Sequence record: KF147891.1 | Source of the DNA: Pseudomonas phage PaBG | Strand: one strand, 5' to 3' | Length of the DNA: 64,000 bases | In this document: in pieces, positions 1-64,000 of the stretch | Numbering within the stretch: position 1 is the first letter of the stretch | How the letters are laid out: each line of letters starts with the position of its first letter | The notes under the pieces: model-generated | Told to the model about the DNA's origin: nothing | What the model saw: only the letters and a program-made list of their open reading frames with translations | Databases searched by the model: none | Translations under genes and position numbers: made by a program

Positions 1-640
1 GCTGCCGTCGAGCACTGACAGGCTTTCGTGCATGTGAACACGGCATCCGGAACCGACAGGGCCGTCAGTGCAGATGAATTGCTCGACTGCGACATTTGCG
101 GCGCGGAGCTTAACGTAGTCGTCGAATGTGAATACGGAGCGGTCGTCGTCCGAGGCCTTTTCGTGGGACTCTGCACCAGGCACTTGGACAAAAAACTCCC
201 CGTTGTTGCGTCCCATGTAGGCGATCATGTCCTCCATGAGTTCGTAGTAGCCGACCGTGGCAGGCAGCAGTACCGTCAGGTCGTGCTCATGCTTTGAAGC
301 GTTGGCGAGTGTGTTGAGGGTCTCAATCACGTTACGGCGGGTACGGTCATTCGCAAAACCGAGTTCCGGCGTAAGAATCACCATGCCCTTAACAGGGGCG
401 AGGTCTTGGTCTGGGACGTGATCTACGCCCAAGCAGACAATGTTCGAGATTTCCCATTGAGAGCGCAAGTGCTCAGACACGAACGCACGTGCGGTTGATG
501 CCAACGTGCCGATTACAAACAAGGTAGAGCGCACGTAATTCGGATCAGCGTACTCGTTAGCGCTGTCCTTCTTGTGCCCGATGATCCAGCCGTTGACTGT
601 GATCGAATACCGCTCTTTTGCGGCCGTGATGATTTGCATA
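1..640 (-). CDS. hypothetical protein, 3'-truncated by the window edge (N-terminus MQIITAAKERYSITVNGWIIGHKK...)
   Basis: Continuous minus-strand reading frame from ATG (complement of ~638-640) to position 1 with no stop. AGGAG Shine-Dalgarno 6 nt upstream. Not in the ORF track because it has no in-window stop. No recognisable motif. Confidence 0.45.
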
Positions 641-722
641 TGTAGCTCCTTCGCTTTTGCGATTGCGGATGCTTGGATACACGCACCAGACTGTGCCTAG
701 TGCGTGTGGTGTTGCCAACCGA

Positions 723-1565
723 TTACTCGGCGTCGATCATTGCCTGTGCAACGATACGGGTCCAGTTCTCGATCTTCGGGTTGTCGAGAATCTGACGTGC
801 GGTAGCCAGTGGACGTGCGAGCAGTTGTGCTTCACGCGGCACGGCAGTGATGCCGGACGGGATGTCGATGACGCTCACGATGCCCAGGTGCAGATGGCCG
901 ACATCGTCGCTCTGGTCCCAGATCAGGCCCTTGAACTTCGGCTCCAGCTTCGGGCGCTCGGTGAGTTCCACGCCGTTGCTGTCCAGCAGCAGAACTTCCT
1001 GATCGAACTCACGACCGGCGCTGATGCTCAGGGTTGCGACGACATCCACGGTGCTGTACGCTTCTTCGGTGATGTCGCCGAAATCTGCACCGTTCTCTTT
1101 GGCGACCAACTGCAGGTCACCCACGGACATGAAGTCGGCATGATCGACGTGGCCGCCGTAGCCGACACTGTCGTTACCTGCGAGGCGCGATTCACCGACA
1201 CCCTTGCCGCGCTGGTACATGAAGTAGTAGTACGTGCCTTCGATGATGGTGCGAAGAACGCGATACGGAAGCAGTTGCAGCTTGGTACGGTCGCCCAGGT
1301 AGTTGATCGGCGGGACGCGCTTGTAGTCAAGCTCGATGCCGTGCATGTTGGCGATGTGGTCGATCAGGCCGATGATTTCTTCGCGGCCGGTCTTGCGGTT
1401 GTCGAGTACGTCGCGCAGGCCGCTGATCAGGTGGGTACGAGTCGCTGCGAGGAAATCATCCTCGAATACGGAGTTGAACCCGTTACGCAGACCGAGCTGC
1501 TTGATGAACGGGAAGGCCTCAACGGCCAGAATGTGTTGTGGGTGCTTCATTCGATTGGCTTCCAT
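723..1565 (-). CDS. hypothetical protein (280 aa)
   Basis: Long minus-strand ORF in the coding-dense region. No family recognised by eye. GYGGHVDHADF segment noted but not assignable. Confidence 0.45.
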   Translation of the reverse strand: MEANRMKHPQHILAVEAFPFIKQLGLRNGFNSVFEDDFLAATRTHLISGLRDVLDNRKTGREEIIGLIDHIANMHGIELDYKRVPPINYLGDRTKLQLLPYRVLRTIIEGTYYYFMYQRGKGVGESRLAGNDSVGYGGHVDHADFMSVGDLQLVAKENGADFGDITEEAYSTVDVVATLSISAGREFDQEVLLLDSNGVELTERPKLEPKFKGLIWDQSDDVGHLHLGIVSVIDIPSGITAVPREAQLLARPLATARQILDNPKIENWTRIVAQAMIDAE

Positions 1566-1597
1566 GTTGGGTTGAACAGCGATACTCGTTTACAGTT

Positions 1598-1636
1598 CCG
1601 CAGAAACGAAAATGGGAACCCGAAGGCTCCCATTTT
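1598..1636 (-). terminator. intrinsic terminator: GGGAGCC-UUCG-GGUUCCC hairpin followed by a U-rich tract on the minus-strand RNA
   Basis: Plus-strand sequence aaaatgggaacccgaaggctcccatttt lies immediately 3' of the stop of the 1638..1919 gene. UUCG tetraloop and 7-bp GC-rich stem. A/T runs on both flanks, so it could be bidirectional. Confidence 0.55.
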
Positions 1637-1637
1637 C

Positions 1638-1919
1638 TTACGCTGTGGTCGTCGGTGCGCAGAGGACTTGCACACCCTGGAGAAAGAACGAGGTGATCTT
1701 CTCGTTGGCGTCGTTCTGAATGTGCATCAGCGCAGGCACGTCAGCATCGCCGTAGAACTTACCGACACCGCCCTTGAACGGATGCTTGGCGATGAACTCG
1801 TCCATTTCGGCGCGGGTCAGAACGATGGAGCTCACCGTGGACAGTGGGCCTTCGAGGTACGCCGCGTTGATGGCATCGATGACTTGCTGCACGATGCCAG
1901 TGTGGTTGTTGATTTCCAT
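1638..1919 (-). CDS. hypothetical protein (93 aa)
   Basis: Minus-strand ORF followed by a terminator hairpin. No motif. Confidence 0.4.
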   Translation of the reverse strand: MEINNHTGIVQQVIDAINAAYLEGPLSTVSSIVLTRAEMDEFIAKHPFKGGVGKFYGDADVPALMHIQNDANEKITSFFLQGVQVLCAPTTTA

Positions 1920-1940
1920 GGTTTACCTCTGGAGTGAATG

Positions 1941-2486
1941 TCAGCCGGCTACGGCATTCAGGAAGATCGTCGGGAGCATGTGTTCTTCGACATCGACGGC
2001 GAGAATGCGGGCCTGGCCATTGGTTTCACGAATCAGGCGCTCGGCCGCCAGGATGCCGTAGTAGTCAGCGATAGGGTCGCTGATGGTCTTGACTTCGTGG
2101 CGACTGTCACCGGAGCGTGCCGTTTCAGCAAAGCGGCTACGGTACGCCGAGAGCGTTGGGTACACGTCCGCCGCGTGGGCGTTGATGTCGCCAGGACCAG
2201 CAATGCCGAGCTGGACCATATGCTCGTTGGTCTGCACCTGCTCACGGACGCAGTCCATAAGCGGGTTGTCGCTGTCCGCGATCAGAGTGTACAGGACGGA
2301 CACGGAGAACATGCGGATGCCGGTGTGCATCGTGATTTCTTCGGCGAACGGAGAGTCCGTGAACTGGTGTTCTTTCGGAACTTCTCGCGCATACGCCTCA
2401 CGCACAGGAGCGGTTTTCTTCGGACCCGCCTTTACGGTAGCGGACTTGCTGGCGGCTTTACCTTGCTTCTTGTCTTGGTTACGCAT
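1941..2486 (-). CDS. hypothetical protein (181 aa), Lys-rich N-terminus
   Basis: Minus-strand ORF. Basic N-terminal 40 aa (KKQGKAASKSATVKAGPKK). Confidence 0.4.
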   Translation of the reverse strand: MRNQDKKQGKAASKSATVKAGPKKTAPVREAYAREVPKEHQFTDSPFAEEITMHTGIRMFSVSVLYTLIADSDNPLMDCVREQVQTNEHMVQLGIAGPGDINAHAADVYPTLSAYRSRFAETARSGDSRHEVKTISDPIADYYGILAAERLIRETNGQARILAVDVEEHMLPTIFLNAVAG

Positions 2487-2536
2487 TTCGATTACCTCAT
2501 GAGAGTTTCTTACGATTTACACTTCACTCTATGGTG

Positions 2537-3103
2537 CTAGTGCATGTGGACTTCCAACCAACTCGGCATTTCAGGCAACTCGCCGCGACGGATCAGTTCG
2601 ATGTCTAGGCGTGCCTTGCACAACTTCTGGACGAGCCGTTCCAGCAGATCGATTGCTTGGTTGAGTGTTGCTGGCCGAATCGGCGCTGGGTTTGCGCACA
2701 CGGTAATGCCGTACGCTCGGCGCCCTTCAAACTGCAACTCAACGAACTGCTGATGGACCGTTTCGACGCGCCCCAGGATAGCGATAAGAGCCGGGTCTTG
2801 CTGGTCAATGTCTATCTGGGCGAGAATGCCGAGTTCGTTCGCAATCGCAACAATCTCTCGGCCGGGGTCTTCCGACGGGGCCGGGTGTTTGCATTCCCGC
2901 AGATTTGCGATCTGCAAGGTGACGATGTTTATCTGATTGCGAACAGAGCGCAGTTCGTGCAGTACGGAGGAAAGCGATTGGTAGTAAGCCTGACCACGCG
3001 GACCACGCACGCCTTCATGTGTCAAACGCGCCCGTTCATCGATCAGCGCATCCAGCTTGGTGTACGCTGCATCCAGAAGTTTGTGAGCGTAGGAGATTTC
3101 CAT
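2537..3103 (-). CDS. hypothetical protein (188 aa)
   Basis: Minus-strand ORF, tightly spaced with neighbours. Confidence 0.4.
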   Translation of the reverse strand: MEISYAHKLLDAAYTKLDALIDERARLTHEGVRGPRGQAYYQSLSSVLHELRSVRNQINIVTLQIANLRECKHPAPSEDPGREIVAIANELGILAQIDIDQQDPALIAILGRVETVHQQFVELQFEGRRAYGITVCANPAPIRPATLNQAIDLLERLVQKLCKARLDIELIRRGELPEMPSWLEVHMH

Positions 3104-3106
3104 AGG

Positions 3107-3433
3107 TCACCCGACGAGTCGATTGGATTTGACCAACATGTGGCGAATTGCGTGCAGGGCACTTTTCACCTCGACATCTTCCAAGCGCATCATCACCAAA
3201 GCATCCGGCTCAAGCAGGCTAGCAAGCGCCTGGGCATGATCAAGCTCCAGAACGATCGGCTCATCTTGCTCCTCAGCAGGCGCGTATTTCACCGCGGTCT
3301 GATGCCAGCCGTCGCCGCTTCTTGGCTGGGCGTGACCAATAGGTTGCCAACCAGCAGCTAGGTGCTCACGCATTTCTCGATTCAGGTCAGCAATGGTTAT
3401 GCCGTGAACGACGCAGTAGTCAATGACTTTCAT
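3107..3433 (-). CDS. hypothetical protein (108 aa)
   Basis: Minus-strand ORF 3 nt downstream of the neighbouring gene. Confidence 0.35.
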   Translation of the reverse strand: MKVIDYCVVHGITIADLNREMREHLAAGWQPIGHAQPRSGDGWHQTAVKYAPAEEQDEPIVLELDHAQALASLLEPDALVMMRLEDVEVKSALHAIRHMLVKSNRLVG

Positions 3434-3437
3434 GGCG

Positions 3438-4106
3438 TCACGCTTTCGGACGGGTCACACCCGTCTGGCCCTGGTATTTACCGCCGCGATCCTTGTACGA
3501 GATTTCGCAGTCCTCGTCACTCTCGAAAAACAGCATCTGCGCCACACCTTCGTTCGCGTACACACGCGCCGGCAGGTTGGTAGTGTTGCTGAACTCCAGA
3601 GTCACATGACCTTCCCACTCAGGTTCCAGCGGCGTCACGTTGACGATGATACCACAGCGCGCGTAGGTGCTCTTACCCAAACACACCACGAGGACGTTGC
3701 GCGGAATGCGGAAGTATTCGACCGTGCGTGCCAGAGCGAAGCTGTTCGGCGGAATCAGGATGCTGTCAGCCTTAACCGGCTGCAGGCACTTGGGATCGAA
3801 GTTCTTCGGATCAACCACTGCGCTGTTGATGTTGGTGAAGACTTCCCACTCATCGGCAGCACGCACGTCATAACCATACGACGAGTTGCCGTACGAGATA
3901 ACGTGCTGACCGTCGATGTTGCGCACTTGCGACTCTTGAAAGGGTTCGATCATCGGGCGCCAGTCACGCTGCCACTGGCTGGAAATCATCGACTCGATTG
4001 GCTCTGCCAGATTACCTTCGCCGAAGTTTCGGTTGTTCTGGAAGAACAGTTGACGGGTCGGGTGGATGCTCTTGCGAGCGATCCACTTGTCGGGTTTGAT
4101 GCTCAT
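3438..4106 (-). CDS. dcd: dCTP deaminase (Dcd/dUTPase superfamily)
   Basis: Aligns by eye to E. coli Dcd over its whole length. Shared blocks include [20 protein letters not shown] and [42 protein letters not shown] (compare [43 protein letters not shown]), plus the C-terminal SY..GKYQGQ. Confidence 0.8.
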
Positions 4107-4130
4107 GTTATTCCTTTACGAATGATTAGG

Positions 4131-4571
4131 TCAGCGGTCGACGAATGGGCCGATCACCGCCTTTGGGTGGCTGATATACATTGGGTCGATCAATGACGAA
4201 TCTTCACAGGCCAGTACGTCCATGTACTGGAAGCGCAGATTGTTGCCAAGTTCGTTGTTCTCGAACACGGTGACACCACATACGGAACCGAGCATACCAC
4301 GCCAGCGCAGCGCCCGGTAACGACTGAGACGAAAGGCTGGAAACGCATGATGCAGCGAGACCAGTTCGTCAAACTTGTCCTTGGACATTTCCACGTGCCT
4401 GAGTCTGACACGTCCACACTCGTTCTTCAACGCTTGTCGCTGCCCGTGAGTACGGAAAGCCCTGACAAGAATATCTGCCGCATCTTCGTGGTGCTTCTGG
4501 TTGAACCGTAGCTCAACCTGGACAGTATTACTGCTTACGTCCATACGTACCGCCATGTTCGATTTCCCCAT
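4131..4571 (-). CDS. hypothetical protein (146 aa)
   Basis: Minus-strand ORF. Confidence 0.4.
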   Translation of the reverse strand: MGKSNMAVRMDVSSNTVQVELRFNQKHHEDAADILVRAFRTHGQRQALKNECGRVRLRHVEMSKDKFDELVSLHHAFPAFRLSRYRALRWRGMLGSVCGVTVFENNELGNNLRFQYMDVLACEDSSLIDPMYISHPKAVIGPFVDR

Positions 4572-4574
4572 TTG

Positions 4575-4835
4575 TCAGTTCTTCACAGTTTCGCTGACTG
4601 CCTTCTTATTGGCACAGTACAGCTCATACTTCCGAAGTTGTTCCAGCGCATTTTCGTAGCTAACCTTCTCGCCGATGGACTTCGTGTATTTCTCACGGAA
4701 GACGCAATGGCTTTCACCGACCACCGGAAAGCCTCCAACGGTCAGTGTGCAGACCGTGGTGGTGCCACGGTACTGGAAGGTTGTGTTCTCGATGAGACCA
4801 AGCAAGTAGTCCCTTGTTATCAGCTTTGCATCCAT
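4575..4835 (-). CDS. hypothetical small protein (86 aa)
   Basis: Minus-strand ORF overlapping the next gene by 16 nt. Confidence 0.35.
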   Translation of the reverse strand: MDAKLITRDYLLGLIENTTFQYRGTTTVCTLTVGGFPVVGESHCVFREKYTKSIGEKVSYENALEQLRKYELYCANKKAVSETVKN

Positions 4836-7294
4836 TTTTGTGTACTCTCGTTGAACTCTGTGGCGTTCCCGTTTGTCACGTCACCTGCTGCTATTGGCTC
4901 ACCCGGGAACTGGAACGGGAAGTTCCACTTATCCACAGCAGTTGCGAGCTTAGCACCCATTGAATAATAGGTGGCCCATGTGACCAAGTCCTTAGAGGTA
5001 GTTACGTCGTGATACTCGCCGTAGTCAACGATGCGTTCGACCGAATCAACAACAGGTGTGATGGTCGGGTCGCCAAACGTGAAGGCAATGTCCCGAGCGA
5101 GGTCGGCTTGGGCGCGGTCCGTCAGTCCAGAGTCAACGAGCAGTTCGTTGCGTCCGTACATCAGGCCTACTTCTGCCGCCAGCTTACCCAAGTCCGAGAC
5201 TTGTGTAGCTGCTTCTGTGGGAGATACATGTCCGAAGGTGTTGATGTATGCGCGGGCTCCTTGTTCTACCAAGAGTTTGGCTGGATCGGTTTCACGCGAC
5301 CAGCGTTCGATATTGCGTGCGGTCTGATACGGATGGATCAGGATGTTGCGTCCGTCGTAACCCATACCGGTTGCACTGTACAAGAACGAGCCGCCAGCTT
5401 TAAGCAGCGGGTTCTCGATCACTTCCAGCTGTATGGGCAGCGGGACGGTGACAGTGCTCGGACTGATGCCGGCAGCACGCAGGTCATCGGCCCAAAGACC
5501 ACCATTCAGCACGTCGCCTACAATGGCACCTGCATTCACCCTACGTCCAGATGCGGCTGACACAATGTTGTGCATACGCACGCCAGTGATGTCGCTGCCG
5601 ATGTTCGTCACTCGGTTGATCGCGGTGTTCTTCAGGTACTCTGGGTTGTTGCGGTAACGCTCAATCTGGCGAGCAATTGCAACCGGATCGTTCTGGTTAC
5701 CTGCGATACCCTTGATGAAGTCGGCCGCGTACTTCTTGAGCGTCATGTACCCGTCGAGTGTGCCAGTGCCGTTGCTGTTTACCAGTTGGTTGCGCAACGG
5801 GCCTTGCGACTGTGCGAACTGGGCAACCGAGTTGCGCAGCTTGTCCTGTGTTGCGAACAGATTGCTCGGAACACCAGAGCGGTCGATCGGGTTCACAGGG
5901 ACAATCGGGTTCTTGTTCCCGAATTCCTTGAGAGCGTTGAGCGTGTTCGATGCGCCCTGCGCAGCAGGCACGGCCTTGGGCGTTGCCGTCGATACAGCAG
6001 GCGGCGTAGCCACGGTTGTCTCAGCCTGTGCCACCTGCTCTTCGGCGAGGTTGATCGGGCCGTTGTTTGCCTTAGCGTTCTGCTGGCTGCTCGATTTCTC
6101 AGCACCTGCTGCACTGCTTTCGCCTGTCTCCATGACAGCGGGACGGTACAGGTAGTAGATTTCGCTGTACTTGTGACCAGCTTTGATCCACATGGTCTTG
6201 CCGCCAATCAACCATTTGCCACCGAGCGCCTTGGAAGGCTTGAACTCTTGGTTGTCTTGGTCAGCGTGTTGATACTCGCAGCAGTCGAACGTGGTGACTT
6301 CCGTGTACTCATCGGACAGCAGGTTGATGCGCTCGCTGAACAGCGCCAGATACCGAGCGTTCTGGTACAACGCCTTCTCGTAATACTGGTGCAAGTTGGA
6401 TGCAGGCGCAGGTTCAGTGCCTGTGTCGAAGCCAGTGTAGTTGACCTTGGCGCCACGTTCTGCGACTTGGCCGCGCACGTCCTCGTTCACAGGAAGCGCC
6501 GAACCCAGCAGAGGAGCGTCCAGTGTCAGGGTGTTCAACTGGCCGCTGTTATTCAAGCTGTGCTCGTACTGCTTCTGACCGTAGTTCATCATGTGCGTGC
6601 CGAAGCCCGCGGACGACGCATCCTGAGTTTCGCGGATCACGACCGGAGTAGCTTTCGCTGCCTCTTCGGACGTGTTCTGCAACATGCTCCACTTCGGCTC
6701 TTTCTTGAGCACGTCGAACAAATCCTTGTACTTCAACTCGTAGTCCATGGTGACCAAGCGCGCCATGCACGTCTGGTTGCTGCCATAGCCGCGCATCGCC
6801 ACGTCTTCGCTGAACGCGCTGCGAGTTTTGTTGACGTTCAACCACGTCATCACGTCATCCGTGGACGTAGGTCCGTCGTACTTCAACCCGGCGCGAGCGG
6901 CGAGCTGCCCCATGACAGAGCTGCTGGTGCCGCGGAACGATTCGGTGAACACACCTGCTGTCCACTTGGGTGCGTCGAGAATGCACGTCACCACGAGCTT
7001 TGGACCTGCTGCCGTCGTCTCTTTCTTGAAGGAGAACACCCTGAACTTGCGGGTCACCGTCTTCTCACGGGTCTTGGCGAGCTTGATCGTAACCAGCGTA
7101 CCATCCTGCAGGTTCATATCCTCGGACAGGGTGCCGCGCTGATCGTTCAGGATCATTTGCAGCACCGGAATCGGGATAGCGAACCCGTCTTGGATGAAGA
7201 TGGTGTCCACGAAGTTCATCGTCGGAGGGACTCTCGATCCCTCAATATCTAGCGTGCAGTACGCGATGTTCTGCACATCCAATGTCGCTTCCAT
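4820..7294 (-). CDS. large tail/baseplate structural protein (824 aa), possibly a baseplate hub-like protein with extended C-terminal domains
   Basis: Position two genes downstream of the tape-measure gene in the tail module. Size, and a central Ala/Pro/Thr-rich linker (ATPPAVSTATPKAVPAAQG) separating domains. No catalytic motif confirmed. Confidence 0.35.
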   Translation of the reverse strand: MEATLDVQNIAYCTLDIEGSRVPPTMNFVDTIFIQDGFAIPIPVLQMILNDQRGTLSEDMNLQDGTLVTIKLAKTREKTVTRKFRVFSFKKETTAAGPKLVVTCILDAPKWTAGVFTESFRGTSSSVMGQLAARAGLKYDGPTSTDDVMTWLNVNKTRSAFSEDVAMRGYGSNQTCMARLVTMDYELKYKDLFDVLKKEPKWSMLQNTSEEAAKATPVVIRETQDASSAGFGTHMMNYGQKQYEHSLNNSGQLNTLTLDAPLLGSALPVNEDVRGQVAERGAKVNYTGFDTGTEPAPASNLHQYYEKALYQNARYLALFSERINLLSDEYTEVTTFDCCEYQHADQDNQEFKPSKALGGKWLIGGKTMWIKAGHKYSEIYYLYRPAVMETGESSAAGAEKSSSQQNAKANNGPINLAEEQVAQAETTVATPPAVSTATPKAVPAAQGASNTLNALKEFGNKNPIVPVNPIDRSGVPSNLFATQDKLRNSVAQFAQSQGPLRNQLVNSNGTGTLDGYMTLKKYAADFIKGIAGNQNDPVAIARQIERYRNNPEYLKNTAINRVTNIGSDITGVRMHNIVSAASGRRVNAGAIVGDVLNGGLWADDLRAAGISPSTVTVPLPIQLEVIENPLLKAGGSFLYSATGMGYDGRNILIHPYQTARNIERWSRETDPAKLLVEQGARAYINTFGHVSPTEAATQVSDLGKLAAEVGLMYGRNELLVDSGLTDRAQADLARDIAFTFGDPTITPVVDSVERIVDYGEYHDVTTSKDLVTWATYYSMGAKLATAVDKWNFPFQFPGEPIAAGDVTNGNATEFNESTQKWMQS

Positions 7295-7295
7295 G

Positions 7296-7631
7296 TCAGA
7301 TGCTCACTATGCGATTGCCTGTGGGCTGTTCGGAAAGAATTCCGTTGAGGGCCGAAACAACCAGGGCGAGGTTCGGAATCTTTAGTCGCATGCCTTCCTT
7401 GACAGCGAACATGTCGGCGATGTCGTTGTAAATCTGGATGACTCGCCAGTATTCCTCGTTGAGGTAGGCGTTGTACGCGATCAAAGGCAAGTTGAACTGC
7501 TCACCAGCCTTGACCGTGTAATACTGGAACGAAGTTACGCCACGAATAGCCTCGAAAGACTTGTCGCGCAACGGGTCCACGCCAAACTCATCGATGACAG
7601 CAAAGGTTCGGGCGCGTGTGATGTCAGCCAT
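7296..7631 (-). CDS. LysM-like small tail protein (tail protein X-like)
   Basis: 111 aa. Segment YTVKAGEQFNLPLIAYNAYLNEEYWRVIQIYNDI...EGMRLKIP resembles the LysM / phage tail X pattern (V..GDTL..IA..YG....W..I...N......L..G..L.IP). Sits between tape-measure-adjacent genes. Confidence 0.35.
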   Translation of the reverse strand: MADITRARTFAVIDEFGVDPLRDKSFEAIRGVTSFQYYTVKAGEQFNLPLIAYNAYLNEEYWRVIQIYNDIADMFAVKEGMRLKIPNLALVVSALNGILSEQPTGNRIVSI

Positions 7632-8377
7632 TAAGCACCTCCACCAGCACCAGCGCCACCACCAAGAGAAGGAGCGAAGAATCGATCCAAGTCCTCCTGC
7701 GTTGTGGTGAAGAAGCTGATCACCGAGACGTTGATGGTCACGCCGATCGGATTACCTTCTCGGTCGAACTGGGTATCGAACGTCTCCGTCACGTTGTCGA
7801 TAATGCACGGTGACATCGTGAAGAACTGGCCGATGTTTACCGTAATCATATCGCCAGCTACGCCACCCGAATTCGGGGCACGCATGTACGGACCGGGCGC
7901 TCGCAGGAATTGCCCAGCGTATTCACTAGGCGCAACCAGCTTCATCAGGTCACGCATCTTCTTGACGACCTCTTCGCGCGGATTCTCATACGCCTGAATG
8001 ACGAATGGGATGTCCAGCTTCATCATCGAGCCGCCAGTCCACACGCCGCCCGACAGCCACTTGTTCAGAGTGGTGAAGCCGGTTGCCGCAGTTACGCCCG
8101 TAGACGCAATGTCAGCAGCTTTACCCGGAAGACCACCTGCACCTGTAGCGAAGTTGGACAGAGGTTGGTTGAACGGGTTATCCCACGACGTTGCAAGCGA
8201 GAGCATGTAGTTCTCAGGCAAGGGAGTGTCGATGCGGAGAAACTCCGCACCATCACGTTGCACGATTAGCTCTGCCCGATAGATCGGTGGGACGTTGGGT
8301 TTGACTGCACCTACGCGACCTGCGGGGTTTTCCGCAAAGAGCAACGTAGGCGAGTGCATACTTCCAATTTCTGCCAT
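7631..8377 (-). CDS. tail structural protein (248 aa), Gly-rich C-terminus
   Basis: Immediately downstream of the tape-measure gene with a 1-nt overlap. Ends in GGGAGAGGGA. Confidence 0.35.
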   Translation of the reverse strand: MAEIGSMHSPTLLFAENPAGRVGAVKPNVPPIYRAELIVQRDGAEFLRIDTPLPENYMLSLATSWDNPFNQPLSNFATGAGGLPGKAADIASTGVTAATGFTTLNKWLSGGVWTGGSMMKLDIPFVIQAYENPREEVVKKMRDLMKLVAPSEYAGQFLRAPGPYMRAPNSGGVAGDMITVNIGQFFTMSPCIIDNVTETFDTQFDREGNPIGVTINVSVISFFTTTQEDLDRFFAPSLGGGAGAGGGA

Positions 8378-11300
8378 CAGATATACCCCGTCTGGAGAAG
8401 TACCAGACCAGAATCGCTAATGACCGCAGGTGCGTCGTCCAGCGTCTGACGAATCGAGTTACCCTCAGATACGCCGCGCGCGGAGATACGCTCACCTGCA
8501 GGCTTAAAGCGATCAGGCATCATGGTATTTTGTTGTTTAGGCTCAAGCGCCATGACCGTCTTCACCGGCTCGTACGGAGTGCGCTCAACGGGCTCAGCGC
8601 TACCACCGACAGAGGTCACAGGACTAGGCGTTGCTGCTGCGGCTGTCGAAACAGCACCAGCGGGCACAGGTGCGGAAAGCGCACTCGCCTGCGGCGAAAC
8701 ATCTGACCCTGTGTAGAACCCAGGGTTGGCTGGGCTGTTCAATGGGACATTCTGTGACGACGCAGGCGCCGTAACAACTGGAGAGTTGGCTTGTGACGAC
8801 GGCAGCTGGGGCTTGTCCGCAGGGTTTGCAACTGGTGCGGTAGCCACGTCCGATGTAGTCTGCGAAGACAACGGAGACTGGTAGTTGGCAAACGGCACTG
8901 GAGGCGTCGAATTGATACCCTTACCGTTACCAGACATCGCAGAGTCGATTTGCGCCTGCGCACCAGCATACCCGGAAGCAATCTCGGACGCCCAGCCTTC
9001 AGGCAATCCCATACCTGCAATACCGCTCGCAACGCCTGCAACTGCACCAGCAACCTTGGACAACATACCGCTGCCGGTCTGCGTCGTTTGTGCTGCCAGA
9101 TTCGTCACATTGGGTACAGCAGGCATTGCAGAAGACACAGCACTCGTGGCCGCTGCCGTAGTCGCAAGCGCGGCAGCCGTCGTAGACATTGCTTGGTTTG
9201 CATCCGCCACGATTGGCTTAGCAGCATCCGCAGCGATCTGAGCAGCTTGTGTCGTTGCATCGGCGACGTTGACACCTGTGTCGGTTGCCTGAGTCGTCTT
9301 ACCTGTTGCCTGGTTCACCGCAGTTGCGACTGTGTTGCTGATCTGGTCTGGCGTAAGTGGCTTGTCGGACTGCACAGTAGCCGTCACTGGCTTGATCGAC
9401 GCAGCAGCTTGCGTGGCTGTTTGTCCAGAGTCGTTCGCCGCCATTGGGAAAACTAGAGGCGTTGTAGGTACAACGGATGCACCGGACACTGGAGCGTTTG
9501 CTTTGGCTGCTTCCGCTGCTGCCTGCTCTTCCGGGGTACCCGCGGCTGCATCATAGATTGCACCACCGGCTTCGGAACCTCCCCAGTACCCGAGGGCGCC
9601 ACCACCAAGACCTCCGATGAATCCGCCGATAGCCGCACCCGGGACAGCACCCACTCCGAAGAAGAAGGAGCCAATGCCGGCACCAAGGGCAGCACCGCCT
9701 GCGGCACCCGCCTTAGCACCAACAATCATACCGGCTGTGCCACCAGCAAGCTCACTGCCAGCGCGCTCTTTCTCGGCACGGGTGGCCTCTTCGTCCATCA
9801 GGATAGAAGCGCCTTCTGCTGCGGTGATAGCAGGCCCAACGTATGGGATTGCCTTACCGACGGTCCTAGCTGTGCCTTTAAGCAAGCCCTTGCCTGCGCC
9901 CTTCTCAGCAGCTTCTAAAACAGGAGCAGCCGCGGACGAAGCAGGCGTTGGCGTAACGCGCGGAGCCTCCAGATCAATCTTCGGAGGTGTCCGCGTCCGA
10001 GTCATGAAGTCGCCTGGGCCACCTACCCCGTCATCCGGAAGGGCGCCTGCTTCGGCAGTCGTCTCATCCGATTTCATCGGAGCGAGTAGCGGTGGGACAG
10101 TGGGTGTGGTGCTTGTTACTTCACCTGCAGGCTTCATCGGGGCGAGCATCGCCGGCACTTGCGGTGTCGTAGTAGAAGGATGACTAGCAGCCGCAGCTTG
10201 CGTGCCTGTCACACCCTCAGCGCCAGTCAGCGCTTCCTGTTTCTTCTCATCCTCACCATTCGCTTTGGCTTGCAGCTCTTGCGTGTTCAACGCCAGCAGC
10301 TTCGCCTTCTCCCGAGCTGTGCGGTTAGCAATCGACTGCTGTACGTTAGGTGCCGAGGATCGGAAATACTGACCGACTGTTGCGCGCTTGTAGTCCTGCA
10401 CGGCGATGATCAGGTCAGCATCGCTCATTCCAGCGACGTTTTTCCCTTTCAAAGCGTTGGCGATAATCGAGGTGCTACCGCCATACTGCACGCCTGTCGA
10501 GTACAGCATTTCCTGCACAGCCTTGCCGCGCGTGGACATATCGACACCGGTCGAACGGCTAACCTTCTCCAGCTGCGGCTGATAGTGCGTACGGGCAATG
10601 TAGTCGCCCTGCGCCTTCTCAAAGCCGGCTGCGTCGCGCTGTGCGATTTCACGGTACTTCTGCGTGAACTGGGCACTACCCGGCTGCATGCCTGCAAACT
10701 CGGCTGCATACTTCTGCCCTTCTTGGGAGTTCAGGAAGCGCGACATACTGCCGTTACGCGAAGCCAGCTGGTGCTTGCCATAAGACACGCCACCATGATC
10801 GCCCTTGCCGGACGAGACAGTGAACACGCCTTTGTTACCTGACTCTTCGGAAGCACTGATGCTGCCGAGACCGGAGTAGTTGACCGTACCAGACAGTACA
10901 GGGTTGTATCCGTAGTCGTTCTGCTTGCCTGCGGGGGTCGGGAACACACTGCCCTGAGAGGACTGAGAGGTCCAACCAGTGGGCATGTACGCGCCACCCG
11001 AGTACGGGTTGTACATCTGGTTCGCGTAGTGCTGCCACGGAACATTGCTACCCATACCGCCCATGGCACCCAACATGTGGGCACCGCCATTCATGGCTTG
11101 GCGCTTCGGGTCTATATCGGAGCCTTCTTCCTCGTCTCCAGTGATCCAGTCCCAAAGTTCGCTACCGCCATACGCTACACCGCCGAGCAGCGCTGCGATG
11201 GCTGCGGCTTTACCTCCGCGAGGCAGTTTGATGCGCGAACCAGCACCACCGCCTCCGATGCGAGCTTTGATCTTGTCCCACATACCTGGGGAACCAGCGC

Positions 11301-11907
11301 GACCACTGCGGCCAGTCCTACCACTGCGACCCCCACGGCCGCTGCGACCTCCGCGCCCACCGCGGCGATTTCCACGACCGCCGAGCAAGTCACCTAGACC
11401 ACCACCGAGGCCACCGAACAGATCACCAAGGATGCTGCCCATCTTGTCGATCATGCCGTCTTCAGGAGTGCCGAAGTACGGATCGTTGGCTTCACCTTTG
11501 GCAAACTGCTGGTAGTTCGGGCTGAGCTTGTTCTGCTCCTTGGTCAGCAACTGCAGGATTTGCTCCATGGTCTGATGGACCTGGCGCATCGTCATTGCTT
11601 GCTGCTTGGCCAGACCTGCCTGTTGGTGCATCAGCTTGGTCTGTTGGTTGGCAGCATCCAGTTGCTTATCACCGGTGAGCGCTGCACGCTGTTGCGTCTT
11701 GAGCGCCTGTGTAGCCTGATTCGATGCTTTGACCGTATGCTCTTGGCGCTTAGAGTACGAACCAAAGACGGCGCCACGCTTACCTTTGCTGGATGCGTTG
11801 CGAACGTCAACAACGTCTTTCTGATCGTAGGACATATCCTGCATCAGGTCAGACGACTGCTGGAACTTCTCCTGCACGCCTTTCATTTTCTCAAGTGCGG
11901 ACGCCAT
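8377..11907 (-). CDS. tape measure / ejection protein (1176 aa) with RGG-repeat, lysozyme-like segment, internal repeats and C-terminal glycine-zipper transmembrane segments
   Basis: Longest gene of the tail module, located after the tube and chaperone-position genes. N-terminal coiled-coil-like Q/A-rich region. GRGNRRGGRGGRSGRGGRSGRTGRSGR repeat. Region GKGDHGGVSYGKHQLASRNG...GQKYAAEF...GDYIARTHY suggestive of a peptidoglycan-hydrolase-like fold. Repeated PxLAPMK units. Gly-zipper hydrophobic segments AGGTAGMIVGAKAGAAGGAALGAGIGSFFFGVGAVPGAAIGGFIGGLGGG. Confidence 0.55.
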   Translation of the reverse strand: MASALEKMKGVQEKFQQSSDLMQDMSYDQKDVVDVRNASSKGKRGAVFGSYSKRQEHTVKASNQATQALKTQQRAALTGDKQLDAANQQTKLMHQQAGLAKQQAMTMRQVHQTMEQILQLLTKEQNKLSPNYQQFAKGEANDPYFGTPEDGMIDKMGSILGDLFGGLGGGLGDLLGGRGNRRGGRGGRSGRGGRSGRTGRSGRAGSPGMWDKIKARIGGGGAGSRIKLPRGGKAAAIAALLGGVAYGGSELWDWITGDEEEGSDIDPKRQAMNGGAHMLGAMGGMGSNVPWQHYANQMYNPYSGGAYMPTGWTSQSSQGSVFPTPAGKQNDYGYNPVLSGTVNYSGLGSISASEESGNKGVFTVSSGKGDHGGVSYGKHQLASRNGSMSRFLNSQEGQKYAAEFAGMQPGSAQFTQKYREIAQRDAAGFEKAQGDYIARTHYQPQLEKVSRSTGVDMSTRGKAVQEMLYSTGVQYGGSTSIIANALKGKNVAGMSDADLIIAVQDYKRATVGQYFRSSAPNVQQSIANRTAREKAKLLALNTQELQAKANGEDEKKQEALTGAEGVTGTQAAAASHPSTTTPQVPAMLAPMKPAGEVTSTTPTVPPLLAPMKSDETTAEAGALPDDGVGGPGDFMTRTRTPPKIDLEAPRVTPTPASSAAAPVLEAAEKGAGKGLLKGTARTVGKAIPYVGPAITAAEGASILMDEEATRAEKERAGSELAGGTAGMIVGAKAGAAGGAALGAGIGSFFFGVGAVPGAAIGGFIGGLGGGALGYWGGSEAGGAIYDAAAGTPEEQAAAEAAKANAPVSGASVVPTTPLVFPMAANDSGQTATQAAASIKPVTATVQSDKPLTPDQISNTVATAVNQATGKTTQATDTGVNVADATTQAAQIAADAAKPIVADANQAMSTTAAALATTAAATSAVSSAMPAVPNVTNLAAQTTQTGSGMLSKVAGAVAGVASGIAGMGLPEGWASEIASGYAGAQAQIDSAMSGNGKGINSTPPVPFANYQSPLSSQTTSDVATAPVANPADKPQLPSSQANSPVVTAPASSQNVPLNSPANPGFYTGSDVSPQASALSAPVPAGAVSTAAAATPSPVTSVGGSAEPVERTPYEPVKTVMALEPKQQNTMMPDRFKPAGERISARGVSEGNSIRQTLDDAPAVISDSGLVLLQTGYI

Positions 11908-11918
11908 GATGCCTTCCT

Positions 11919-12866
11919 TTATGCCAAGGGCTTGAAGCCGTTCTTCCGCTCAGCGGCGTCACGTCTGTCCTTGGCAAGGCTGCTGTAGTTGAACAGGAAG
12001 AGCTTGGCAGGCATGTTCATGTCGAACGGCATACCGAACTCTGACAGCAGGTTGTATTGGATTTTGAAGATGTCCTCTTCCGTGTTGTCGGCGAAGAACG
12101 AAAGGATGTGCGGTGCTGTTTGGTGCTCCCAGCGATGGTCGCAAACACGGCAGCGCAGGTTCATAACCTCGATCACACCATGATGGTAGCGCTTTCTGCA
12201 TTCTTGGATGCGCTCATACAGGTCGTTATCCCGCATGTTCAGCAGATACACCATCTTGGCACGGAACGTCGAACCTTTCTTTACCCAACGCGCGCACTCA
12301 GCCATGTGGCGGTCGTGCGGGTTTTCTTCAACGTGCATGTGGAAGTCAGACATTGTGGCGACACGCGGAAAGTCGATGTCGTCGTATGGCAGATACAGGT
12401 CGTCATCATCCAGACTGACAATCTTCGTGCGATACGCCTGCACCGTCTCCACGTTGTTCGTTTGGCACACCTCAAGCTCGATGCCTTTGAGAGCCATGTC
12501 TCTCGGGCTTAGCTTTGGTCCACGCCAGAAGTCGCGCCCTTTCTTGTAGACAAGGTTCTCCTTCATGCACTTCCAATTGACCTGCAGGGGAGCTTTTGGA
12601 TAGCTGTGCATCCGCAACCATGCCAGCAGAAACTCGAAGTCGCCGTCGGTCAGTTCTCCAACTGGGACTGTACAGCAGTGCTGCACGGCACGGACTATAT
12701 GCTCGATTGGCTTGGTCCGACTGTGCATACCAATGTACAGGAGCTTCAACTCGGCGAGCGTGAACTCGCGGACGTATAGCTCCTTGAATCCGTACGGCGT
12801 GAATCCTGTAGGCAAGTCTCCGATGTTGACGAAACGCACGTCCAACGCGGGAGGCTGCATCGTCAT
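11919..12866 (-). CDS. tail assembly chaperone-position protein, paralog 1 (315 aa), C-terminal Cys/His cluster
   Basis: Lies between tube and tape-measure genes. Clear paralogy with 12863..13648: TDGDFEFLLAWLRMHSYPKAPLQVNWKC versus TTGDFFYLLAWQRIHSLKRNPVFTNWEC, and DFPRVATMSDF versus DFPRCATLAEF. Ends with CRVCDHRWEH. Confidence 0.4.
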   Translation of the reverse strand: MTMQPPALDVRFVNIGDLPTGFTPYGFKELYVREFTLAELKLLYIGMHSRTKPIEHIVRAVQHCCTVPVGELTDGDFEFLLAWLRMHSYPKAPLQVNWKCMKENLVYKKGRDFWRGPKLSPRDMALKGIELEVCQTNNVETVQAYRTKIVSLDDDDLYLPYDDIDFPRVATMSDFHMHVEENPHDRHMAECARWVKKGSTFRAKMVYLLNMRDNDLYERIQECRKRYHHGVIEVMNLRCRVCDHRWEHQTAPHILSFFADNTEEDIFKIQYNLLSEFGMPFDMNMPAKLFLFNYSSLAKDRRDAAERKNGFKPLA

Positions 12867-13648
12867 AGGAAGAACGCTCGCGGGTCAATGGTGAAGGTCA
12901 GCGGATGCTTATGTCCGCACGCGGCGCACTCTTTGTTAAAGGTGCGCAGGATGCCGTGCTTGATGTCACGGTTTGCTTCACACGCCAGCTCCAGCAGCTC
13001 GGTATCTTCCGAGTCCAGGAGCATTTGAATGCGCTCTTGCAGGGTACCTGGGTGCTTGATCCACTGCGCAGCTTCTGCCAGCATACCCACGTCTGGGTCG
13101 CGCTGGAGCTTGACGAACTCGGCGAGCGTGGCACAGCGAGGGAAGTCGAGGCGTGGGTCCAGAACAACGTCAGCATCCAGCTTGACGTAGGAGAAGTCGC
13201 TCATCTTGACTTCGGTGTAGTTCTGGTGGTTGCACTGATCGCCGTCGAGAATGATCTTGTCTGGGTCGCGCAGTTCCTTACGCGCTTCCTCGTCAGCACT
13301 CTCCCAGTTTTCGACCATGACTTGCAGGCTACGTGGCGTCAGTACCTCATCAGTACCTCGCACAACGAACACCGCCCCAGGGCACTCCCAATTCGTGAAG
13401 ACGGGATTGCGCTTGAGGCTGTGAATGCGCTGCCAAGCCAGCAGGTAGAAGAAGTCGCCAGTGGTCAATTGGTTGACGTCCAGGTTGGACATACACTGAC
13501 CCATCGCATCGATGGCCGGCTGGTAGTCGTCGAGCATGACTGACTTGGACATCAGTGCCAATTGCTTGGGGCGAAACTCGCGCAGGTCGATCTGCTTGAC
13601 AGGATATGGGCGAGTTACGGACGGGAGATTCGTTTCGTCGAAGATCAT
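12863..13648 (-). CDS. tail assembly chaperone-position protein, paralog 2 (261 aa), C-terminal Cys/His cluster
   Basis: Paralog of 11919..12866 (see above). Ends with CAACGHKHP. 4-nt overlap with its paralog. Confidence 0.4.
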   Translation of the reverse strand: MIFDETNLPSVTRPYPVKQIDLREFRPKQLALMSKSVMLDDYQPAIDAMGQCMSNLDVNQLTTGDFFYLLAWQRIHSLKRNPVFTNWECPGAVFVVRGTDEVLTPRSLQVMVENWESADEEARKELRDPDKIILDGDQCNHQNYTEVKMSDFSYVKLDADVVLDPRLDFPRCATLAEFVKLQRDPDVGMLAEAAQWIKHPGTLQERIQMLLDSEDTELLELACEANRDIKHGILRTFNKECAACGHKHPLTFTIDPRAFFL

Positions 13649-13660
13649 TTCTGGATTCCT

Positions 13661-14164
13661 TTAGGCCGTGAGCTTGATTCCATCACACGAGAAGTTTTGG
13701 TGCACCTTGATCAGTCCATTGGTCGAGGTGTAGTTCAAATCCCAGTTGCCCTTTGTGCTGGGCCAGCAGTTCTTGCACGTCGCCGTTAGAATGGGCGAGT
13801 TGTTGTTGCTCAACAACTGAAACACGAGGTCGTGCTTGTAGTTGGTAGGCAGGTAGAAGGCACCAGTTTCAGGATCGCGGATGCGTTCCTTCCACGATGT
13901 CAGCCACTTCATTGTGCGCAGCGCTTCGTCTTCGTGGAACTGGCAATCGAATGCCTGAATCTCCTCGAAGCCTGGGTAGTAGGTGAACGTACCAGCGCCG
14001 AACAAGGGCTTGATGTTGAACGACGGGAACGGCAGGCTAACTGACTCGCAGTAGTCAGTGTCCATGCCAAAGGGCAAGCTGATGCAGTGCCACTTCCAGT
14101 CGTGGATCGGCTGTCTGTCTCCGGACCGCCGTTGTACAAATTCTTCGATGTCGTAAATGGGCAT
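13661..14164 (-). CDS. tail protein (167 aa), possibly a second tube-like or tube-associated protein
   Basis: Same size class as the tube protein and directly downstream of it. No motif confirmed. Confidence 0.3.
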   Translation of the reverse strand: MPIYDIEEFVQRRSGDRQPIHDWKWHCISLPFGMDTDYCESVSLPFPSFNIKPLFGAGTFTYYPGFEEIQAFDCQFHEDEALRTMKWLTSWKERIRDPETGAFYLPTNYKHDLVFQLLSNNNSPILTATCKNCWPSTKGNWDLNYTSTNGLIKVHQNFSCDGIKLTA

Positions 14165-14179
14165 GCTGCACCCCGCAGA

Positions 14180-14218
14180 AAGGAAAAAGGCCCTGAGCCC
14201 GTTACCGAGCTAGGGCCC
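14180..14218 (-). terminator. intrinsic terminator after the tail tube gene
   Basis: Plus-strand aggaaaaaggccctgagcccgttaccgagctagggccc. On the minus-strand RNA a GGGCCCU...AGGGCC stem is followed by UUUUUCCUUUCU. Confidence 0.5.
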
Positions 14219-14224
14219 ATTTCA

Positions 14225-14731
14225 TCAGGTGCGCTTGTAGTAGTCGTAGGCGAAGGTCGCATCGACTGTCATCGCGGTACCACCCGAACCATCGAACTGA
14301 GCGTCAGGAACTTCTGTCGGCCAGATGTTGTAGATGGTGTAGTTCAGAGCCTCAGCACCAGTCTGGTCGTAGATGGTCATGACGGCGTTCGTGGCGTAGT
14401 CGCGCTTGAAGTTGCCGGACTGCGTGTCGGTCTCCCGGCACATTTCGCTCCAGTCTTCCAGCGTGGTGTTGATGACACCGTCGTAGGATTCGTGGAAGGA
14501 AATGCTCATGGAGTTGCTGAAGGTCTTGCGGGCAGCGTGGACAGTCTTGTGACCGAACAGCTCCATTTCAGCTTGTTGCACCGACATACCGGGTTTTACG
14601 CCGGACTTACATTGCACGCGCAGCGTACGGTTGTCACCGCCGCCAGGCACTCGCGTGAATACCAGGTCGAAGTTGTCGTTGAGCATCGGGTCGCCGACGT
14701 TCAACACCTCGTCAAGAGACGGCTTGGGCAT
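14225..14731 (-). CDS. tail tube protein
   Basis: 168 aa, immediately downstream of the sheath gene. Size and composition typical of contractile-tail tube proteins (T4 gp19-like). Followed by a terminator. Confidence 0.55.
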   Translation of the reverse strand: MPKPSLDEVLNVGDPMLNDNFDLVFTRVPGGGDNRTLRVQCKSGVKPGMSVQQAEMELFGHKTVHAARKTFSNSMSISFHESYDGVINTTLEDWSEMCRETDTQSGNFKRDYATNAVMTIYDQTGAEALNYTIYNIWPTEVPDAQFDGSGGTAMTVDATFAYDYYKRT

Positions 14732-14752
14732 AGATCACCTCAGAAGTGTGGA

Positions 14753-16339
14753 TTACTGCGTACGGTCGTTGACGCTGATGGCGTACTGAATCTGACCGGT
14801 GCGCGGCACGATTGCGTTCAGGTGGATACGCTTGGCAATCATCATCGGATCGACGTAAACGTCGAGGACACAATCACCGGACGCTTCCAGCTCGGGCGGG
14901 TTGTTGCTGGAGTCGCAGATGATCTCGTAGCCATACAGACCACGGCCACGCTTGACTGGACCCAGAATGTCTTCGGCGATACCAGAGAGCTGCAGGCGCA
15001 GCGTGGCATCGTTTTGCTCGAACACACCCGCGAGGGCAGCGATCTTCAACTGGGCCATCAGGCTGTTCATCAGGCGGCGAACGTGAATGTTCGATAGCGC
15101 AGACGCGAAGCCTTGCAGGGTCTCTTGCGACCACAGTACCAAACCGTAGTTCGGCATCTTGTGGATGAAGTTGACCTGGTTCTGATCCAGCGTGTCACGG
15201 TCGCCTTGCTTGTACACTTGGCGAACGCCGTTTGCCAGAATCTTACCGCGGGTCACACCCGCAGGTGCGAACCACTCGGCAGCGACGCGATCGGTCCGAG
15301 CGTAGCACGCGGCGACATAGCCCGAGGGCGGGCAGAAGATCGTCACGTTGTCTTCGTTGGTGATCGACAAATCCGGCGTGTAGATGCCGGCGAAGGAGCT
15401 GCTCAGGTTCAGCGTGTTGCGGCGGTAAGCCACAGCTTGCTGGGTGCTCTGGAAGTCTGAAGGCATATCGAGAATGGCGAACGCATCGCCACGCTGTTCT
15501 GCCACTTCCGCCATCTTCAGGTGCACTGCCGGAGAGGCATAGCCGCCGTTGATCAGCAGGGTGACAGTGATTTCCTCGGTGTCCGCGTAGGCGTCCCAGC
15601 CATCGATGATGTCGTCCATCGTGATGGCGTCACCGTCATTGCCGTGAGTCAGATCACCAGCGATAACCGAGTTCACCAAGCGCACGCGCTCGTTGTCACG
15701 GTACTTCGGATGGTCACGATTCACGCGGGCGCGCAGGCGGGAGCTTTTCTGCTCCAGTTGATCTTCGATGCTCAGTTGGCGGCCGTAACCATCGACAGTC
15801 TCGCGCAGGGTAGCGCGGTAACTTTCGACGGCGATAGTGGCGCTGCCTTCGTAGACATCGAGGACGAACAGTTCGTTGGCGATATCGGAAGTGTCCGGGT
15901 ACGCCACGATGCGCAGGTCGTTGTTCCAGTTGCCAGGGTCAGCAGCGTACAGGAACAGGACATCGTTCTCGTTGAAGGAGTAGTCGTCGGGAGTATCGAA
16001 ACCCTCGACGCTGTTCTGGATGGTTGCGAACTCGTTGACAGTGGCGATCCGTACAGAACCGAACTTGGCGTTGCGGGCCACGCGCAGGTAGTACAGTTGG
16101 CTGGCTTCCGACAAGAACTGCTCCGCACAGAAGTGTGCGAAGGTCAGCTTAGCGTCAGGCGCGCCGAACTTGGATCGGAAGTTTTTCTTGTCAACCGTGA
16201 GTGTCGGTACACCGACAGGGCCGCGCTTCGACGGGCCCACCATGGCACCAATCGACGACGAAACGGCGACACCGCGGACCGACTGGTCATCGATGGCACC
16301 GTAAACGCCGGCGCTGGAGCTGCTGCCGTTGTTCAACAT
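14753..16339 (-). CDS. tail sheath protein
   Basis: 528 aa. C-terminal blocks DAFAILD, GYVAACYARTDRVAAEWFAPAG and YGLVLWSQETL match the conserved sheath signature (PF04984-like). GGAGA Shine-Dalgarno 7 nt upstream. Confidence 0.8.
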   Translation of the reverse strand: MLNNGSSSSAGVYGAIDDQSVRGVAVSSSIGAMVGPSKRGPVGVPTLTVDKKNFRSKFGAPDAKLTFAHFCAEQFLSEASQLYYLRVARNAKFGSVRIATVNEFATIQNSVEGFDTPDDYSFNENDVLFLYAADPGNWNNDLRIVAYPDTSDIANELFVLDVYEGSATIAVESYRATLRETVDGYGRQLSIEDQLEQKSSRLRARVNRDHPKYRDNERVRLVNSVIAGDLTHGNDGDAITMDDIIDGWDAYADTEEITVTLLINGGYASPAVHLKMAEVAEQRGDAFAILDMPSDFQSTQQAVAYRRNTLNLSSSFAGIYTPDLSITNEDNVTIFCPPSGYVAACYARTDRVAAEWFAPAGVTRGKILANGVRQVYKQGDRDTLDQNQVNFIHKMPNYGLVLWSQETLQGFASALSNIHVRRLMNSLMAQLKIAALAGVFEQNDATLRLQLSGIAEDILGPVKRGRGLYGYEIICDSSNNPPELEASGDCVLDVYVDPMMIAKRIHLNAIVPRTGQIQYAISVNDRTQ

Positions 16340-16390
16340 GAAATGGTCTCCATGGGTGGATAGGTATAGTTCTTCATACCTGCATAGAAA

Positions 16391-17776
16391 TTAGCTTGCC
16401 TGCAGGATGGAACACCGTACAGTTTCGTCTTCTTTGGCGTACAACTTGACGATGCCGCTAAACTTTCCGTTGAGGGTGAACAAGCCGTTGATTTCCAGTT
16501 GCAGTGCAATTTGCTGCACGACATCCGTCTCAGGCTCGTCCGGTGTTTCTGGCTGCTCTGGTTGCACAGGACCGCTACGAAGAATGGGCGTCTCTTCCCG
16601 AATGATCGTAGGCGCTCCGCCAACATTGGAGTCGGCGTAGGTGACAGTCAGCACGGTGTCTTGGTCGAAGATCGAACCCAGCGTGTAGCGTGCCTCGTAG
16701 ATGCCTGTGTTCAACCCGACACGATTGGCACGCACGCGGACAAACTTGTTGGTCTGCTTGCCTGCGATAACCAGATCGACGTACTCTGTGAGGACGTCCG
16801 GATCATCCACACGGAACACGGCTTCCAGAGTAGGCTGCACATTCTCCGGCACCGTGAGCACACCCAGAGTGGGTTGCTGTGTGATCTGGATTTGCTTGGT
16901 AATCGTCTGGAGACTACCGTACATGTCGGCGAAAGCGTACTCAGTGATCAGGGTGTCGCCTTCTTGGGTGTCGAGCAGGTGCTGCGACAGATCAACGCTC
17001 TGTGCCCAATGGCCACCATCGGCAGGCATCAGGTACGACACCAACCGCTCGCCTGTGCGCTGTAGTGTCAGAGTGACGAATGGCGTACTGCCGTTGTTCT
17101 CAGCAAACAAGGCAATGCCGAGTCGACCATTCGGAGGGCACGCCCGACGCGCTTCCAGTACAGGCATCTGGAACGCGCTAACGACAGTGATGTTCTTCAC
17201 CACGTTCACAGGTTCACCGGAGCTGCCGCGGCCGTCTTGGTAGATGACCCGTAGGACATCATCAGGTGAGGCGTGCATGATCCCGTCGAAGTCTTCGCCT
17301 CGGATAGGCTTGAGTTCGATGTAGATGGTGCTGCGGTACATGCTGTCCGCAATCTTATCCAGCATCAGGTACTCGGTCTCGCCCGTTGTCGCATTGAACA
17401 CCGTGACCTGTAGCTTGTCCTTGACGACATCAGGATCGTACACTGCAATCTGCAGGTGGGCGTTGGTATTGACCTCACTCTCCGCATAGATCACACCAGT
17501 CGTATAGGTCGTACCGGGCTCTTCCGGATACTCCACGTCGGGTGGGCCGGGGATCAAGTGTGCGATCACCGGGAAGGCAGTGGCGATCTGCAAAAACTTG
17601 TTGGAGTTGCGTGTGATGATATGCGGCTTGGTGCGTGTGACTTCGACGTCCAGTTGGCTGATCGAGCTGGACTTGGCGCTCACCATGGCACGCTTGGCGC
17701 TTTTCTTACCCAAGCGATCCACTAGATACGTCCTGGATTCAGTGACGACTGTGGTGTCTCCGAGTAGCTTATCCAT
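16391..17776 (-). CDS. virion structural protein (461 aa), neck/tail-terminator region
   Basis: Position between the head genes and the sheath. Beta-rich composition. Confidence 0.35.
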   Translation of the reverse strand: MDKLLGDTTVVTESRTYLVDRLGKKSAKRAMVSAKSSSISQLDVEVTRTKPHIITRNSNKFLQIATAFPVIAHLIPGPPDVEYPEEPGTTYTTGVIYAESEVNTNAHLQIAVYDPDVVKDKLQVTVFNATTGETEYLMLDKIADSMYRSTIYIELKPIRGEDFDGIMHASPDDVLRVIYQDGRGSSGEPVNVVKNITVVSAFQMPVLEARRACPPNGRLGIALFAENNGSTPFVTLTLQRTGERLVSYLMPADGGHWAQSVDLSQHLLDTQEGDTLITEYAFADMYGSLQTITKQIQITQQPTLGVLTVPENVQPTLEAVFRVDDPDVLTEYVDLVIAGKQTNKFVRVRANRVGLNTGIYEARYTLGSIFDQDTVLTVTYADSNVGGAPTIIREETPILRSGPVQPEQPETPDEPETDVVQQIALQLEINGLFTLNGKFSGIVKLYAKEDETVRCSILQAS

Positions 17777-18479
17777 TCTTCACCTCAATGCCGGTGGTGA
17801 CTTCGCCGCGATTGTTGACCTTCGGCACGTCGCGCATCGCACCAAGCTTGGTGTTGATTGTGAAGGACAGTACGAGGTCCATGCCCTCAGGGTCGGCCTC
17901 GAGGTCCTTGTCCGAACGAGGAATCGGAATGCTCTCCGAGTCCAGTTTGACTTCAACGATCCACGACACGCCTTCGTATTCAACTCGGGCGTTCATCTTA
18001 CCCGAATGGGCGACGATGAGGGCACGAGTGCAGAAGTTCATGGCATCGATGATGTCTTTGGTGACGTAGTGCACCTCGGCCTGAATAGAGCACGGGAACA
18101 GAAACGCCTTCTTGAGTACAGCGTTTGCCAACTCATCGAATGTGGCGCCCATGCTATGGCGAGCTGCTGTCTTGACTGCTTGCTGGTCCTTGACCAATCC
18201 AAGGCTACCCAGCGAGTAGTACGAATACGGGTAAAGGTCGGCGACGTTGATGTTGGCGTCGTCCACACCTTTTTTCAGGTGACGCTTGACGTCCTGCGAT
18301 TGCACCAGAGGCAATGCCTCAAGAGCGAAGAACCGCTTCACCGCTTCACGGAACGTGTATAGCGTGATGTATGCAGGACTGTTCTTTTGGAGAATGCGTT
18401 CCGTGTTATCGGTGAGCTGTAACGACATGGAAAATACCCCAGAAATGAAAGTGGCGACCCTAAGGCCGCCACAGTTCAA
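17769..18479 (-). CDS. virion structural protein (236 aa), head-tail joining region
   Basis: Position. 8-nt overlap with the downstream gene. Confidence 0.3.
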   Translation of the reverse strand: MNCGGLRVATFISGVFSMSLQLTDNTERILQKNSPAYITLYTFREAVKRFFALEALPLVQSQDVKRHLKKGVDDANINVADLYPYSYYSLGSLGLVKDQQAVKTAARHSMGATFDELANAVLKKAFLFPCSIQAEVHYVTKDIIDAMNFCTRALIVAHSGKMNARVEYEGVSWIVEVKLDSESIPIPRSDKDLEADPEGMDLVLSFTINTKLGAMRDVPKVNNRGEVTTGIEVKNG

Positions 18480-19024
18480 CTCTTGTACCGAATCGGACCA
18501 CTCAGGACAGCCTGGGCGGTAGAAGCCACAGCTTCCTCTTCTTCGTCCGCTTCTTCCTCATCCTCTTCGAGGTCTTCGTCGACCCCGTTCACGTCTTCGT
18601 CGTCTTCGAGGAAATCCTCGTCGAGCGCTTCATCCGCGAAGTCATCACCGTCCAGCTCATCACCCTCGTCGAGGAACGACGCAGTTGCGAGTTGGCGAGA
18701 TACACGATTGGACAGGGAAACGAAATCAGTTGCGGAGGCTGCTGCCAGAGACGGCGCAAGTGTGTTTTCCGCTTGTGGCGTAGAGCCATCATTCCGCACC
18801 GCAGTGGGCGCAGGCTTCATCACCTCAGACACGAACTGGGTAAGGTCGTCACCGAACTCACCAGCTTTGGCCATGTACTTGAGGCAGTCTTCCTGGTTGC
18901 CCTGCTGAAGGGCGATAACGGCAAGCGCGAGAAACTGTTTGCCGCTCATCGTTCGTACTCCTGCAAAGGGTGTAGACTGAAACGCAGGCGGGTCGGAGGG
19001 CGCTCTCCTAACCGCCTGCATCAT
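18476..19024 (-). CDS. hypothetical protein (182 aa) with polyacidic C-terminal half
   Basis: Directly downstream of the capsid gene. DELDGDDFADEALDEDFLEDDEDVNGVDEDLEEDEEEADEEEE tract. Confidence 0.35.
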   Translation of the reverse strand: MMQAVRRAPSDPPAFQSTPFAGVRTMSGKQFLALAVIALQQGNQEDCLKYMAKAGEFGDDLTQFVSEVMKPAPTAVRNDGSTPQAENTLAPSLAAASATDFVSLSNRVSRQLATASFLDEGDELDGDDFADEALDEDFLEDDEDVNGVDEDLEEDEEEADEEEEAVASTAQAVLSGPIRYKS

Positions 19025-19055
19025 GTACTACACGCAGCACGCTGTCCCAGTGGGA

Positions 19056-20162
19056 TTAGGCGCGCTTGCCCTTGACGACGGAGCGAACGTTGGCCAGGAC
19101 GAGCGAGAACGGCTCGACCATGAACCAGCCGCGGGTGCTGTTACCGGCATCGGCGCCGTTGGTCGGGGTGGACTGGATGCCGCCACGAGTGGAGTAGGCA
19201 CCGTGGTTACGCGGATCGGAGACCACGTAGATTTCGCCCGGGTTCAGGACCTTCTGGTTCGGCTGGCGGAAGGCATCGGTGATGATGTTCATGCCGACCA
19301 GGGTACCGATCTGACCGTTCAGCACCAGGTCATACTTGGTGATCGGGTCGAAGAAGGTGGCGAAGTCGTTGCTGCCGATCACGTCGGCCCAGTAGTCGTT
19401 GGCCAGCAGGATGTGAGTAGCCGGCAGGCCCCACTTGGCGATTTGCTGACGCAGACGACCCAGGTTCTTGGTGGTCAGTTCGCCGGCGATCAGCTCCAGG
19501 TTGTTGACGACGCCGACGGTCTGGTCAGCGGCCTTCTTCCACAGGCGGTCTTCGGCAACCATGATGGCTTGCAGACCGTCGTTGTAGGCGTGGTCCAGCA
19601 GGTCACCGTTGACTTGTTGGATGTCCAGGTTTTCAACGCGAACGTTGGCCTGAATCTCGAACTCGTCCGGGGTGAACACGCGCTGACGAATGGTCTGGTA
19701 GCCGGTGTTGCTGGAGCTGGTGGCGACCACGGCCATGGTGTCGTGAGCGGGCATCGGAACGCGCTGTACTTCGCCTTGCTTGAGGGTGTTACCCACCATC
19801 AGCTTGCGGACGAAGCCTTCGCGGTCAGCTTGGTCGCTGATCTGCTGAGCCAGGCTGGCACCCAGAGCGGACCACTTCTGCGGGTCAACCATGGCTTCGC
19901 GCAGCACTTCGCGGCGAGCTTCGGCAGCAGCCACAGCTTCTTCGCGGGCGCTCGGAGCGCGACGTTGTTCGATGATTTCGCCGGAAGCGTAGGCGGACAT
20001 CATCTGGCCGATGACCTGCATGGCCTCCTTGACGGAACCGGCGTTGATTTCGCCAGTCGAGGAGCTCAGGGCCAGCTCGCGGCCTTTGCCGAGACGCAGG
20101 TCTTCCAGGGGCGAGCCGTCCTTCAGGACCATGCGGGCGCCGGTGAATGCGTGTTGAGTCAT
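19056..20162 (-). CDS. major capsid protein (HK97-like), probable start at the internal ATG (MTQHAFTG)
   Basis: About 370 aa downstream of a scaffold-like gene. Segment ATFFDPITKYDLVLNGQIGTLVGMNIITD and overall pattern typical of HK97-fold capsid proteins. The track start is a TTG at 20177. The ATG at ~20162 has GGAG 9 nt upstream. Confidence 0.6.
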   Translation of the reverse strand: MTQHAFTGARMVLKDGSPLEDLRLGKGRELALSSSTGEINAGSVKEAMQVIGQMMSAYASGEIIEQRRAPSAREEAVAAAEARREVLREAMVDPQKWSALGASLAQQISDQADREGFVRKLMVGNTLKQGEVQRVPMPAHDTMAVVATSSSNTGYQTIRQRVFTPDEFEIQANVRVENLDIQQVNGDLLDHAYNDGLQAIMVAEDRLWKKAADQTVGVVNNLELIAGELTTKNLGRLRQQIAKWGLPATHILLANDYWADVIGSNDFATFFDPITKYDLVLNGQIGTLVGMNIITDAFRQPNQKVLNPGEIYVVSDPRNHGAYSTRGGIQSTPTNGADAGNSTRGWFMVEPFSLVLANVRSVVKGKRA

Positions 20163-20213
20163 GTTCGTTTTCTCCAAAAGGAATTGATGCGACGCAGACG
20201 GACTGGCGCGCGA

Positions 20214-20900
20214 TTACACGTTGACGCGCAGGACCAGCGCGGCGTTCTCGGCGCTCGGGGCGCTGATGATCTGGACGTTGGTCAGCAGGGTGCCGCTACC
20301 GCCGACGGTGAAGCGACCGTCCGGGCCGAGGCGCGGAGTGATCTGACCAGCGAAGTCGGCACTGGCGTCGAAGAAGGTGGTAGCCACTTCGCCGCGGGTG
20401 ATGACGCCGGTAACGCCCTGGTAGGAAGCGGAGATACCGCCGATCGGTGCGTCGCCCAGAATCTGACGAGCTTCGCTCAGGGTCGGCTCGTAGGCCATCT
20501 GGATGCTGTAGGAAGCACCGACGTGATCGCCGTGGAAGGTCACGACTTGGCCAGCCAGTTGAACGGCAGTGGCATCAGCCGGAGCGCCAGCACCGACGGT
20601 AACCTTGGTGCCTTCGACCTTGACCAGCACTTGGCCAGCCAGCGGCAGACGCGGCAGTTCGATGGCGCCCGAAGCCGGGACGACGCCTTCGCCAACCCAG
20701 GGCAGGATTTCCGGCGGGCTATTGCGGGTCATGGCGATACCAGCGAAGACTTCGCCGCTCGCGCCAGTGGACGGCTTGACGACGGTCTCGTTGCCTTCGA
20801 CCACGTTGACCAGGGCAACGCCTTCTTCACGGATGATGCTGCCAGTTTCGACTTTGCGGTGCTCGGTCAGGAACAGGCGAGTGTATTTTTGAACCAGCAT
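20214..20900 (-). CDS. head protein (228 aa), possible decoration or scaffold-associated protein
   Basis: Between the scaffold-like and capsid genes. Gly/Val/Ala-rich beta-type composition. Confidence 0.3.
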   Translation of the reverse strand: MLVQKYTRLFLTEHRKVETGSIIREEGVALVNVVEGNETVVKPSTGASGEVFAGIAMTRNSPPEILPWVGEGVVPASGAIELPRLPLAGQVLVKVEGTKVTVGAGAPADATAVQLAGQVVTFHGDHVGASYSIQMAYEPTLSEARQILGDAPIGGISASYQGVTGVITRGEVATTFFDASADFAGQITPRLGPDGRFTVGGSGTLLTNVQIISAPSAENAALVLRVNV

Positions 20901-20917
20901 GGTGTGTTCTCCAGGTA

Positions 20918-22849
20918 TTAGCGCTTACCGAGACCAGCCAGTGCGAGAGTCATACGCGCGGCGAAGTCTTGGGGCTGATGGGTGGACGCAGTGGCTTCTT
21001 CGCGCACCGTTTCCTTCTTCTCGACCTGCACCGGACGACCGAGTGGCATCGGGGCAGAAGACGCGTTGGCTTCTTCGCTGGCATTGGTGCCGGCGAGAGC
21101 CTCGGCGATTTCGTTCTGGGTTTCGAGGCTGTAACCCATGATCTGGTTCGCCTTGGCGAGCAGCATCGAGTGGTAGGCGTCGCTGTGTTGCGCGAAAGCC
21201 TTGGCCACCAGGGCGGAAGCGTTGTCGAGACCCACAGAGGACAGCGATTCGATCAGCGATTGCTGGATCGGGTTCGACTGGCCTTTGAAGAAGTTCTTGC
21301 TGTAGCCCAGGGCGGCAGTAGCGAGGGCGCCGTTCAGACGGTCCTGCAGTTCTGCTTTGTCGCGCTCGGCGCTGGCAGTGACTTCTTGGGTACGTGCAGC
21401 GACTTGCTGGGCAACCTCGGCCTGGACATAGTCCGCGACCTGGATTTCAGGCTTGATTTCCTGGAAGCCCATGTTCTCCAGCGCGGCAGGAACACCGTGC
21501 TGACTGGCTTGCGCTTTGAAGGCGCGGCCGAACACTTCGCTGTTGAAGATTTCCTTGTGCTTGTCGCAGGCGGAAGCCATTGCGATAGCCATCGGAACGC
21601 GGTCGTAGAAAGCGACCCAGGCGTTTTCGCCTTGAACGTTGGCATACGCCACGTCCAGCTTGCTCACGTCCATGTCGCCGCTCAGGGCAACGAAGGAGGC
21701 GGCAACGGCGACCATGCGCTCAGGCTCTTGGACGGAAGCAGTAGCTTCTTCGACACGAGGCTTACGATTGCGAGCGCGGCCGTTGTCGGCGTAGCGGACG
21801 CTGGAGACGGACAGGGTGAGGGAATCGTCTTCCTCATCATCCTCTTCTTCGTCTTCTTCGTCGAGGTCATCCTCGTCCTCATCGGACTCGTCTTCTTCCT
21901 CTTCCTCGTCGTCTTCTTCCTCGTCTTCTTCGGACTCATCGTCCTCTTCGTCGAGGTCGTCCTCTTCTTCCTCATCCTCATCCTCGTCGTCCTCATCGGA
22001 CGCCAGGGCAGGATTCAGATCGTCGCGGACTTCGCCAACATCGGAGTCGTCTTCGACACCGGCAGTGGCTTCTTCGTCTTCCGGGTCCAGCAGGCCGGAC
22101 GAGCAGCTCGGGCAGAAGACCGGCATGTCGTCGCTGGATACCACGTGGGCACCGCAGGCGCTGGAGGCGCAGACGAAGTGGTGGGCGTCCAGCTCGGCGC
22201 CGGAACTGGAGAGGGACTCCAGAATGCTCGGCTGCTGGTCAGCGACCACAGTGGCTTCATTGCCGGTGTACACGTCGTAGTTGGCGTCGCCAGCTACAGC
22301 GATCAGCACGTCGCCAGACTTGATGGTACGGGTTTCACCTTCACCGCTGATAGCGGCGCGGTAGGCGGCAACAGCTTCTTCCAGGGTCTTACCGGAGGCG
22401 ATGGCGCTTTCCTGAACCTGGCAGCCGTCGCATTCGCCGTCTTCTTCACCAGCCGACAGGGCAGCGATCTGCTCGTCGGTCAGGTCTTCGAGAACGGAGG
22501 CGCAGGCAGGGCAATGCTTGAGCAGCTCGGCGTCATCCGCGAGGATGTGCGCGTTGCAGCCGGCGGTGCACACGGTGTAGTTGACGTTGACGGCGTCGCT
22601 GTCGGACGACAGGAACTCCATTTGCTCGACCAGACCATCACCAACTTTCAGGTCATCCACGCCGGTCAGCGGGTTGAGCATGTTGATGTCGGAGCTAGCG
22701 GACGACAGGACGACGAAAGAATCGTCTGCGGTGTGCAGGGCCTGTGCGTCTTGGCCAGTGGCCACAGCGCGATAGAGTTCTTGAACGTCTTCCAGAGAGT
22801 TGCCGGCAACCACGATACCGCGGATGGGGGTACGTTGATGCTTGGACAT
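20918..22849 (-). CDS. putative scaffolding-like protein with two duplicated Cys4 zinc-ribbon modules, a 70-aa poly-Asp/Glu tract and a helical C-terminal domain
   Basis: Start placed at ATG ~22847-22849 (MSKHQRTPIRG) with GGAGA 8 nt upstream. Duplicated YTVCTAGCNAHILADDAELLKHCPACASVL and HFVCASSACGAHVVSSDDMPVFCPSCSSGL modules. DEDDEDEDEEEEDD...EEDD tract. Position immediately upstream of the head genes. Confidence 0.3.
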   Translation of the reverse strand: MSKHQRTPIRGIVVAGNSLEDVQELYRAVATGQDAQALHTADDSFVVLSSASSDINMLNPLTGVDDLKVGDGLVEQMEFLSSDSDAVNVNYTVCTAGCNAHILADDAELLKHCPACASVLEDLTDEQIAALSAGEEDGECDGCQVQESAIASGKTLEEAVAAYRAAISGEGETRTIKSGDVLIAVAGDANYDVYTGNEATVVADQQPSILESLSSSGAELDAHHFVCASSACGAHVVSSDDMPVFCPSCSSGLLDPEDEEATAGVEDDSDVGEVRDDLNPALASDEDDEDEDEEEEDDLDEEDDESEEDEEEDDEEEEEDESDEDEDDLDEEDEEEDDEEDDSLTLSVSSVRYADNGRARNRKPRVEEATASVQEPERMVAVAASFVALSGDMDVSKLDVAYANVQGENAWVAFYDRVPMAIAMASACDKHKEIFNSEVFGRAFKAQASQHGVPAALENMGFQEIKPEIQVADYVQAEVAQQVAARTQEVTASAERDKAELQDRLNGALATAALGYSKNFFKGQSNPIQQSLIESLSSVGLDNASALVAKAFAQHSDAYHSMLLAKANQIMGYSLETQNEIAEALAGTNASEEANASSAPMPLGRPVQVEKKETVREEATASTHQPQDFAARMTLALAGLGKR

Positions 22850-22997
22850 GTGGTTGTCTCCAAGGAAGTTTGCAGGGTTGGCAGGACCAACAGCCTGCGA
22901 CTTGTTATCGCAACTTCTGTCACGATACGCATAAATTGCAAAAAGCAAAAATGCGCTCCAAATCGCAGATTGTCAGCAAGTTGTATAAACAGCAGAA
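22850..22997 (-). promoter_or_regulatory. AT-rich intergenic region (candidate promoter for the head operon)
   Basis: About 148 bp non-coding and markedly AT-rich (ataaattgcaaaaagcaaaaatgcgc...ttgtataaacagcagaatta) in a GC-rich genome. One of very few gaps in the gene array. Confidence 0.3.
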
Positions 22998-23960
22998 TTA
23001 GGCCTTCTGCTGCTTGTTGCGCATCCGAGTGAGTTTCTCCAGCAACGCCTTGCGTTCAGCCTTGTTGGTGGCCTTACCGATGGTAGTAACAGCAATGCTT
23101 CCATCGAGGCGCCGGCGAGCACCTGCCTTGTTGCGGAAGACGTGAAGGTCCCCGTTCGGATGGATAACGATTGGCAGGTAACCAAAGGCGGTAGTCAGTA
23201 CGCCTTCGATGGCATAGGGCGTACGGCCGCCAGGATGCTTCTTGAACACGTTTTTGATTCGGAAACCGTATTCCTTGAACTCAGCTTTGATCGGATCGAC
23301 CACGCTCTTGGGTGCAGTTACCCAAGTAGACGGTTTCTTATCCGGCTTGGCTACCGAAGCCTTGGGTGTGATCGTCGCTTTCGGCTTGAACGTGTCCGCG
23401 GAGAGGCGCTTAACGGCACGATTCGGTCGCACACCCATACGGGATTCTGCGGCGGCTTTGTCCGGATATGGACCAGAGAGCGGCGTTGCAGGGCGCGTGG
23501 ACGTATCCACCACGAACCAAGCTTTGTCACCAGCGGGTGTTGCAGCTTTCGCCTTCGCTTTCAACAAAGCCAGTTTGTTCTCCAGCTTGGCACGATCTTC
23601 AACCTTCAAGCGAACTCCTGTGATCTTTCCGTCGAGGGCGGCTTTTATCAGGCCCTTTAAGTCGGTACGCTTGAATTTTTTCAGCTGGGTATCTGACAGA
23701 ATGTGCCGCTTGCTGCTCCACATGTTACGAAGGTCGCCATCAGCCAGATAGTGCGTATAGCACGGAGAGGCTGCGAAGCCTTCGATCTTGATGCGATCCA
23801 CTTTCGGGTCACCGATACCACGAGCTGCACTGGTGCGACGGGCGCCCAGTTTCCAGACATTCATGGAATCGATTTTGCCGTTCTTTTCCGTGTAAACGAT
23901 GTCACCTGACTGGAGCGCTTTCGCAGCCACCGCTTCCAGAAGATTGATTTTGATGAGCAT
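22998..23960 (-). CDS. basic Lys/Arg-rich protein (320 aa), possible nucleic-acid-binding protein
   Basis: Minus-strand ORF. Strongly basic central region (KAKAKAATPAGDK...KPKATITPKASVAKPDKKPS). Confidence 0.4.
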   Translation of the reverse strand: MLIKINLLEAVAAKALQSGDIVYTEKNGKIDSMNVWKLGARRTSAARGIGDPKVDRIKIEGFAASPCYTHYLADGDLRNMWSSKRHILSDTQLKKFKRTDLKGLIKAALDGKITGVRLKVEDRAKLENKLALLKAKAKAATPAGDKAWFVVDTSTRPATPLSGPYPDKAAAESRMGVRPNRAVKRLSADTFKPKATITPKASVAKPDKKPSTWVTAPKSVVDPIKAEFKEYGFRIKNVFKKHPGGRTPYAIEGVLTTAFGYLPIVIHPNGDLHVFRNKAGARRRLDGSIAVTTIGKATNKAERKALLEKLTRMRNKQQKA

Positions 23961-23969
23961 GGTAGGTCC

Positions 23970-24211
23970 TTATTGGTTGTACGCTTTGGAATTTTTCATC
24001 AGACTGTCGTATACGACAGGTGAGATGGCAAACACCTCGTCGTTCAGTTTGATCTGACGACCCTTATTAGTGATCGCTAAGCTGAACACTTGGCCGGTTT
24101 GTACCGTACCGATGTCCAGCTGAGTGTCGCGTCCTTTGTACACGCGATGGAACCATCGCGGCTCATCGCCGGCCAGGGCTTCATTCAGGTTGATCTTGAT
24201 GCGCACGATCA
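23970..24211 (-). CDS. hypothetical small protein (~80 aa, GTG start overlapping the upstream stop)
   Basis: Track ORF 23970..24398 overlaps the topoisomerase-like gene by 190 nt. A GTGA start/stop overlap at ~24210 gives an 80-aa product (VIVRIKINLNEAL...). Confidence 0.3.
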
Positions 24212-25897
24212 CTCTTCCTTCTTGGTGGAGTCGATGGCTTTCTGCACCTTGGCACTCGGGCGAATGCCCAGCTTGGTGTAAAACTCCGCCAGAATCTCCG
24301 GGCTGATGTAGTTTTGAATAGCCGTGTTGCTGGTGATCTTGTCGCCACTCATGTGACCAAGCTCGGCACCGATCTTGAGCAGTTCGGTCTCCAACCACTT
24401 GTGGACATCACGATCTTTCCAGTTGCCGCCTTTCTTGAACGGGCTGTCCTTGAGCAGCGCCAGTGCCATCTCAGTACCGCGCGCCGTACGCAGCTTGTGC
24501 ACCGTGAAGGCTTTCGGGAAGCCTAGGGTACGCATGTAGCGGTTGATCATGGCGCCAGTGACCTGAGCGTTCTTGAAGGTGAACACGTGGTCGTTCGAGC
24601 CTTTGCCTTCGATCAGCTTGTGCAGAGCATCGCCCAGTTGCTTGCCACGCGCCGAAGTGAACTTGAGCTTGTGGGCCTGCTTACCGCCGGACTTGCCGAT
24701 GTAGGTAACAGTGGCGCCATTGCCTTGGGTGTTGAACTTGAAGTGCTTGACCAGAAGCTGCGTGGCGCCGTACGTCTTCTCGCCACCTGTGGCTGCATTC
24801 TTGTTGCCGACGCGAGCGCTGGTGTCGTAGATGAACTCGCACAGTGTCGCCAGCACACCTTCTTTCGACTTGTTGACCTTGCGCAGATCAGGCAGCCACT
24901 TCTTGGTCAGTTGGCTGAGCTTCGGCATGACTTCGGCCACGACGTTGAATTTCTCGGCCTTGGCGCCAGTACGGTACGACTCGGTGTAACCGCGGGTCGC
25001 GTTCTGGGCGAACGGCGGCGTGAACTCGCAGACGTATGCGTTGTCCTCGTCGGCGTTGTACTTCGGATTCATCTTCACTTCACCGCTGGGGCTTTGCAGC
25101 AAACGCTTGCCGGCAGTGGTGTAGAAGCGGCCCAGGTCATCGATGTTGCCAACGAATCCAGTAGGTAGGTTGTGGACGATACCCAGCGACTTGAGCTGGG
25201 AGATAACGTCACGCAACGGCAGATATGGCTGGCCAGATGCACGCACCAGATTCGCCAGAGCCTTCTTGAAGATGTCGTTGACTTCCCGGCGGAGCTTCAG
25301 GTACTCGGTATGGCCCTGGGTTTTCTCACCCTTGGCTTTGTTGTGTGCCTGCCACTTCTCCAGAACTTCGGTGGGCATGATGTAGCCAGATACGCCACCA
25401 TGGCGCTTCACCAGAGCTTGCAGCTTCTTGTACACGTCGCCGGTATCGATGCCATCAACGTCGTGCGTGTAGAACTGCGTAACCATCGGATCGCCGATGG
25501 CCGTGACGCCGCGCAGCAGTCGCTTGGCGGCAGACTCGCTACCAAAATGCGCCAGACGGAAGTCTTTGAGTAGCCCGAGTTGGGCGCGGCTGATGTCCGT
25601 TTCCTTCTCGAATGCCTGGGTCTTGGCTTTCAGTGCTTCCAGCAGCTCGGTGATGGCAGCATCTGCGGTATCGTCTTCTGCTGGATTGGCGCCACCAACC
25701 ACAGAGCGCACGGCAGCGCTGGTGAGTTTGGTGAGTTTGAATTTGGTCAGAAACTCACCCGCATCGCGCTCCCACATGTTCATGCGGCGCAGTTGCTCTC
25801 GATTGAGCTTGATGTCGTAGGTGACGTAGAGGGTTGCCAGTAGCTTTAGGAAGGAGACAACCGAATCCTTCTGTACGGCGCTAAGACTGGTGTGCAT
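24209..25897 (-). CDS. type IB topoisomerase-like protein (poxvirus/bacterial TopIB catalytic domain) with ~300-aa N-terminal extension
   Basis: C-terminal half contains ARVGNK (Arg), YIGKSGGKQAHKLKF (compare vaccinia FVGKDKVSHEF, catalytic Lys), VHKLRTARGT (compare LRTY) and LGHMSGDKITSNTAIQNYISP (His...Tyr nucleophile). The His-Tyr spacing is longer than in vaccinia. Confidence 0.5.
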   Translation of the reverse strand: MHTSLSAVQKDSVVSFLKLLATLYVTYDIKLNREQLRRMNMWERDAGEFLTKFKLTKLTSAAVRSVVGGANPAEDDTADAAITELLEALKAKTQAFEKETDISRAQLGLLKDFRLAHFGSESAAKRLLRGVTAIGDPMVTQFYTHDVDGIDTGDVYKKLQALVKRHGGVSGYIMPTEVLEKWQAHNKAKGEKTQGHTEYLKLRREVNDIFKKALANLVRASGQPYLPLRDVISQLKSLGIVHNLPTGFVGNIDDLGRFYTTAGKRLLQSPSGEVKMNPKYNADEDNAYVCEFTPPFAQNATRGYTESYRTGAKAEKFNVVAEVMPKLSQLTKKWLPDLRKVNKSKEGVLATLCEFIYDTSARVGNKNAATGGEKTYGATQLLVKHFKFNTQGNGATVTYIGKSGGKQAHKLKFTSARGKQLGDALHKLIEGKGSNDHVFTFKNAQVTGAMINRYMRTLGFPKAFTVHKLRTARGTEMALALLKDSPFKKGGNWKDRDVHKWLETELLKIGAELGHMSGDKITSNTAIQNYISPEILAEFYTKLGIRPSAKVQKAIDSTKKEE

Positions 25898-26852
25898 GGC
25901 CTATCTCATCGTATTGGGCGAAGTAGTCGCGCAGGCGCACTGGACCTTTGTCGGTCACAACGCACCCGTCCTCGACCTTAACTGCCGATTGAATGGAACG
26001 GAAGCGGCACACATGGAATGCCATAAACTGGTCAAATTCATGCGTGCCAAATTCAGGAGCTTTCACCATGGCTCGCCACTTGACGAGAATCGGGTGCTCC
26101 AAATCGCAGGCCTCAGGCAGTTCGCCGTATGCGTAGGCATGTTCCAGCCACGACAGTACGTCCGTCTTCTTGCCGTCAGCAGAGTAGATTGGGCGTTGGA
26201 ATTTGAACAAGGCTGTGGTCGAGTAGTATCCGGTGTCCACGGAAGTTCGGCAGAACAGAGCCAGATCGTGGTAGTTGACCTGAGATACTATCTCGTCCAT
26301 GCTGTAGGCGCGCATGGACATAACGCGCCACATGGCGTCGTCAGGAACGATGAAGGCATACTGCTCTTTGCGGATGCTCTTTTCCTGAATACGCTTTAGA
26401 TCAGCCTCGTTGAGCTGTATCTCGAATTGCTGGTGTGCCAACGACAAAAGGTCACCCGACCTGCGGATAACCAGTTCTTCGTTGGGCATAATGCCGATGT
26501 TGTTCGTGAGGATAGGTGCGTTGGTCCGATACACCTCTTCGCTGCACTCACTTCGGTTTTGCTGCACTGTCTTGATCGGGATGATGTTGTTCAGGGTTAC
26601 GGCAATCACGTCATCGAGTCCGGCAAAAGGCACACCGGACTTCATGATGGCAGTAACGCGCATCTGCAAGACAATGAGGGATTTCACCACGTGCCTGTGG
26701 GAGAGAACGCTTCCAACCAACTCATACTGGGAAGTTTCCTTGGGCTTGATGCCCAGACTTTCCAGTAACTGCTGAGTCTCAGGCGTCAGAATGACGTCCT
26801 TGTTAAGGACGATTGAGACGGTGAAATTGTCGGCCTGAGACATGATGTGCAC
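25881..26852 (-). CDS. hypothetical protein (323 aa)
   Basis: Minus-strand ORF. Confidence 0.4.
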   Translation of the reverse strand: MHIMSQADNFTVSIVLNKDVILTPETQQLLESLGIKPKETSQYELVGSVLSHRHVVKSLIVLQMRVTAIMKSGVPFAGLDDVIAVTLNNIIPIKTVQQNRSECSEEVYRTNAPILTNNIGIMPNEELVIRRSGDLLSLAHQQFEIQLNEADLKRIQEKSIRKEQYAFIVPDDAMWRVMSMRAYSMDEIVSQVNYHDLALFCRTSVDTGYYSTTALFKFQRPIYSADGKKTDVLSWLEHAYAYGELPEACDLEHPILVKWRAMVKAPEFGTHEFDQFMAFHVCRFRSIQSAVKVEDGCVVTDKGPVRLRDYFAQYDEIGHAHQS

Positions 26853-26853
26853 C

Positions 26854-27324
26854 TCATAGATTGTCCAAGAGGTAGCTCATCCGCTCGAAGAGGCTCAGAT
26901 ATTTCATCTGATGGATGTCTTTCTTGGGAACACGGAAACCAAGGTAGTAAACCTTCATCTTGCTCCAATCGCGACCTTCTGTCGGATCGATGACGCGGTC
27001 GTCGTCTTTCCGAACACAGAACGAATGGGGTTCGATCTTCCATGGGATCATCGGCTCTTCTCGCCAGATGATGTACCCAACGCACAGGTCGAGTTCATCA
27101 GCATTGCGGCGCTGAAACTCTACGGCGTTTTCGTGCGGCGTGTTTTCCGGCATGGTGCCGATGTATCGGCCTTTGTGTACGACTGGGAGAATGGCCAAAC
27201 GCTTCGGCAGGTCGCGCCAAAACTTGCGATTCTCGATCAGCGAATCGATGATGTTCTGAGGCAGTCGGTTTGTGGACATGCTCAGGCTGGCCAGTCGTCC
27301 TTTGAGACTGAATGAGACCTTCAT
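26854..27324 (-). CDS. hypothetical protein (156 aa)
   Basis: Minus-strand ORF, 4-nt overlap with tmk. Confidence 0.4.
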   Translation of the reverse strand: MKVSFSLKGRLASLSMSTNRLPQNIIDSLIENRKFWRDLPKRLAILPVVHKGRYIGTMPENTPHENAVEFQRRNADELDLCVGYIIWREEPMIPWKIEPHSFCVRKDDDRVIDPTEGRDWSKMKVYYLGFRVPKKDIHQMKYLSLFERMSYLLDNL

Positions 27325-27950
27325 GCAAAGTTCCTTAGGAAGTCATCAACGTGGCGGATGGATTCCGCAAAGACATCGTCCAGCGGCTTTGAGGCGTCGA
27401 TAATGATGAAGCTCGGATCGTCGGCGGCCCATGCGTGAAAATTAGCTCGGACCTTGGCGAAGTATTCAACGCCTCGGCTTTCGATCTGATCCAACTTGCC
27501 GTCACGATTTAGGACGCGCTGTTCGTAGATTTCGACAGGGATGTCATAGAACAGGGTCAAATCTGGCTTGACCAGCAGAGATTCCGCCAGCGCATGGACG
27601 GTCGGAACCTGTTCAGTACGCGCACCCTGGTACGCCGCAGTCGTGGCACAGTAGCGATCAGAGACCACCAGATAGCCACGATCCAAATACGGTTGAATGA
27701 TGTGCTTGGTGTGCTCGATACGGCTGGCGTAGAACAGCATGGTCTCGGTGATCGGGTCCAGCTGCGGATTTTGATTGTTCAACACCGTGCGAAGTTCACG
27801 ACAGAACTGGCTGTCCTTGTACTCACTGGCGACGAAGTGTGGAACATCTGAGTGGCTCAGGTAGTTTTCAATGTTGCGGGCATTGCTATCTTTTCCCGCC
27901 CCGTCGAGGCCCTCAAGCACAAGGAAGGCCCCACGTTTCTTGGCAGTCAT
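27321..27950 (-). CDS. tmk: thymidylate kinase
   Basis: P-loop LEGLDGAGKDS. DRY motif (VVSDRYCATTAAYQG). Lid region. Length 209 aa. Confidence 0.85.
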   Translation of the reverse strand: MTAKKRGAFLVLEGLDGAGKDSNARNIENYLSHSDVPHFVASEYKDSQFCRELRTVLNNQNPQLDPITETMLFYASRIEHTKHIIQPYLDRGYLVVSDRYCATTAAYQGARTEQVPTVHALAESLLVKPDLTLFYDIPVEIYEQRVLNRDGKLDQIESRGVEYFAKVRANFHAWAADDPSFIIIDASKPLDDVFAESIRHVDDFLRNFA

Positions 27951-27953
27951 ATC

Positions 27954-28442
27954 TTACTCCTCGAGGTAGAAGCGTTTGCGGCGTTTGCCTTCTGGGCAAT
28001 TTCTTCGTGAAGCACCGCCACGCCATGCCATCTTGATCAGCAGCTTCATCATCACCTTGTCGGCAACTTCGCGCCGTTTGGCAGGCTTGATGACCTTGAC
28101 GTTACCCATTGGAGTAAGCGTCATGACACCAACGCCGTAGGGCTTGATGTCGTTCAGGATTTGCTGATAGAACTTCGATTCGATCAACTTCGGAGGGAGG
28201 AATAGATACAGCTTGTTGGTGAACGGTAGGTACTCCATCCACTTGCTGTCCGACGTGTAGTCGGCTTTGCAGCTCTTAACCTCGACCCCAACAAGGTTCA
28301 TCTTGGTATTCATGCACAGCAGGTCGAGTCTACGCTCTCCTCTGCGGCCAACACCAAACTCGAAGAAGACGGCATACAGCTTTCGTATGTAGTAGTGCGA
28401 CGCAGCATCGGTCAGCACCTTTGTAACTTCCTTGCGACCCAT
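27954..28442 (-). CDS. PD-(D/E)xK nuclease-fold protein (MmcB-like)
   Basis: RRLDLLCM...VGVEVKSCK matches the D...(D/E)xK core. Confidence 0.35.
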   Translation of the reverse strand: MGRKEVTKVLTDAASHYYIRKLYAVFFEFGVGRRGERRLDLLCMNTKMNLVGVEVKSCKADYTSDSKWMEYLPFTNKLYLFLPPKLIESKFYQQILNDIKPYGVGVMTLTPMGNVKVIKPAKRREVADKVMMKLLIKMAWRGGASRRNCPEGKRRKRFYLEE

Positions 28443-28444
28443 GG

Positions 28445-29791
28445 TTAAATCCCCAACTGCGGGTACCGAAGCAGCGCATCCAGCTTGCGCCGTGTGATGA
28501 TTTCGCGCATCTTGGCGCGATAGTCGTACTGGGAGCAGCGCCCATCGAACCGTGCGAACACGGCTGTCAGCTTGCGTTTGACCTCTTGGTCGGCAAGCCC
28601 GCGAGCAATCGCCTTCTCGATGTCGATGAGTTCTTCTTCCGCATACGGGAAGATTTTGACAGCTGGGAAGTGCTCCCAGATGGCACGAATCTGATCGTCG
28701 GTACCAGAAGCCTTTTCCTTACGCATCCACGATGCAAACATCGGGAACGGCTGTGCGTAGTACGGCTCTTCCTTCTTCGACACCTTTAGCTTGCCAATGG
28801 CTTGCGAAGCGCCCTGCTCTTTGACATCGAACGTCTTTATCAGGCGACCTTTGGGGTCGACCACTTTCCACCAGAGCGGGAGCTTGCTCGGCGGAATCTT
28901 GCCGTTCTTGCTGATCTGTGGATAGTCGCGCATGGACGTCTGCGATGTGGTGACCAGGTCGATGACGTAGGACTTGGTAGGATCATTCTCACGTACCTGT
29001 CTGACCAGATCGTCGAACCTGTCTTCCAGGTCGAGGACGCTCCAGTAGTATTTGGCGTGGTTCGGATACTCAGGCGAGAACACGCGCAGGACGTGAGTCT
29101 CAACGTCGGAGGCCGCTTCTCGCTTCTCCCAGTCGAGGAGAATGCTGATGTTGAATCCGGCGCGATTGATCCGCTGCATTTCGGCTTGGAAGTATCGCCC
29201 GTGGCCGTCGTGCAGGATCGAGTTGTTGCCCTCGTCTATGCCTTTACGGAACAGATACAGGTGGATCATTTCGTGAAGCAGCGTGTCCACAAACAGGATC
29301 ATGTCCGCACTGATGCGCTTCATGTTCACGGTCATACGGTACAACGGCTTGCCACCCACAGAGTTGAACTGCGCCAATCCGAAGGGCGAGCTGGCGCCCT
29401 GGGACTTCTTGAACAGAAGGGACTTCGGGCACATGCCGTTGAAGTATTTCTCGTTGAAGTAGGCGTAGAGTTTCGGGATCAACTCGTAGGTCAGGTTGGG
29501 GATAAACGGGTAGGAAGGGTATTTCGGATGCGGAACGAATTGGAAATCGTCTGGCGTGCTGGACTTCATCAAGCGCAGATACGCTTTGTCCGTGGTGGTT
29601 GCACGAAATTTCAGCTTCGGCTCATCCAAGTGAATGATCGTGACCTTGGTGCCTTCGACCTTCACCTTGAATTGATCATTCGTCCCGACATCGATTTCGT
29701 ACTCATCGTTGTGCTTGTCGAGGACGATCGTGGCACGCCCATTATAGGTGTACGTCACGAATCCATTGTCGGATGCGATTGCAAGTTCCAT
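28445..29791 (-). CDS. SprT-like zinc metallopeptidase domain protein (probable start at the internal ATG, MELAIASD)
   Basis: YFNEKYFNGMCP...RMTVNMKRIS...LLHEMIHLYLF resembles the SprT-like domain. Track ORF extends to 29977 but overlaps the HAD gene. The ATG at ~29791 has TGGAGG 7 nt upstream. Confidence 0.45.
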   Translation of the reverse strand: MELAIASDNGFVTYTYNGRATIVLDKHNDEYEIDVGTNDQFKVKVEGTKVTIIHLDEPKLKFRATTTDKAYLRLMKSSTPDDFQFVPHPKYPSYPFIPNLTYELIPKLYAYFNEKYFNGMCPKSLLFKKSQGASSPFGLAQFNSVGGKPLYRMTVNMKRISADMILFVDTLLHEMIHLYLFRKGIDEGNNSILHDGHGRYFQAEMQRINRAGFNISILLDWEKREAASDVETHVLRVFSPEYPNHAKYYWSVLDLEDRFDDLVRQVRENDPTKSYVIDLVTTSQTSMRDYPQISKNGKIPPSKLPLWWKVVDPKGRLIKTFDVKEQGASQAIGKLKVSKKEEPYYAQPFPMFASWMRKEKASGTDDQIRAIWEHFPAVKIFPYAEEELIDIEKAIARGLADQEVKRKLTAVFARFDGRCSQYDYRAKMREIITRRKLDALLRYPQLGI

Positions 29792-29837
29792 GACTGGCCT
29801 CCAGTAACTTACCGTTAAATTACTTTGGATGGTGCGG

Positions 29838-29870
29838 AAACGAAAAAAGGCGACCCGGAGGCCGCCTTTC
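29838..29870 (-). terminator. intrinsic terminator after the HAD gene
   Basis: Minus-strand RNA AAAGGCGGCC-UCCG-GGUCGCCUUU (10-bp stem) followed by UUUUCGUUUCC. Confidence 0.55.
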
Positions 29871-29876
29871 ATTGCG

Positions 29877-30347
29877 TCATGTTTCGCTCTTGTGTTTAGA
29901 CTCCAAAGCCCAATGTCGGTGTTCGCGCCATCCGATGGTTTCAGCAACTCGGAGTAACGCAACCACGTCCATGCCATTCGCCGGATCGCACTTCACCCAC
30001 TTCGACGAATCGATAGGTGGAGCGCAATGCTCGTCGTCCAGCACCAGATAGTCTTCAGGATTGTCGTGCCTATCCAACCACGCAGCAATCTCGTTATGCC
30101 TGCCGTCAATGTGGTCGCCAGTTGACCAGTCATCATGAAGCGTGCAGAGTATCCCGCGATCCTGCAGGTGCTTCTGCATACGTTCACGCGACTTGCCTTT
30201 GCGGACTGTCGAACTCACCACCACTCGCACGCGTGGTAATGCGAACAATTGATTCAAGACCGCAACAGCGACCGGGTCCGAGACCATACCCGCTAAATCT
30301 GAGCGCGGGTGGACGAACACTCCATCCTGATCGAGGAAGACTATCAT
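29877..30347 (-). CDS. HAD-superfamily phosphatase (small nucleotidase/phosphatase type)
   Basis: Motif I MIVFLDQDGV (DxDG). Motif II VVVSST. Lys in RKGK. Motif IV LVLDDEH. Confidence 0.5.
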   Translation of the reverse strand: MIVFLDQDGVFVHPRSDLAGMVSDPVAVAVLNQLFALPRVRVVVSSTVRKGKSRERMQKHLQDRGILCTLHDDWSTGDHIDGRHNEIAAWLDRHDNPEDYLVLDDEHCAPPIDSSKWVKCDPANGMDVVALLRVAETIGWREHRHWALESKHKSET

Positions 30348-30787
30348 CTACCTAGTGCCTTTGCCATGTTCGTGAGGACGGTTTTGAAGTCGCCCTCGTG
30401 GGCGTAGTTGAAATACACTACGGAGTTTCGTTCCGCAATGAAGGAGACCTTCATCTTGGGCTTCGGAACTGCTCTCACTGGACGCGGCATCCACGGCGGC
30501 GGCGTAATACGCATCACCGTGGACGTCGGCCAGACCTCGAACTGGAAGGTGTAGGTACACTCGTCCTTCTGCGGCGTTGCGAATCGGAACACTACCAGGA
30601 GTGCAGGACTCTTCGCCTCGAGGGTGTCCACGACGACCGCAGGCTGCTGAATCAGCGAACCTTCGATCTGGACATCCTTGAACAAGGCGTGGGCCATGTT
30701 GCGGAGCGCAATCTTTTCAAAGTCTCGAATAGACGACTTGACGACCACGTCCTGAACGACGGTGTTTATTGAACTAAGGGAATACAC
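30344..30787 (-). CDS. hypothetical protein (147 aa)
   Basis: Minus-strand ORF. Confidence 0.4.
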   Translation of the reverse strand: MYSLSSINTVVQDVVVKSSIRDFEKIALRNMAHALFKDVQIEGSLIQQPAVVVDTLEAKSPALLVVFRFATPQKDECTYTFQFEVWPTSTVMRITPPPWMPRPVRAVPKPKMKVSFIAERNSVVYFNYAHEGDFKTVLTNMAKALGR

Positions 30788-30808
30788 GGTCTACTCCATG
30801 CCGTTGTT

Positions 30809-31240
30809 TTACGGAGCAGGCTCTTCAGGAACCGGAATGAAGAACAGGACTACGTGACCTGCACTCGCTTCGAGCACCGTGATGGTAACCGTATTGGCTG
30901 CCACCACGATTTCGTCCGGCGTGAACGCCTTGCCATCCGCATCATATACGCTCACGGAGACGTTTACATTATTGCGGTTGTGAGTGATGGTCCACGTGGT
31001 CGCCGGAGTTTCCTGAACGAACGAAACGGCATCTGCACCAGTACCGCCAGCACCAGCAGCGACACCTTGCAGCACGCCGTCCTTCATACCCAGGACTTGC
31101 CCTTCACCGAGCACCACACCTTGCAGTTGACGAGGGCCCGCACCGCGACGAACGATCACGGACTCCTCTTGCACGTCTGCTGCCATCCAAGGACGCTTGG
31201 GGAGTTCCAGCTGGATGAAGTCTTCGAATGGATTGGCCAT
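30809..31240 (-). CDS. hypothetical protein (143 aa), possibly a structural partner of the fibre
   Basis: 1-nt overlap with the fibre-like gene. Confidence 0.3.
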   Translation of the reverse strand: MANPFEDFIQLELPKRPWMAADVQEESVIVRRGAGPRQLQGVVLGEGQVLGMKDGVLQGVAAGAGGTGADAVSFVQETPATTWTITHNRNNVNVSVSVYDADGKAFTPDEIVVAANTVTITVLEASAGHVVLFFIPVPEEPAP

Positions 31241-32865
31241 TACAGGGTCTCCTCAACAAGAACTTGCAGGGTACCCGAAGTGTTGGAGCCAGCGAACGCA
31301 GCATCATTGAGGAACAGATGCGTACCGTTCGCGTCAAACACACCGCCGGAGTTGACGATGGTGAACGCAGCGGCCACGTCGGTGGTGTCCGAACGACGGG
31401 TGAGGTCGGTGCCCTGGCCGTTGTAGCGAGCACGCACTTTGGTGAAGTCCACGACGCTGGTACCAATTGCCATGAAGCGGGCGAAGGCGTCGAAGGTGAT
31501 TGCACGCTCAACGAAGCCGCCGATGGTGAAGTTGCCGTTGGCTGGGCTTTCAGCATTGGCCAGGTTGGTCAGCGTAGCGTCAACGGCAGTCACGCCGCGA
31601 GCGTCGGAGTCACGGATGAGCACCTGACGCGAGTACACGCCACCAGCGAAGCTCCAGTTGCCGGAGAACTCGCCTGCGGCGAGGACAACGACCGGTTCGC
31701 TCGCCAGTTCTTGGTTGGGCTGAACGCGCAGAGTGTACGCATTGCCAGCTTCGGAAGAGCGCAGACGCGACGGGTTGCCGAGGATGCTGATGGTTGCAGT
31801 AGCTGCGGCTTCGGCAATCTTGATGATGCCTTGACGCGAGGCGACCGCACCGTTCGACGCCTTGGTGGCCGTGACGGTGTAGTTGTTGGTGACGAAGTAC
31901 GTACCGTTGTTGAGGGTGACGTCCTTGCTGACGGCGTACACTTCCGGATCGGTGATCGACGCATCCTGGCCAGCAGCCGAGAACGAGTACGACACGCTGT
32001 CGGCACCGGTGACGGTAGCGCTGACTTGCGCGGTATCGCCGATGGTCAGTGCAGCTTGACCGTTCGGGTAGTTCACCGAGATGGTGCTGATGGTCGGTAC
32101 GGCCTGGTTCAGAGTGATGCTGTTGTCGGAGACTTTGACGGCACCGTCGGTACCCAGAGCGTTCTGTGCGGTGAGCGATACCGCTTGCGAGCCAGTACGG
32201 TTCGCCACGACAAACGTGCCGCTGAAGGTCTTGAAGCCTGCGCCTGCGCTGTCATTCGCACCGAAGGTGGAAATGTTGCCGGAGGCAGCAGCACCCGAGT
32301 TGGCGACGGCGATAGACACGGCACCGTTGGCCACGACGCCGGTGATCGGCATAACGTCGCCTGCTTTGGCTTCGGTCTGGCTGCCCGGGTAGGCGCCGAT
32401 GGTCGCAGTGGAGATCACAGGACCTTCGGTAGCTACGGTCAGGGTCACCGTGTAGGTAGCACCAGTGTCGGACTCTACGGTGATGTCACCGCTCTCAGCC
32501 ATCACGATGTCTGCCGTACCCTGGAACAGATCGTTACCGCCAGCTACGGCAGTGAAGTTGGCGATGGCCGTGCCGTTCACAGTCACGTTGGGTGCCAGGA
32601 ACAACGCACCTTGAGCGAGTACAGTCACGCGGACGTTCTCGGTGTCGGATACGGCGCTGACCAGCAGCTTGTTGGCGGGAACCGTGGGTGCGTAGACTTT
32701 CTGGGCAACAATGCCAGAACCCGACGGTACGATGTCTGCAACGAACGCGGGCTTCACAGGCGCGCGAGCGTCGAGGTCTTGAAGACGCACACCGTGACTC
32801 GGGTCGCTAGGCGCCTTAGTCAAAGTGAGGTCACCAATGACCTTGGGATTGTGGATTTCAGGCAT
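31240..32865 (-). CDS. tail fibre-like protein with Ig-like repeats
   Basis: 541 aa. Repeated Thr/Ser/Val/Ala-rich beta-strand units (TVTLTVATEGPVISTATIG..., VTATKASNGAVASRQG...). AGGAGA Shine-Dalgarno. Preceded by a terminator. Confidence 0.45.
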   Translation of the reverse strand: MPEIHNPKVIGDLTLTKAPSDPSHGVRLQDLDARAPVKPAFVADIVPSGSGIVAQKVYAPTVPANKLLVSAVSDTENVRVTVLAQGALFLAPNVTVNGTAIANFTAVAGGNDLFQGTADIVMAESGDITVESDTGATYTVTLTVATEGPVISTATIGAYPGSQTEAKAGDVMPITGVVANGAVSIAVANSGAAASGNISTFGANDSAGAGFKTFSGTFVVANRTGSQAVSLTAQNALGTDGAVKVSDNSITLNQAVPTISTISVNYPNGQAALTIGDTAQVSATVTGADSVSYSFSAAGQDASITDPEVYAVSKDVTLNNGTYFVTNNYTVTATKASNGAVASRQGIIKIAEAAATATISILGNPSRLRSSEAGNAYTLRVQPNQELASEPVVVLAAGEFSGNWSFAGGVYSRQVLIRDSDARGVTAVDATLTNLANAESPANGNFTIGGFVERAITFDAFARFMAIGTSVVDFTKVRARYNGQGTDLTRRSDTTDVAAAFTIVNSGGVFDANGTHLFLNDAAFAGSNTSGTLQVLVEETL

Positions 32866-32917
32866 GAAAAGCTCTCCTGTCGAGGTCGTAGTGGAATACT
32901 ACACCAGTAAATTACGA

Positions 32918-32956
32918 CAGGTAAAACAAAAAGACCCAGCCGAAGCCAGGTCTTTT
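32918..32956 (-). terminator. intrinsic terminator upstream of the fibre gene
   Basis: Minus-strand RNA AAGACCUGGC-UUCG-GCUGGGUCUU (10-bp stem including G-U pairs, UUCG tetraloop) followed by UUUUUGUUUUACC. Confidence 0.55.
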
Positions 32957-32960
32957 GGTG

Positions 32961-33326
32961 TTAGCCTTTCAGCGTAACGACGATGCGGATGCCGGACTGC
33001 GTGAGCTCCGTCGGAACATCCGTCAGCAGCTTGTGCAGGCTTTCTTCGACTTCGGACATCTGATCAAACAGTCGTTGGCGCTCGATCTGGGTCGTTGCTC
33101 GTTCCAGGTCCTGCTTCAACCGAAGGTTCTTTTGCTCCAGATCACGCTGCTTGACATCGCGCTGCACGATGTAGTCACCCAGGAACTGCTTTGCTTCGGC
33201 ATGCGCCAGCAGCGCTTGGAGTTCCGGGCGAGTCAGGTGGATCGCTTTGACCGTGGAGCGGGAGTTCATGCAGCTTTGCAGCAACTGGCGAAACTCCTGG
33301 CTGATGTCATTGTAGACGATACGCAT
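32961..33326 (-). CDS. hypothetical protein (121 aa), coiled-coil-like
   Basis: Minus-strand ORF. Confidence 0.4.
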   Translation of the reverse strand: MRIVYNDISQEFRQLLQSCMNSRSTVKAIHLTRPELQALLAHAEAKQFLGDYIVQRDVKQRDLEQKNLRLKQDLERATTQIERQRLFDQMSEVEESLHKLLTDVPTELTQSGIRIVVTLKG

Positions 33327-33329
33327 TGG

Positions 33330-33512
33330 CTACCTCAGGTAAGTCGAAGGGTTTTCGGAGAGATACCGCGACTTCGGCTTACCGAGGAGCGGCTTGCGCT
33401 TGACGAACATGGAGTGGCGTTGTGCGTGTACCGTACCCAGAGGATCGGATTGCTTGACACCCCAAATCAAGTCGCCGGAAAGGAAACTACGAGAACTGAA
33501 CTCACTCGCCAT
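33330..33512 (-). CDS. hypothetical small ORF (60 aa)
   Basis: Only ORF filling the 175-bp gap between neighbours. Confidence 0.2.
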   Translation of the reverse strand: MASEFSSRSFLSGDLIWGVKQSDPLGTVHAQRHSMFVKRKPLLGKPKSRYLSENPSTYLR

Positions 33513-33822
33513 GATTTTGCTCCCAGGTTAGGCCAACTTTATCAGCCTTCTGTGTGTACACGGAACCCATGCACACGTAATCGTCTTCCACCGTGTGCGA
33601 GGAGTCGTTCCAGATTTCCTCGATCTGGAATTGCTGCAGGTCTTTAACGATGCGCAATGCCAAACCGATATGCTGCTGTTCTGGCTGCATCGTGTCAAAC
33701 ACAGCAGCGCGAATCTGTTCGTCTGTCGCTGGCCACTTATCAATCTGCCACAGACTCAGGCCTTTGCCGAGTTCGTAGTAGGTCTTCTTCGTGTGGTTAA
33801 TCGCGTAGTAGAGCACACCCAT
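33502..33822 (-). CDS. hypothetical protein (106 aa)
   Basis: Minus-strand ORF. Confidence 0.4.
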   Translation of the reverse strand: MGVLYYAINHTKKTYYELGKGLSLWQIDKWPATDEQIRAAVFDTMQPEQQHIGLALRIVKDLQQFQIEEIWNDSSHTVEDDYVCMGSVYTQKADKVGLTWEQNHGE

Positions 33823-33831
33823 GATGACCTC

Positions 33832-34530
33832 TTAGTTGTGGCAGCCTCTGGCGCACTCGTCTCCAGTGAACACAGGTCTGCCCAAGCCTGTGCGCTGCTT
33901 TGGATCACGGGCATCACACCGAGCTATGTATCCGTGGATGGCGGCGTACACGTCCGTGAACGACTCGCCGTTCGGGATTCCATTGACTCCGTACCAGTAA
34001 ACGCAGTATTCACCGCGCTCGTAGCGAAGGAACACGTAGCCGTCGTCTTTGACGTGATCCATGCCCTTGGTAACAAGGCAATGCAGAACATCACGAATGT
34101 CGGGATCGTTGGATGTCCAGGGCGTTCGTGAGATAAAGGCGCGCGTCGCTTTACGCAGTTGCTCGCTCGTCGGAGGGATCGGGCGTACCCACTTCTTCCG
34201 CCGATAGTCATATCCAACGGCAGAGTAAAATTCCCAGATAGACGAATGCACGAACATTGGCAACTGGCGTCTCGGATTGACCTCTGGGGCATATACTCGA
34301 TCCCCGCCTTGCATATCGATTTCCCACTCACTCTCTGTACGAAGAGACACACGATAGCCTTGAATCCTACCGAGGAATGCCAGCTTGGCATTCCGCTCGC
34401 TGAATGCGTTGTAGCTGCCGATTGCCCGATAATGGCTTTGCTCAGGCGTGGGCTCCATGGTGAACTTGTGGACTTCTACTTCATCACCATGCAGCCAGAC
34501 GAGTGCGTAGTACCAACGTGGCTCTATCAT
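33832..34530 (-). CDS. hypothetical protein (232 aa), paralog of the following gene
   Basis: IWEFYSAVGYDYRRKKWVRP resembles LAEFYHAIRYDIKRKRFLKD in 34527..34926. Confidence 0.4.
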   Translation of the reverse strand: MIEPRWYYALVWLHGDEVEVHKFTMEPTPEQSHYRAIGSYNAFSERNAKLAFLGRIQGYRVSLRTESEWEIDMQGGDRVYAPEVNPRRQLPMFVHSSIWEFYSAVGYDYRRKKWVRPIPPTSEQLRKATRAFISRTPWTSNDPDIRDVLHCLVTKGMDHVKDDGYVFLRYERGEYCVYWYGVNGIPNGESFTDVYAAIHGYIARCDARDPKQRTGLGRPVFTGDECARGCHN

Positions 34531-34926
34531 GGCTTGAAGTCCTCACCGTCTTTCAGGAAGCGCTTGCGTTTGATGTCGTAGCGAATGGCGTGGTAGAACT
34601 CAGCAAGGTTCGCGTGCTTGAACCGCGGCAGGTCTGCGAACATGAGCGGCAGCTCCATAGCGAACACTGCGTCGACCTCTGCCCAATTCGTGCGAACGCT
34701 CTTAAACGTCGCGGGCAACTGCCACCCATTGCCTGCCTTCTGCGACTTCGCCAACTGTGCAGAAAAGGCTCTGCGCATTCGCTGACGGAACGCACTGTAC
34801 GAGCGATAAGTGTTGTTGACACCATTGACTCGCCCAAACGGAGGCAGCTCAAAGAAATGGAGTTCCTTGTGCTTACCTCCTACGGAGACTATGGCGTAGA
34901 TGGTGTTCTCGGTGAACTGTTCTTCC
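34527..34926 (-). CDS. hypothetical protein (~133 aa; internal start MEEQFTEN), paralog of 33832..34530
   Basis: The track ORF overlaps the spike gene by 125 nt. The ATG at ~34926 has AAGGAGA 6 nt upstream. Confidence 0.35.
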
Positions 34927-34938
34927 ATGTTGGTCTCC

Positions 34939-35748
34939 TTAACCGTTGGTCTCGGAGCGCGCACATTCGATCCGATGAACTTGCGCAATTTTCTCGAAGC
35001 GGTTCTTGCCAACGACCAGCATATCGTTGCCGTTGATGACAGTCTTGCGGTTGCCCTCGACAAGCATCGTCTGGTCGCCAGTGACGTGGATGTGGCGGTT
35101 ACCAGCTTGTGCTGGACCGAGCAAACCAGTGAACTCGATTTCCTTGGCAGGCTTCGGCGACAGGCGGCTGAGCACCGTATCAGGTGCGTTCAGCAGATAG
35201 CCGGAAATCAAACCCTTGGTGTCGGAGACGACGAGCTGCTGGTTGCCGACGATGTACTGGTTAACGTCACCCAGGATCGTGATGTCCACGTCGCCTGGGT
35301 TGTTGAAGAAGATTTCGTTGGTCTTTGTATCGATGATGATGTACATGCCGTTGCTGAACTTCACAACGGCGCGGTCTGGGTAGTTCTTCTTGCGTTCAGG
35401 AAGAGCCACCTGCTCATCGACGGTGTACGGACCCCAGACACACCGATGCGGGTCAGCAGTTGGGAAGCGCAGACCTACCTTGTGCTTGTTCTTCGGTACC
35501 ATGAACGTACCGGCGCGATCCGTTGCATCGCCTCCCGGGTTGTATGCACCATCAGCGTGATGATACATAGGAACAGCCCAAGGCAGATGATCGTCAGGGA
35601 TGCCATCAAACACCCCGTCAATACGAGCCTGTATGCGACCGAGTTGTCGGGGATCGTTGTTATTAACCACATGTGCTTCATAGGTCATCTTTGGGTCAAG
35701 CCCCTGTTGGGACATGAACCGAGTAATGTTGAGTGGGCCACCAGCCAT
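34939..35748 (-). CDS. baseplate central spike protein (gpV/gp5-like: OB-fold plus beta-helix)
   Basis: N-terminal LGRIQARIDGVFDGIPDDHLPWAVP (gp5/VgrG OB-fold-like). C-terminal repeated HVTGDQTMLVEGNRKTVINGNDMLVVGKNR beta-helix units. Confidence 0.5.
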   Translation of the reverse strand: MAGGPLNITRFMSQQGLDPKMTYEAHVVNNNDPRQLGRIQARIDGVFDGIPDDHLPWAVPMYHHADGAYNPGGDATDRAGTFMVPKNKHKVGLRFPTADPHRCVWGPYTVDEQVALPERKKNYPDRAVVKFSNGMYIIIDTKTNEIFFNNPGDVDITILGDVNQYIVGNQQLVVSDTKGLISGYLLNAPDTVLSRLSPKPAKEIEFTGLLGPAQAGNRHIHVTGDQTMLVEGNRKTVINGNDMLVVGKNRFEKIAQVHRIECARSETNG

Positions 35749-35960
35749 TATCGCACCATTTCGACAGTGGCGATCAAGTCGTCAATGTCGCCTTTAAGGA
35801 CGTACTCTTTCAGGTTGTTGAGCACGGCCTCATACAGCGTTTGGTCGGCACGGGCAGTCTCAACGAGTTTGGCAGTTGCCAGGGAGAACTGCCCTTCCTG
35901 TATCAGGTTCGACACTTGGCGGGTGAGTTCTAGTACGGCATTCGCAGATTCAGCAGTCAT
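35748..35960 (-). CDS. hypothetical small helical protein (70 aa)
   Basis: Minus-strand ORF sharing 1 nt with the spike gene. Confidence 0.3.
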   Translation of the reverse strand: MTAESANAVLELTRQVSNLIQEGQFSLATAKLVETARADQTLYEAVLNNLKEYVLKGDIDDLIATVEMVR

Positions 35961-36592
35961 GATGCTTCCAATTCCATAGCGTCACAGGTGACAAAGGCTT
36001 TTCGCCGATGCCGGACGACGTTCACGATGCACACGTCGAAGCCGTGTGCCATGCCGATCGTGTGCAACACGCGCTCGAACGATGCTCTGATCGTTGGATG
36101 CGCCAGATTGTCTGGAGTGAACTTGGCGAGTTCGCCTGTACGAATCTTCGACCGATACACGCGGTCCAGTACGTCTTCGCCCGTATGGATGATCAACGGG
36201 TTTCGGCTGGACGGTAGTTGCAAGTAGTCGCTCATTGGCTCGGAGTTCGCAGGTGTAACAAACACGCTGCGCAAGCCCGGAAGGCGCACGTCAAAGTCTT
36301 CGTAGTTCTCGCTCACGGAACCCATATACAGGCGCAAGGCATGTTTCAGGATTCGTTTCTTGTTGTGCTTTCGTCGGCACGCCAAAAACATGACGGCCAG
36401 ATTCTCAGGCAACGCCAGGAAGGACACGTTCCTGGACTGCAAATAGTCCATGATGACCTTACGGCGATGCACCATGTCGTAAAAGATGGAAGCATAGACG
36501 TCGGTCGTGACGAATATCGGTACGACCAACACATCGGCCGCCTGGAAGAGGTCGGCCGGATTGATCGGCTCGTAAATGATCTTGACCTGCAT
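35957..36592 (-). CDS. hypothetical protein (211 aa)
   Basis: Minus-strand ORF. Confidence 0.4.
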   Translation of the reverse strand: MQVKIIYEPINPADLFQAADVLVVPIFVTTDVYASIFYDMVHRRKVIMDYLQSRNVSFLALPENLAVMFLACRRKHNKKRILKHALRLYMGSVSENYEDFDVRLPGLRSVFVTPANSEPMSDYLQLPSSRNPLIIHTGEDVLDRVYRSKIRTGELAKFTPDNLAHPTIRASFERVLHTIGMAHGFDVCIVNVVRHRRKAFVTCDAMELEAS

Positions 36593-36624
36593 AGTTCTTC
36601 TCCCACCGGTCCTACTGCGGAGAA

Positions 36625-36647
36625 ATTACTTGCAGGTCAAGTAATTC
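36625..36647. promoter_or_regulatory. AT-rich perfect inverted repeat AATTACTTG-caggtc-CAAGTAATT (candidate operator)
   Basis: 9-bp perfect arms with 6-nt spacer in the 53-bp gap upstream of the 35957..36592 start. Too AT-rich and without a U-run for a typical terminator. Confidence 0.35.
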
Positions 36648-36984
36648 ACGGTGCAAAGTCGGCGATTACGTTCCAGATGATGCGCCCGCGTAAGTCCAGC
36701 GGCGCGGTTGCGTAGTTCCAATAGAAGCGGTCGGACGTCTCGTCTGATCGGCACTCCTCATCGCTCAACCCTTTGTAGGTGATGATGGCGATGTCACTGT
36801 TCATGTACTTCACGTACAGGCGGCGCTGCTCCTCAGTGAGCTTCGCTTCACACCGCGCGATCAGGTTGAGGTCATACGGCGTAGGCGATTCGGTTGGCGA
36901 CAGATCGTGCAGGACGTTCGCCAGAAGCCAAGCTACCTTCTCCTCTGTGGAATATTCGTGCCACTGTGTAACTGTCGAGGTCAT
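36646..36984 (-). CDS. hypothetical protein (112 aa)
   Basis: Minus-strand ORF in the accessory island. Confidence 0.4.
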   Translation of the reverse strand: MTSTVTQWHEYSTEEKVAWLLANVLHDLSPTESPTPYDLNLIARCEAKLTEEQRRLYVKYMNSDIAIITYKGLSDEECRSDETSDRFYWNYATAPLDLRGRIIWNVIADFAP

Positions 36985-37373
36985 TCTTCTGTCTCCCCGA
37001 TGTCGCCAGCCAGTACGGAGATGGCCTCTTTAAAGGCACCCCAGTCCATGAGACGTTGTGTGAATCGGCGAGCAACCTGCCCGACAGTAGCGTACACCAG
37101 CAAGGCGTCAAACTCGTTGGACACATGCGACAAGGGCGTGCGATGTTTGCCTTGTGAATCGCAGCGCACCATAGAAACTTCCATGGTGAACGCAGGCCCG
37201 TCTTCCACAAACGTCACACCCACTTTGAGGGTTTCGTTCGTGGTGTTGATCAGGAACGAACACTTGTGGCGAAGTTCATCCAGAGGGATTTTCGCCATGT
37301 CTTCGATGTGGAAGCTGTCCAACGCGGCACCCAGGGTGGTCACGTTAGTTTCTGTCTCGTTTGACTTCGGCAT
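36981..37373 (-). CDS. hypothetical protein (130 aa)
   Basis: Minus-strand ORF in the accessory island. Confidence 0.4.
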   Translation of the reverse strand: MPKSNETETNVTTLGAALDSFHIEDMAKIPLDELRHKCSFLINTTNETLKVGVTFVEDGPAFTMEVSMVRCDSQGKHRTPLSHVSNEFDALLVYATVGQVARRFTQRLMDWGAFKEAISVLAGDIGETEE

Positions 37374-37896
37374 AGAAGTACAACTCCTCTTGTTTCACAT
37401 GTGCCATGCGATACTTGGTAATCGCAACGCCCGGTCCTTTCTCATCGTCACGGTGCTCCATGAGCAGCTTGCCGTGGATGTTCTTACCGTCACCGTTGCG
37501 GCCAGTACCAAAATAATCGTCCCAGGGCGCGTCTTCGATCAACTTGGCGTTGCCGGTTTCAGTCAACCAACGCTGGAGTAGCGGGTTCTGATGGAACTGA
37601 TAGCGGATCGCTTCGCGCATGATGTCCTTGCGCCGAGCATCGAAGCCTTCGACAATCGGACAGCCGGATTTGGCGCTGCCAAAGTATTTCGCACGGCTGC
37701 CTTCACTGGCGTTGATGATCAGGCTACGGAACGCCTTGTCCTTGGTCTTGTGTGCTTGGTAATAGTGTTCGCGCGAACGGAACAGCACCAGCTTCTTACC
37801 CAAGGGAGCAATGAAGGGTGCTTGGAAGAACGCGCTCAACCATGCGTATTCGTACACACGGCTGTTGAAGCGAATCTCTTTAACCTTCTTGGCCAT
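37345..37896 (-). CDS. NADAR / YbiA-family (DUF1768) protein, probable start at MAKKVKEIRF
   Basis: Aligns along its length with E. coli YbiA: IRFNS..YEYAWLSAFFQAPF...REHYYQAHK (compare INFYS..GDFSNFAAWPI...SEHYFQAQK) and APWDDYFGTGRNGDGKNIHGKLLMEHR (compare DAYWGDGGHGKGKNRLGYLLMELR). Confidence 0.75.
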   Translation of the reverse strand: MAKKVKEIRFNSRVYEYAWLSAFFQAPFIAPLGKKLVLFRSREHYYQAHKTKDKAFRSLIINASEGSRAKYFGSAKSGCPIVEGFDARRKDIMREAIRYQFHQNPLLQRWLTETGNAKLIEDAPWDDYFGTGRNGDGKNIHGKLLMEHRDDEKGPGVAITKYRMAHVKQEELYFYAEVKRDRN

Positions 37897-38143
37897 CGAA
37901 CGGCTCCTCGTGCGCAACGGTGAGTTTGATTTGCACATGCTCCGCAGGCTTCAACACCTGAAGTTGCGTATTGGCTCCACGAAGTGCGCGTTCGCGGTTA
38001 AACGTGCCTCCGTTGCGGGTACAGCAGCCTTGGATAAAACCCACCAGCTTGGTTTGATCACCGCTCATTTCCGCATCTACGCGAAGGCGACGAATCTCTT
38101 CCAGATCGGCAGGAGTAACATAAACAACCATTGATTCGGACAT
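37880..38143 (-). CDS. hypothetical protein (~88 aa; start MSESMVVYV)
   Basis: Strong AAGGAGG Shine-Dalgarno 7 nt upstream of the internal ATG at ~38143. The track start at 38218 would run through the terminator. Confidence 0.4.
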   Translation of the reverse strand: MSESMVVYVTPADLEEIRRLRVDAEMSGDQTKLVGFIQGCCTRNGGTFNRERALRGANTQLQVLKPAEHVQIKLTVAHEEPFDGQEG

Positions 38144-38179
38144 GGGGAATCCTCCTTTGTGTAGTTTTACAGTTTCGGA

Positions 38180-38214
38180 GGCCAAAAAAAGGGCGACTAC
38201 CGTTAGGTAGCCAC
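38180..38214 (-). terminator. intrinsic terminator downstream of the portal gene
   Basis: Minus-strand RNA GGGUGGCUACC-UAAC-GGUAGUCGCCC (11-bp stem) followed immediately by UUUUUUU. Confidence 0.6.
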
Positions 38215-38242
38215 CCAAGTCGTAAGTCCCTCTCAGGACGAG

Positions 38243-38333
38243 CAGGCACGATCGGACGCGAAAGGAGTAACGCTCGCCGCCTTTCCGAAGCTCGCAGCAA
38301 CACCGGAAGTGGCGATTAACCGATCGTGCCTGC
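38243..38333. repeat. 91-bp element bounded by perfect 14-bp inverted repeats (GCAGGCACGATCGG ... CCGATCGTGCCTGC) with internal sub-hairpins
   Basis: Read directly from the sequence. The 63-nt interior contains GAAAGG...CCTTTC and other complementary segments. Located in the 211-bp gap 3' of the portal gene. Confidence 0.45.
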
Positions 38334-38354
38334 TCTTACTTCACGAAATTAGCA

Positions 38355-40232
38355 TCAGAACTCGATGTGACGAGCCTTGGTGCTGTGCGTAAGCGGAGTG
38401 CGTTGGTTGCGTGTGATGTCAGCCAACTGGCGTGCAATCTTGCGGTTGACACGCTCATTCGCCAGCTTCTGGTTTGGCAACCAGCGACGTTTGCCGTCGT
38501 GTGTCTCGCCAGCAACTTCCATTGCCTCGCCGAAATTGCGTTGAGCCAGTGCTTTCATGCGACCAGTACCTTCACTGAGCACGGAGCCACGAACGCCACG
38601 GTTGTAGTTCTCGTAGAACAGGTCAGTACGTGCCATTGCAGCAGCAAGTGCTTCGTCACCCCCGCCGGCAGAGTCACCTTCAGGCATGTACTCCTTCTTA
38701 ACGTCGGCGAGACGCTTCTGGTACTTGCCGATACGCTTGAGCAGCTCGAAGTCGTCTTCCTGGTCAGCGAGCAAGGCGTCGAGGTTGAACCCGCCGGCAG
38801 CAGCCATAGCGCGAAGAGGCACAGGAACGCCTTTCTCGGTCAGAGCTTGCAGCATATCGAGATACGCCTGATCGCCTTCAGGCTTGAGCTGCTTGGCCCA
38901 GTGCACCGACGGAATCAACAGGCGAGAACCGTCCTGCAGAATCTCATGGTTGGACATCGAATCAAACTTGTCCAGCATGTTGCCTTTGATGGACAGCTTG
39001 CCGCTACGGTTCACGGTGAATCCGTGCAGCGCCGACACCAGCGGGAAGATTTTGTTGTAGAACAGCTTCGTGGTGATCGTGTCACGATACGAACGCAGAG
39101 CTTCGATGAACACGGTCAGCGACGTGTCCGCGTTGGAGTACGTGGCCTCACCGCTCAGGAAGGACTCGGAGATACCCAGGGCGCGCAGCTTCATCGCCAT
39201 GGTTTGATCCCAGATGTCCGTTACCTTCCAGAAGTCACCACCTTGGCGAATCTCCTCAGTGCTAATACCCATACGGGTTGCGATAACCGCACCCAGTGGG
39301 TCAGCGTCAGCGTTCTGGAACAGCTCCATAGCCATCTGCATATCGGCCATGGTCGGTTCCCACTGGTCACCGTCACCCAAGGTGAGGTGCAGGATACCGC
39401 GCTGACGACGGGCCGACTCCACTAGCGTCCCGCGGAACAGGTTCTTTTCCAGCAGCCAGATTGGCAGGATGCGACGGAAGTACGACACACCAGTCGAATT
39501 GGTGAACGACTTGCGTGGGATGTAGATGGTCGACAGCGGGTCCAGCTCCAGTGCATCGTTACTGATCTGCTTGACGACTTCCGCACCAAGGTACTCGCGC
39601 AGCTTCTTGATCCGTGGACTGTCGCTGCCCATAACTGCCTTGTGGCTGTCAGGGAATGCCACAGTAATCAACGGGTCCTGCGAATAGAACGGCAGCGGAT
39701 CAACCTTGCAGTTCTCATACTGGTGACAGATGAGGTCTACGAAGGTGTTCTTCTGCGGGTTGTACAGCATGTTCGCAACGAACGCGCCAGTCACCTGGTG
39801 GTCAATGGACAACTCGGGCAGCAGCGTACGGATGTTCAGACGTTCGATCACTTCCTCGAACGCTGCACTCACCTTTGGGTTCTGAATGCCGCCGATGTTG
39901 AAGTCGGAGAACGGCAATGTGGACGTCAGGTCAACGCACGATCCACCGATCGGGTCGTTGTAGTAGATGTCCTTGTACAGGCGCATGATGAGCTTCTTTT
40001 GTTCAAGGTCTTCGGAGAAGACGATGTCCTTAAGAAGCGGATCAATGTCGATTTCCAGGGGGAGCGAGGACACGCTGGTGTTTTTCAGCGGAGTACCTGC
40101 GGTAGCCTCAAACCCTTTGCCGCCTTTGCCTCGACGACCTGTATCATGGACACCAATATCGCGTGACGAGGTTGTGCCTGTACTTTGCGGCGCACCCTGA
40201 TGGATGAAACTCTGTTTGGACTTGATGCGCAT
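38355..40232 (-). CDS. portal protein
   Basis: 625 aa, separated from terL by one small gene. Size and helical core composition typical of portal proteins. No motif-level confirmation possible by eye. Confidence 0.5.
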   Translation of the reverse strand: MRIKSKQSFIHQGAPQSTGTTSSRDIGVHDTGRRGKGGKGFEATAGTPLKNTSVSSLPLEIDIDPLLKDIVFSEDLEQKKLIMRLYKDIYYNDPIGGSCVDLTSTLPFSDFNIGGIQNPKVSAAFEEVIERLNIRTLLPELSIDHQVTGAFVANMLYNPQKNTFVDLICHQYENCKVDPLPFYSQDPLITVAFPDSHKAVMGSDSPRIKKLREYLGAEVVKQISNDALELDPLSTIYIPRKSFTNSTGVSYFRRILPIWLLEKNLFRGTLVESARRQRGILHLTLGDGDQWEPTMADMQMAMELFQNADADPLGAVIATRMGISTEEIRQGGDFWKVTDIWDQTMAMKLRALGISESFLSGEATYSNADTSLTVFIEALRSYRDTITTKLFYNKIFPLVSALHGFTVNRSGKLSIKGNMLDKFDSMSNHEILQDGSRLLIPSVHWAKQLKPEGDQAYLDMLQALTEKGVPVPLRAMAAAGGFNLDALLADQEDDFELLKRIGKYQKRLADVKKEYMPEGDSAGGGDEALAAAMARTDLFYENYNRGVRGSVLSEGTGRMKALAQRNFGEAMEVAGETHDGKRRWLPNQKLANERVNRKIARQLADITRNQRTPLTHSTKARHIEF

Positions 40233-40239
40233 GATTACC

Positions 40240-40794
40240 TCAATCGCTGACCTTGTATTGCTTCTTCACTTCGCGGATGCGGTAGATGAAGAAACGACCT
40301 TGGCTCTCGGCGGCTTCGAGTTGCTTGGCGAGCTTCAAGGACACATCCTCGTAAACCCAGTGAACGTCGCTGTGGAAGACGACGTGTAGTTCCTTTGCCT
40401 TCTTGTCGAGCCAGGCGCGTGCCAGATTGGACGAGTCGATCTGTAGGACGTACAGGTTCGGATCGTTCTTGTCAGGCACATTGGAGGGCGTGCGCTTTCC
40501 CTTGCTGGATTTGACAGGAGCGTCAAGGCCACCCGTGCCCGCTTCAACAGGCACAGAACGAATCTTACCCTTCCAGCCTCTGGAGTTGTTGATAATGCGC
40601 TTGGCATCTTTTTCCTTGATCTTGAAGCGCACGTCGAGGTCGGAGCGCGCAACGACGTAGTGGTTGGCGCCGATCTTGCGATAGCCGAACTTGGCTTCTT
40701 TAACCAACTGGAGGTCGAACTCTGGATGATCAGTCACCAGCACCACATCGCGGCCCTGATACAGGAACCATTTATACCGTGAAATGTCGATCAT
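40240..40794 (-). CDS. hypothetical protein (184 aa) between terminase and portal
   Basis: Minus-strand ORF. Basic central region. Confidence 0.4.
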   Translation of the reverse strand: MIDISRYKWFLYQGRDVVLVTDHPEFDLQLVKEAKFGYRKIGANHYVVARSDLDVRFKIKEKDAKRIINNSRGWKGKIRSVPVEAGTGGLDAPVKSSKGKRTPSNVPDKNDPNLYVLQIDSSNLARAWLDKKAKELHVVFHSDVHWVYEDVSLKLAKQLEAAESQGRFFIYRIREVKKQYKVSD

Positions 40795-40798
40795 GTTA

Positions 40799-42967
40799 TC
40801 ACCTACGTGCGCTGCCCATTATACCGAGGGTTCCGATGCCACCAGAGCCTCCGCCGATACCTCCACCGCCGCCAGAATATAGGCGAGACGCCGCGATTGC
40901 TACTGGGCGTGTGTTTGCTACAGCCTCGGGGGCAGCCATTAGAATGGCTTGATATTCCTCTTCCTGCAATCCACGAACTGCGAGCGACATGGCTCGGTAG
41001 GTATCGTCAGTGTACCCATCAGCTTTGTCCACCATGCGTGTGGTGTCTTTGACTGTAGCCATCTGCATCAGCAGGTGAGACACCGGCTGCCCATCGAAGC
41101 AGAGCGGGTAGTGCTCATCGTCAAACTCAATGCACTCGCGGAACGTCTGGCGCTCGGCCACAGGTAGTACCAACTCACCCTGTTGGAGAAGCGTCTTGAC
41201 TGCGAACATGTCCTTGTACTTCAAGGAATACTGCTCGGCGATTTCAAGTTCTTCCCGAAGAATCTTGGCGTCCTGCAACAACTTCACAGAGTTCCAGCGG
41301 TCGGCCAGCAGGATTCGCACGTTGCGCGCTTCCATGATGGGCATGATCACTTCGGTGAAGATGCGACTGTGGTTCAGCGGTGCGCCGCGCTCTGGGATGA
41401 TTTCAAACACGCACTCGATCTGGACCTTGTTGTAGTCGTCTAGTCGAGCACAAACACCTGCGAAAGAGTTGTTCGTGAGTCCGGCGTCCAGAGCAAGGAG
41501 TGATGGGTACTTGCTCTTTTTGAGCTTCTTGATTTCGGCCCATGTAAAGGACTCGCCTCGTTTCTTAGAGTGCTTAACACGGCGAACGAGACGGATCGTA
41601 TTTTTCTTGTCACCTTGAGCATCTTCAATCTCGGTGTGATTCTGCAGGAACGTGTTGGCCGCCAGTGGAGGCACGGCACCGTAGTCACGTTCCGCGTTAA
41701 GTGGGTCTGTGCGATACGCCTCGGAAATGACCTTGGAGTTTCGCGGCAGGGTTGGGTTCACTTCCCAAGTGGGGCGCACAACACCGTACATGATGTCCGA
41801 GTGCTCTGCACGACGTACCAGGGTCATGATCATATCGTTCCGACTCGCAGGCGACGACACGTTCATGGCGTACCCAGGGTAGACATCATCGTACCCAAGG
41901 TTGATCAGACGTTCAGCGGCACCACGAACAGTCAGCAATGAACGGTCGAGAGCGCCCGCCACTTCGTGGGCGTTGTCCTTTACCTTCTTGGTGTCACGGT
42001 TCGCATCGAAGTAGCCGATTTCGTCGATTGCGGTGAAGTAACGAGTACGACCACGGAGAACCCGCTTGTCCGGGCCAGCCGGATAGGCCATCAGACCACG
42101 GCTCGGGTAAGCCACGTAGGTATCGTTGAACTTCAGGAGCTTCTCGCCGTACTTTTCCTCGTAATGACGCAGCATGCCGTGATACTCGCGGAACCATTGC
42201 GATTCCGTGAGCGTGGCATAGAAGTTCTGCCACAAGGTGTCTTTCGCCTGCGCGTAGGTCAGCGCAACGAAGGTACAGTGAAGCATGGTGCCCGTCTTCA
42301 ACCCGTAGAATGCGTTCGGGTTTTGCAACTTGAGGAGGCGATGCGTATGGTAGGGTGCAAAGTAACCGGCGATGGACAGAGACTTACCAGAACGCTGGCC
42401 GGCACAGACCGCCAACTCCTGGATAAACTTCATCTTGCCTTTCTTGATGAGCTTCGACCGACCCCATCCGCAATGCGGGCAGACGCCGTGCTCAAGCATG
42501 GCTACCTTGCGCTCCAGTTTACGGTAGGTATCATCCACCTTGTGATCGACGTACAGATACTCTACGTCGGAACACCGTGGGCAATACTCGTTGAACGTGA
42601 TGATGCCCCAGGTCAACTGCTCGATGTACGGCTTCTCACCGTTGGTCATCGCAAAGCGGTCGTTGGTACACCATTCGTACACGTTCTTCGCTACCGGAAT
42701 GCCGGAGTCGTCAATCTTCATATCACGAGGTACGAGGATTTTGGAATCCACGACCTCGCGAATGGTGCGGGCAATGTCGATTTCCTGCTCGTCAAAATTG
42801 CCGGCAGTGATCGCGTGCGCCGCCTTGTTCATGTTCTCTGGATCGAAGTCTTGCGCGGCTACTTCACCGCCACGCAGACCACTCAAGAACTTGAACGGGT
42901 CAGCTAGGGCAACATCGTACGGATTTGCTCCTTTTAGATTCTTGCCCTTTTTGATCTTCATGGTCAC
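40799..42967 (-). CDS. terL: terminase large subunit, with N-terminal Cys4 zinc-finger extension
   Basis: Walker A VCAGQRSGKSLSIAGYF. Walker B and C-terminal RNaseH-like nuclease region (ILLADRWNS). N-terminal CPRCSDVEY...CPHCGW. Confidence 0.8.
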   Translation of the reverse strand: MTMKIKKGKNLKGANPYDVALADPFKFLSGLRGGEVAAQDFDPENMNKAAHAITAGNFDEQEIDIARTIREVVDSKILVPRDMKIDDSGIPVAKNVYEWCTNDRFAMTNGEKPYIEQLTWGIITFNEYCPRCSDVEYLYVDHKVDDTYRKLERKVAMLEHGVCPHCGWGRSKLIKKGKMKFIQELAVCAGQRSGKSLSIAGYFAPYHTHRLLKLQNPNAFYGLKTGTMLHCTFVALTYAQAKDTLWQNFYATLTESQWFREYHGMLRHYEEKYGEKLLKFNDTYVAYPSRGLMAYPAGPDKRVLRGRTRYFTAIDEIGYFDANRDTKKVKDNAHEVAGALDRSLLTVRGAAERLINLGYDDVYPGYAMNVSSPASRNDMIMTLVRRAEHSDIMYGVVRPTWEVNPTLPRNSKVISEAYRTDPLNAERDYGAVPPLAANTFLQNHTEIEDAQGDKKNTIRLVRRVKHSKKRGESFTWAEIKKLKKSKYPSLLALDAGLTNNSFAGVCARLDDYNKVQIECVFEIIPERGAPLNHSRIFTEVIMPIMEARNVRILLADRWNSVKLLQDAKILREELEIAEQYSLKYKDMFAVKTLLQQGELVLPVAERQTFRECIEFDDEHYPLCFDGQPVSHLLMQMATVKDTTRMVDKADGYTDDTYRAMSLAVRGLQEEEYQAILMAAPEAVANTRPVAIAASRLYSGGGGGIGGGSGGIGTLGIMGSARR

Positions 42968-43953
42968 TTCCTCGATGCACGAACACCCACTGTGTTCTGC
43001 GGCATGTGCTCCATGTCAGGATCAACTCCTGACTTGGTAACAGTTGCCGCATAGTGTTTGGTCATTGCAGCGATGGCGTCTGGGATGCGCTTGCGGTTCA
43101 GAGCGAGAATCACCTCGTCGGCCGTCTTGATTGACAGGCGCATCAGCAGGGTATTCTTCATCTTCTCCGGGAGCGACATCTGGTTGACTATGGAGGTCAC
43201 TATGTTGAGGCGCGAGATTGGCACCAAAGCGTCAGGGATCGCTTCGTCCAACTCGATTTCCATGTCCAGACCATCACGCAATGCTGCTTCTACGAAATTA
43301 GAAGCATCGTGGTGTGCGAACAGAAGGGATGCCGACTCTAGCAGAGTGTTGCGCAGCACTTCCTCTTTGGCCTGTGTGCCCTCACGCACTTCGGCCAATA
43401 TGTGGTCTGGAACTTCGATTTCGTTCTCACCTTTGACCGGATACTCGGTTGGGCGATAGTTGATACCGTCGTGCATCTTGTTGTGTTGGTGCCCATCATC
43501 ATCTGGGAACTCAACTTCGATTTCCATTACCTCTGGGAAATCGTCATCGTCGTCTTGCGGAGGCACTGTGACGTATTCTGGCTCTGGAGCGACAGTCGGT
43601 TTTGGCTTAGAAACGACTGTGCCGAGAGTAGGCAGTTTCTTGGCCTTTTCTCGGCAGACAGTTGTTGGGATGGTAAGCTCAGGGTTATAACGAACCCCGT
43701 GGAAAGCCAAACTGGGGACATTGTCCCCAGTGTGGTTTTCGAGCATTCCGAAGAGAGCCGCACTAAGCGAGAGCGTAGTCTCCTGCGACTTCTTCCTCTT
43801 CGTCTCCGCTTCGTTTCTTTTTCTTGGATTTCCGAGGCTCATCGTCAGACTCGCTTCGTTTTCCTTTCTTGCCTTTCTTGGACTTGTCGCCTTTCCGTTT
43901 CTTGGAAGGCGCATCTTCTTCGTCATCCTCTGATGAGTAGTCAACCTGCGCAT
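42964..43953 (-). CDS. hypothetical protein upstream of terL (possible small terminase subunit by position). True start uncertain because the N-terminus overlaps dnaB.
   Basis: Position only. Acidic central region. Overlaps the helicase gene by 190 nt, so an internal start is likely. Confidence 0.25.
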   Translation of the reverse strand: MRRLTTHQRMTKKMRLPRNGKATSPRKARKENEASLTMSLGNPRKRNEAETKRKKSQETTLSLSAALFGMLENHTGDNVPSLAFHGVRYNPELTIPTTVCREKAKKLPTLGTVVSKPKPTVAPEPEYVTVPPQDDDDDFPEVMEIEVEFPDDDGHQHNKMHDGINYRPTEYPVKGENEIEVPDHILAEVREGTQAKEEVLRNTLLESASLLFAHHDASNFVEAALRDGLDMEIELDEAIPDALVPISRLNIVTSIVNQMSLPEKMKNTLLMRLSIKTADEVILALNRKRIPDAIAAMTKHYAATVTKSGVDPDMEHMPQNTVGVRASRK

Positions 43954-45229
43954 CGGGCATGTTCTCAGCGGTCATGATGTCGTACCGCTCAGCCAGCTCG
44001 AAGTTAAACACCTCACCGTCACGGTCTTTCTCAACCCGAATCGGCAAGATGCGCAGTTCACGTTGCTCTTGCTTGGTGTAGTTCCACTGCCACATGGTGT
44101 CGGCGTGTTCTTTGATACCCTTCGAGTAGCGCAGCTTATCTGTGGTATCGTCCAACTGAGCAAGGATAACCACAAGGCACTTGCTGCCTTCACGACTGAA
44201 TCGCTTGGACACGGCCGCAACTTCGGAGAGCTTGAACCACTGAGACTCGTGGTCCATGCCAGCGAGAAGGCCGATGTAGTCGATCATCACGATCTGGTAG
44301 CTGAACGGCTTGATCATGCGGTACACGTCGTCAATCGACATGGCTCGCGTTGGGCTGATCGTGGTGTAGACGATGCCGTGCTTCTGCCCGTGCTCACTGA
44401 ACAGACGGAAGGCTTCCTTGATCTTGTGCTTGTCGCCGGAGGTGAGCTTGTTCTCCTTAAACTTGTTGAACGGAATCTTCGTCAGGTGCGACGCAAGCCT
44501 TCGTGTCTCTTGTTCCTCGTCCATTTCCAAACTGATCCGACACACGGACTTGTTGGACTTGCGGTAGAGGTAAACACTCAGGTTCATCGCAACGGTCGAT
44601 TTACCACCGGACGTAGTTGCCGAGATAATGAACACGCCATGTTCTGGCAGGCCGCCGTTTCGCTTGTCGTACTCAGCATAGCCAGTCTTGATTCGCGGCT
44701 CGACCGTTCGGTTGATGATGTTGTCCACGATTTGCGCGGACGAGTCATTCGTACCGAAGTTGAGGAAGAACTGGTCATCGGCAAGGCTGGCGTTGGCGCG
44801 GCTCACAGCTTCCGTTACGTCGGAGAGCAGAGAATCAACGTCGATGTCTGGCTTGTCGAGAGCCGCGAAGCTGTCTTGGGCAATCGCGTAAATCGCACGA
44901 ATCTTGCGGTACCGCTCAAGTACATCCAGCAGGTTGCCTATCTGCTTTTTGTTCTTGCACGGCTTGGCCTTTTTAATCTGGGACTTCAATGCGTCCCGCA
45001 GGTCTTCATCGATTACAGGATCGGCAGCCAGGCTGTTGAAGTCAACGATTTCAAATCGCTTCTTGGCCAGGGTGTCGATCCGCTTGAATGCTTCGAGCGT
45101 AGGAGCATTGTGGAAATGCTCCTTACTCAGCTTACCGAGAAGGGTGCTGCGGACGCCAGCAGGGATGGACTCGTCGGTCAGTGTCTTGATGCACCGAACT
45201 TCGGAGTCCTGATCATATAGCAGCGCCAT
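43763..45229 (-). CDS. replicative DNA helicase (DnaB family)
   Basis: Walker A ATTSGGKSTVAMNL. H1a ISLEMDEEQ. MIDYIGLL (compare IVIDYLQLM). DnaB-like N-terminal domain. Lys/Asp-rich C-terminal tail. Confidence 0.8.
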   Translation of the reverse strand: MALLYDQDSEVRCIKTLTDESIPAGVRSTLLGKLSKEHFHNAPTLEAFKRIDTLAKKRFEIVDFNSLAADPVIDEDLRDALKSQIKKAKPCKNKKQIGNLLDVLERYRKIRAIYAIAQDSFAALDKPDIDVDSLLSDVTEAVSRANASLADDQFFLNFGTNDSSAQIVDNIINRTVEPRIKTGYAEYDKRNGGLPEHGVFIISATTSGGKSTVAMNLSVYLYRKSNKSVCRISLEMDEEQETRRLASHLTKIPFNKFKENKLTSGDKHKIKEAFRLFSEHGQKHGIVYTTISPTRAMSIDDVYRMIKPFSYQIVMIDYIGLLAGMDHESQWFKLSEVAAVSKRFSREGSKCLVVILAQLDDTTDKLRYSKGIKEHADTMWQWNYTKQEQRELRILPIRVEKDRDGEVFNFELAERYDIMTAENMPDAQVDYSSEDDEEDAPSKKRKGDKSKKGKKGKRSESDDEPRKSKKKKRSGDEEEEVAGDYALA

Positions 45230-45236
45230 GTGTCAG

Positions 45237-45638
45237 TCACTCATCAACCCAGATGGAAAGCTCCGGATACTTCTCGGTAACGGCCTTCACCCAGACGTTC
45301 CAAGGCGCACAGTCCTCGACAACATTCAGGTGAACTACTTGCCGCGTGTTGTTCGACGTCGGATTCATATCCGAGGCCGAGACGCTGCGTCGCTTGTACT
45401 TGTTGATCTTGAGGCGCTTGAACGGCGTCTCAAGAGCACGAACGGCTGCCTCGAAGTCGGGACGGTTGACGACGATGCGGTCGCTAACAATACCGAAGGC
45501 ACGGTTCGTGGTGATGTTTTGATTCTCCTTGACCACTTTGCTGATGTGAAGGAACAGCAGTCGCTTGAAGCTGTCCTCTGTTACACCGCTGAAACAGGCG
45601 AATGCAGCCTTTTCCAGAATCCAAGCGTCGGTACTCAT
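45237..45638 (-). CDS. hypothetical protein (133 aa)
   Basis: Minus-strand ORF. Confidence 0.4.
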   Translation of the reverse strand: MSTDAWILEKAAFACFSGVTEDSFKRLLFLHISKVVKENQNITTNRAFGIVSDRIVVNRPDFEAAVRALETPFKRLKINKYKRRSVSASDMNPTSNNTRQVVHLNVVEDCAPWNVWVKAVTEKYPELSIWVDE

Positions 45639-46768
45639 GCAACGCTCCTGTGCTTGATCAATTCAGTTCCAACCTTTCTCAGGAACTTAGTCAGTCTCTC
45701 TTTACACACTCCGAGGTGATCGGCGAGGTGAGGGACCACATTTTCGTGTTTGGTGCGGGAAACAAAATCCGCACAATCTTCATCCAGCTTGATGAACCCA
45801 CGCGCTCGCAGGTAGCGAGTAAAGCGCGAGTCGTCTTGGCCGCTAACGATCAGAATGGCACGACGCCGTACTCGGGACTTTCCAAGTGCGCTGACAACCC
45901 GCTCGAAGTTCAGGTCAGACAGCATCTTGCTGGAGTCGTTTTGGTTCGCCGCGTTAAGCGTACCCTCGTAACTGAAAAGCTCCTCTCCGTCGATCACGGC
46001 GAGTTGGTTCTCAGAAACACAGGTCAGGCTGAAACTCTGCCCGCCGAATCCGTCGCTCCCTGCATTGTTCATGCGACGGCGTTTGTCCGATGTCTTAGCG
46101 CTGATGATGTTGAGCGCGTGGTTGGTGCAGGTCGATCGCAGGTAGTTCAGGATGTGCGCCTGCGACTTATCGGACGGTACCATCATGTAATACGCCTTGA
46201 TGGCTTTGTACAGCAACTCGCCGTTGAAGTCCGAAAACTCCGCGTTCTCGGCGTTGACCAGGAACTTGAGCTTGCGGAAGGTCTTCTGGCGAACGTGCTT
46301 CATCAACTCAGGGTACATATCGTTGAAGTCGCGCTGCGCACGCTCTACGCTGCCTTCTTCGATGTCCTCTGGTTTCAAGGACTTGACCCTTGCGGATTTC
46401 CGCATTGACCTGCGGAACTTCGCATCCTCGAACGCACGGCGCAACAACACCGCGTCATTGCGGACAATCTCGAACGCATTGGCGAAGTGGTGGATGGTGT
46501 CCACGTTCACTGCCGACTTGCAGAGGTTGAGCGCCATGAACTTGACGTTCAAGGTGAAGTACGACTTTTCGATCAGGCTCAGGCGAAAATCTTTTGCGCT
46601 GATGTCCAGATCGCGGAAGCGTACATTGTCTTTCAGGAAATGCTGGTACGCATAAGCATCGCACACGCCACACAGGTAACGGAGCGTCTCCTGTGCAACA
46701 CGGATCGCACGCGGCTGATCCAAGTCCAACTTGAGGACGTGGCGAAGTGCAGAACACAAACTTTCCAT
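45635..46768 (-). CDS. hypothetical protein (377 aa) with C-terminal HTH-like segment
   Basis: LADHLGVCKERLTKFLRKV resembles a DNA-binding helix-turn-helix. Confidence 0.35.
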   Translation of the reverse strand: MESLCSALRHVLKLDLDQPRAIRVAQETLRYLCGVCDAYAYQHFLKDNVRFRDLDISAKDFRLSLIEKSYFTLNVKFMALNLCKSAVNVDTIHHFANAFEIVRNDAVLLRRAFEDAKFRRSMRKSARVKSLKPEDIEEGSVERAQRDFNDMYPELMKHVRQKTFRKLKFLVNAENAEFSDFNGELLYKAIKAYYMMVPSDKSQAHILNYLRSTCTNHALNIISAKTSDKRRRMNNAGSDGFGGQSFSLTCVSENQLAVIDGEELFSYEGTLNAANQNDSSKMLSDLNFERVVSALGKSRVRRRAILIVSGQDDSRFTRYLRARGFIKLDEDCADFVSRTKHENVVPHLADHLGVCKERLTKFLRKVGTELIKHRSVA

Positions 46769-46773
46769 GTTGG

Positions 46774-47607
46774 TTAATCTCCCGATACGCTGATGATTAC
46801 GTCCCCACCGGAATCGTTGCGGCTCTTACGGGGCTTGTAGCCCTTGGCTTCACGTTCCATGTTGCGACCTTCCATCATGCCGTTCACGAGGTCAACCAGG
46901 TCAATGGTCTTCTTCTGCTTACGGCGCGGGAGTTTGTTCTCTTTGAACACCGTGTCGATGGTGGTGATCTGCCCACCTGCCGACTCGTTGGTCATGTTGA
47001 GGTCGTACTCTTCCTCACAACGCAGACGCTTGGTCAGCAACCGAGTCGTGTCAGGATCGACGAGGCGGCTCTTCGCAACCATCTTCTGGCGCAGCTCGTT
47101 GAACTCTTCCACGGTGAAAATGTGGTCTTCGTTCGTGGAGCGAGCGAAAGTGAGGTTGCACTTGCCGTCCTGAGAGGTGAGGCGGATGTACTCACTGCTC
47201 ACCGACATGATCCGCGCGATCATGAAGTTGGACAGGTAGTTGGCACCAGCAGCACCACGGTAGCGTACATAAACCTTCTGGCCGAAGTGGAACCCTGCTT
47301 TTCGAGTTTTCTTCTCGTTATACAAAAGCGAGGCCAACGCACGAAGGCCTTCTTCTGGGACCGCTTGGAATAGGGACACCAGACCGTCGAAAGCATCCCG
47401 CTTCATGAGCGGTTGTAGCGCTTTCGTGTCTGCGATGAAATGCGGGCAGGCTGCCGAGGTTGAAGTCTTGTCGATCTTCGAGCATACCTGCTTGTTATCT
47501 GCGATTAGCTTTTCACACTTGAAGCCAACGCATTCACCACAGCGGGGTTGGAGGCTTTTTAGACTTGCCTTTACCTGCTTGCGTGTGCGTGTTGTCATGT
47601 CCATCAT
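46774..47607 (-). CDS. hypothetical protein (277 aa) with N-terminal Cys-rich zinc-finger-like motif
   Basis: CGECVGFKCEKL...CSKIDKTSTSAACPHF. Confidence 0.35.
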   Translation of the reverse strand: MMDMTTRTRKQVKASLKSLQPRCGECVGFKCEKLIADNKQVCSKIDKTSTSAACPHFIADTKALQPLMKRDAFDGLVSLFQAVPEEGLRALASLLYNEKKTRKAGFHFGQKVYVRYRGAAGANYLSNFMIARIMSVSSEYIRLTSQDGKCNLTFARSTNEDHIFTVEEFNELRQKMVAKSRLVDPDTTRLLTKRLRCEEEYDLNMTNESAGGQITTIDTVFKENKLPRRKQKKTIDLVDLVNGMMEGRNMEREAKGYKPRKSRNDSGGDVIISVSGD

Positions 47608-48097
47608 TCAAGTAACCCTTTTTCTTTAGTGTCTCAGCGAGACAGAGGAGCAGAGCTTGGTCCAGATTCCGAAGCCCTGAATCGATCTTGTACAGATGCA
47701 ATGCTTTATGCACCGCGTCTGGGATGCGCGAACTTACCATCCACTCCTTACCAGCAACCGAGTTATCGATGGCCGACAGGATGGAGTTCACGAGGATTTC
47801 CAGATAGGGTTTTGCGTTTAGTTCTTCATTTTCGTTCGCCCAGTAGCGGCGTTTGATGCTCCGTCCAGTTCTCGTCCTTGCCACAATAGCCTCAGCATGA
47901 GCATGAAGCTGGTTGTGGCACTGTGCGCACAGCGGAATCTGCAGGCTATCTTTTCCTCCCAGAGCCTGCGGAACCGTGTGGTGCCAATGGAGCAAGGTGA
48001 AATACTTCGTGCAAATGAAGCAGTTGCCCGAGTCGTACTTCACCAACTTGGCTGTGTTACTCATCTTCGTTGAGGCTAAACGGCAGCCCCCAATCAA
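47534..48097 (-). CDS. HNH endonuclease
   Basis: CFICTKYFTLLHWHHTVPQALGGKDSLQIPLCAQCHNQLH: Cx2C ... HH ... N ... Cx2CH HNH core. The real start is probably MSNTAKL (~48064). Confidence 0.65.
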   Translation of the reverse strand: MIGGCRLASTKMSNTAKLVKYDSGNCFICTKYFTLLHWHHTVPQALGGKDSLQIPLCAQCHNQLHAHAEAIVARTRTGRSIKRRYWANENEELNAKPYLEILVNSILSAIDNSVAGKEWMVSSRIPDAVHKALHLYKIDSGLRNLDQALLLCLAETLKKKGYLNDGHDNTHTQAGKGKSKKPPTPLW

Positions 48098-49064
48098 CCT
48101 CGACCGTTCGCAGTGTCAGGTCGAGGGCTTTGCGCTGTCGCTCGTCCACGATCCACGCCAACCACAGATTTGGGTTGCGTGGGTTGGGGACAAACTTCGT
48201 GCTCGCCAGTGCGTACCGAGTGTGCGATCGGCTGTTCACCTGTTCCAACAACTCGATGATCTTGTCGTTGGCTTCGGTAGCCGCGATTTCGCGCTTCGGC
48301 CCCGAGCGTTTGGCGATCTTGAATCCGCCTTTGACCTTGCGAACGCCGGAGTCGATGCCCAGCTTCTTGTGGTCAAACGCGAAGATGTACTGTTGTTCCA
48401 ACACCAGGTAACCGTCGCCAACGCGAGTCACCTTGAAGCCTGCCCGTTCGAGCTTGGAGGGGTCGATCTGTGCGCCGAGGTCTTTGAACAGCGGCGTGAC
48501 CGGCATCTGGAATGCCAAGAACGGCAGACCCTTCGTCGAATTTGGGAGTTTGGTGTAGAACTTACCGTAGGAAGCCGCCAGGTTCGCAATCGCCTTATCG
48601 GCGTCTGCGTCGGTGCCCATCTTCTTGCTGGTGCGGTGAGAGCGCACTTGAGCGATGTGGGCGTCCAAAGCGGACTTGATGTCGTCGTACGGGAAAGAGT
48701 CCATATAGCTCTGGACAAGTTCGCGCGTAGAGAGCCGATCATCACGGTCAGCGAAGATGGTGTTGTTGGCCAACTCCGTGGTAACGCGCAAGGTGCGAGT
48801 CAGGAGCTTGTTGATGCCAACCGGCACCAGCTCACGGGTTTCTTCGTTTGCACGATAGCCCTTGAGTTGCTGCTCAGCATCTTGTACGTCGGTGATGATG
48901 GAAGTGAGAGCCAAACGTAGCTGGCTCATTTTGATGGTGTTGCCCTGCTTAGTACCTTCGATCAGGTTGTTCAGCAGTGTGGTGGATTTCCACAGATCAA
49001 CGAGTGACCGCGGTAGTTCCGGATTTTCATTGCGCTCCAACTCTGCAATGTAAGAGTCGATCAT
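48057..49064 (-). CDS. hypothetical protein (335 aa)
   Basis: Minus-strand ORF following the large structured intergenic region. Confidence 0.4.
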   Translation of the reverse strand: MIDSYIAELERNENPELPRSLVDLWKSTTLLNNLIEGTKQGNTIKMSQLRLALTSIITDVQDAEQQLKGYRANEETRELVPVGINKLLTRTLRVTTELANNTIFADRDDRLSTRELVQSYMDSFPYDDIKSALDAHIAQVRSHRTSKKMGTDADADKAIANLAASYGKFYTKLPNSTKGLPFLAFQMPVTPLFKDLGAQIDPSKLERAGFKVTRVGDGYLVLEQQYIFAFDHKKLGIDSGVRKVKGGFKIAKRSGPKREIAATEANDKIIELLEQVNSRSHTRYALASTKFVPNPRNPNLWLAWIVDERQRKALDLTLRTVEVDWGLPFSLNEDE

Positions 49065-49388
49065 GGCATGTCCCCTGTTGCCAGATGTGATAAGGACTTA
49101 AATTATCTAGGCCCTTATCAGGTTGCAGCGCGGGCTTGTCAGAATCCGTGTCCTGACTTCGCTAGACACGCTGGTTAATGCAGAACGCCGACCTGTAAAA
49201 GCATCGACGTTCTGGTATTGGCTAGGTGTGCAAACTTTTTGGTGATCTTCGTCACTGTGTTTACACACTTGCTAAACCTCAACTATCAGCGGCACCACTA
49301 TTGCAGACGCTCATCGCTGACGATGCGACATTGTAGCACGTCTACAATAGCAGAGTCAAGCTGGTCAAAAATTGACCAGCTAGCCAAC
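49065..49388. promoter_or_regulatory. 324-bp non-coding region packed with inverted repeats (candidate promoter/terminator hub or replication origin)
   Basis: Perfect AGCTGGTCAA-aaa-TTGACCAGCT. ATTGTAG-cacgt-CTACAAT. CATCG-ctga-CGATG. GATAAGG-16 nt-CCTTATC. Imperfect TGTGCAAAC...GTTTACACA. Largest gap in the window, adjacent to the recombinase gene. Confidence 0.4.
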
Positions 49389-50936
49389 TTACTCGTCGTC
49401 CGCTTCTTCGCTGATGTCATCGGCCTGACGGCCTTTGGTGTTCTCGGCCTTGATCGCCAACTTCAGGAGCTTGTAGCCTTCGCCGGAGCGAACTTGCTTA
49501 CGGCACCATTCGTACAGGCGGAACGGCTTGACCTTGAACTTGGTGCAGCCCTTCTTGATCAGATCGGGCGAACCATCGATCAGTGCCTTGAACTCGATCC
49601 ACGACACGGTCTTGCCTTCGAGCGGACCGGTGAGGAACTTGAGCTTCTTGCGATTGCCGCCGAGCTGCCCAGTGTTCTTGAGGTACTGATAGGCGTCCCA
49701 GACTCGGCAGAAGCCTTTCGCGTTACCATCGGCATCGCTCACGCAGATGCGCAGCGAAATCTCTGCGGCTTGCGGACCGCCGAGCTTGTTCTTGTGCACC
49801 TTGCATTTCAGGTAACGGTACTTGTCAACGCCTTCACCGGTGATGGTGTCTTCTTCCTCGAACTGGCCCTTGGCGTGGGGAACGCTGACCGAGGTCATCT
49901 TGAGGCGGCAGTCAGAGTAGAAACGCAGCGCCTTACCGCCAGGCTCTTGTTCGGTCGGGCCGTACATTGCCATGGGGATGTCACGCAACTGGTTGATGCC
50001 CAGTACGATGATCCGCTTGGAACGCATTGCACCCTTCACGCGCGGCAGGTTTGCAGCGTGCATACGAGCCTGGGCGCCGAGCGACTTGTCACCCTCGTCC
50101 TTATCGTCGGTCTGCTTCGGCACCATTGCCGGGTACGAGTCGACCAGCACGACGGCTTGGGGACTACCGTCGGGCATTTCGATTCGGAACTTGTTGGTCT
50201 TGCGGAAGTATTCCTTGTCGTACACACCGGCGAGTGCTTTCTGGTTCGCTTTGGTGTTCTCGTAGACGCAGTAGAACTTCCCGTTCTCCTGGATTTTGTC
50301 CGGGAGAATCTTTTCGAGCTTGGCGAGGTAGTTGTAGAAGTCCTCGCCGACCGACGGAGCGTAGTAACGAACGCGCGGTTGGATGACCCAGCCTTTGTCG
50401 TCCTTCACGCCGAACACGTTGTCAACGCTCAGACGCTTGCCGTGGTTCATGTAGCGGAAGATGTTCTCGGCGTAGTCGGCCTGGAACGAACCTTCGAAGT
50501 CGTGCAGCGACGCCTTGCCGTGGAACGTGCTGTCGGTTGCGATTGCACCCATGCACGTCGTGGCGAGCGTAGACTTACACGACTGCTCGCCGCCGAAGAA
50601 CGTGTACCAACCACCAGGCAGCAGGCCGCCAGCGAGTGCAACGTCGATGGAAAGCAGGCCAGTGGATAGGCGATCTTCCGATTCGCTAACCGCCATGGAG
50701 GTAAGGCCGAACTTCTTTTCCATGGAATCGATTTCGGCGTCGAGGTGAGCATACGGATCGAACGCAGCTACTGCCGTGTCGCCCTTCTTGCCTTTCTTCG
50801 CGGTACTCACGTCGATTTCGACATCACCGCCCTTGCCTTTGCCGCGCTTGCTCTTTGCGGGAGCGTCGGCTTCGGCCTTTTTCTTCTTTGCCATGTACGA
50901 ATCTCCGAAACGGGAACGGGTGGCCACATCGGCCAC
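49389..50936 (-). CDS. RecA/UvsX-family recombinase with Lys-rich N-terminal extension and acidic C-terminus
   Basis: LSTGLLSIDVALAGGLLPGGWYTFFGGEQSCKSTLATT (compare RecA [36 protein letters not shown]). Walker B AVVLVDSYPAM. N-terminal MAKKKKAEADAPAKSKRGKGKGG. Confidence 0.75.
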   Translation of the reverse strand: MADVATRSRFGDSYMAKKKKAEADAPAKSKRGKGKGGDVEIDVSTAKKGKKGDTAVAAFDPYAHLDAEIDSMEKKFGLTSMAVSESEDRLSTGLLSIDVALAGGLLPGGWYTFFGGEQSCKSTLATTCMGAIATDSTFHGKASLHDFEGSFQADYAENIFRYMNHGKRLSVDNVFGVKDDKGWVIQPRVRYYAPSVGEDFYNYLAKLEKILPDKIQENGKFYCVYENTKANQKALAGVYDKEYFRKTNKFRIEMPDGSPQAVVLVDSYPAMVPKQTDDKDEGDKSLGAQARMHAANLPRVKGAMRSKRIIVLGINQLRDIPMAMYGPTEQEPGGKALRFYSDCRLKMTSVSVPHAKGQFEEEDTITGEGVDKYRYLKCKVHKNKLGGPQAAEISLRICVSDADGNAKGFCRVWDAYQYLKNTGQLGGNRKKLKFLTGPLEGKTVSWIEFKALIDGSPDLIKKGCTKFKVKPFRLYEWCRKQVRSGEGYKLLKLAIKAENTKGRQADDISEEADDE

Positions 50937-50946
50937 CCGCAGTCAC

Positions 50947-52158
50947 TTACTCGTCGTCATCATCCCAGGCAGATTTCTTGCCCTTGCCGGATTTCTTCGA
51001 CTTCTTGTCCTTGGTGGATTTGTCGGACTTGGACTTCTTGCCCTTGTCAGACTTCTTGGACTTCTTCGGAGCTTCGTCCTCGTCGTCATCAGACGATTTC
51101 TTGGACTTCTTGGCCTTCTTCTTGGGCTTGTCGTCCTCGTCATCATCGTCGTCCGACTTGGACTTGGACTTCTTGCCCTTCTTCTTGGGCTTGTCATCCT
51201 CGTCCTCGTCGTCATCATCGTCGCTGAACGCCGGCTTGGACTTTTTCTTCTTCTTGGGCTTGTCGTCTTCGTCGTCATCGTCATCGGAGAACGCTTTGGA
51301 CTTCTTCTTGCCCTTCTTGCCTTTCTTCGGCTCGTCATCGTCACCGAGACTGTAGCCGTCACCGTCGTCGTCATCGTCCGGAGTATCACCGCCGACGATT
51401 TCCATGCGCTTGAAGTCTTCCAGCGCTTGCTTGGCGTCCATGCGGCCGGTGACATCGAGCAGGGTTTCGTCGAGCTTCCAGACCAGATATGCCTTCTCGT
51501 CGTCGGTGAGCGGAGTGCGCTCGTCCTTGTCGATGGAATACTTGTCGGTACCCGGAGCCTTCGGCTTGAACTTGACACGAATGTCGCAGCCGTACTTCTC
51601 GTGCGTCACGTCGAACGCTTTCTTGGCGCCGGACTTCTTGTCCTTGGCGGTGTTGCCTTCGCCGATCTCTTGGATACGGCTCGCCATGGTGGAAGTGAAG
51701 CGGCAGACGCGCACCGGAGTCCAGGACTTCGAGCGGATGTCCTTGAAGCCGGACTTCTTCTCTTCCTTGGTGTGCTCTGCCTTCTTGCGCGGCTCATCTT
51801 CCTGCAGCTCGCGGATGATGGCGTTGCCCAGGTAGAAGAACTCGTAGCGAGCGCTGCCGTCCTTGCCGTGAGTCAGGTCGCAGTACGGGCACTTGACTTC
51901 TTTGCCCTTCGCGTCTTTGCGCGGCTCGCCTTCGTGGTTCGGGTCGAACGCGATGCAGTAGCGCGGGATGGTGATTTCTTTCTTTTCCTTACCAGCAAGG
52001 ATGCTGATCCAGTGACGCTTCACTGGCAGAATCTTGCCGGGCAGGCAACGAATCTGCGACCACTCGTCAGCCGGAAACTTGTGCAGTTCGATCACTTCAT
52101 CCAGCTTGACCGAATCCTTGTTACCGGTGCGTGGTTGGAGAGTTCCAAATCCACTCAT
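50947..52158 (-). CDS. ssDNA-binding protein candidate (gp32-like Zn-binding N-terminal region) with long C-terminal (K-rich / D-rich) tandem repeat tail
   Basis: IRCLPGKILP and C/H cluster VKCPYCDLTHG (compare gp32 IRFLPSK and the Zn site). Adjacent to the recombinase. C-terminal repeats KKSKAFSDDDDDEDDKPKKK. Confidence 0.3.
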   Translation of the reverse strand: MSGFGTLQPRTGNKDSVKLDEVIELHKFPADEWSQIRCLPGKILPVKRHWISILAGKEKKEITIPRYCIAFDPNHEGEPRKDAKGKEVKCPYCDLTHGKDGSARYEFFYLGNAIIRELQEDEPRKKAEHTKEEKKSGFKDIRSKSWTPVRVCRFTSTMASRIQEIGEGNTAKDKKSGAKKAFDVTHEKYGCDIRVKFKPKAPGTDKYSIDKDERTPLTDDEKAYLVWKLDETLLDVTGRMDAKQALEDFKRMEIVGGDTPDDDDDGDGYSLGDDDEPKKGKKGKKKSKAFSDDDDDEDDKPKKKKKSKPAFSDDDDDEDEDDKPKKKGKKSKSKSDDDDDEDDKPKKKAKKSKKSSDDDEDEAPKKSKKSDKGKKSKSDKSTKDKKSKKSGKGKKSAWDDDDE

Positions 52159-52188
52159 GTTAGATAACTCCTGGGTTGAACACGTTAG

Positions 52189-53205
52189 TTATTGACAGTT
52201 TTCCTCTAGGGTGTGCTGGCGCATCAGTGCCAACTCGTCAGGAGTGAAGAACTCACCGATGTCAAGTGTGAGCCTAGCGACGCCTTCCCTATCTACTTCC
52301 TTGGCAAGCAACTGGACGAGCTGTTGCGACTCAAGCCGCTCGAAGTCCTCATCCATGACGTGACCGTCCGACAACGTAGAGTACAGCGTCCTCTCGTCAT
52401 CCTCGCCGGGCTTTTTCAGAGCGTCCAGAGAGACACTGAAATTAACCTCGGAGCTTTCGCCGACGGCTAGCTTACGCTTCTGCGATTGCGGCACGGTGTA
52501 CGCCACGCCGTATTCGTGATCTGCGCTGCAAGTTTGAGCATTGAGCACCCACCAGTTGATGTACGTGGTGAGCGCACCCTTGGACGAGTCGTACTTATCC
52601 AAGGCGACGACCATTGCTTTCAGGATCGATTGCTTTAGGTCGTGGAAGTCCAACTGTTGACCTTGGTTAGAGGTCATGTGGGACTTCGCTTGCGTGCTTG
52701 AGTGCCGCAAGTAGTTGTCTAGCGTCGCTGAACGGAACGCATAGAACTTTTCCAGGTAAGCCGATGCTTGAGTGACGATGCGGTACATGTCCGCACGCCG
52801 CGTAATGCCAGCACCGACATAAGCCATGTCGTCAACGGCCAGCTTGTTTTCATGGCTGGGGTCGACCATGAATCTTTGGTACGCCTGCAGAAAGCCTTGG
52901 TTGTCATCCAGAAAGCGCTTGATGAAACAATGGATGAACGAGCGTTCGATGCGGCAATCGCGGAACGTCCGAAACTTGAACGCACCGTCCGTGTGGGTGA
53001 GCACGGCGCACAGGTTCTCAACGAGTTCTTCGCGCGGGACCGACGACAGCTTGCGCTTGCGGTTCGTTGCGACGATTGTGAGGACGTGGGACACCTGTGA
53101 GTCAAACACGGAAGAGTACAGCATCAAAGGCTCAAGCGCCTTGTAGAGGAGCATGTCCATGACCTTCTGGATTTGTTCCCCAGTAAGGTTCTTGTCCATG
53201 CTCAT
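52189..53205 (-). CDS. sigma-70 family sigma factor candidate
   Basis: ILKAMVVALDKYDSSKGALTTYINWWVLNAQ matches sigma region 2.2-2.4 (GLMKAVDKFD..G.KFSTYATWWIRQAI). The C-terminal region 4 is only weakly recognisable. Confidence 0.45.
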   Translation of the reverse strand: MSMDKNLTGEQIQKVMDMLLYKALEPLMLYSSVFDSQVSHVLTIVATNRKRKLSSVPREELVENLCAVLTHTDGAFKFRTFRDCRIERSFIHCFIKRFLDDNQGFLQAYQRFMVDPSHENKLAVDDMAYVGAGITRRADMYRIVTQASAYLEKFYAFRSATLDNYLRHSSTQAKSHMTSNQGQQLDFHDLKQSILKAMVVALDKYDSSKGALTTYINWWVLNAQTCSADHEYGVAYTVPQSQKRKLAVGESSEVNFSVSLDALKKPGEDDERTLYSTLSDGHVMDEDFERLESQQLVQLLAKEVDREGVARLTLDIGEFFTPDELALMRQHTLEENCQ

Positions 53206-53750
53206 TATCCAAGCAACTCCCGCAGTTCTTTCAACGACAGGTCGGCGTACAAGGTATCGTACAGCTTGATGTTCTGGTCAAGCGGAAGCGTTGGTTCGAT
53301 TCGTGGATCGTTACGTCGCTTCGGTGCGCCCTTTGGGGTTGGCAGGACAAACCCACCGCCGTTTCTAGTTTCAATCATCCTCGCGTAGTGATCGAAGTAG
53401 AGCATGACCCGATCGTGGCGTTCGCGCAACTGCACTTCTTCCTTGATCTTCTCGGCCAGCTTCTCTCGAAACTCCTCGACTTGTGCGCCCTTCTCCTGGT
53501 ACTGCCCGAGGAGCTTGATGTTGTTTGCGTTCACCTGTTCGAGGTTCGCGGCGACGCGCTGATTCTCGGCGATCAACGCTCGCGTCTGCTCGTTGGCTTC
53601 GGCCAGAGACGTAGCAATCCGCGCTTGACCCTCCTGCGCAATTTGCAGTTGAATCTGGAGCGCGGCAATCTTGATGTGCGGATTTTCTTGTGTGTCGCTC
53701 ATGTTCGTGCATCCGTAGTTACAGGTTCTGCTCCAGAGCAATCTTGGCAA
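53205..53750 (-). CDS. hypothetical coiled-coil protein (start probably MSDTQENPH)
   Basis: Heptad-like Q/A/E-rich sequence. Confidence 0.35.
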   Translation of the reverse strand: MPRLLWSRTCNYGCTNMSDTQENPHIKIAALQIQLQIAQEGQARIATSLAEANEQTRALIAENQRVAANLEQVNANNIKLLGQYQEKGAQVEEFREKLAEKIKEEVQLRERHDRVMLYFDHYARMIETRNGGGFVLPTPKGAPKRRNDPRIEPTLPLDQNIKLYDTLYADLSLKELRELLG

Positions 53751-54375
53751 GCGCGATGATGTGCTTGCAGCAGCCTGGTGCCAGACGAGGGTTGGTGAAG
53801 TTGGGTGCTTCGCCGTTGGAGTAGATCAAGCGACTAGCACCGACCGATGCGTTGGCGTACTCGAAGACGTAGACGAAGTTTTCGCAGGTGCACTGTACCA
53901 GCACCTTGTTGTGTCGATTGACTGGTAGCTTGTCGTCGTCACCCATGCCGATGATGTACGTCTCGTGGACTCGGCGCACGCGATTCTGCCGCCAGACATC
54001 GTAGGTGACCATGTGGCCCATGATCACAGGACGATGCGTCTTGGTAAACTTGCGCTCAATCTTCTTGGCTTCAACGTCAACCGCATTGTTGATGAACAGA
54101 CGCGGAGTGGCACGAATCAGTTGACGCAGCGTCATGCCTTTCTTCGACGCAGCAGTCTCAGGCAGTTGTCGGACAGGCATTGCCTCCAAGCGCTTGAGCC
54201 TGTAAGGCATGCCGGACGCCAGACGTTCTTTCCCGGGCCGCTTCGATTTGAACACGACTGCCTTCTTCGACTTCATGCGCTCTTGCGTCTTCTCCGCGGT
54301 GCGCTTGGCATCGGACTTACGCCCTGAGGTGTTCTTGCGACTTTTGGCAAGCGGCTTGTACGGCTTCTTCGCCAT
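53719..54375 (-). CDS. basic protein with C-terminal SWIM-type zinc-finger-like motif
   Basis: CTCENFVYVFEY...CCKHIIA (CxC...CxH). Lys/Arg-rich N-terminus. Confidence 0.35.
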   Translation of the reverse strand: MAKKPYKPLAKSRKNTSGRKSDAKRTAEKTQERMKSKKAVVFKSKRPGKERLASGMPYRLKRLEAMPVRQLPETAASKKGMTLRQLIRATPRLFINNAVDVEAKKIERKFTKTHRPVIMGHMVTYDVWRQNRVRRVHETYIIGMGDDDKLPVNRHNKVLVQCTCENFVYVFEYANASVGASRLIYSNGEAPNFTNPRLAPGCCKHIIALAKIALEQNL

Positions 54376-54376
54376 G

Positions 54377-55102
54377 CTACCTCCGGCTCTTATGCTTGAA
54401 CTTCGTCTGGTTGAAGAACGACTCGGCCTTCTTGACCGTGGCTTGCAGCAGCAACTGGTTGCCGGTCAACAGGCGCGCACGCTTGAGAGTGTCGATAGTG
54501 GTGACCTCGCCGTTGGCTGCCATGAGCGGCGTTTCCAGTTCGGCGTCGAGCGTGCCTGCGTAACGAGTCTCGGCAAGTTCTTCAACCTCGTAAACCAAGC
54601 AGCAGGTGCTCAAGTCAACGATACCGACGCTCAACATCTGCGGACGAATGTCGGTGTAATCGACAGGACCTTCCCACGAGGTAAGGCCGAAGAAAGAGGT
54701 CTCGATCACCTCAGGTTCGCCTGTTTCTGCGCAGGTCGCCTGCTCACGGGTACTGAACGTGGCTTGCTTGTCGCGCAGAATGTCATGCAATACGGCATCT
54801 GGGAAGTAAGTCATCGACTCGAAGATGCGGCGCACCAAGGCACGGTCAGGCGGCGAGAACTTGCCGTCCATGAAAATGTGCAGGAGCTTCCCGTCGAAGT
54901 GCACCAGCTTTATGTAGCGATTGAAGATCGCGGTCAACGCCATGGTCGAATTGAGGTACGCACGCTCGTTGGTGCCCTCAATCAGGAATACGCTTTCGAG
55001 TCCGCGCTTTTGGCTTCTTTTCAGAGCCTCCTCGAACATGTGGTGCGGGAGGGCGAGTTCCCACAGAAGCGGCAGACAGGAAACGTTGGTATCGGCTTGC
55101 AT
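54377..55102 (-). CDS. hypothetical protein (241 aa)
   Basis: Minus-strand ORF. Overlaps the upstream track ORF, so one of the two starts is internal. Confidence 0.35.
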   Translation of the reverse strand: MQADTNVSCLPLLWELALPHHMFEEALKRSQKRGLESVFLIEGTNERAYLNSTMALTAIFNRYIKLVHFDGKLLHIFMDGKFSPPDRALVRRIFESMTYFPDAVLHDILRDKQATFSTREQATCAETGEPEVIETSFFGLTSWEGPVDYTDIRPQMLSVGIVDLSTCCLVYEVEELAETRYAGTLDAELETPLMAANGEVTTIDTLKRARLLTGNQLLLQATVKKAESFFNQTKFKHKSRR

Positions 55103-55775
55103 CTTCTACTATCCCTACGATCTTTGAATTTGGGCGTGCTCGCTGGACCGCGTCCAGAAATATGCACGAGGTGTCGAGTATGCGAGCATCTTCTGGAACG
55201 CCGAGCCCATCGAAAAATGGCTGCAGGTCCTTTACTCGCATACGCGGCAGCGATCCGGTATTCAACCCAACGACCGCTTTGTAGACGACCCCGTCATAGA
55301 CTTCCTCTCGGAATCGCAGGGGCTCATCCTTTATTTGCACTGGAGTGAATCGGTTGTGGGTTTCAAACCCGGCCAGCTTAGCCTGATACAACACGGTAGC
55401 CAGATCGACCACGTCAACAACAAACACTGCCTGACCGTCTGGCTTCAACAGCCGAAGCAAGTGCTGGAAAATCTCCATACGCTGCGTTCGCCAACCAAGA
55501 GGTGACAGTTGGTGAGACGTGGCGAATAGGTCGTACTCAGGATACGCGAACACGAGGTCCAGTGGACGCTTCAAGTGCTCAAGCACGTCGTACAGGTTAT
55601 GGTGAATCACCTTTAGCCGATCGCCGACGAGCAACTGTCTTGGGTTAGTAACTCGGAAGCTGGTACGAGAAACGACCCAGCCGTTGTGCTCACCGCAACG
55701 AGATATTACGGGAACGTCATCGCAGGTGTAGCATCCACAGCTATAGAAGTTGCGCATCGGCCATACGTCCATCAC
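54978..55775 (-). CDS. hypothetical protein (265 aa) with N-terminal Cys cluster
   Basis: CGCYTCDD...CGEH. DLVFAYPEY resembles but does not match the methyltransferase DPPY motif. Confidence 0.35.
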   Translation of the reverse strand: MMDVWPMRNFYSCGCYTCDDVPVISRCGEHNGWVVSRTSFRVTNPRQLLVGDRLKVIHHNLYDVLEHLKRPLDLVFAYPEYDLFATSHQLSPLGWRTQRMEIFQHLLRLLKPDGQAVFVVDVVDLATVLYQAKLAGFETHNRFTPVQIKDEPLRFREEVYDGVVYKAVVGLNTGSLPRMRVKDLQPFFDGLGVPEDARILDTSCIFLDAVQRARPNSKIVGIVEDASRYQRFLSAASVGTRPPAPHVRGGSEKKPKARTRKRIPD

Positions 55776-56233
55776 TTCAACTCAGCTTCCGGCGCATCGA
55801 GGTCATGGTCTGCCGTGATGCCGCCGTCAGTCGTCATCGCGTGCGCAGGCACAACATCCGGGTTTTCTGCAACCACGTTCTTTGCGAACGGGTGCTGTAT
55901 TTCGCCGCGAGAGTACGCCTGCATCTTGGCGACAAAATCTCCGAAGGCGGCAATCACGTCAGGCTTTACTTGCTGGATGGCTTTGATTTCGATGAAGTTT
56001 GCGTCGGCCAGTGTGTAGCCGTAGCCGAGAGAGTCCAGATCGAAGGCAGCCACGAAGCAGTACGTTGGACCGCTGGGGTCTTGGAAATGGACCACTGTGT
56101 ACGTGGCCGAGCGAAACTCCTCGACTTGTGCTTTCAACTCAAGAGCTTGGGCCACCATCTCCCGATGGGTTGGAATCATGTTTTCCCTCCAAGGCGTAGA
56201 GCCTGCGAGTAGAACTTTCGGAAGAGGCTGCAA
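55772..56233 (-). CDS. hypothetical protein (153 aa)
   Basis: Minus-strand ORF. Confidence 0.3.
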   Translation of the reverse strand: MQPLPKVLLAGSTPWRENMIPTHREMVAQALELKAQVEEFRSATYTVVHFQDPSGPTYCFVAAFDLDSLGYGYTLADANFIEIKAIQQVKPDVIAAFGDFVAKMQAYSRGEIQHPFAKNVVAENPDVVPAHAMTTDGGITADHDLDAPEAELK

Positions 56234-56975
56234 ACGTCACCAGATACTGCGACGTGACGGCAGCCGCTATTTGATCGTATGCGTTTACAGTTATTGCCAG
56301 ATGCTTGGCGTCGATGTTCAGCGCCTGTGCCATAGCACTGCAAAGGGCAGTGCGCGTGACGAGCTGTGGCTTTCCGTCCTGCGGCGCAAATCCAGCAACG
56401 ACATCCAGAATTTTCTCACCCTGCGGATGGGCAAAGATGTTGCGCATGATTGCAGAGTTGGACCCATCGTAGATGAGCGACCAAGCGTACTCGTAGGCGT
56501 ACTCCAGCGGTTGAACCAGCTGGTCACCTACAGCACGATCTGGGAACATGCGCAGGCCGAGGTCGTCGATATGGTTGATCAGGGATTCGATGAAGGAGAG
56601 TTCGACACGCGCCATGTCCAAGCACGGCTGTGCGATGATAAAGCGGGCGTCTGTTTCGAGAACAAAAGCCTCGGCCTGCAACTTGTTGGCCTGAGTGTCT
56701 TTGTTGTTCTGATAGTCGCGTATGGTCGCCTTGGCGTTAATCACCTTGGCCTGTGCGCGCTTCTGCTCAGCGAAGGCAGCGGCGATGGCGAACTGTCGGT
56801 CTTCTCGAAGTTCGTGGAGAATGCGATATGCTTCATCGATGATGAAGGCTTGGCCGAAAGACACGGCGTATATTTCGTACAGCGAGTGTTTCCAGTTCAT
56901 GCTTTGGTACCCACCATAAACAGAAAAAGCGCGCCTACTTACTTTCGTGTTGGGCGCGCTTTTTCTATGCTTCAA
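56139..56975 (-). CDS. hypothetical protein (start probably the internal MNWKH, ~56900)
   Basis: Minus-strand ORF. The upstream portion would run through the terminator. Confidence 0.35.
   Translation of the reverse strand: MKHRKSAPNTKVSRRAFSVYGGYQSMNWKHSLYEIYAVSFGQAFIIDEAYRILHELREDRQFAIAAAFAEQKRAQAKVINAKATIRDYQNNKDTQANKLQAEAFVLETDARFIIAQPCLDMARVELSFIESLINHIDDLGLRMFPDRAVGDQLVQPLEYAYEYAWSLIYDGSNSAIMRNIFAHPQGEKILDVVAGFAPQDGKPQLVTRTALCSAMAQALNIDAKHLAITVNAYDQIAAAVTSQYLVTFAASSESSTRRLYALEGKHDSNPSGDGGPSS
56922..56966 (-). terminator. intrinsic terminator (AAAAAGCGCGCC ... GGCGCGCTTTTT), potentially bidirectional
   Basis: Perfect 12-bp arms (8 GC-rich bp plus A/T runs) around a 16-nt loop, just downstream of the Lys-rich repeat protein gene. 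Confidence 0.55.
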
Positions 56976-56995
56976 TCACCGGCGCACGCCGACGA

Positions 56996-57655
56996 TCAAT
57001 CCAGGTCGTCGAAGTCCTCGAAGTCGTCATCCGACTTCGACTTCTTGTCCGCCTTCTTGGACTTCTTGCCTTCGGCTTTTTCAGCCTTGGCCTTCTTGGC
57101 TTTCTTGTCCTTCTTGGACTCGGCCTTGGCCGACTTGTCGGACTTCTTGCCTTCGGCTTTCTCGGCCTTGGCTTTCTTGTCCTTCTTCACCGGCTTGTCG
57201 GCCTTCTCGGCTTTCTTGGACTTCTTGCTGTCGCCCTTGTCAGCCTTGGCTTTCTTGCCTTCGGCCTTCTCGGCCTTGGCCTTCTTGTCGGACTTCTTGC
57301 CTTCGCCCTTGGCCGGCTTGTCAGCCTTCTCGGCTTTCTTGGACTTCTTGCCCTCGGCTTTCTCGGCCTTGGCTTTCTTGTCCTTCTTGGCCGGCTTGTC
57401 AGCCTTGGCCTTCGCCGGAGCGGCGGCGCCGTCAGCAGTCAGCTTCTCGACGGCCTTGATCTGGGCTTGGGTGCCTTTCAGGCTTTCCTGCGCGGTCTTG
57501 AGCGCTTTCTCCAGGGCAGCAACGGTGCCCTTGGCAGCACGTTCTTCCTTACGCAGGCGGGAAACTTCCTGCTTCTTGTTGATGAGTACGTCGTTCTTGG
57601 CCATGTTCTTCGATTCCAGATTTGGAGGAGTAAAGGGAGCTGCTTCTATGAGCAC
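56996..57655 (-). CDS. Lys/Ala-rich repeat protein (histone H1-like AKAEKAEGKKSKK repeats) with coiled-coil N-terminus and acidic DDDFEDFDDLD C-terminus
   Basis: Four to five tandem KKAKAEKAEGKKS(K/D)K units. Probable start MAKNDVLINKK. Confidence 0.5.
   Translation of the reverse strand: MLIEAAPFTPPNLESKNMAKNDVLINKKQEVSRLRKEERAAKGTVAALEKALKTAQESLKGTQAQIKAVEKLTADGAAAPAKAKADKPAKKDKKAKAEKAEGKKSKKAEKADKPAKGEGKKSDKKAKAEKAEGKKAKADKGDSKKSKKAEKADKPVKKDKKAKAEKAEGKKSDKSAKAESKKDKKAKKAKAEKAEGKKSKKADKKSKSDDDFEDFDDLD
57141..57187. repeat. 47-nt intragenomic repeat (copy A) encoding the KAEKAEGKKSK unit
   Basis: gacttcttgccttcggctttctcggccttggctttcttgtccttctt is identical at ~57141-57187 and ~58404-58450. 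A near-identical copy lies at ~57341-57387. Confidence 0.6.
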
Positions 57656-57701
57656 CCGACTTGTTGAGCAACTATGAATTAGCGTGCTCAGATTTTACGA
57701 C

Positions 57702-57728
57702 CGAGACGCAAACTTTGTTTACGCCTCG
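57702..57728 (-). other. 12-bp stem-loop (with two G-U pairs on the minus-strand RNA) in the gap between the polyacidic and Lys-rich genes
   Basis: cgagacgcaaac-ttt-gtttacgcctcg. No strong U-run, so it is a possible processing/attenuation site rather than a canonical terminator. Confidence 0.3.
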
Positions 57729-57793
57729 GGTGACGCTTAGGAAGGTGCGGCCGCTCGCATGTTGCTAGGCCGCGCGCCTACCGGGCCGAGGTA

Positions 57794-58258
57794 TCAGTCG
57801 AAGTCTTCTTCGTCTTCTTCGTCTTCTTCCTCGTCGTCGTCTTCTTCTTCCTCGTCGTCCTCGTCCTCGTCCTCGTCGTCGTCCTCGTCGTCGTCATCTT
57901 CCTCGTCGTCGTCTTCTTCTTCCTCGTCGTCTTCCTCGTCGTCCTCGTCCTCGTCGTCTTCTTCCTCGTCGTCCTCGTCGTCGTCCTCGTCTTCTTCTTC
58001 CTCGTCGTCCTCGTCCTCGTCGTCTTCTTCCTCGTCGTCCTCGTCTTCTTCTTCCTCGTCGGACTCATCGTCCTCCTCGGTCACGTCGGGAGCCTGCTCG
58101 GCGACGAGTGCGATGGCCTCGTCGATGGTGTCGGCACCGGCTTCCTTCATCTGTTGCAGCAGCGAGAGCAGCGCGATGGCCAGGCCGGCGGTCAGGTCGA
58201 AGTTGATTTCTTTGGCTTTGGACTTGGTGGATTTCTTCTTGGCCATGATGGGCTCCAA
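57794..58258 (-). CDS. polyacidic protein: basic/helical N-terminal 50 aa followed by ~100 aa of pure Asp/Glu
   Basis: MAKKKSTKSKAKEINFDLTAGLAIALLSLLQQMKEAG... then EEDDESDEEEEDEDDEEEDD... ending EEDFD. Encoded by a (GA[CG]/GAA)n trinucleotide tract. Confidence 0.5.
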   Translation of the reverse strand: MEPIMAKKKSTKSKAKEINFDLTAGLAIALLSLLQQMKEAGADTIDEAIALVAEQAPDVTEEDDESDEEEEDEDDEEEDDEDEDDEEEEDEDDDEDDEEEDDEDEDDEEDDEEEEDDDEEDDDDEDDDEDEDEDDEEEEDDDEEEDEEDEEDFD

Positions 58259-58348
58259 TTGAGTGAGTTGTTTCGAGTTTCACGTTCGAGCAGCCACAGC
58301 GCTCGTTGCAGTGGCTGTTTACACTTTTGTAAGACCGCAGATCAGGGC

Positions 58349-58945
58349 TTAGTCGTCCAGATCGTCGTCGTCTTCGTCGGCCTTTTTCTTCTTGCCCTTC
58401 TTGGACTTCTTGCCTTCGGCTTTCTCGGCCTTGGCTTTCTTGTCCTTCTTGGACTTCTTGCCTTCACCGCCGGCAGCGGCTTCGTCTTCGGCGCGAACTT
58501 CGATGCGAACATCGTCGCGTTGATACAGCTTCACAGTTTCACCGGAAGCGGTCTGGATGGTCATGATGCCACCCTTGTCTTCGACCAGGCGACCGACAAC
58601 TTCGCGGATGGCGACTTCGCGGAACACGGTCACAGCGGAGACTTCGCCGACGGCGCCGAACACTTCGACGACATCGCTACGGGAGAAGCGGCTGACCACA
58701 GTCTTCTGCGAAGCGCTGGTACGCTTGTGGCGCAGCATGACCGCGTCGGTGCCGTCTTGAACCAGGAAGCCACCGATTTCGACAGCTTGGCGAGCGAACA
58801 CGGTGAACGTGAACATCGCGGACTTGGCCTTGAAGCTGGTCTTGGCGCTGATGTTCTTCAGGCGCTTGGCGATCTTGTCGGTACGGGACAGGCGATTCGC
58901 GGTATTGCGCTTTTTCGTTTTGTCTTTTGCCATGGTGTGTATCAC
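58349..58945 (-). CDS. basic protein with C-terminal KAEKAEGKKSKK repeat and acidic DEDDDDLDD end
   Basis: Shares the 47-nt DNA repeat with 56996..57655. Probable start MAKDKTKKRN. Confidence 0.45.
   Translation of the reverse strand: MIHTMAKDKTKKRNTANRLSRTDKIAKRLKNISAKTSFKAKSAMFTFTVFARQAVEIGGFLVQDGTDAVMLRHKRTSASQKTVVSRFSRSDVVEVFGAVGEVSAVTVFREVAIREVVGRLVEDKGGIMTIQTASGETVKLYQRDDVRIEVRAEDEAAAGGEGKKSKKDKKAKAEKAEGKKSKKGKKKKADEDDDDLDD
58404..58450. repeat. 47-nt intragenomic repeat (copy B)
   Basis: Identical to ~57141-57187. Confidence 0.6.
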
Positions 58946-60012
58946 TCACCTTCTTTTTCGAGAGAGAAAGCGACGAGGAAATCGCCGCCGTTAAACAGGG
59001 CATCAGCGTAGTCTTCACGCTCGAAGCCCGGGGCGCCTACGAACTCGCCACCTTCAACCGCGTTGCGGTAGCTGAGGATTTCGGCTTCCGGATCGTTGCT
59101 ACGAATCCAGTTGAACGCATCCAGCACCGATTGCTTCATCAGGTCCTGGCTGTAGAAGCCGACGTACACTGCGGACGGCATGCCCGCCTTGATGCCAGCC
59201 TGTTCGAGGTACTTGAAGTGGGTCTTCAAGGTCTTCTCGAACTTGTCCGACGCTTCACGCAGCAGCAGCGGGATGCGCAGGTGTACGATGAACTTCACAG
59301 TAACCGAAACGGTCTTGGTCTGCGCAGTCGGCTCGCCGGTCTGGTTGACCGACAGCAGCGGACGAACGCGGATGTACTCGTCCGCCGGCAGCATCACGGC
59401 ACCGTCTTCGCCAGCCAGTTCGATGTAGTGCTGACCGTCGGCGCTCGGGAAGTTCGCGTACAGGGTGCTCTGCGCAGCCTTCAGGTGTTCTTCGATCAGG
59501 TTCTCGACGACCAGGGCACCGGTGTCAGCAGTAACGACCAGACGTTCTTCGTTGGCCATCAGCTTGCTCAGCACGCCGACGAACTCGCGCAGCGGTTCAC
59601 GCAGGACGCCGATACGGCCGGAGCGTTCGTTGAGCTTGGAGAGCGACTGGATCAGGTTGAGCTTCTGGTCGTTGAACTCGAAGTTCGCGGTATCGATCAG
59701 CGCGTCCTGCACTTCGTCGTGGAACAGGTTGACCACGAAGTTCAGCTCGGGGTTGACGACCAGGCGCACGATGCCTTCGACACCTGCGGTTTCCTGCAGA
59801 ATCTGCGAGAAGCTGCGCGGCTGGTATTCGTCTTCGACGTCCACACCGTCGGCACCATCGACATCGGCCATTTCGACTTCTTCGATGTTGCGGGTCGGCT
59901 CGACCGCGATGCCGGCCGGGGCGCCACGTTCTTCTGCGGACGGTGCGGCTTCGCTGGCGAGTTGCTGGCTCTGACGCTCGGCATCGCCGATCAGGTTTTC
60001 TTGGTTACTCAT
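58942..60012 (-). CDS. hypothetical protein (356 aa), acidic N-terminus
   Basis: Minus-strand ORF. Confidence 0.4.
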   Translation of the reverse strand: MSNQENLIGDAERQSQQLASEAAPSAEERGAPAGIAVEPTRNIEEVEMADVDGADGVDVEDEYQPRSFSQILQETAGVEGIVRLVVNPELNFVVNLFHDEVQDALIDTANFEFNDQKLNLIQSLSKLNERSGRIGVLREPLREFVGVLSKLMANEERLVVTADTGALVVENLIEEHLKAAQSTLYANFPSADGQHYIELAGEDGAVMLPADEYIRVRPLLSVNQTGEPTAQTKTVSVTVKFIVHLRIPLLLREASDKFEKTLKTHFKYLEQAGIKAGMPSAVYVGFYSQDLMKQSVLDAFNWIRSNDPEAEILSYRNAVEGGEFVGAPGFEREDYADALFNGGDFLVAFSLEKEGE

Positions 60013-61412
60013 GGTTTGTCTCCTTTAGACTTCGTGTACGAGTAGCAACGCTTGATGTTCACACTTTCTGCGTATGGCCGAATGGTGAGTCCGGTCACGG
60101 TGTACTGATCATCGTAGGCTGCCTCGAACTTGGCAATGATATTATCGAGTGCAGATTTAGTAATCGCACCAGACGTATCTACCTCGTATCCGAGAATGTC
60201 AACCAACGGATGGCTCAGAGAGCGGAACCCAAGCGACTGCAAGTGAACCGCCGGCTTGATCCGCATCTGCGGACCCATGAGCTTGCCACGCTGGTACACA
60301 AACATACCGGTCGCAACAAACTGCAGGTAGTGCTCAGGCAGTGTCTTTACATACTCCGCCCGGGCCGCTTCGCGCTCTGCATTGCCGTTGGCGATTCGCG
60401 CCTCGAGCTTTGCTTTACGCTTTTCCAACTTACTGATCTTCTCGGCAAACTTTGGCTTCGCGCTGCGAGACGCATAAGATTCCAGCTTGCGAACTGTGGA
60501 TTGCAGCTCCTCCTTCATATCGGCGATAACAAAGGTGAAGTCATCGATACGGTTGCGGTCGACAGTAGCCATGTACTCGCGCAGCATATCGCTGACCGTT
60601 TTCGCATTCGGGAAGTGCTTGCGCAACTCCGAGCGCATTTTCTTCGGCACCGCCAAGGTGCCTTGAACCACGAACAGCTCGGCGCCGTGGCCGAATGGCG
60701 TGTAGTTCTGAATTACCTTGCGATAACCATTGTGCTGACCAAACTCCAGGGGAATGCCCAGGTGCCGTAGCTGGTCAAGCGTGTAGACAATCTTCTCGCC
60801 AATATGCAGGAAGGCCGCATACAGGTGAGCGTGCGTATTGCCTTCGACCTCGTATGCGCGATACACGAGGTTGATGCGAACACCGGAGAGCTTGGGTGTG
60901 ATGCACACGCCTTTTTCCAGCTTCTGGTCGGTGTACGCTTTCGGGCGGTTGCACTTGCGCAAAACTTCGTCGATGGTCTGTTCGATGGATTCCGGCCACA
61001 CCAAGCCGTCACGGGCACGCAACGCGCTTTCTCGGCGATCAGCCTTGAGTTGCTTGATCGCATCCTCGTAGGTCACGTTGTCGGCAGCATTCAAACCGGC
61101 AAACGCAGCCCATGCCTCGGCATGGGTTTGGCATTGCGGGAGACAGAAGCCAGAGTTGTACATCAGGCTTACGGTCGCCATGTCGGGCAAGTTGCCATTG
61201 ATGGCGCCCAGTACGATTTCGTCGAGCGCCTTAACGGTAAGGGCAGGCACTACGTCAATCTCCTCATCCGACAGGCGACCGTGCAGTACGAACCTGCAAT
61301 GGTAAAGCGTGTCGATGTTCGTGGAGCGTACCAGTCGATTGCGCTGGTACAGGTTGTTCAAAACTGCGTTCAGTGCGTCACTATTCATAACCACCTCCTG
61401 AGCGCAATTCAC
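60009..61412 (-). CDS. hypothetical protein (467 aa), weak resemblance to covalent nucleotidyltransferases (ligase-like)
   Basis: PKLSGVRINLVY resembles ligase motif I KxDGxR but with Ser in place of Asp. HGAELFVVQGTL could be motif III/IV-like. Confidence 0.2.
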   Translation of the reverse strand: MNCAQEVVMNSDALNAVLNNLYQRNRLVRSTNIDTLYHCRFVLHGRLSDEEIDVVPALTVKALDEIVLGAINGNLPDMATVSLMYNSGFCLPQCQTHAEAWAAFAGLNAADNVTYEDAIKQLKADRRESALRARDGLVWPESIEQTIDEVLRKCNRPKAYTDQKLEKGVCITPKLSGVRINLVYRAYEVEGNTHAHLYAAFLHIGEKIVYTLDQLRHLGIPLEFGQHNGYRKVIQNYTPFGHGAELFVVQGTLAVPKKMRSELRKHFPNAKTVSDMLREYMATVDRNRIDDFTFVIADMKEELQSTVRKLESYASRSAKPKFAEKISKLEKRKAKLEARIANGNAEREAARAEYVKTLPEHYLQFVATGMFVYQRGKLMGPQMRIKPAVHLQSLGFRSLSHPLVDILGYEVDTSGAITKSALDNIIAKFEAAYDDQYTVTGLTIRPYAESVNIKRCYSYTKSKGDKP

Positions 61413-61753
61413 ACTTTATCCGGGTCTGGCAGAAGTTTGCTGACCGCGTCGGCGCCGTAGGCGTTGAGCACACTGGCGAGCGGGGAGCAGAACATACGCA
61501 CCAGCTCGATCTGGGTATCATCCAACTCGACATCGAGTTTGAGGATGAGCATGCCGTAAACTTCACTCAGCACGGACGGCACGACAACCAGATTGTCATT
61601 GGCCAGTACGGTATTTAGTTCGTGAATCTTGGCTACAACGTCCGGCTGAACAGCATGTTCGGGCGGAAACGGGTCGAGGCCAAGCATTTCGTGCGGAAGA
61701 ATGGCAAACGGCATTTCGTTATCTGCCATCACCATACGGATTTCTTCATTCAT
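61409..61753 (-). CDS. hypothetical protein (114 aa)
   Basis: Minus-strand ORF. Confidence 0.35.
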   Translation of the reverse strand: MNEEIRMVMADNEMPFAILPHEMLGLDPFPPEHAVQPDVVAKIHELNTVLANDNLVVVPSVLSEVYGMLILKLDVELDDTQIELVRMFCSPLASVLNAYGADAVSKLLPDPDKV

Positions 61754-62273
61754 CAGATAAGGCCTCTACGGATGCGTTTCGCATCGCAGCGAAAGTGGTA
61801 TGGTTGCCATTACTGACAGCCAGCACGAATTCCTTTACAGCATTCTGGTCGAACCCTCCGACCAGCGGAACGACGGCGTTCTTCTCCATCAAGAACCCAA
61901 ACCACAGGTCACGTTGGTAGGTTTCTTCGTGCTTGATCAGGAGTCCTAGCTCTTGATCGATCACTCGGTATAGCTGGTCAAGCTCGGCAGGGTCGCTTTT
62001 GACCAAGGTAGCGTGCCGAGTCCATTCGACCGTGTTGCCATTGTGCAGCAGCACGGACGCTTTGTTTGCATCGAGCGAATGGCGTAACAGCAACATGGTT
62101 TGCACCTGACCGCTGACAACAAAGCGGAGCAGTTCGATCTTGGCGCCATTGATAGTCACGGCAATCGACTCAACCGCACGATCCCACGTCGGATGTTCCG
62201 CTTCACGGTGCACCTTGATGCGGGTGTACGGCAGCTCGCTCAGTTCAAACAGACGTAGAATCTTGTCGTGCAT
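61746..62273 (-). CDS. hypothetical protein (175 aa)
   Basis: Minus-strand ORF. Confidence 0.4.
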   Translation of the reverse strand: MHDKILRLFELSELPYTRIKVHREAEHPTWDRAVESIAVTINGAKIELLRFVVSGQVQTMLLLRHSLDANKASVLLHNGNTVEWTRHATLVKSDPAELDQLYRVIDQELGLLIKHEETYQRDLWFGFLMEKNAVVPLVGGFDQNAVKEFVLAVSNGNHTTFAAMRNASVEALSDE

Positions 62274-62327
62274 AACAACCTCTCGGGTGAGAGCAGGGTG
62301 AGCGAACTACGCCCACCCTGCTGCGGC

Positions 62328-63665
62328 TTACTCGGCCTCGACTTCTTCCATGCGGGCGACGTCGGCGATGGACTTGCTGCGGAACTTCAGGCTGTCCAGG
62401 TTGAGCAGCTTGACAGTTTCGTCGGCTTCGTCGTAACCAACCAGCAGGAACTCATGCTTATCTTCCTTGCCCTTGAGTACGGTCTGGCCGGGCACCATGT
62501 CGTCACCGAACTTGTCCTCGATTTCATCGCTGGCGAGATACGCCTCGACAAAACCGCGAACTTTGCCTTCGCTCAGGTTCGGAGCACGCTCGCGGATGGC
62601 GTTGACCATGTCTTCGACGCTGACGGCGTCTTCGGACTCATCTTCTTCCTCCTCGTCGTCCTCGTCCTCGTCTTCGGACTCATCGTCCTCGTCGTCTTCC
62701 AGCTCACCATCGTCATCGCCGACTTCATCTTCGTCCTCGTCGCCAGCCTCCAGTTCGACGCCAGCCTCATCTGCGGCTTCGCGGATGGCGTCATCGTCGT
62801 TGTCGTCGTCTTCGCGGATGAGGGCGATAACCGCCTCGGCGTCCATCGACTTCTTGGTGGTCAGGCCGAGCTTGCGCGCGATCTTCTTGAGGTCGGCCAC
62901 GTCGAGGTCGCCGAGAAGTTCGTCTTCCAGGCCTTCATCGTCCTCGTCGTCATCGTCCAGACCTTCATCGTCCAGGCTGTCGTCGTCCTCGTCGTCATCA
63001 GGTGCGACGTCGGTGGCTTCGCGGTGTTCGCGGATGTACGCCTTGATTTCCTTGTCGGACTTGCTGCCCGGCATCAGGGTGATGGTGACACGGAGCGCGT
63101 TCTCGTTGAACTGCGCACCTACAGCGACCGGTACCACGTCGTACACGCCGCTGGCCGACAGTGCATTGCCAAGCAGTGCAAACGCATCGTTGCTGATCGC
63201 TTCGGCGTTACGCTGATCGAACGCTTCGACCAGTTTCTTCTTGGCAGCCTTCGGCTTGGACTTCGGCGCTTCGGGCTCGTCTTTCTGCTTGGAGGTACGC
63301 GCACGCTTGCCAGCAGGTGCACCTTCTGCCTCGGCTGCTTCGCGCTTCAAGCGACGGCGACGCTGGCGTGCGGTTTCACCGGCGGGTGCATCGTCATCGT
63401 CTTTCACCTTACGGTTGCGGGCGCGAGCCGGCTTGGTCGGCTCTTCCTTGGCGGCTTTCTTGCCTTTCTTCGGAGTGTCGAAGAAGAAGCCGGGGCCGCG
63501 CTTGTAGATGCCGTCGATGTGGACGCGAGTGCCGTCCTCGGTGATAGCTTCGCCAGTCTTCACCACGATCTTCTCGACGCGGTGACGCTCACCGTCGATG
63601 GTGATGCGCTTGCCTTGCATGCCTTTCAGGTCGTCTTTAGTGATAGCCATGTTCTGAGTCCTCAT
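62328..63665 (-). CDS. acidic/basic low-complexity protein (445 aa) with SAP/Rho-N-like helix (LDVADLKKIARKLGL)
   Basis: N-terminal basic region (KKGKKAAKEEPTKPARARNRK...RQRRRRLKR). Two long Asp/Glu tracts. DLKKIARKLGLTTKK motif. Probable start MAITKDD. Confidence 0.45.
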   Translation of the reverse strand: MRTQNMAITKDDLKGMQGKRITIDGERHRVEKIVVKTGEAITEDGTRVHIDGIYKRGPGFFFDTPKKGKKAAKEEPTKPARARNRKVKDDDDAPAGETARQRRRRLKREAAEAEGAPAGKRARTSKQKDEPEAPKSKPKAAKKKLVEAFDQRNAEAISNDAFALLGNALSASGVYDVVPVAVGAQFNENALRVTITLMPGSKSDKEIKAYIREHREATDVAPDDDEDDDSLDDEGLDDDDEDDEGLEDELLGDLDVADLKKIARKLGLTTKKSMDAEAVIALIREDDDNDDDAIREAADEAGVELEAGDEDEDEVGDDDGELEDDEDDESEDEDEDDEEEEDESEDAVSVEDMVNAIRERAPNLSEGKVRGFVEAYLASDEIEDKFGDDMVPGQTVLKGKEDKHEFLLVGYDEADETVKLLNLDSLKFRSKSIADVARMEEVEAE

Positions 63666-63723
63666 TAACCTAAACTAAGTTTGTAACCGTAATGCTGGAT
63701 GCAGCGTGTCGAACACGCAACCA

Positions 63724-63969
63724 TCATAGCATACGATCAGGGTTCGACGCAATGGCCACTTGCTCAAACAGCAGCGAGCTAAGCTCCGGTAGCGTCTTCT
63801 GGGTGTTGATGAGAGTGTGGGTGATTGCCTCAGCCACGTTCTTGGGCATTTTCGCGTTCTGGCCAGCGACGGTGTTAGCGTACTCGACGAATTTCTGCCA
63901 AAACTCGCCGACAACGGCCTGTACATTTCCTCGGGAAAGCGCGGCATTGGATTTCTGCACTTCCACCAC
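63724..63969 (-). CDS. hypothetical small protein (81 aa)
   Basis: Minus-strand ORF near the window end. Confidence 0.3.
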   Translation of the reverse strand: MVEVQKSNAALSRGNVQAVVGEFWQKFVEYANTVAGQNAKMPKNVAEAITHTLINTQKTLPELSSLLFEQVAIASNPDRML

Positions 63970-64000
63970 AGGATGGCTGCTATGGCGAAACGGCTTCCGA

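Follow-up and report, generated by a model that had tools for sequence, protein, structure and literature searches.

The minus-strand gene at 37345..37896 of the window (the whole stretch of 64,000 nucleotides that was analyzed) encodes a protein of 183 aa. The gene is real and intact, and its product is a NADAR (YbiA-like) enzyme of a Lu11-like jumbo phage. We lean towards the view that this protein would act as a YbiA-type glycohydrolase of base-linked ADP-ribose (ADPr), serving counter-defence against host ARTs that modify nucleic acids. What is seen behind this view is the family and fold, an intact active site, purifying selection and the context of the gene, and from there we infer substrate, biological role and timing. 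Hydrolysis of base-ADPr in vitro by the predicted enzyme is considered likely. The full biological claim is held less firmly, because, in published work, in vitro activity is no predictor of in vivo protection.

Gene call and family membership

The ORF list gives an enclosing minus-strand reading frame at 37345..37938, and the ATG at 37896, where the start had been placed in the first-pass annotation, is by all sequence signs the true start. This placement is upheld by the ribosome-binding site, the starts of homologs and independent gene calls. A GAGGAG Shine-Dalgarno element, found by direct reading of the sequence, lies 7 nt upstream of this ATG (37904..37909, minus strand), within the 3′ end of ORF87, and no comparable RBS precedes the ATG farther upstream (37938). 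The 34 close homologs (52-97% identity) are all of about 180 aa, with the N-terminus MAKK... and the equivalent Met, and the identical protein is carried by three Logan contigs, on which it was independently called with 183 aa. Two plus-strand ORFs that overlap the gene (36907..37581 and 37591..37923) were rejected as spurious, because the minus-strand genes are conserved.

Membership in the NADAR/YbiA family, also proposed in the first-pass annotation, was confirmed by the HMM match, the fold and the catalytic residues. The Pfam NADAR profile (PF08719) is matched with 75.2 bits, above its curated threshold of 35.1 (E=9.3e-21), over nearly the whole profile (positions 8-160 of 163), and the conserved E/H/Y/Q block is kept in the form of EHYYQAHK. 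The protein also matches PHROG 1017, a family whose function is not known. In the AF2 model (pLDDT 89.5), the predicted structure is the alpha+beta NADAR fold, with a helical core and two small flanking beta-sheets. The significant PDB matches are NADARs only (2B3W, 8BAU and 8BAT), and the best match by sequence among solved structures is YbiA (E=8.7e-15, vs 0.34 for PnNADAR). The alignment with YbiA had been described as running end to end. In BLASTP, the E. coli K-12 protein is aligned with residues 8-150 of the window protein (36% identity, E=2e-19) through its own residues 17-154 of 160. The description is therefore valid for the whole NADAR core, but not for the C-terminal tail of 33 residues (151-183; approximately 37446..37348, minus strand), which has no counterpart in YbiA. 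This tail is specific to the clade of the window protein and conserved within it, including Y162 and an L172-x-F-Y motif. The YbiA-type subfamily is characterized by a 'naked' core, free of fold extensions. The window protein agrees with this at the N-terminus, where there is no extension and the NADAR core begins at about residue 7, but carries the tail at the C-terminus.

Active site and position within the NADAR superfamily

The residues of the window protein were mapped onto the contacts of the PnNADAR-ADPr co-crystal through a profile alignment to 8BAU. Five contacts are conserved, namely E43 (catalytic codon at 37770..37768), K50 (37749..37747), R89 (R93 in PnNADAR), E121 (E125; 37536..37534) and D126 (D130; 37521..37519), with all codons on the minus strand. 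W89 and W133 of PnNADAR are replaced by the aromatic residues F85 and F129, and two further contacts are not conserved (R79, which corresponds to S74, and D86, which corresponds to V82), with the invariant K76 and E83 located nearby. E43, K50, E121 and D126 are invariant in the 34 homologs, in which the other contact-mapped positions are invariant or nearly so, and the same E-K-E-D pattern is common to 137 of 179 aligned NADAR domains. The YbiA subfamily is defined by a Glu, and not Asp or His, in the last beta-strand (PMC11543638, PMC11125620), and in the window protein E121 ends the strand 118-121.

The window protein is a divergent YbiA-type (Glu-type) NADAR, neither DarG1-type nor T4-type. 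It does not fit the DarG1/BC4488 type, with its catalytic Asp, N-terminal beta-beta-alpha DNA-binding extension and adjacent DarT1 gene, nor the T4 type, with a catalytic His and similarity to gp30.3, as it carries Glu121 and reaches only 16 bits against gp30.3. As a phage-encoded, stand-alone NADAR with intact active-site residues and no adjacent toxin gene, it agrees in these respects with the AdfN class. The best curated model for the protein is TIGR02464, the YbiA-type model named riboflavin biosynthesis intermediates N-glycosidase, on which it obtains 69.6 bits, just below the cutoff of 73.7. On the same model, E. coli YbiA reaches 169.5 bits, the nearest outgroup representatives 73-122, a NADAR of a T5-like Salmonella phage (UTK0009) 76.5, the clade relatives of the window protein 66-69, bas32_0066 (the presumed AdfN-Bas32) 66.3, and the NADARs of Lu11 and HRDY3 54 and 45, respectively, while T4 gp30.3 gives no match. 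The NCBIfam model NF053876 (NADAR family anti-phage protein, DS32_2) is not passed (34.5 bits vs a cutoff of 240).

When 1.84 billion cluster representatives were searched exhaustively, 5963 NADAR relatives were returned, only two of them at E<1e-30, and all distant matches stop near residue 150. Because of the few close relatives and this common end point, the clade is best described as a narrow, divergent and peripheral YbiA-type branch with its own conserved tail. A NADAR of just one T5-like phage matches 489 GenBank phage records. Many of these records are annotated as 'swarming motility protein', 'GTP cyclohydrolase II' or 'YbiA-like N-glycosidase'.

Genomic context and expression

The flanking genes are as the first-pass annotation had described them, with the NADAR gene between the portal and spike genes. 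Five small genes without family match lie around it (35748..38143), all on the minus strand. The upstream boundary is the portal protein gene (38355..40232; PHROG 16240, E=3e-290), whose product is 56% identical to the Lu11 portal. The first gene of the post-portal block is ORF87 (37880..38143), which is preceded by an AAGGAGG RBS (38157..38151). Its slot varies among related genomes, as the gene is absent in L001, comprises 99-100 aa in L003 and L016, and is represented by two ORFs in L004. Downstream of NADAR, orf130 (36981..37373) evolves faster than any other gene of the block, with 32-46% identity to relatives, and orf112 (36646..36984) is a homolog of Lu11 gp192 (tblastn, 31% identity, E=4e-9). 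The following gene, orf211 (35957..36592), is restricted to the clade, in which it always has 210-212 aa. It shows no enzyme-like fold and only weak similarity to POTRA and gp25/TssE-like folds, and its product may, according to the predicted structure, be structural rather than enzymatic. The last small gene, orf70 (35748..35960), overlaps the 3′ end of orf211 by 4 nt with its start, and at an ATGA junction its stop codon ends on the base with which the spike start codon begins. The downstream boundary is the baseplate central spike gene (34939..35748; PF04717, PF06715, PHROG 430), which encodes a gp5/VgrG-like OB domain with gp5 C-terminal repeats and is 43% identical to Lu11 gp193. The window contains one NADAR copy. 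A Pfam screen of 50 ORFs from it, which gave counts per family and not the ORF that matched, returned no other NAD/ADPr gene (Macro, SLOG, Nudix, DUF4326 or ART), and no partner enzyme was found among the neighbors of the NADAR gene.

The 211-nt spacer between the portal gene and ORF87 (38144..38354, minus strand) is highly structured (MFE -94.5 kcal/mol, z=-7.09). A covarying stem of 14-16 bp at approximately 38334..38241 encloses an invariant TGCTGCGAGCTT core, and the structure is kept in 5 related genomes, across which 9 pairs covary. No Rfam family was found for the spacer RNA, and a tRNA scan was also empty. A strong intrinsic terminator follows the portal gene (38191..38216, minus strand; an 11-bp stem with 7 G-C pairs, then U7), and its position is kept in relatives. 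Between this terminator and the ORF87 RBS, a GAAACTGTAAA box (38166..38176, minus strand) represents a candidate middle/late promoter core. Within it, AAACTGTAAA is invariant in 5 relatives, and the box resembles CTGTAAATATAAATAA, the annotated middle/late promoter of Lu11 that is located after the Lu11 portal gene. Matches to GAAACTGTAAA occur 5 times in the window (0.59 expected), all on the minus strand. The other four are not clearly intergenic, and a promoter regulon is not claimed.

ORF87 and NADAR overlap by 17 nt and NADAR and orf130 by 29 nt, an overlap is also present between orf130 and orf112, and after a gap of 53 nt, orf211, orf70 and the spike gene overlap or abut. The NADAR gene appears to be located near the start of a new transcription unit running into the baseplate genes, and its block is probably co-transcribed with the spike. 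The terminator, the promoter-like box and the overlapping genes leading into the spike gene suggest middle or late expression of NADAR, with these signals read from the sequence and their function deduced. An enzyme that has to act early would not usually be transcribed late together with structural genes, as is apparently the case here, unless it is packaged in the virion, and this speaks against the counter-defence reading. The NADAR protein is possibly packaged in this way.

Evolution of the portal-spike block

The portals of Lu11 and HRDY3, jumbo Pseudomonas phages of 280 kb and 314 kb, respectively, are 54-56% identical to that of the window, and the window is collinear with Lu11 gp184-gp203 (DnaB, large terminase, KTSC protein, portal, spike, dTMP kinase and topoisomerase IB). 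Megablast of the 3.1-kb region against GenBank phages gave no nucleotide match, and relatives are found there at the protein level only. The window is thus assigned to a lineage of Lu11-like jumbo myoviruses, to which Lu11 and HRDY3 are the closest sequenced phages. In Lu11 and HRDY3, only one small gene (gp192, 97 aa) separates the portal gene from the spike gene. Compared with this arrangement, the window has ORF87, NADAR and orf130 as insertions between the portal gene and orf112, and orf211 and orf70 as insertions between orf112 and the spike gene. As genes have been added on both sides of the gp192 homolog, the block can be interpreted as two separate insertions flanking orf112, relative to the outgroup of Lu11 and HRDY3.

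Five further genomes, represented by metagenomic contigs of 109-232 kb, share the order of portal, 0-2 small ORFs, NADAR, proteins of about 130, about 112, 211 and 70 aa, and spike. In three of the five syntenic genomes, for which they were scored, the core genes are 77-89% identical to those of the window. The genes of the block diverge faster than this core, with identities to relatives of 58-77% for NADAR, 50-55% for orf112, 54-55% for orf211 and 56-66% for orf70. The inserted genes are nevertheless under purifying selection, and the dN/dS of NADAR in the least saturated pair (0.09) equals that of the portal gene. Since the same gene order is kept in at least five diverged genomes, the block is to be viewed, at the level of gene arrangement, as fixed and syntenic and not as variable cargo, with only the slot between portal and NADAR varying in content.

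The first-pass annotation had called this region an accessory island and its placement typical of anti-defence cargo. The former term is correct insofar as the clade gained genes relative to Lu11 and HRDY3, but the order of the block is fixed, and it holds orf112, conserved in Lu11, and the possibly structural orf211. The latter description agrees with the location of the Lu11 and HRDY3 NADARs elsewhere in their genomes, but not with a run of overlapping genes that leads into the spike gene behind a terminator. With regard to translocation versus independent gain, the only Lu11 gene bearing on the question that has a counterpart in the window is gp299, at the left edge of the window, and no relatives were found when metagenomes were scanned with the protein.

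Comparison with known NADARs

The closest GenBank homologs of the window protein are Pseudomonas phage Lu11 gp295 (41% identity, 85 bits) and an HRDY3 'NADAR family protein' (35%, 79 bits). Both have a His where the window protein has E121, and the HRDY3 protein also has a Ser at the position of K50. Moreover, their genes occupy another genomic site, among hypothetical genes and about 85-90 kb from the portal gene. With bas32_0066, presumed to be AdfN-Bas32 as the sole NADAR in the 26 kb of the Bas32 genome examined, the window protein shares the character of an orphan phage NADAR, a core of about 150 aa and the E-K-E-D pattern. The two are also equally YbiA-like on TIGR02464, although their relationship is only distant (31% identity, E=2e-13). 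The Bas32 protein lacks the C-terminal tail, and its gene adjoins that of RNase H among nucleotide-metabolism and replication genes, whereas the window gene lies between portal and spike. AdfN-Bas32 neutralizes DarT1 and rescues phages from DarTG1 (PMC11825919).

AdfN-T4 (gp30.3), likewise an orphan phage NADAR, strips guanine ADPr from DNA and counters DarTG1. It is, however, a His-type enzyme with essentially no sequence similarity to the window protein, its gene is located close to that of the ligase in a region of early genes, and it cannot remove C-ADPr. Among the cellular enzymes, E. coli YbiA (PDB 2B3W) passes the TIGR02464 cutoff that the window protein misses, and the YbiA of Chondromyces crocatus is the antitoxin of the ART toxin YarT. 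In contrast to YbiA, the window protein is phage-encoded, carries the 33-aa tail and has neither a LexA-controlled dinG/ybiB locus nor an ART partner. DarG1, the BC4488-type NADAR antitoxin of DarTG1 (PDB 8BAT), has the same superfamily fold, and its published chemistry is on guanine-ADPr. DarG1 was compared by structure (8BAT) only.

Predicted function and alternative explanations

Representatives of all NADAR families, including E. coli and C. crocatus YbiA and T4 gp30.3, hydrolyze guanine-ADPr in ssDNA and RNA, YbiA and NADAR families also remove cytosine-ADPr, and NADARs are inactive on thymine-ADPr and phosphate-end ADPr (PMC11543638, PMC11125620, PMC11833690, PMC12945103). AdfN-T4, AdfN-Bas32 and AdfN-Bas60 counter DarTG1 by stripping ADPr from phage DNA (PMC11825919). 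The general premise of the first-pass annotation, that NADARs reverse guanine ADP-ribosylation and that those of phages can counter DarTG1, is thus well founded (PMC11543638, PMC11825919). In the proposed mechanism, the ADP-ribose moiety would be bound via K50, R89, D126 and the aromatic residues F85 and F129, and E43 and E121 would cleave the bond between the distal ribose and the amino group of the nucleobase. ADP-ribose would be removed in this way from guanine, and probably also from cytosine, in single-stranded DNA or RNA. The marks left on phage nucleic acid by host ARTs (DarT1 of DarTG1, YarT-like or pierisin/ScARP-like enzymes) would be erased, as by AdfN of T4, Bas32 and Bas60. In vitro activity is, however, no guide to protection, as E. 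coli YbiA and T4 gp30.3, when expressed alone, failed against DarT1 toxicity (PMC11125620). The missing PnNADAR contacts R79 and D86 and the near-threshold match to TIGR02464 as the best curated model also count against this reading. Moreover, published NADARs vary in their in vivo specificity, and YbiA-like NADARs are mainly housekeeping enzymes according to Johannesman et al.

This housekeeping view also favors metabolite damage control, in which the protein would be an N-glycosidase of riboflavin intermediates, as in the case of YbiA. Such a role agrees with TIGR02464 as the best curated family match, near its threshold, with YbiA as the best structure match by sequence and with the Glu-type residue that defines the YbiA subfamily. 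The score of 69.6 bits is, however, below the trusted cutoff of 73.7 and far below the 169.5 bits of YbiA, and practically the same score (66.3) is reached by the presumed AdfN-Bas32, whose action against DarTG1 has been validated. Furthermore, G- and C-ADPr of nucleic acids are themselves hydrolyzed by YbiA-family enzymes, the 64-kb window carries neither a riboflavin gene nor one for GTP cyclohydrolase, and a lytic jumbo phage would have no obvious gain from the activity, which makes this role rather unlikely. We assign a similarly low probability to the degradation of soluble immune signals, that is, N-glycosidic cleavage of small ADP-ribose derivatives produced by host TIR/Sir2/ART systems, for example of the Thoeris type. 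The ADPr-binding residues are intact, and Iyer et al. predicted soluble ADPr-signal degradation for phage NADARs, whose genes can sit among morphogenesis genes, with the products packaged for early action. Nevertheless, all demonstrated NADAR activities concern base-linked ADPr or riboflavin intermediates, signal degradation has been demonstrated for none, and no Macro, SLOG, Nudix or DUF4326 gene co-occurs in the window.

An eraser of the phage's own ADP-ribosylation, providing self-immunity or regulation with respect to a phage-encoded ART elsewhere in the genome of about 250-300 kb, would have precedents in the ART-NADAR pairs DarT1-DarG1 and YarT-YbiA, and large myoviruses often encode virion-packaged ARTs, such as T4 Alt. 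However, neither the 64-kb window nor the co-transcribed neighbors contain an ART domain, and this explanation is considered quite improbable. Least probable by far is a structural or assembly component that keeps the NADAR fold while its catalysis is irrelevant. The gene run leading into the spike gene, the structural or conserved appearance of the neighboring orf211 and orf112 and the clade-specific tail could be read in this way, but the invariance of the catalytic and ligand-binding residues in the 34 homologs would not be expected for a purely structural role, and the Lu11 and HRDY3 homologs are encoded among non-structural hypothetical genes. A more elaborate form of the preferred reading, the base-ADPr eraser for counter-defence, is the most novel one and is itself considered unlikely. 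Here, a late-expressed NADAR would be targeted to the virion by its tail (Y162, L172-x-F-Y) and injected, and would pre-emptively erase G- and C-ADPr produced by non-DarT ARTs (YarT-like or pierisin-like) as well as by DarT1, with the Glu/His difference from Lu11 and HRDY3 acting as a substrate-range switch. Phage Macro, NADAR and Nudix genes located among morphogenesis genes, with predicted packaging, were described by Iyer et al. (PMC9503650).

Conclusions

Summarizing, the gene is an ordinary addition to a class of phage counter-defence genes that was known before, and its anti-defence role is no longer a novel idea, because AdfN was published in 2025. It is mildly distinctive in its Glu-type active site, while the nearest phage relatives are His-type, in its clade-specific C-terminal tail and in its constant location between portal and spike, within what is probably a late unit. 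These three features support the idea of a packaged, broad-spectrum eraser, which is an unproven candidate only. If the counter-defence role were confirmed, AdfN-type counter-defence would be extended to Lu11-like jumbo phages and to the Glu-type, YbiA-like branch, so far viewed mainly as housekeeping, and the Glu-type clade together with the His-type NADARs of Lu11 and HRDY3 would form a natural pair for dissecting the substrate specificity of NADARs. The possible late expression and packaging also bear on the question of how an eraser may act early enough to protect incoming phage DNA.

Spacer and variable slot following the portal gene

The spacer separating the portal gene from ORF87 (window 38144..38354, minus strand) is an element, at the RNA or DNA level, with a conserved structure. 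RNA folding of this spacer gave an MFE of -94.5 kcal/mol (z = -7.1), and its stem of 14-16 bp, within which lies the invariant core TGCTGCGAGCTT, carries compensatory changes across five related genomes. A strong terminator is located 3' of the stem element, and the comparison of the spacer with Rfam returned no match. It may act as a stabiliser of the 3' UTR or in regulation, or may represent a small RNA.

The region following the portal terminator also contains a promoter-like box, GAAACTGTAAA. When matches with up to one mismatch were counted, five copies of this box were observed in the window versus 0.59 expected, and every copy is on the strand that carries most of the genes. The one behind the portal terminator (38166..38176, minus strand) is invariant among the relatives and resembles the annotated middle/late promoter (CTGTAAATATAAATAA) of Lu11, which, together with HRDY3, is one of the nearest sequenced phages. 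For the other four minus-strand copies (1589..1599, 4582..4592, 58530..58540 and 62410..62420), an intergenic location is not clear.

Among the loci compared, the block lying between the portal and spike genes varies solely in the slot that separates the NADAR gene from the portal terminator (37880..38143, minus strand). In the window this slot is filled by an 87-aa ORF. At the equivalent position of the related loci it is empty in L001, holds an ORF of 99-100 aa (about 36% identical) in L003 and L016, and contains two ORFs, of 70 and 96 aa, in L004. None of the slot ORFs matched a family.

Other genes of the block and the window

The orf211 gene of the same block (35957..36592, minus strand) represents a clade-restricted family of 22 clusters, found only within the phage clade of the window; no homolog was present in Lu11 or HRDY3. 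The length of the family is constant (210-212 aa), and 37 positions are invariant. The matches obtained with the AF2 structure prediction (pLDDT 81, pTM 0.55) were all weak, and were to POTRA repeats and to baseplate sheath-initiator (gp25/TssE) folds. Long plus-strand ORFs opposite the NADAR, orf130 and spike genes (36907..37581, 37591..37923 and 34900..35979) were rejected as genes and are artefacts of base composition (55% G+C), since conservation in the relatives falls on the minus-strand genes.

A gene for a protein with KMPT-N and KTSC domains (40240..40794, minus strand) is situated between the terminase and portal genes, a position kept in all relatives. A Pfam screen of the 50 other ORFs of the window revealed one further KMPT-N match and a SprT-like metallopeptidase match. 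On contig L017, the NADAR protein of which is identical to that of the window, a 448-aa KMPT-N and SprT-like gene was called downstream of the spike. Elsewhere, the protein encoded at 24212..25897 (minus strand), which shares 38% identity with Lu11 gp203, contains the catalytic-core domain of eukaryotic-type topoisomerase IB (PF01028, E=5e-15). Among the window ORFs there were also matches to sigma-70 region 2 and, at E=1e-74, to a VgrG3-like C-terminal domain.

NADARs of Lu11 and HRDY3

The NADARs of Lu11 (gp295, L006:3983-4510) and HRDY3 (XDJ14976, L008:4040-4498) differ from those of the window clade in having His at the position of the catalytic Glu121, as does T4 gp30.3. Moreover, Ser occupies the position of Lys50 in the HRDY3 protein, the annotated CDS of which is devoid of the N-terminal strand. 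These differences may reflect a substrate change, decay or a mis-called start. A homolog of Lu11 gp299, which is encoded four genes away from the Lu11 NADAR, was found at 723..1565 (minus strand; 29% identity, E=7e-13). Therefore, a region syntenic with the Lu11 NADAR locus may start at the left edge of the window and extend beyond this edge, and the genome could carry another NADAR copy outside the window.

Follow-up and report, generated by a model that had tools for sequence, protein, structure and literature searches.

What do three neighbouring genes of Pseudomonas phage PaBG, each encoding a protein of extreme charge and each published under the label "hypothetical," contribute to the phage, and do they belong together? 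The genes lie in a 64,000-nt stretch of the genome (KF147891.1; hereafter the window, in which a coordinate equals the PaBG genome coordinate minus 32000), all on the minus strand, with two lysine-rich proteins, C (PaBG_00124) and A (PaBG_00126), flanking an Asp/Glu protein, B (PaBG_00125). The first-pass annotation had picked out these three adjacent charged-protein genes, and their ORF sequences are indeed identical to published PaBG proteins; its reading frames stand, but its starts do not, and placing them at internal ATGs (MAKNDV, MAKKKSTK and MAKDKTKK) gives the genes listed in Table 1. The composition of the triad lies far outside what chance would give, and conservation of the orthologues validates the genes. 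The idea that they are not real genes is ruled out because the orthologues are kept and the overlapping plus-strand ORFs merely mirror the low-complexity sequence.

Anatomy of the three genes

The tail of C (net charge per residue +0.18) contains four copies of the unit KAEKAEGKK, bearing out the tandem repeats first described for this gene, and A contains one copy. Among relatives, C has a net charge of +14 to +31 and a tail net charge per residue of +0.16 to +0.23 (n = 14), its tail consists of 32-41% Lys, 11-35% Ala and 12-22% Asp plus Glu, and an acidic tip with two aromatic residues terminates 14 of 14 proteins. The PaBG type of N-terminus is homologous to the Erwinia type (hhalign probability 96%, E 2.7e-9); it matches phrog_36478, which has no annotated function, and in Pfam only coiled-coil families, weakly.

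B holds 100 Asp/Glu among its 150 residues. It had been described as about 100 consecutive acidic residues, which is right for the total, but the continuous, nearly pure tract spans 92 residues. Across relatives the tract is 53-105 residues long and nearly pure, and the net charge ranges from −72 to −106; charge is kept and sequence is not. The basic tag and small head are present in all 14 orthologues. No family in Pfam, PHROG or NCBIfam fits B, a word-indexed homologue search with its head (57 residues) returned zero candidates, and the label "similar to Utp1" under which B was published is an artefact of low complexity. The Pfam SAP model matched 2 of 10 helical modules from B-type proteins and gp131, at sub-threshold E values of about 0.014-0.024 (gp131, 0.024).

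The predicted all-beta domain of A resembles Sm/SH3-like small barrels more than an OB fold in the structure model, in which the tail is disordered, and no OB-fold DNA-binding domain was recognised in A. Contrary to the first description, the lysine unit is not the end of A but is followed by an acidic ADEDDDDLDD. Tips in the family include DDDDEF, DEDDF and EDDWE, with PaBG A finishing DDDDLDD, and, as in SSB, the family joins a disordered linker to an acidic tip with an aromatic or hydrophobic residue at its end. A need not be a polycation, since its tail flips to poly-acidic in three relatives (L015-L017). No relative of A turned up in cellular genomes in a scan of 185,579 species genomes; tblastn with a distant member gave no match, and with its beta domain only noise. 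Searches of PDB sequences with the A profile, gp123, gp127 and gp128 gave nothing significant.

The two lysine-rich genes share an identical DNA repeat, as first noted, of 48 rather than 47 nt; it codes for KKDKKAKAEKAEGKKS, and the maximum reached under codon shuffling is 15 nt. A and C of relatives share only 9-21 nt, and the 48-nt identity is a recent event specific to PaBG, which refutes the repeat as a conserved feature.

Table 1. Features of the triad and its surroundings (window coordinates)
Feature	Position	Strand	Description
Gene C (PaBG_00124)	56996..57604	−	202 aa; coiled coil, lysine-rich repeat tail, acidic-aromatic tip
C coiled coil	57434..57604	−	N-terminal, ~57 aa
C repeat tail	about 57035..57427	−	~130 aa; K 40%, A 21%, D+E 22%
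C tip	56999..57034	−	acidic-aromatic, SDDDFEDFDDLD
Gene B (PaBG_00125)	57794..58246	−	150 aa; net charge −93; basic tag MAKKKSTKSKAK, small helical head (to ~aa 50), D/E tract
B D/E tract	57797..58078	−	ends EEDFD
Gene A (PaBG_00126)	58349..58933	−	194 aa; basic N-terminal arm, all-beta domain, lysine-rich tail, acidic tip
A all-beta domain	58484..58816	−	aa 40-150; invariant RHK motif; confident prediction
48-nt exact repeat, copy in C	57140..57187		
48-nt exact repeat, copy in A	58403..58450		
Promoter-like motif	58316..58328	−	AAAAGTGTAAACA, 72 nt upstream of B; contains TGTAAA core
B-C spacer	57605..57793	−	hairpin, sigma-70-like site, inverted repeat
Hairpin after B	about 57703..57727	−	
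Sigma-70-like site in B-C spacer	57692..57721	−	
Inverted repeat	57665..57690	−	TGAGCA-N14-TGCTCA around −10-like TAAT
Intrinsic terminator after C	56920..56968	−	GC-rich hairpin between A-run and T-run
gp127	58942..60012	−	356 aa; net charge −31; stop 8 nt from A start
gp128	60009..61388	−	LigA adenylation-domain fold; stop overlaps gp127 start (ATGA)
gp117 (SSB-like)	50947..52158	−	alternating D/E and K blocks in C-tail, end SAWDDDDE
gp116 (RecA-like)	49389..50894	−	lysine-rich N-terminal extension, acidic C-terminus
gp110 (DnaB-like)	43763..45229	−	C-tail of mixed K-blocks and D/E-blocks
gp131	62328..63650	−	long acid tracts flank helix-extension-helix-looking motif DLKKIARKLGLTTKKSMDAEAVIALI

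Conservation, neighbours and expression signals

The order A-B-C holds without exception across about 75 jumbo-phage genomes and contigs, including PaBG, Lu11, HRDY3, Yoloswag, pEa_SNUABM_5, fHe-Yen9-02, Y3 and one metagenomic relative, as well as in 14 of 14 IMG/VR loci (11 complete and 3 cut after B), and A is present in 57 Erwinia, Dickeya and Yersinia records. Relatives are only about 30% identical, yet all three genes and their order are kept. In the distant contig L025, A carries the poly-acid tract as a fusion, and a C-like gene comes immediately after it. Replication and topology genes neighbour the triad in every lineage: in PaBG and Lu11 it has topoisomerase genes on its upstream side and SSB, RecA and DnaB downstream, and genes for gyrase B or topoisomerase follow directly downstream in the Erwinia, Yersinia and L025 lineages, L025 also having a PC4-like gene two genes upstream of A. 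This invariant order, the L025 fusion and the DNA-metabolism context uphold the original view of the three genes as a real functional unit.

A is translationally coupled to the ligase-fold gp128. In PaBG motif I of gp128 reads TPKLSGVR, and in 17 relatives the catalytic lysine of KxDG is replaced by R, T, D or I and the D by S, A, K or T; gp128 has the adenylation-domain fold of an NAD+-dependent DNA ligase (LigA) but, because of these replacements, was not filed as a ligase. The intervening gp127 is syntenic in Lu11 (0159) and HRDY3 and has no sequence match in Pfam, NCBIfam or PDB. Charge tracts had also been claimed for the DnaB C-tail, the RecA N-terminus, the SSB-like tail and the protein then placed at 62328..63665, and all four do carry extreme charge tracts. 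The gp117 tail is a block-polyampholyte encoded by 63-nt tandem repeats, and its Lu11 orthologue keeps the tail and ends SDWDDDE; the charged-tail style of SSB, RecA and DnaB is conserved in Lu11, and the acidic-aromatic tips likewise.

The retention of the trio's order among DNA-replication genes points to an undescribed DNA-organising polycation/polyanion system, in which C and A would coat DNA and B would serve as their polyanionic counter-partner, possibly within a replication condensate. We assign this reading a probability of roughly 0.4. One rival holds that the proteins have no joint mechanism and are independent accessory factors whose tails act as generic solubility or spacer "bristles," their adjacency being historical. 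Charged low-complexity tails are indeed widespread, occurring on at least 10 proteins within the window; repeats evolve fast, the charge of the A tail is not conserved, and the 48-nt identity is a recent local event. Such independence is nevertheless improbable, as it sits poorly with a presence and order that are invariant across such divergent relatives, with the tightly conserved charge of B and net charge per residue of the C tail, with the fusion of an acid tract to A in a distant lineage, and with the conserved tip motifs. At 1:1:1, the net charges of the triad are unbalanced, summing to −47 to −99.

The promoter-like motif upstream of B contains TGTAAA, the core of a motif annotated as a middle/late promoter in Lu11, where the annotated motif also stands in front of the genes for DNA polymerase I and polymerase III and of the gene occupying the SSB position. 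The A-B spacer upstream of B contains TGTAAA at 13 of 14 loci, in 1-3 copies each, and of the 10 coding-strand sites in the window, 5 are intergenic where 0.7 would be expected. The terminator after C has a stability of −35 kcal/mol over a 76-nt stretch (z = −4.96, with 0 of 200 shuffles as stable), and a hairpin with a T-run follows C in most related loci. At the position of the B-C spacer, the Erwinia and Yersinia relatives carry another palindrome (TGTAGACGTA...TACGTCTACA).

A middle/late promoter class, together with separate punctuation of the units and the strong terminators that abundant late proteins typically have, would also suit proteins packaged in the head, with C and A neutralizing packed DNA as T4 internal proteins do and B acting as an acidic prohead-core component or DNA surrogate displaced by DNA entry; head and replication genes are, moreover, intermixed in the window. 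The T4 internal proteins IPI-III are basic and stay with the DNA, and the prohead core proteins are acidic, both kinds being encoded, as in PaBG, by a large myovirus; the T4 proteins carry a capsid-targeting sequence, are cut by the prohead protease and are not low-complexity repeats. Unlike them, the triad sits among replication genes, with replication/topology neighbours in every lineage, and is absent from the 14 identified PaBG virion proteins. That absence is weak evidence, because lysine-rich and poly-acidic tryptic peptides are hard to detect; the only PaBG virion proteome is shallow, comprising 14 Coomassie bands analysed by MALDI, and biased against such sequences. The same tails also occur on SSB, RecA and DnaB, which are non-virion proteins, and the capsid module already has a pair of its own, the acid-tract gp82 adjoining the major capsid protein and the basic gp83, a proven virion protein. 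Taken together, we consider packaging quite unlikely. In those parts of the Lu11 and Y3 records that we examined, no structural proteins are flagged. The separate gp82/gp83 head pair was counted in favour of the DNA-organising reading.

Relation to known systems

The first-pass annotation could match the cluster to no described phage system, and our searches agree. Scans of Pfam, NCBIfam and PHROGs with the three proteins, with pieces of them outside the repeats and with the neighbouring proteins returned no annotated family, Pfam and NCBIfam gave no match in the triad to HU/IHF, H-NS or other nucleoid-associated protein domains, a BFVD structure search recovered family members only, and no description of such a phage system was found in the literature searched, which included a 2026 jumbo-phage review.

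Bacteria possess H1-like proteins, including PhaF and AlgP of Pseudomonas and Hc1 and Hc2 of Chlamydia. PhaF consists of an N-terminal oligomerizing helical domain and a tail of lysine/alanine/proline repeats with sequence-independent DNA binding, a two-part layout that is also that of C. The likeness is one of analogy: no phasin or other Pfam or NCBIfam domain of the PhaF/AlgP type matched the triad, the repeat unit of C is AKAEKAEGKKSKK or AKAEKPAKAGKK rather than AAKP or KPAA, and, unlike PhaF and AlgP, C has an acidic-aromatic tip and an adjacent gene for a dedicated polyanion. Bacterial SSB and T7 gp2.5 are built from a folded part, a disordered linker and an acidic tip with an aromatic residue at its end, and these tips dock replication partners. 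The A family resembles this layout in its beta domain, charged disordered linker and acidic tip, and the tips of C and gp117 are similar; unlike SSB and gp2.5, the linkers of A are extreme polyelectrolytes and its predicted fold looks closer to an Sm/SH3-like small barrel than to an OB fold.

The description of the basic proteins as histone H1-like holds for composition, whereas the H1 globular domain is absent: the winged-helix domain (Pfam Linker_histone) was not detected in A, B or C even at E values up to 0.1-1. C has a coiled coil in its place, and its tails, at 12-22% acidic residues, differ from the K/A/P tail of H1, which is nearly devoid of them. H1 and prothymosin-alpha bind each other very tightly yet stay disordered, and H1 comes off DNA faster in the presence of the polyanion (Heidarsson et al. 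2022). C and B likewise appear to be a disordered lysine/alanine-rich polycation and a disordered polyanion, and H1/prothymosin-alpha would be the best functional analogy for the pair. The charge of B is about twice that of prothymosin-alpha, B has a basic/helical head, and the triad differs further in consisting of phage genes that are mutually adjacent.

B can also be compared with Gp44 of phage SPO1, in which a folded N-terminal domain that binds DNA (residues 1-55) precedes a disordered acidic domain; the latter has 57% Asp/Glu over 67 residues, lacks basic residues and binds the beta/beta′ subunits of RNA polymerase (PMC8208478). The same general layout, a small N-terminal head and then a disordered acid domain without basic residues, is found in all 14 B orthologues; the likeness is to the layout as described, and the nearly pure 53-105 residues of B contrast with the 57% of Gp44. 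On this basis B might be an anchored, flexible DNA mimic used in host takeover or anti-defence, its head docking on DNA or a partner and its acid tract filling the DNA-binding channels of host RNA polymerase, nucleoid proteins or restriction or defence nucleases, while C and A condense or silence the host nucleoid. The shared layout (PMC8208478), the basic tag and head in every B orthologue and the conservation of charge over sequence are all consistent with such a role. We regard it as unlikely, however. Gp44 is the product of a host-takeover gene without lysine-rich partners, whereas B has a motif annotated as middle/late and the triad lies among replication genes rather than in an early region; a mimic would leave unexplained both the invariant flanking by two lysine-rich genes and the fusion of an acid tract to A, and a nearly pure tract of up to 105 Asp/Glu far exceeds that of any known mimic. 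As for structured DNA mimics such as Ocr and ArdA, B has no Pfam match to them and its acid run lacks hydrophobic residues.

A final parallel concerns sequence grammar. In the nucleolus, regions with K-blocks and D/E-tracts, and the KKE/D domains of snoRNPs, drive condensate organisation through their alternation (bioRxiv 10.1101/2022.11.05.515292; PMC11528048). The tails of gp117, DnaB and C share this K-block/acid-tract grammar, on which the likeness of the phage proteins to these eukaryotic nuclear bodies rests.

A candidate DNA-organising module

Under the DNA-organising reading, the triad would be a lineage-specific set of three abundant, largely disordered polyelectrolytes made alongside the replication machinery to organise phage DNA. 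We infer that C may oligomerize through its coiled coil, so that several polycationic tails bind or bridge DNA without sequence preference, much as the H1 C-terminal domain, PhaF and AlgP do, and that A may bind nucleic acid through its basic arm and the small beta-barrel domain with its invariant RHK. B would be a counter-polyelectrolyte of nearly constant charge (about −90), held by its small basic/helical head, that interacts with C and A, keeping them soluble and away from RNA and ribosomes. By competition it could tune or reverse their binding to DNA, as prothymosin-alpha does for H1, and it may strip the DNA before packaging. A, B, C and DNA may also form a complex coacervate, into which SSB, RecA and DnaB could partition via their K-block/acid-block tails and acidic-aromatic tips.

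A bolder form of this proposal, which we hold to be doubtful, is that a jumbo-phage lineage that does not form a nucleus builds a membrane-less, charge-driven DNA compartment, a "phage chromatin" coacervate of A, B and C to which SSB, RecA and DnaB are recruited by their tails and tips and which the dead ligase-fold protein may join. Such a compartment would be a bacterial-virus counterpart of H1/prothymosin-alpha or nucleolar organisation. If the triad does organise DNA, no dedicated polycation/polyanion pair would have been described in a phage before it; jumbo phages would have a second route to replication compartments besides the protein-shelled phage nucleus, and ultra-high-affinity disordered complexes and charge-coded enzyme recruitment would gain a very simple natural model. 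If B is instead a flexible mimic of DNA, no known one would be as extreme, and it would broadly inhibit DNA-binding proteins. Either way, three "hypothetical proteins" in about 75 genomes can be annotated as one module that is testable by simple assays.

In weighing the DNA-organising reading, we counted against it the acidic residues of the C tails, the flips of the A tail, the imbalance at 1:1:1, the "middle/late" promoter, which makes late expression possible, and the shallowness of the proteome. Counted for it, besides conservation and context, were the shared tail grammar and the expression signals; these include, along with the promoter cores and terminators, a B gene in which GAC makes up 96% of the Asp codons and a set of five PaBG tRNAs of which three serve Lys or Asp.

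Anatomy and conservation of a charged three-gene cassette

The three ORFs singled out in the first-pass annotation are real, lie on the minus strand and all belong to the published annotation of Pseudomonas phage PaBG, and their peptides occur verbatim in the PaBG GenBank file (PMC7412058 supplement; window coordinates equal PaBG genome coordinates minus 32000). PaBG_00126, PaBG_00125 and PaBG_00124, here genes A, B and C, are listed there as "hypothetical," and the extra published label on PaBG_00125 is a low-complexity artefact. No family in Pfam, NCBIfam or the annotated PHROG set fits the three proteins or their non-repeat parts, and "SAP/HeH"-looking helical modules in Erwinia-type B proteins and in gp131, an acid-tract protein of the window, scored below threshold. 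C joins a coiled-coil-like N-terminus to a tail that is 40% lysine, contains four KAEKAEGKK units and finishes in the tip SDDDFEDFDDLD. In B, a basic tag and a short helical head precede a nearly pure D/E tract of 92 residues, and the net charge is -93. A combines a basic arm and a beta domain with a single KAEKAEGKK unit and the tip DEDDDDLDD; the lysine unit with which A had been said to end is therefore present but not terminal. The identical DNA repeat shared by the A and C genes, previously given as 47 nt, is exact and 48 nt long (codon-shuffled maximum, 15 nt), and we infer that the exchange took place recently, in the PaBG line, because the two genes share only 9-21 nt of identity in relatives.

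Window coordinates of the features discussed in the text
Feature	Position	Strand	Description
Gene C (PaBG_00124)	56996..57604	-	202 aa from annotated ATG
Gene B (PaBG_00125)	57794..58246	-	150 aa from annotated ATG
Gene A (PaBG_00126)	58349..58933	-	194 aa from annotated ATG
A/C repeat	57140..57187 = 58403..58450		exact DNA repeat
Inverted repeat upstream of C	57665..57690	-	TGAGCA-N14-TGCTCA
Intergenic TGTAAA copies	58323, 49265, 38171, 2521, 1594	-	context A-R-S-TGTAAA-Y; core matches Lu11 middle/late promoter CTGTAAATA
SSB-like gp117 C-tail	50975..51294	-	63-nt tandem repeats; alternating blocks DDDDDEDDKPKKKKKSK, about five times; ends SAWDDDDE
gp120	53719..54375	-	strongly basic N-terminus, MAKKPYKPLAKSRKNTSGRK...
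gp131	62328..63650	-	long acid tracts; SAP/HeH-looking motif DLKKIARKLGLTTKKSMDAEAVIALI (Pfam SAP E 0.024)
gp82/gp83 region	20918..23960	-	second acid/basic pair, capsid module
Major capsid protein	19056..20162	-	

PaBG has been grouped with Lu11, NCTB and several Dickeya and Erwinia phages in the "Lupandier group" of jumbo myoviruses (PMC7412058), and no phage in the collection is closely related to the window at the DNA level. The order A-B-C is shared by Lu11 (0160-0162), HRDY3, Erwinia phages Yoloswag, pEa_SNUABM_5 and Y3, Yersinia phage fHe-Yen9-02 and one metagenomic relative, and it recurs in all 14 IMG/VR loci that encode an A relative (contigs of 19 kb to 314 kb), 11 of which are complete and three of which end after B. 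A is present in 57 phage records of Erwinia, Dickeya and Yersinia. Its core shows only 31-34% identity when the PaBG type is compared with the Lu11 and Erwinia types, and C has homologous N-termini in the PaBG and Erwinia types (hhalign probability 96%). The A family is small, with ~100 clusters at 50% identity in a search of 1.84 billion proteins and no relatives in 185,579 species-representative cellular genomes. The layout persists in its distant members, where a beta domain is followed by a charged linker and then by an acidic tip bearing a terminal aromatic residue; bacterial SSB and T7 gp2.5 resemble the family in this succession of fold, linker and acidic tip, although the fold itself is different.

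The conserved property of the triad is charge. Across the 14 loci, the net charge of B ranges from -72 to -106 and that of C from +14 to +31 (tail net charge per residue, +0.16 to +0.23); every C closes with an acidic tip containing two aromatic residues, and F or W lies near the C-terminus in 10 of the 14 B proteins. The tail of A is variable, being basic in most relatives and poly-acidic in three (L015-L017; A at about 4001..4708). On a distant 142-kb contig, L025, A (4001..4837) combines an Arg/Lys/Ala/Pro-rich N-terminal arm with a fused 85-residue acid tail, a separate B gene is absent and a C-like gene comes immediately after A, which argues that A, B and C are functionally linked. It is accordingly very improbable that the three are unrelated proteins that happen to bear charged bristles, a reading contradicted by the unvarying gene order, the conservation of charge and this fusion.

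Expression signals

In the Lu11 record, B is preceded by two motifs annotated as "middle/late promoter," and the TGTAAA core of this motif is found in the A-B spacer of 13 of the 14 loci, often in two or three copies. Half of the 10 coding-strand copies in the PaBG window are intergenic, compared with 0.7 expected, and these five sites are candidate promoters of PaBG. In Lu11 the motif also stands before the genes for DNA polymerase I and polymerase III and before the gene that occupies the SSB position. B might alternatively act as a flexible DNA mimic for host takeover in the manner of Gp44, whose layout it matches, but neither the promoter class nor the flanking partner genes fit a takeover gene of this type, and we consider such a role unlikely.

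A strong terminator follows C in PaBG (z = -5) and occupies this place in most relatives as well. The promoter motif before B and the terminator after C indicate that B and C each form a separately punctuated unit, which would be expected of abundant products. Upstream of C, PaBG has a -10-like box flanked by an operator-like inverted repeat, and Erwinia/Yersinia relatives (B-C spacers of L022, L023 and L004) have the palindrome TGTAGACGTA...TACGTCTACA instead at the same place; the occurrence of different inverted repeats at one position suggests that expression of C is regulated. The five PaBG tRNAs include a tRNA-Lys(ttt), a tRNA-Asp(gtc) and another tRNA-Lys (genome 122606..122843, outside the window; PMC7412058 supplement). 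These three correspond to the prevailing amino acids of the charged tracts, and GAC makes up 96% of the Asp codons in B versus 66% in large reference genes.

Genomic context and a possible DNA-organising role

DNA-metabolism genes surround the triad in every lineage. PaBG has 5'-3' exonuclease and topoisomerase II genes on the upstream side and sigma factor, SSB-like, RecA and DnaB genes on the downstream side; Lu11 is arranged in the same way, and the Erwinia, Yersinia and L025 lineages have a gene for gyrase B or topoisomerase II within one to three genes after the triad. Charged tails are indeed carried by DnaB, RecA, the SSB-like protein and gp131, as had been noted from the sequence, and the Lu11 orthologues of SSB, RecA and DnaB keep both tails and tips. 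The orthologue of SSB-like gp117 retains the repeat-block design and ends in SDWDDDE.

The most economical reading, to which we would give a probability of roughly 40%, is that the triad is a DNA-organising polyelectrolyte module. C would serve as an oligomeric polycation, A as a nucleic-acid-binding protein and B as a polyanion dedicated to buffering, chaperoning or displacing C and A. We speculate that the module could nucleate a replication condensate that takes in proteins with matching tails; this condensate or "phage chromatin" version, raised in the first-pass annotation, we regard as doubtful. Analogues of the pairing exist in other systems, such as the polycation/polyanion pair of H1 and prothymosin-alpha. 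The triad genes are already in the published genome, but the module itself is undescribed: nothing like it appears in the paper on PaBG, in a 2026 review of jumbo phages or in targeted literature searches, in agreement with the earlier remark that it could not be matched to a described phage system.

The ends of gp131 resemble Lu11_0154, and its modules resemble Erwinia-type B proteins. gp120, which is conserved in Lu11_0166, has a CxC...CCKH Cys/His pattern like that of a SWIM-type zinc finger and has no Pfam match at E 0.001.

A charged pair in the capsid module

gp82 has a net charge of ~-100, a D/E tract of 100 residues and two CxxC...CxxC motifs, and its gene lies immediately upstream of those for gp81 and the major capsid protein. 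Its annotation, "ATPase / 60S ribosomal L2-A / DNA pol phi-like," is wrong, and it may be the scaffold or a core protein. The basic member of the pair, gp83 (net charge +36), is a proven virion protein. That A, B and C are themselves packaged head proteins seems improbable, given that they are absent from the shallow PaBG virion list and that the head module already owns this acid/basic pair. Trypsin is poorly suited to digesting proteins of such composition. Relatives of the major capsid protein occur in 96 phage records, among them RSL1, BcepSauron, Motura, the Peetri-like phages of Pseudomonas putida and, as a distant case, Bacillus phage G. This set is broader than that of the phages in which the triad has been shown.
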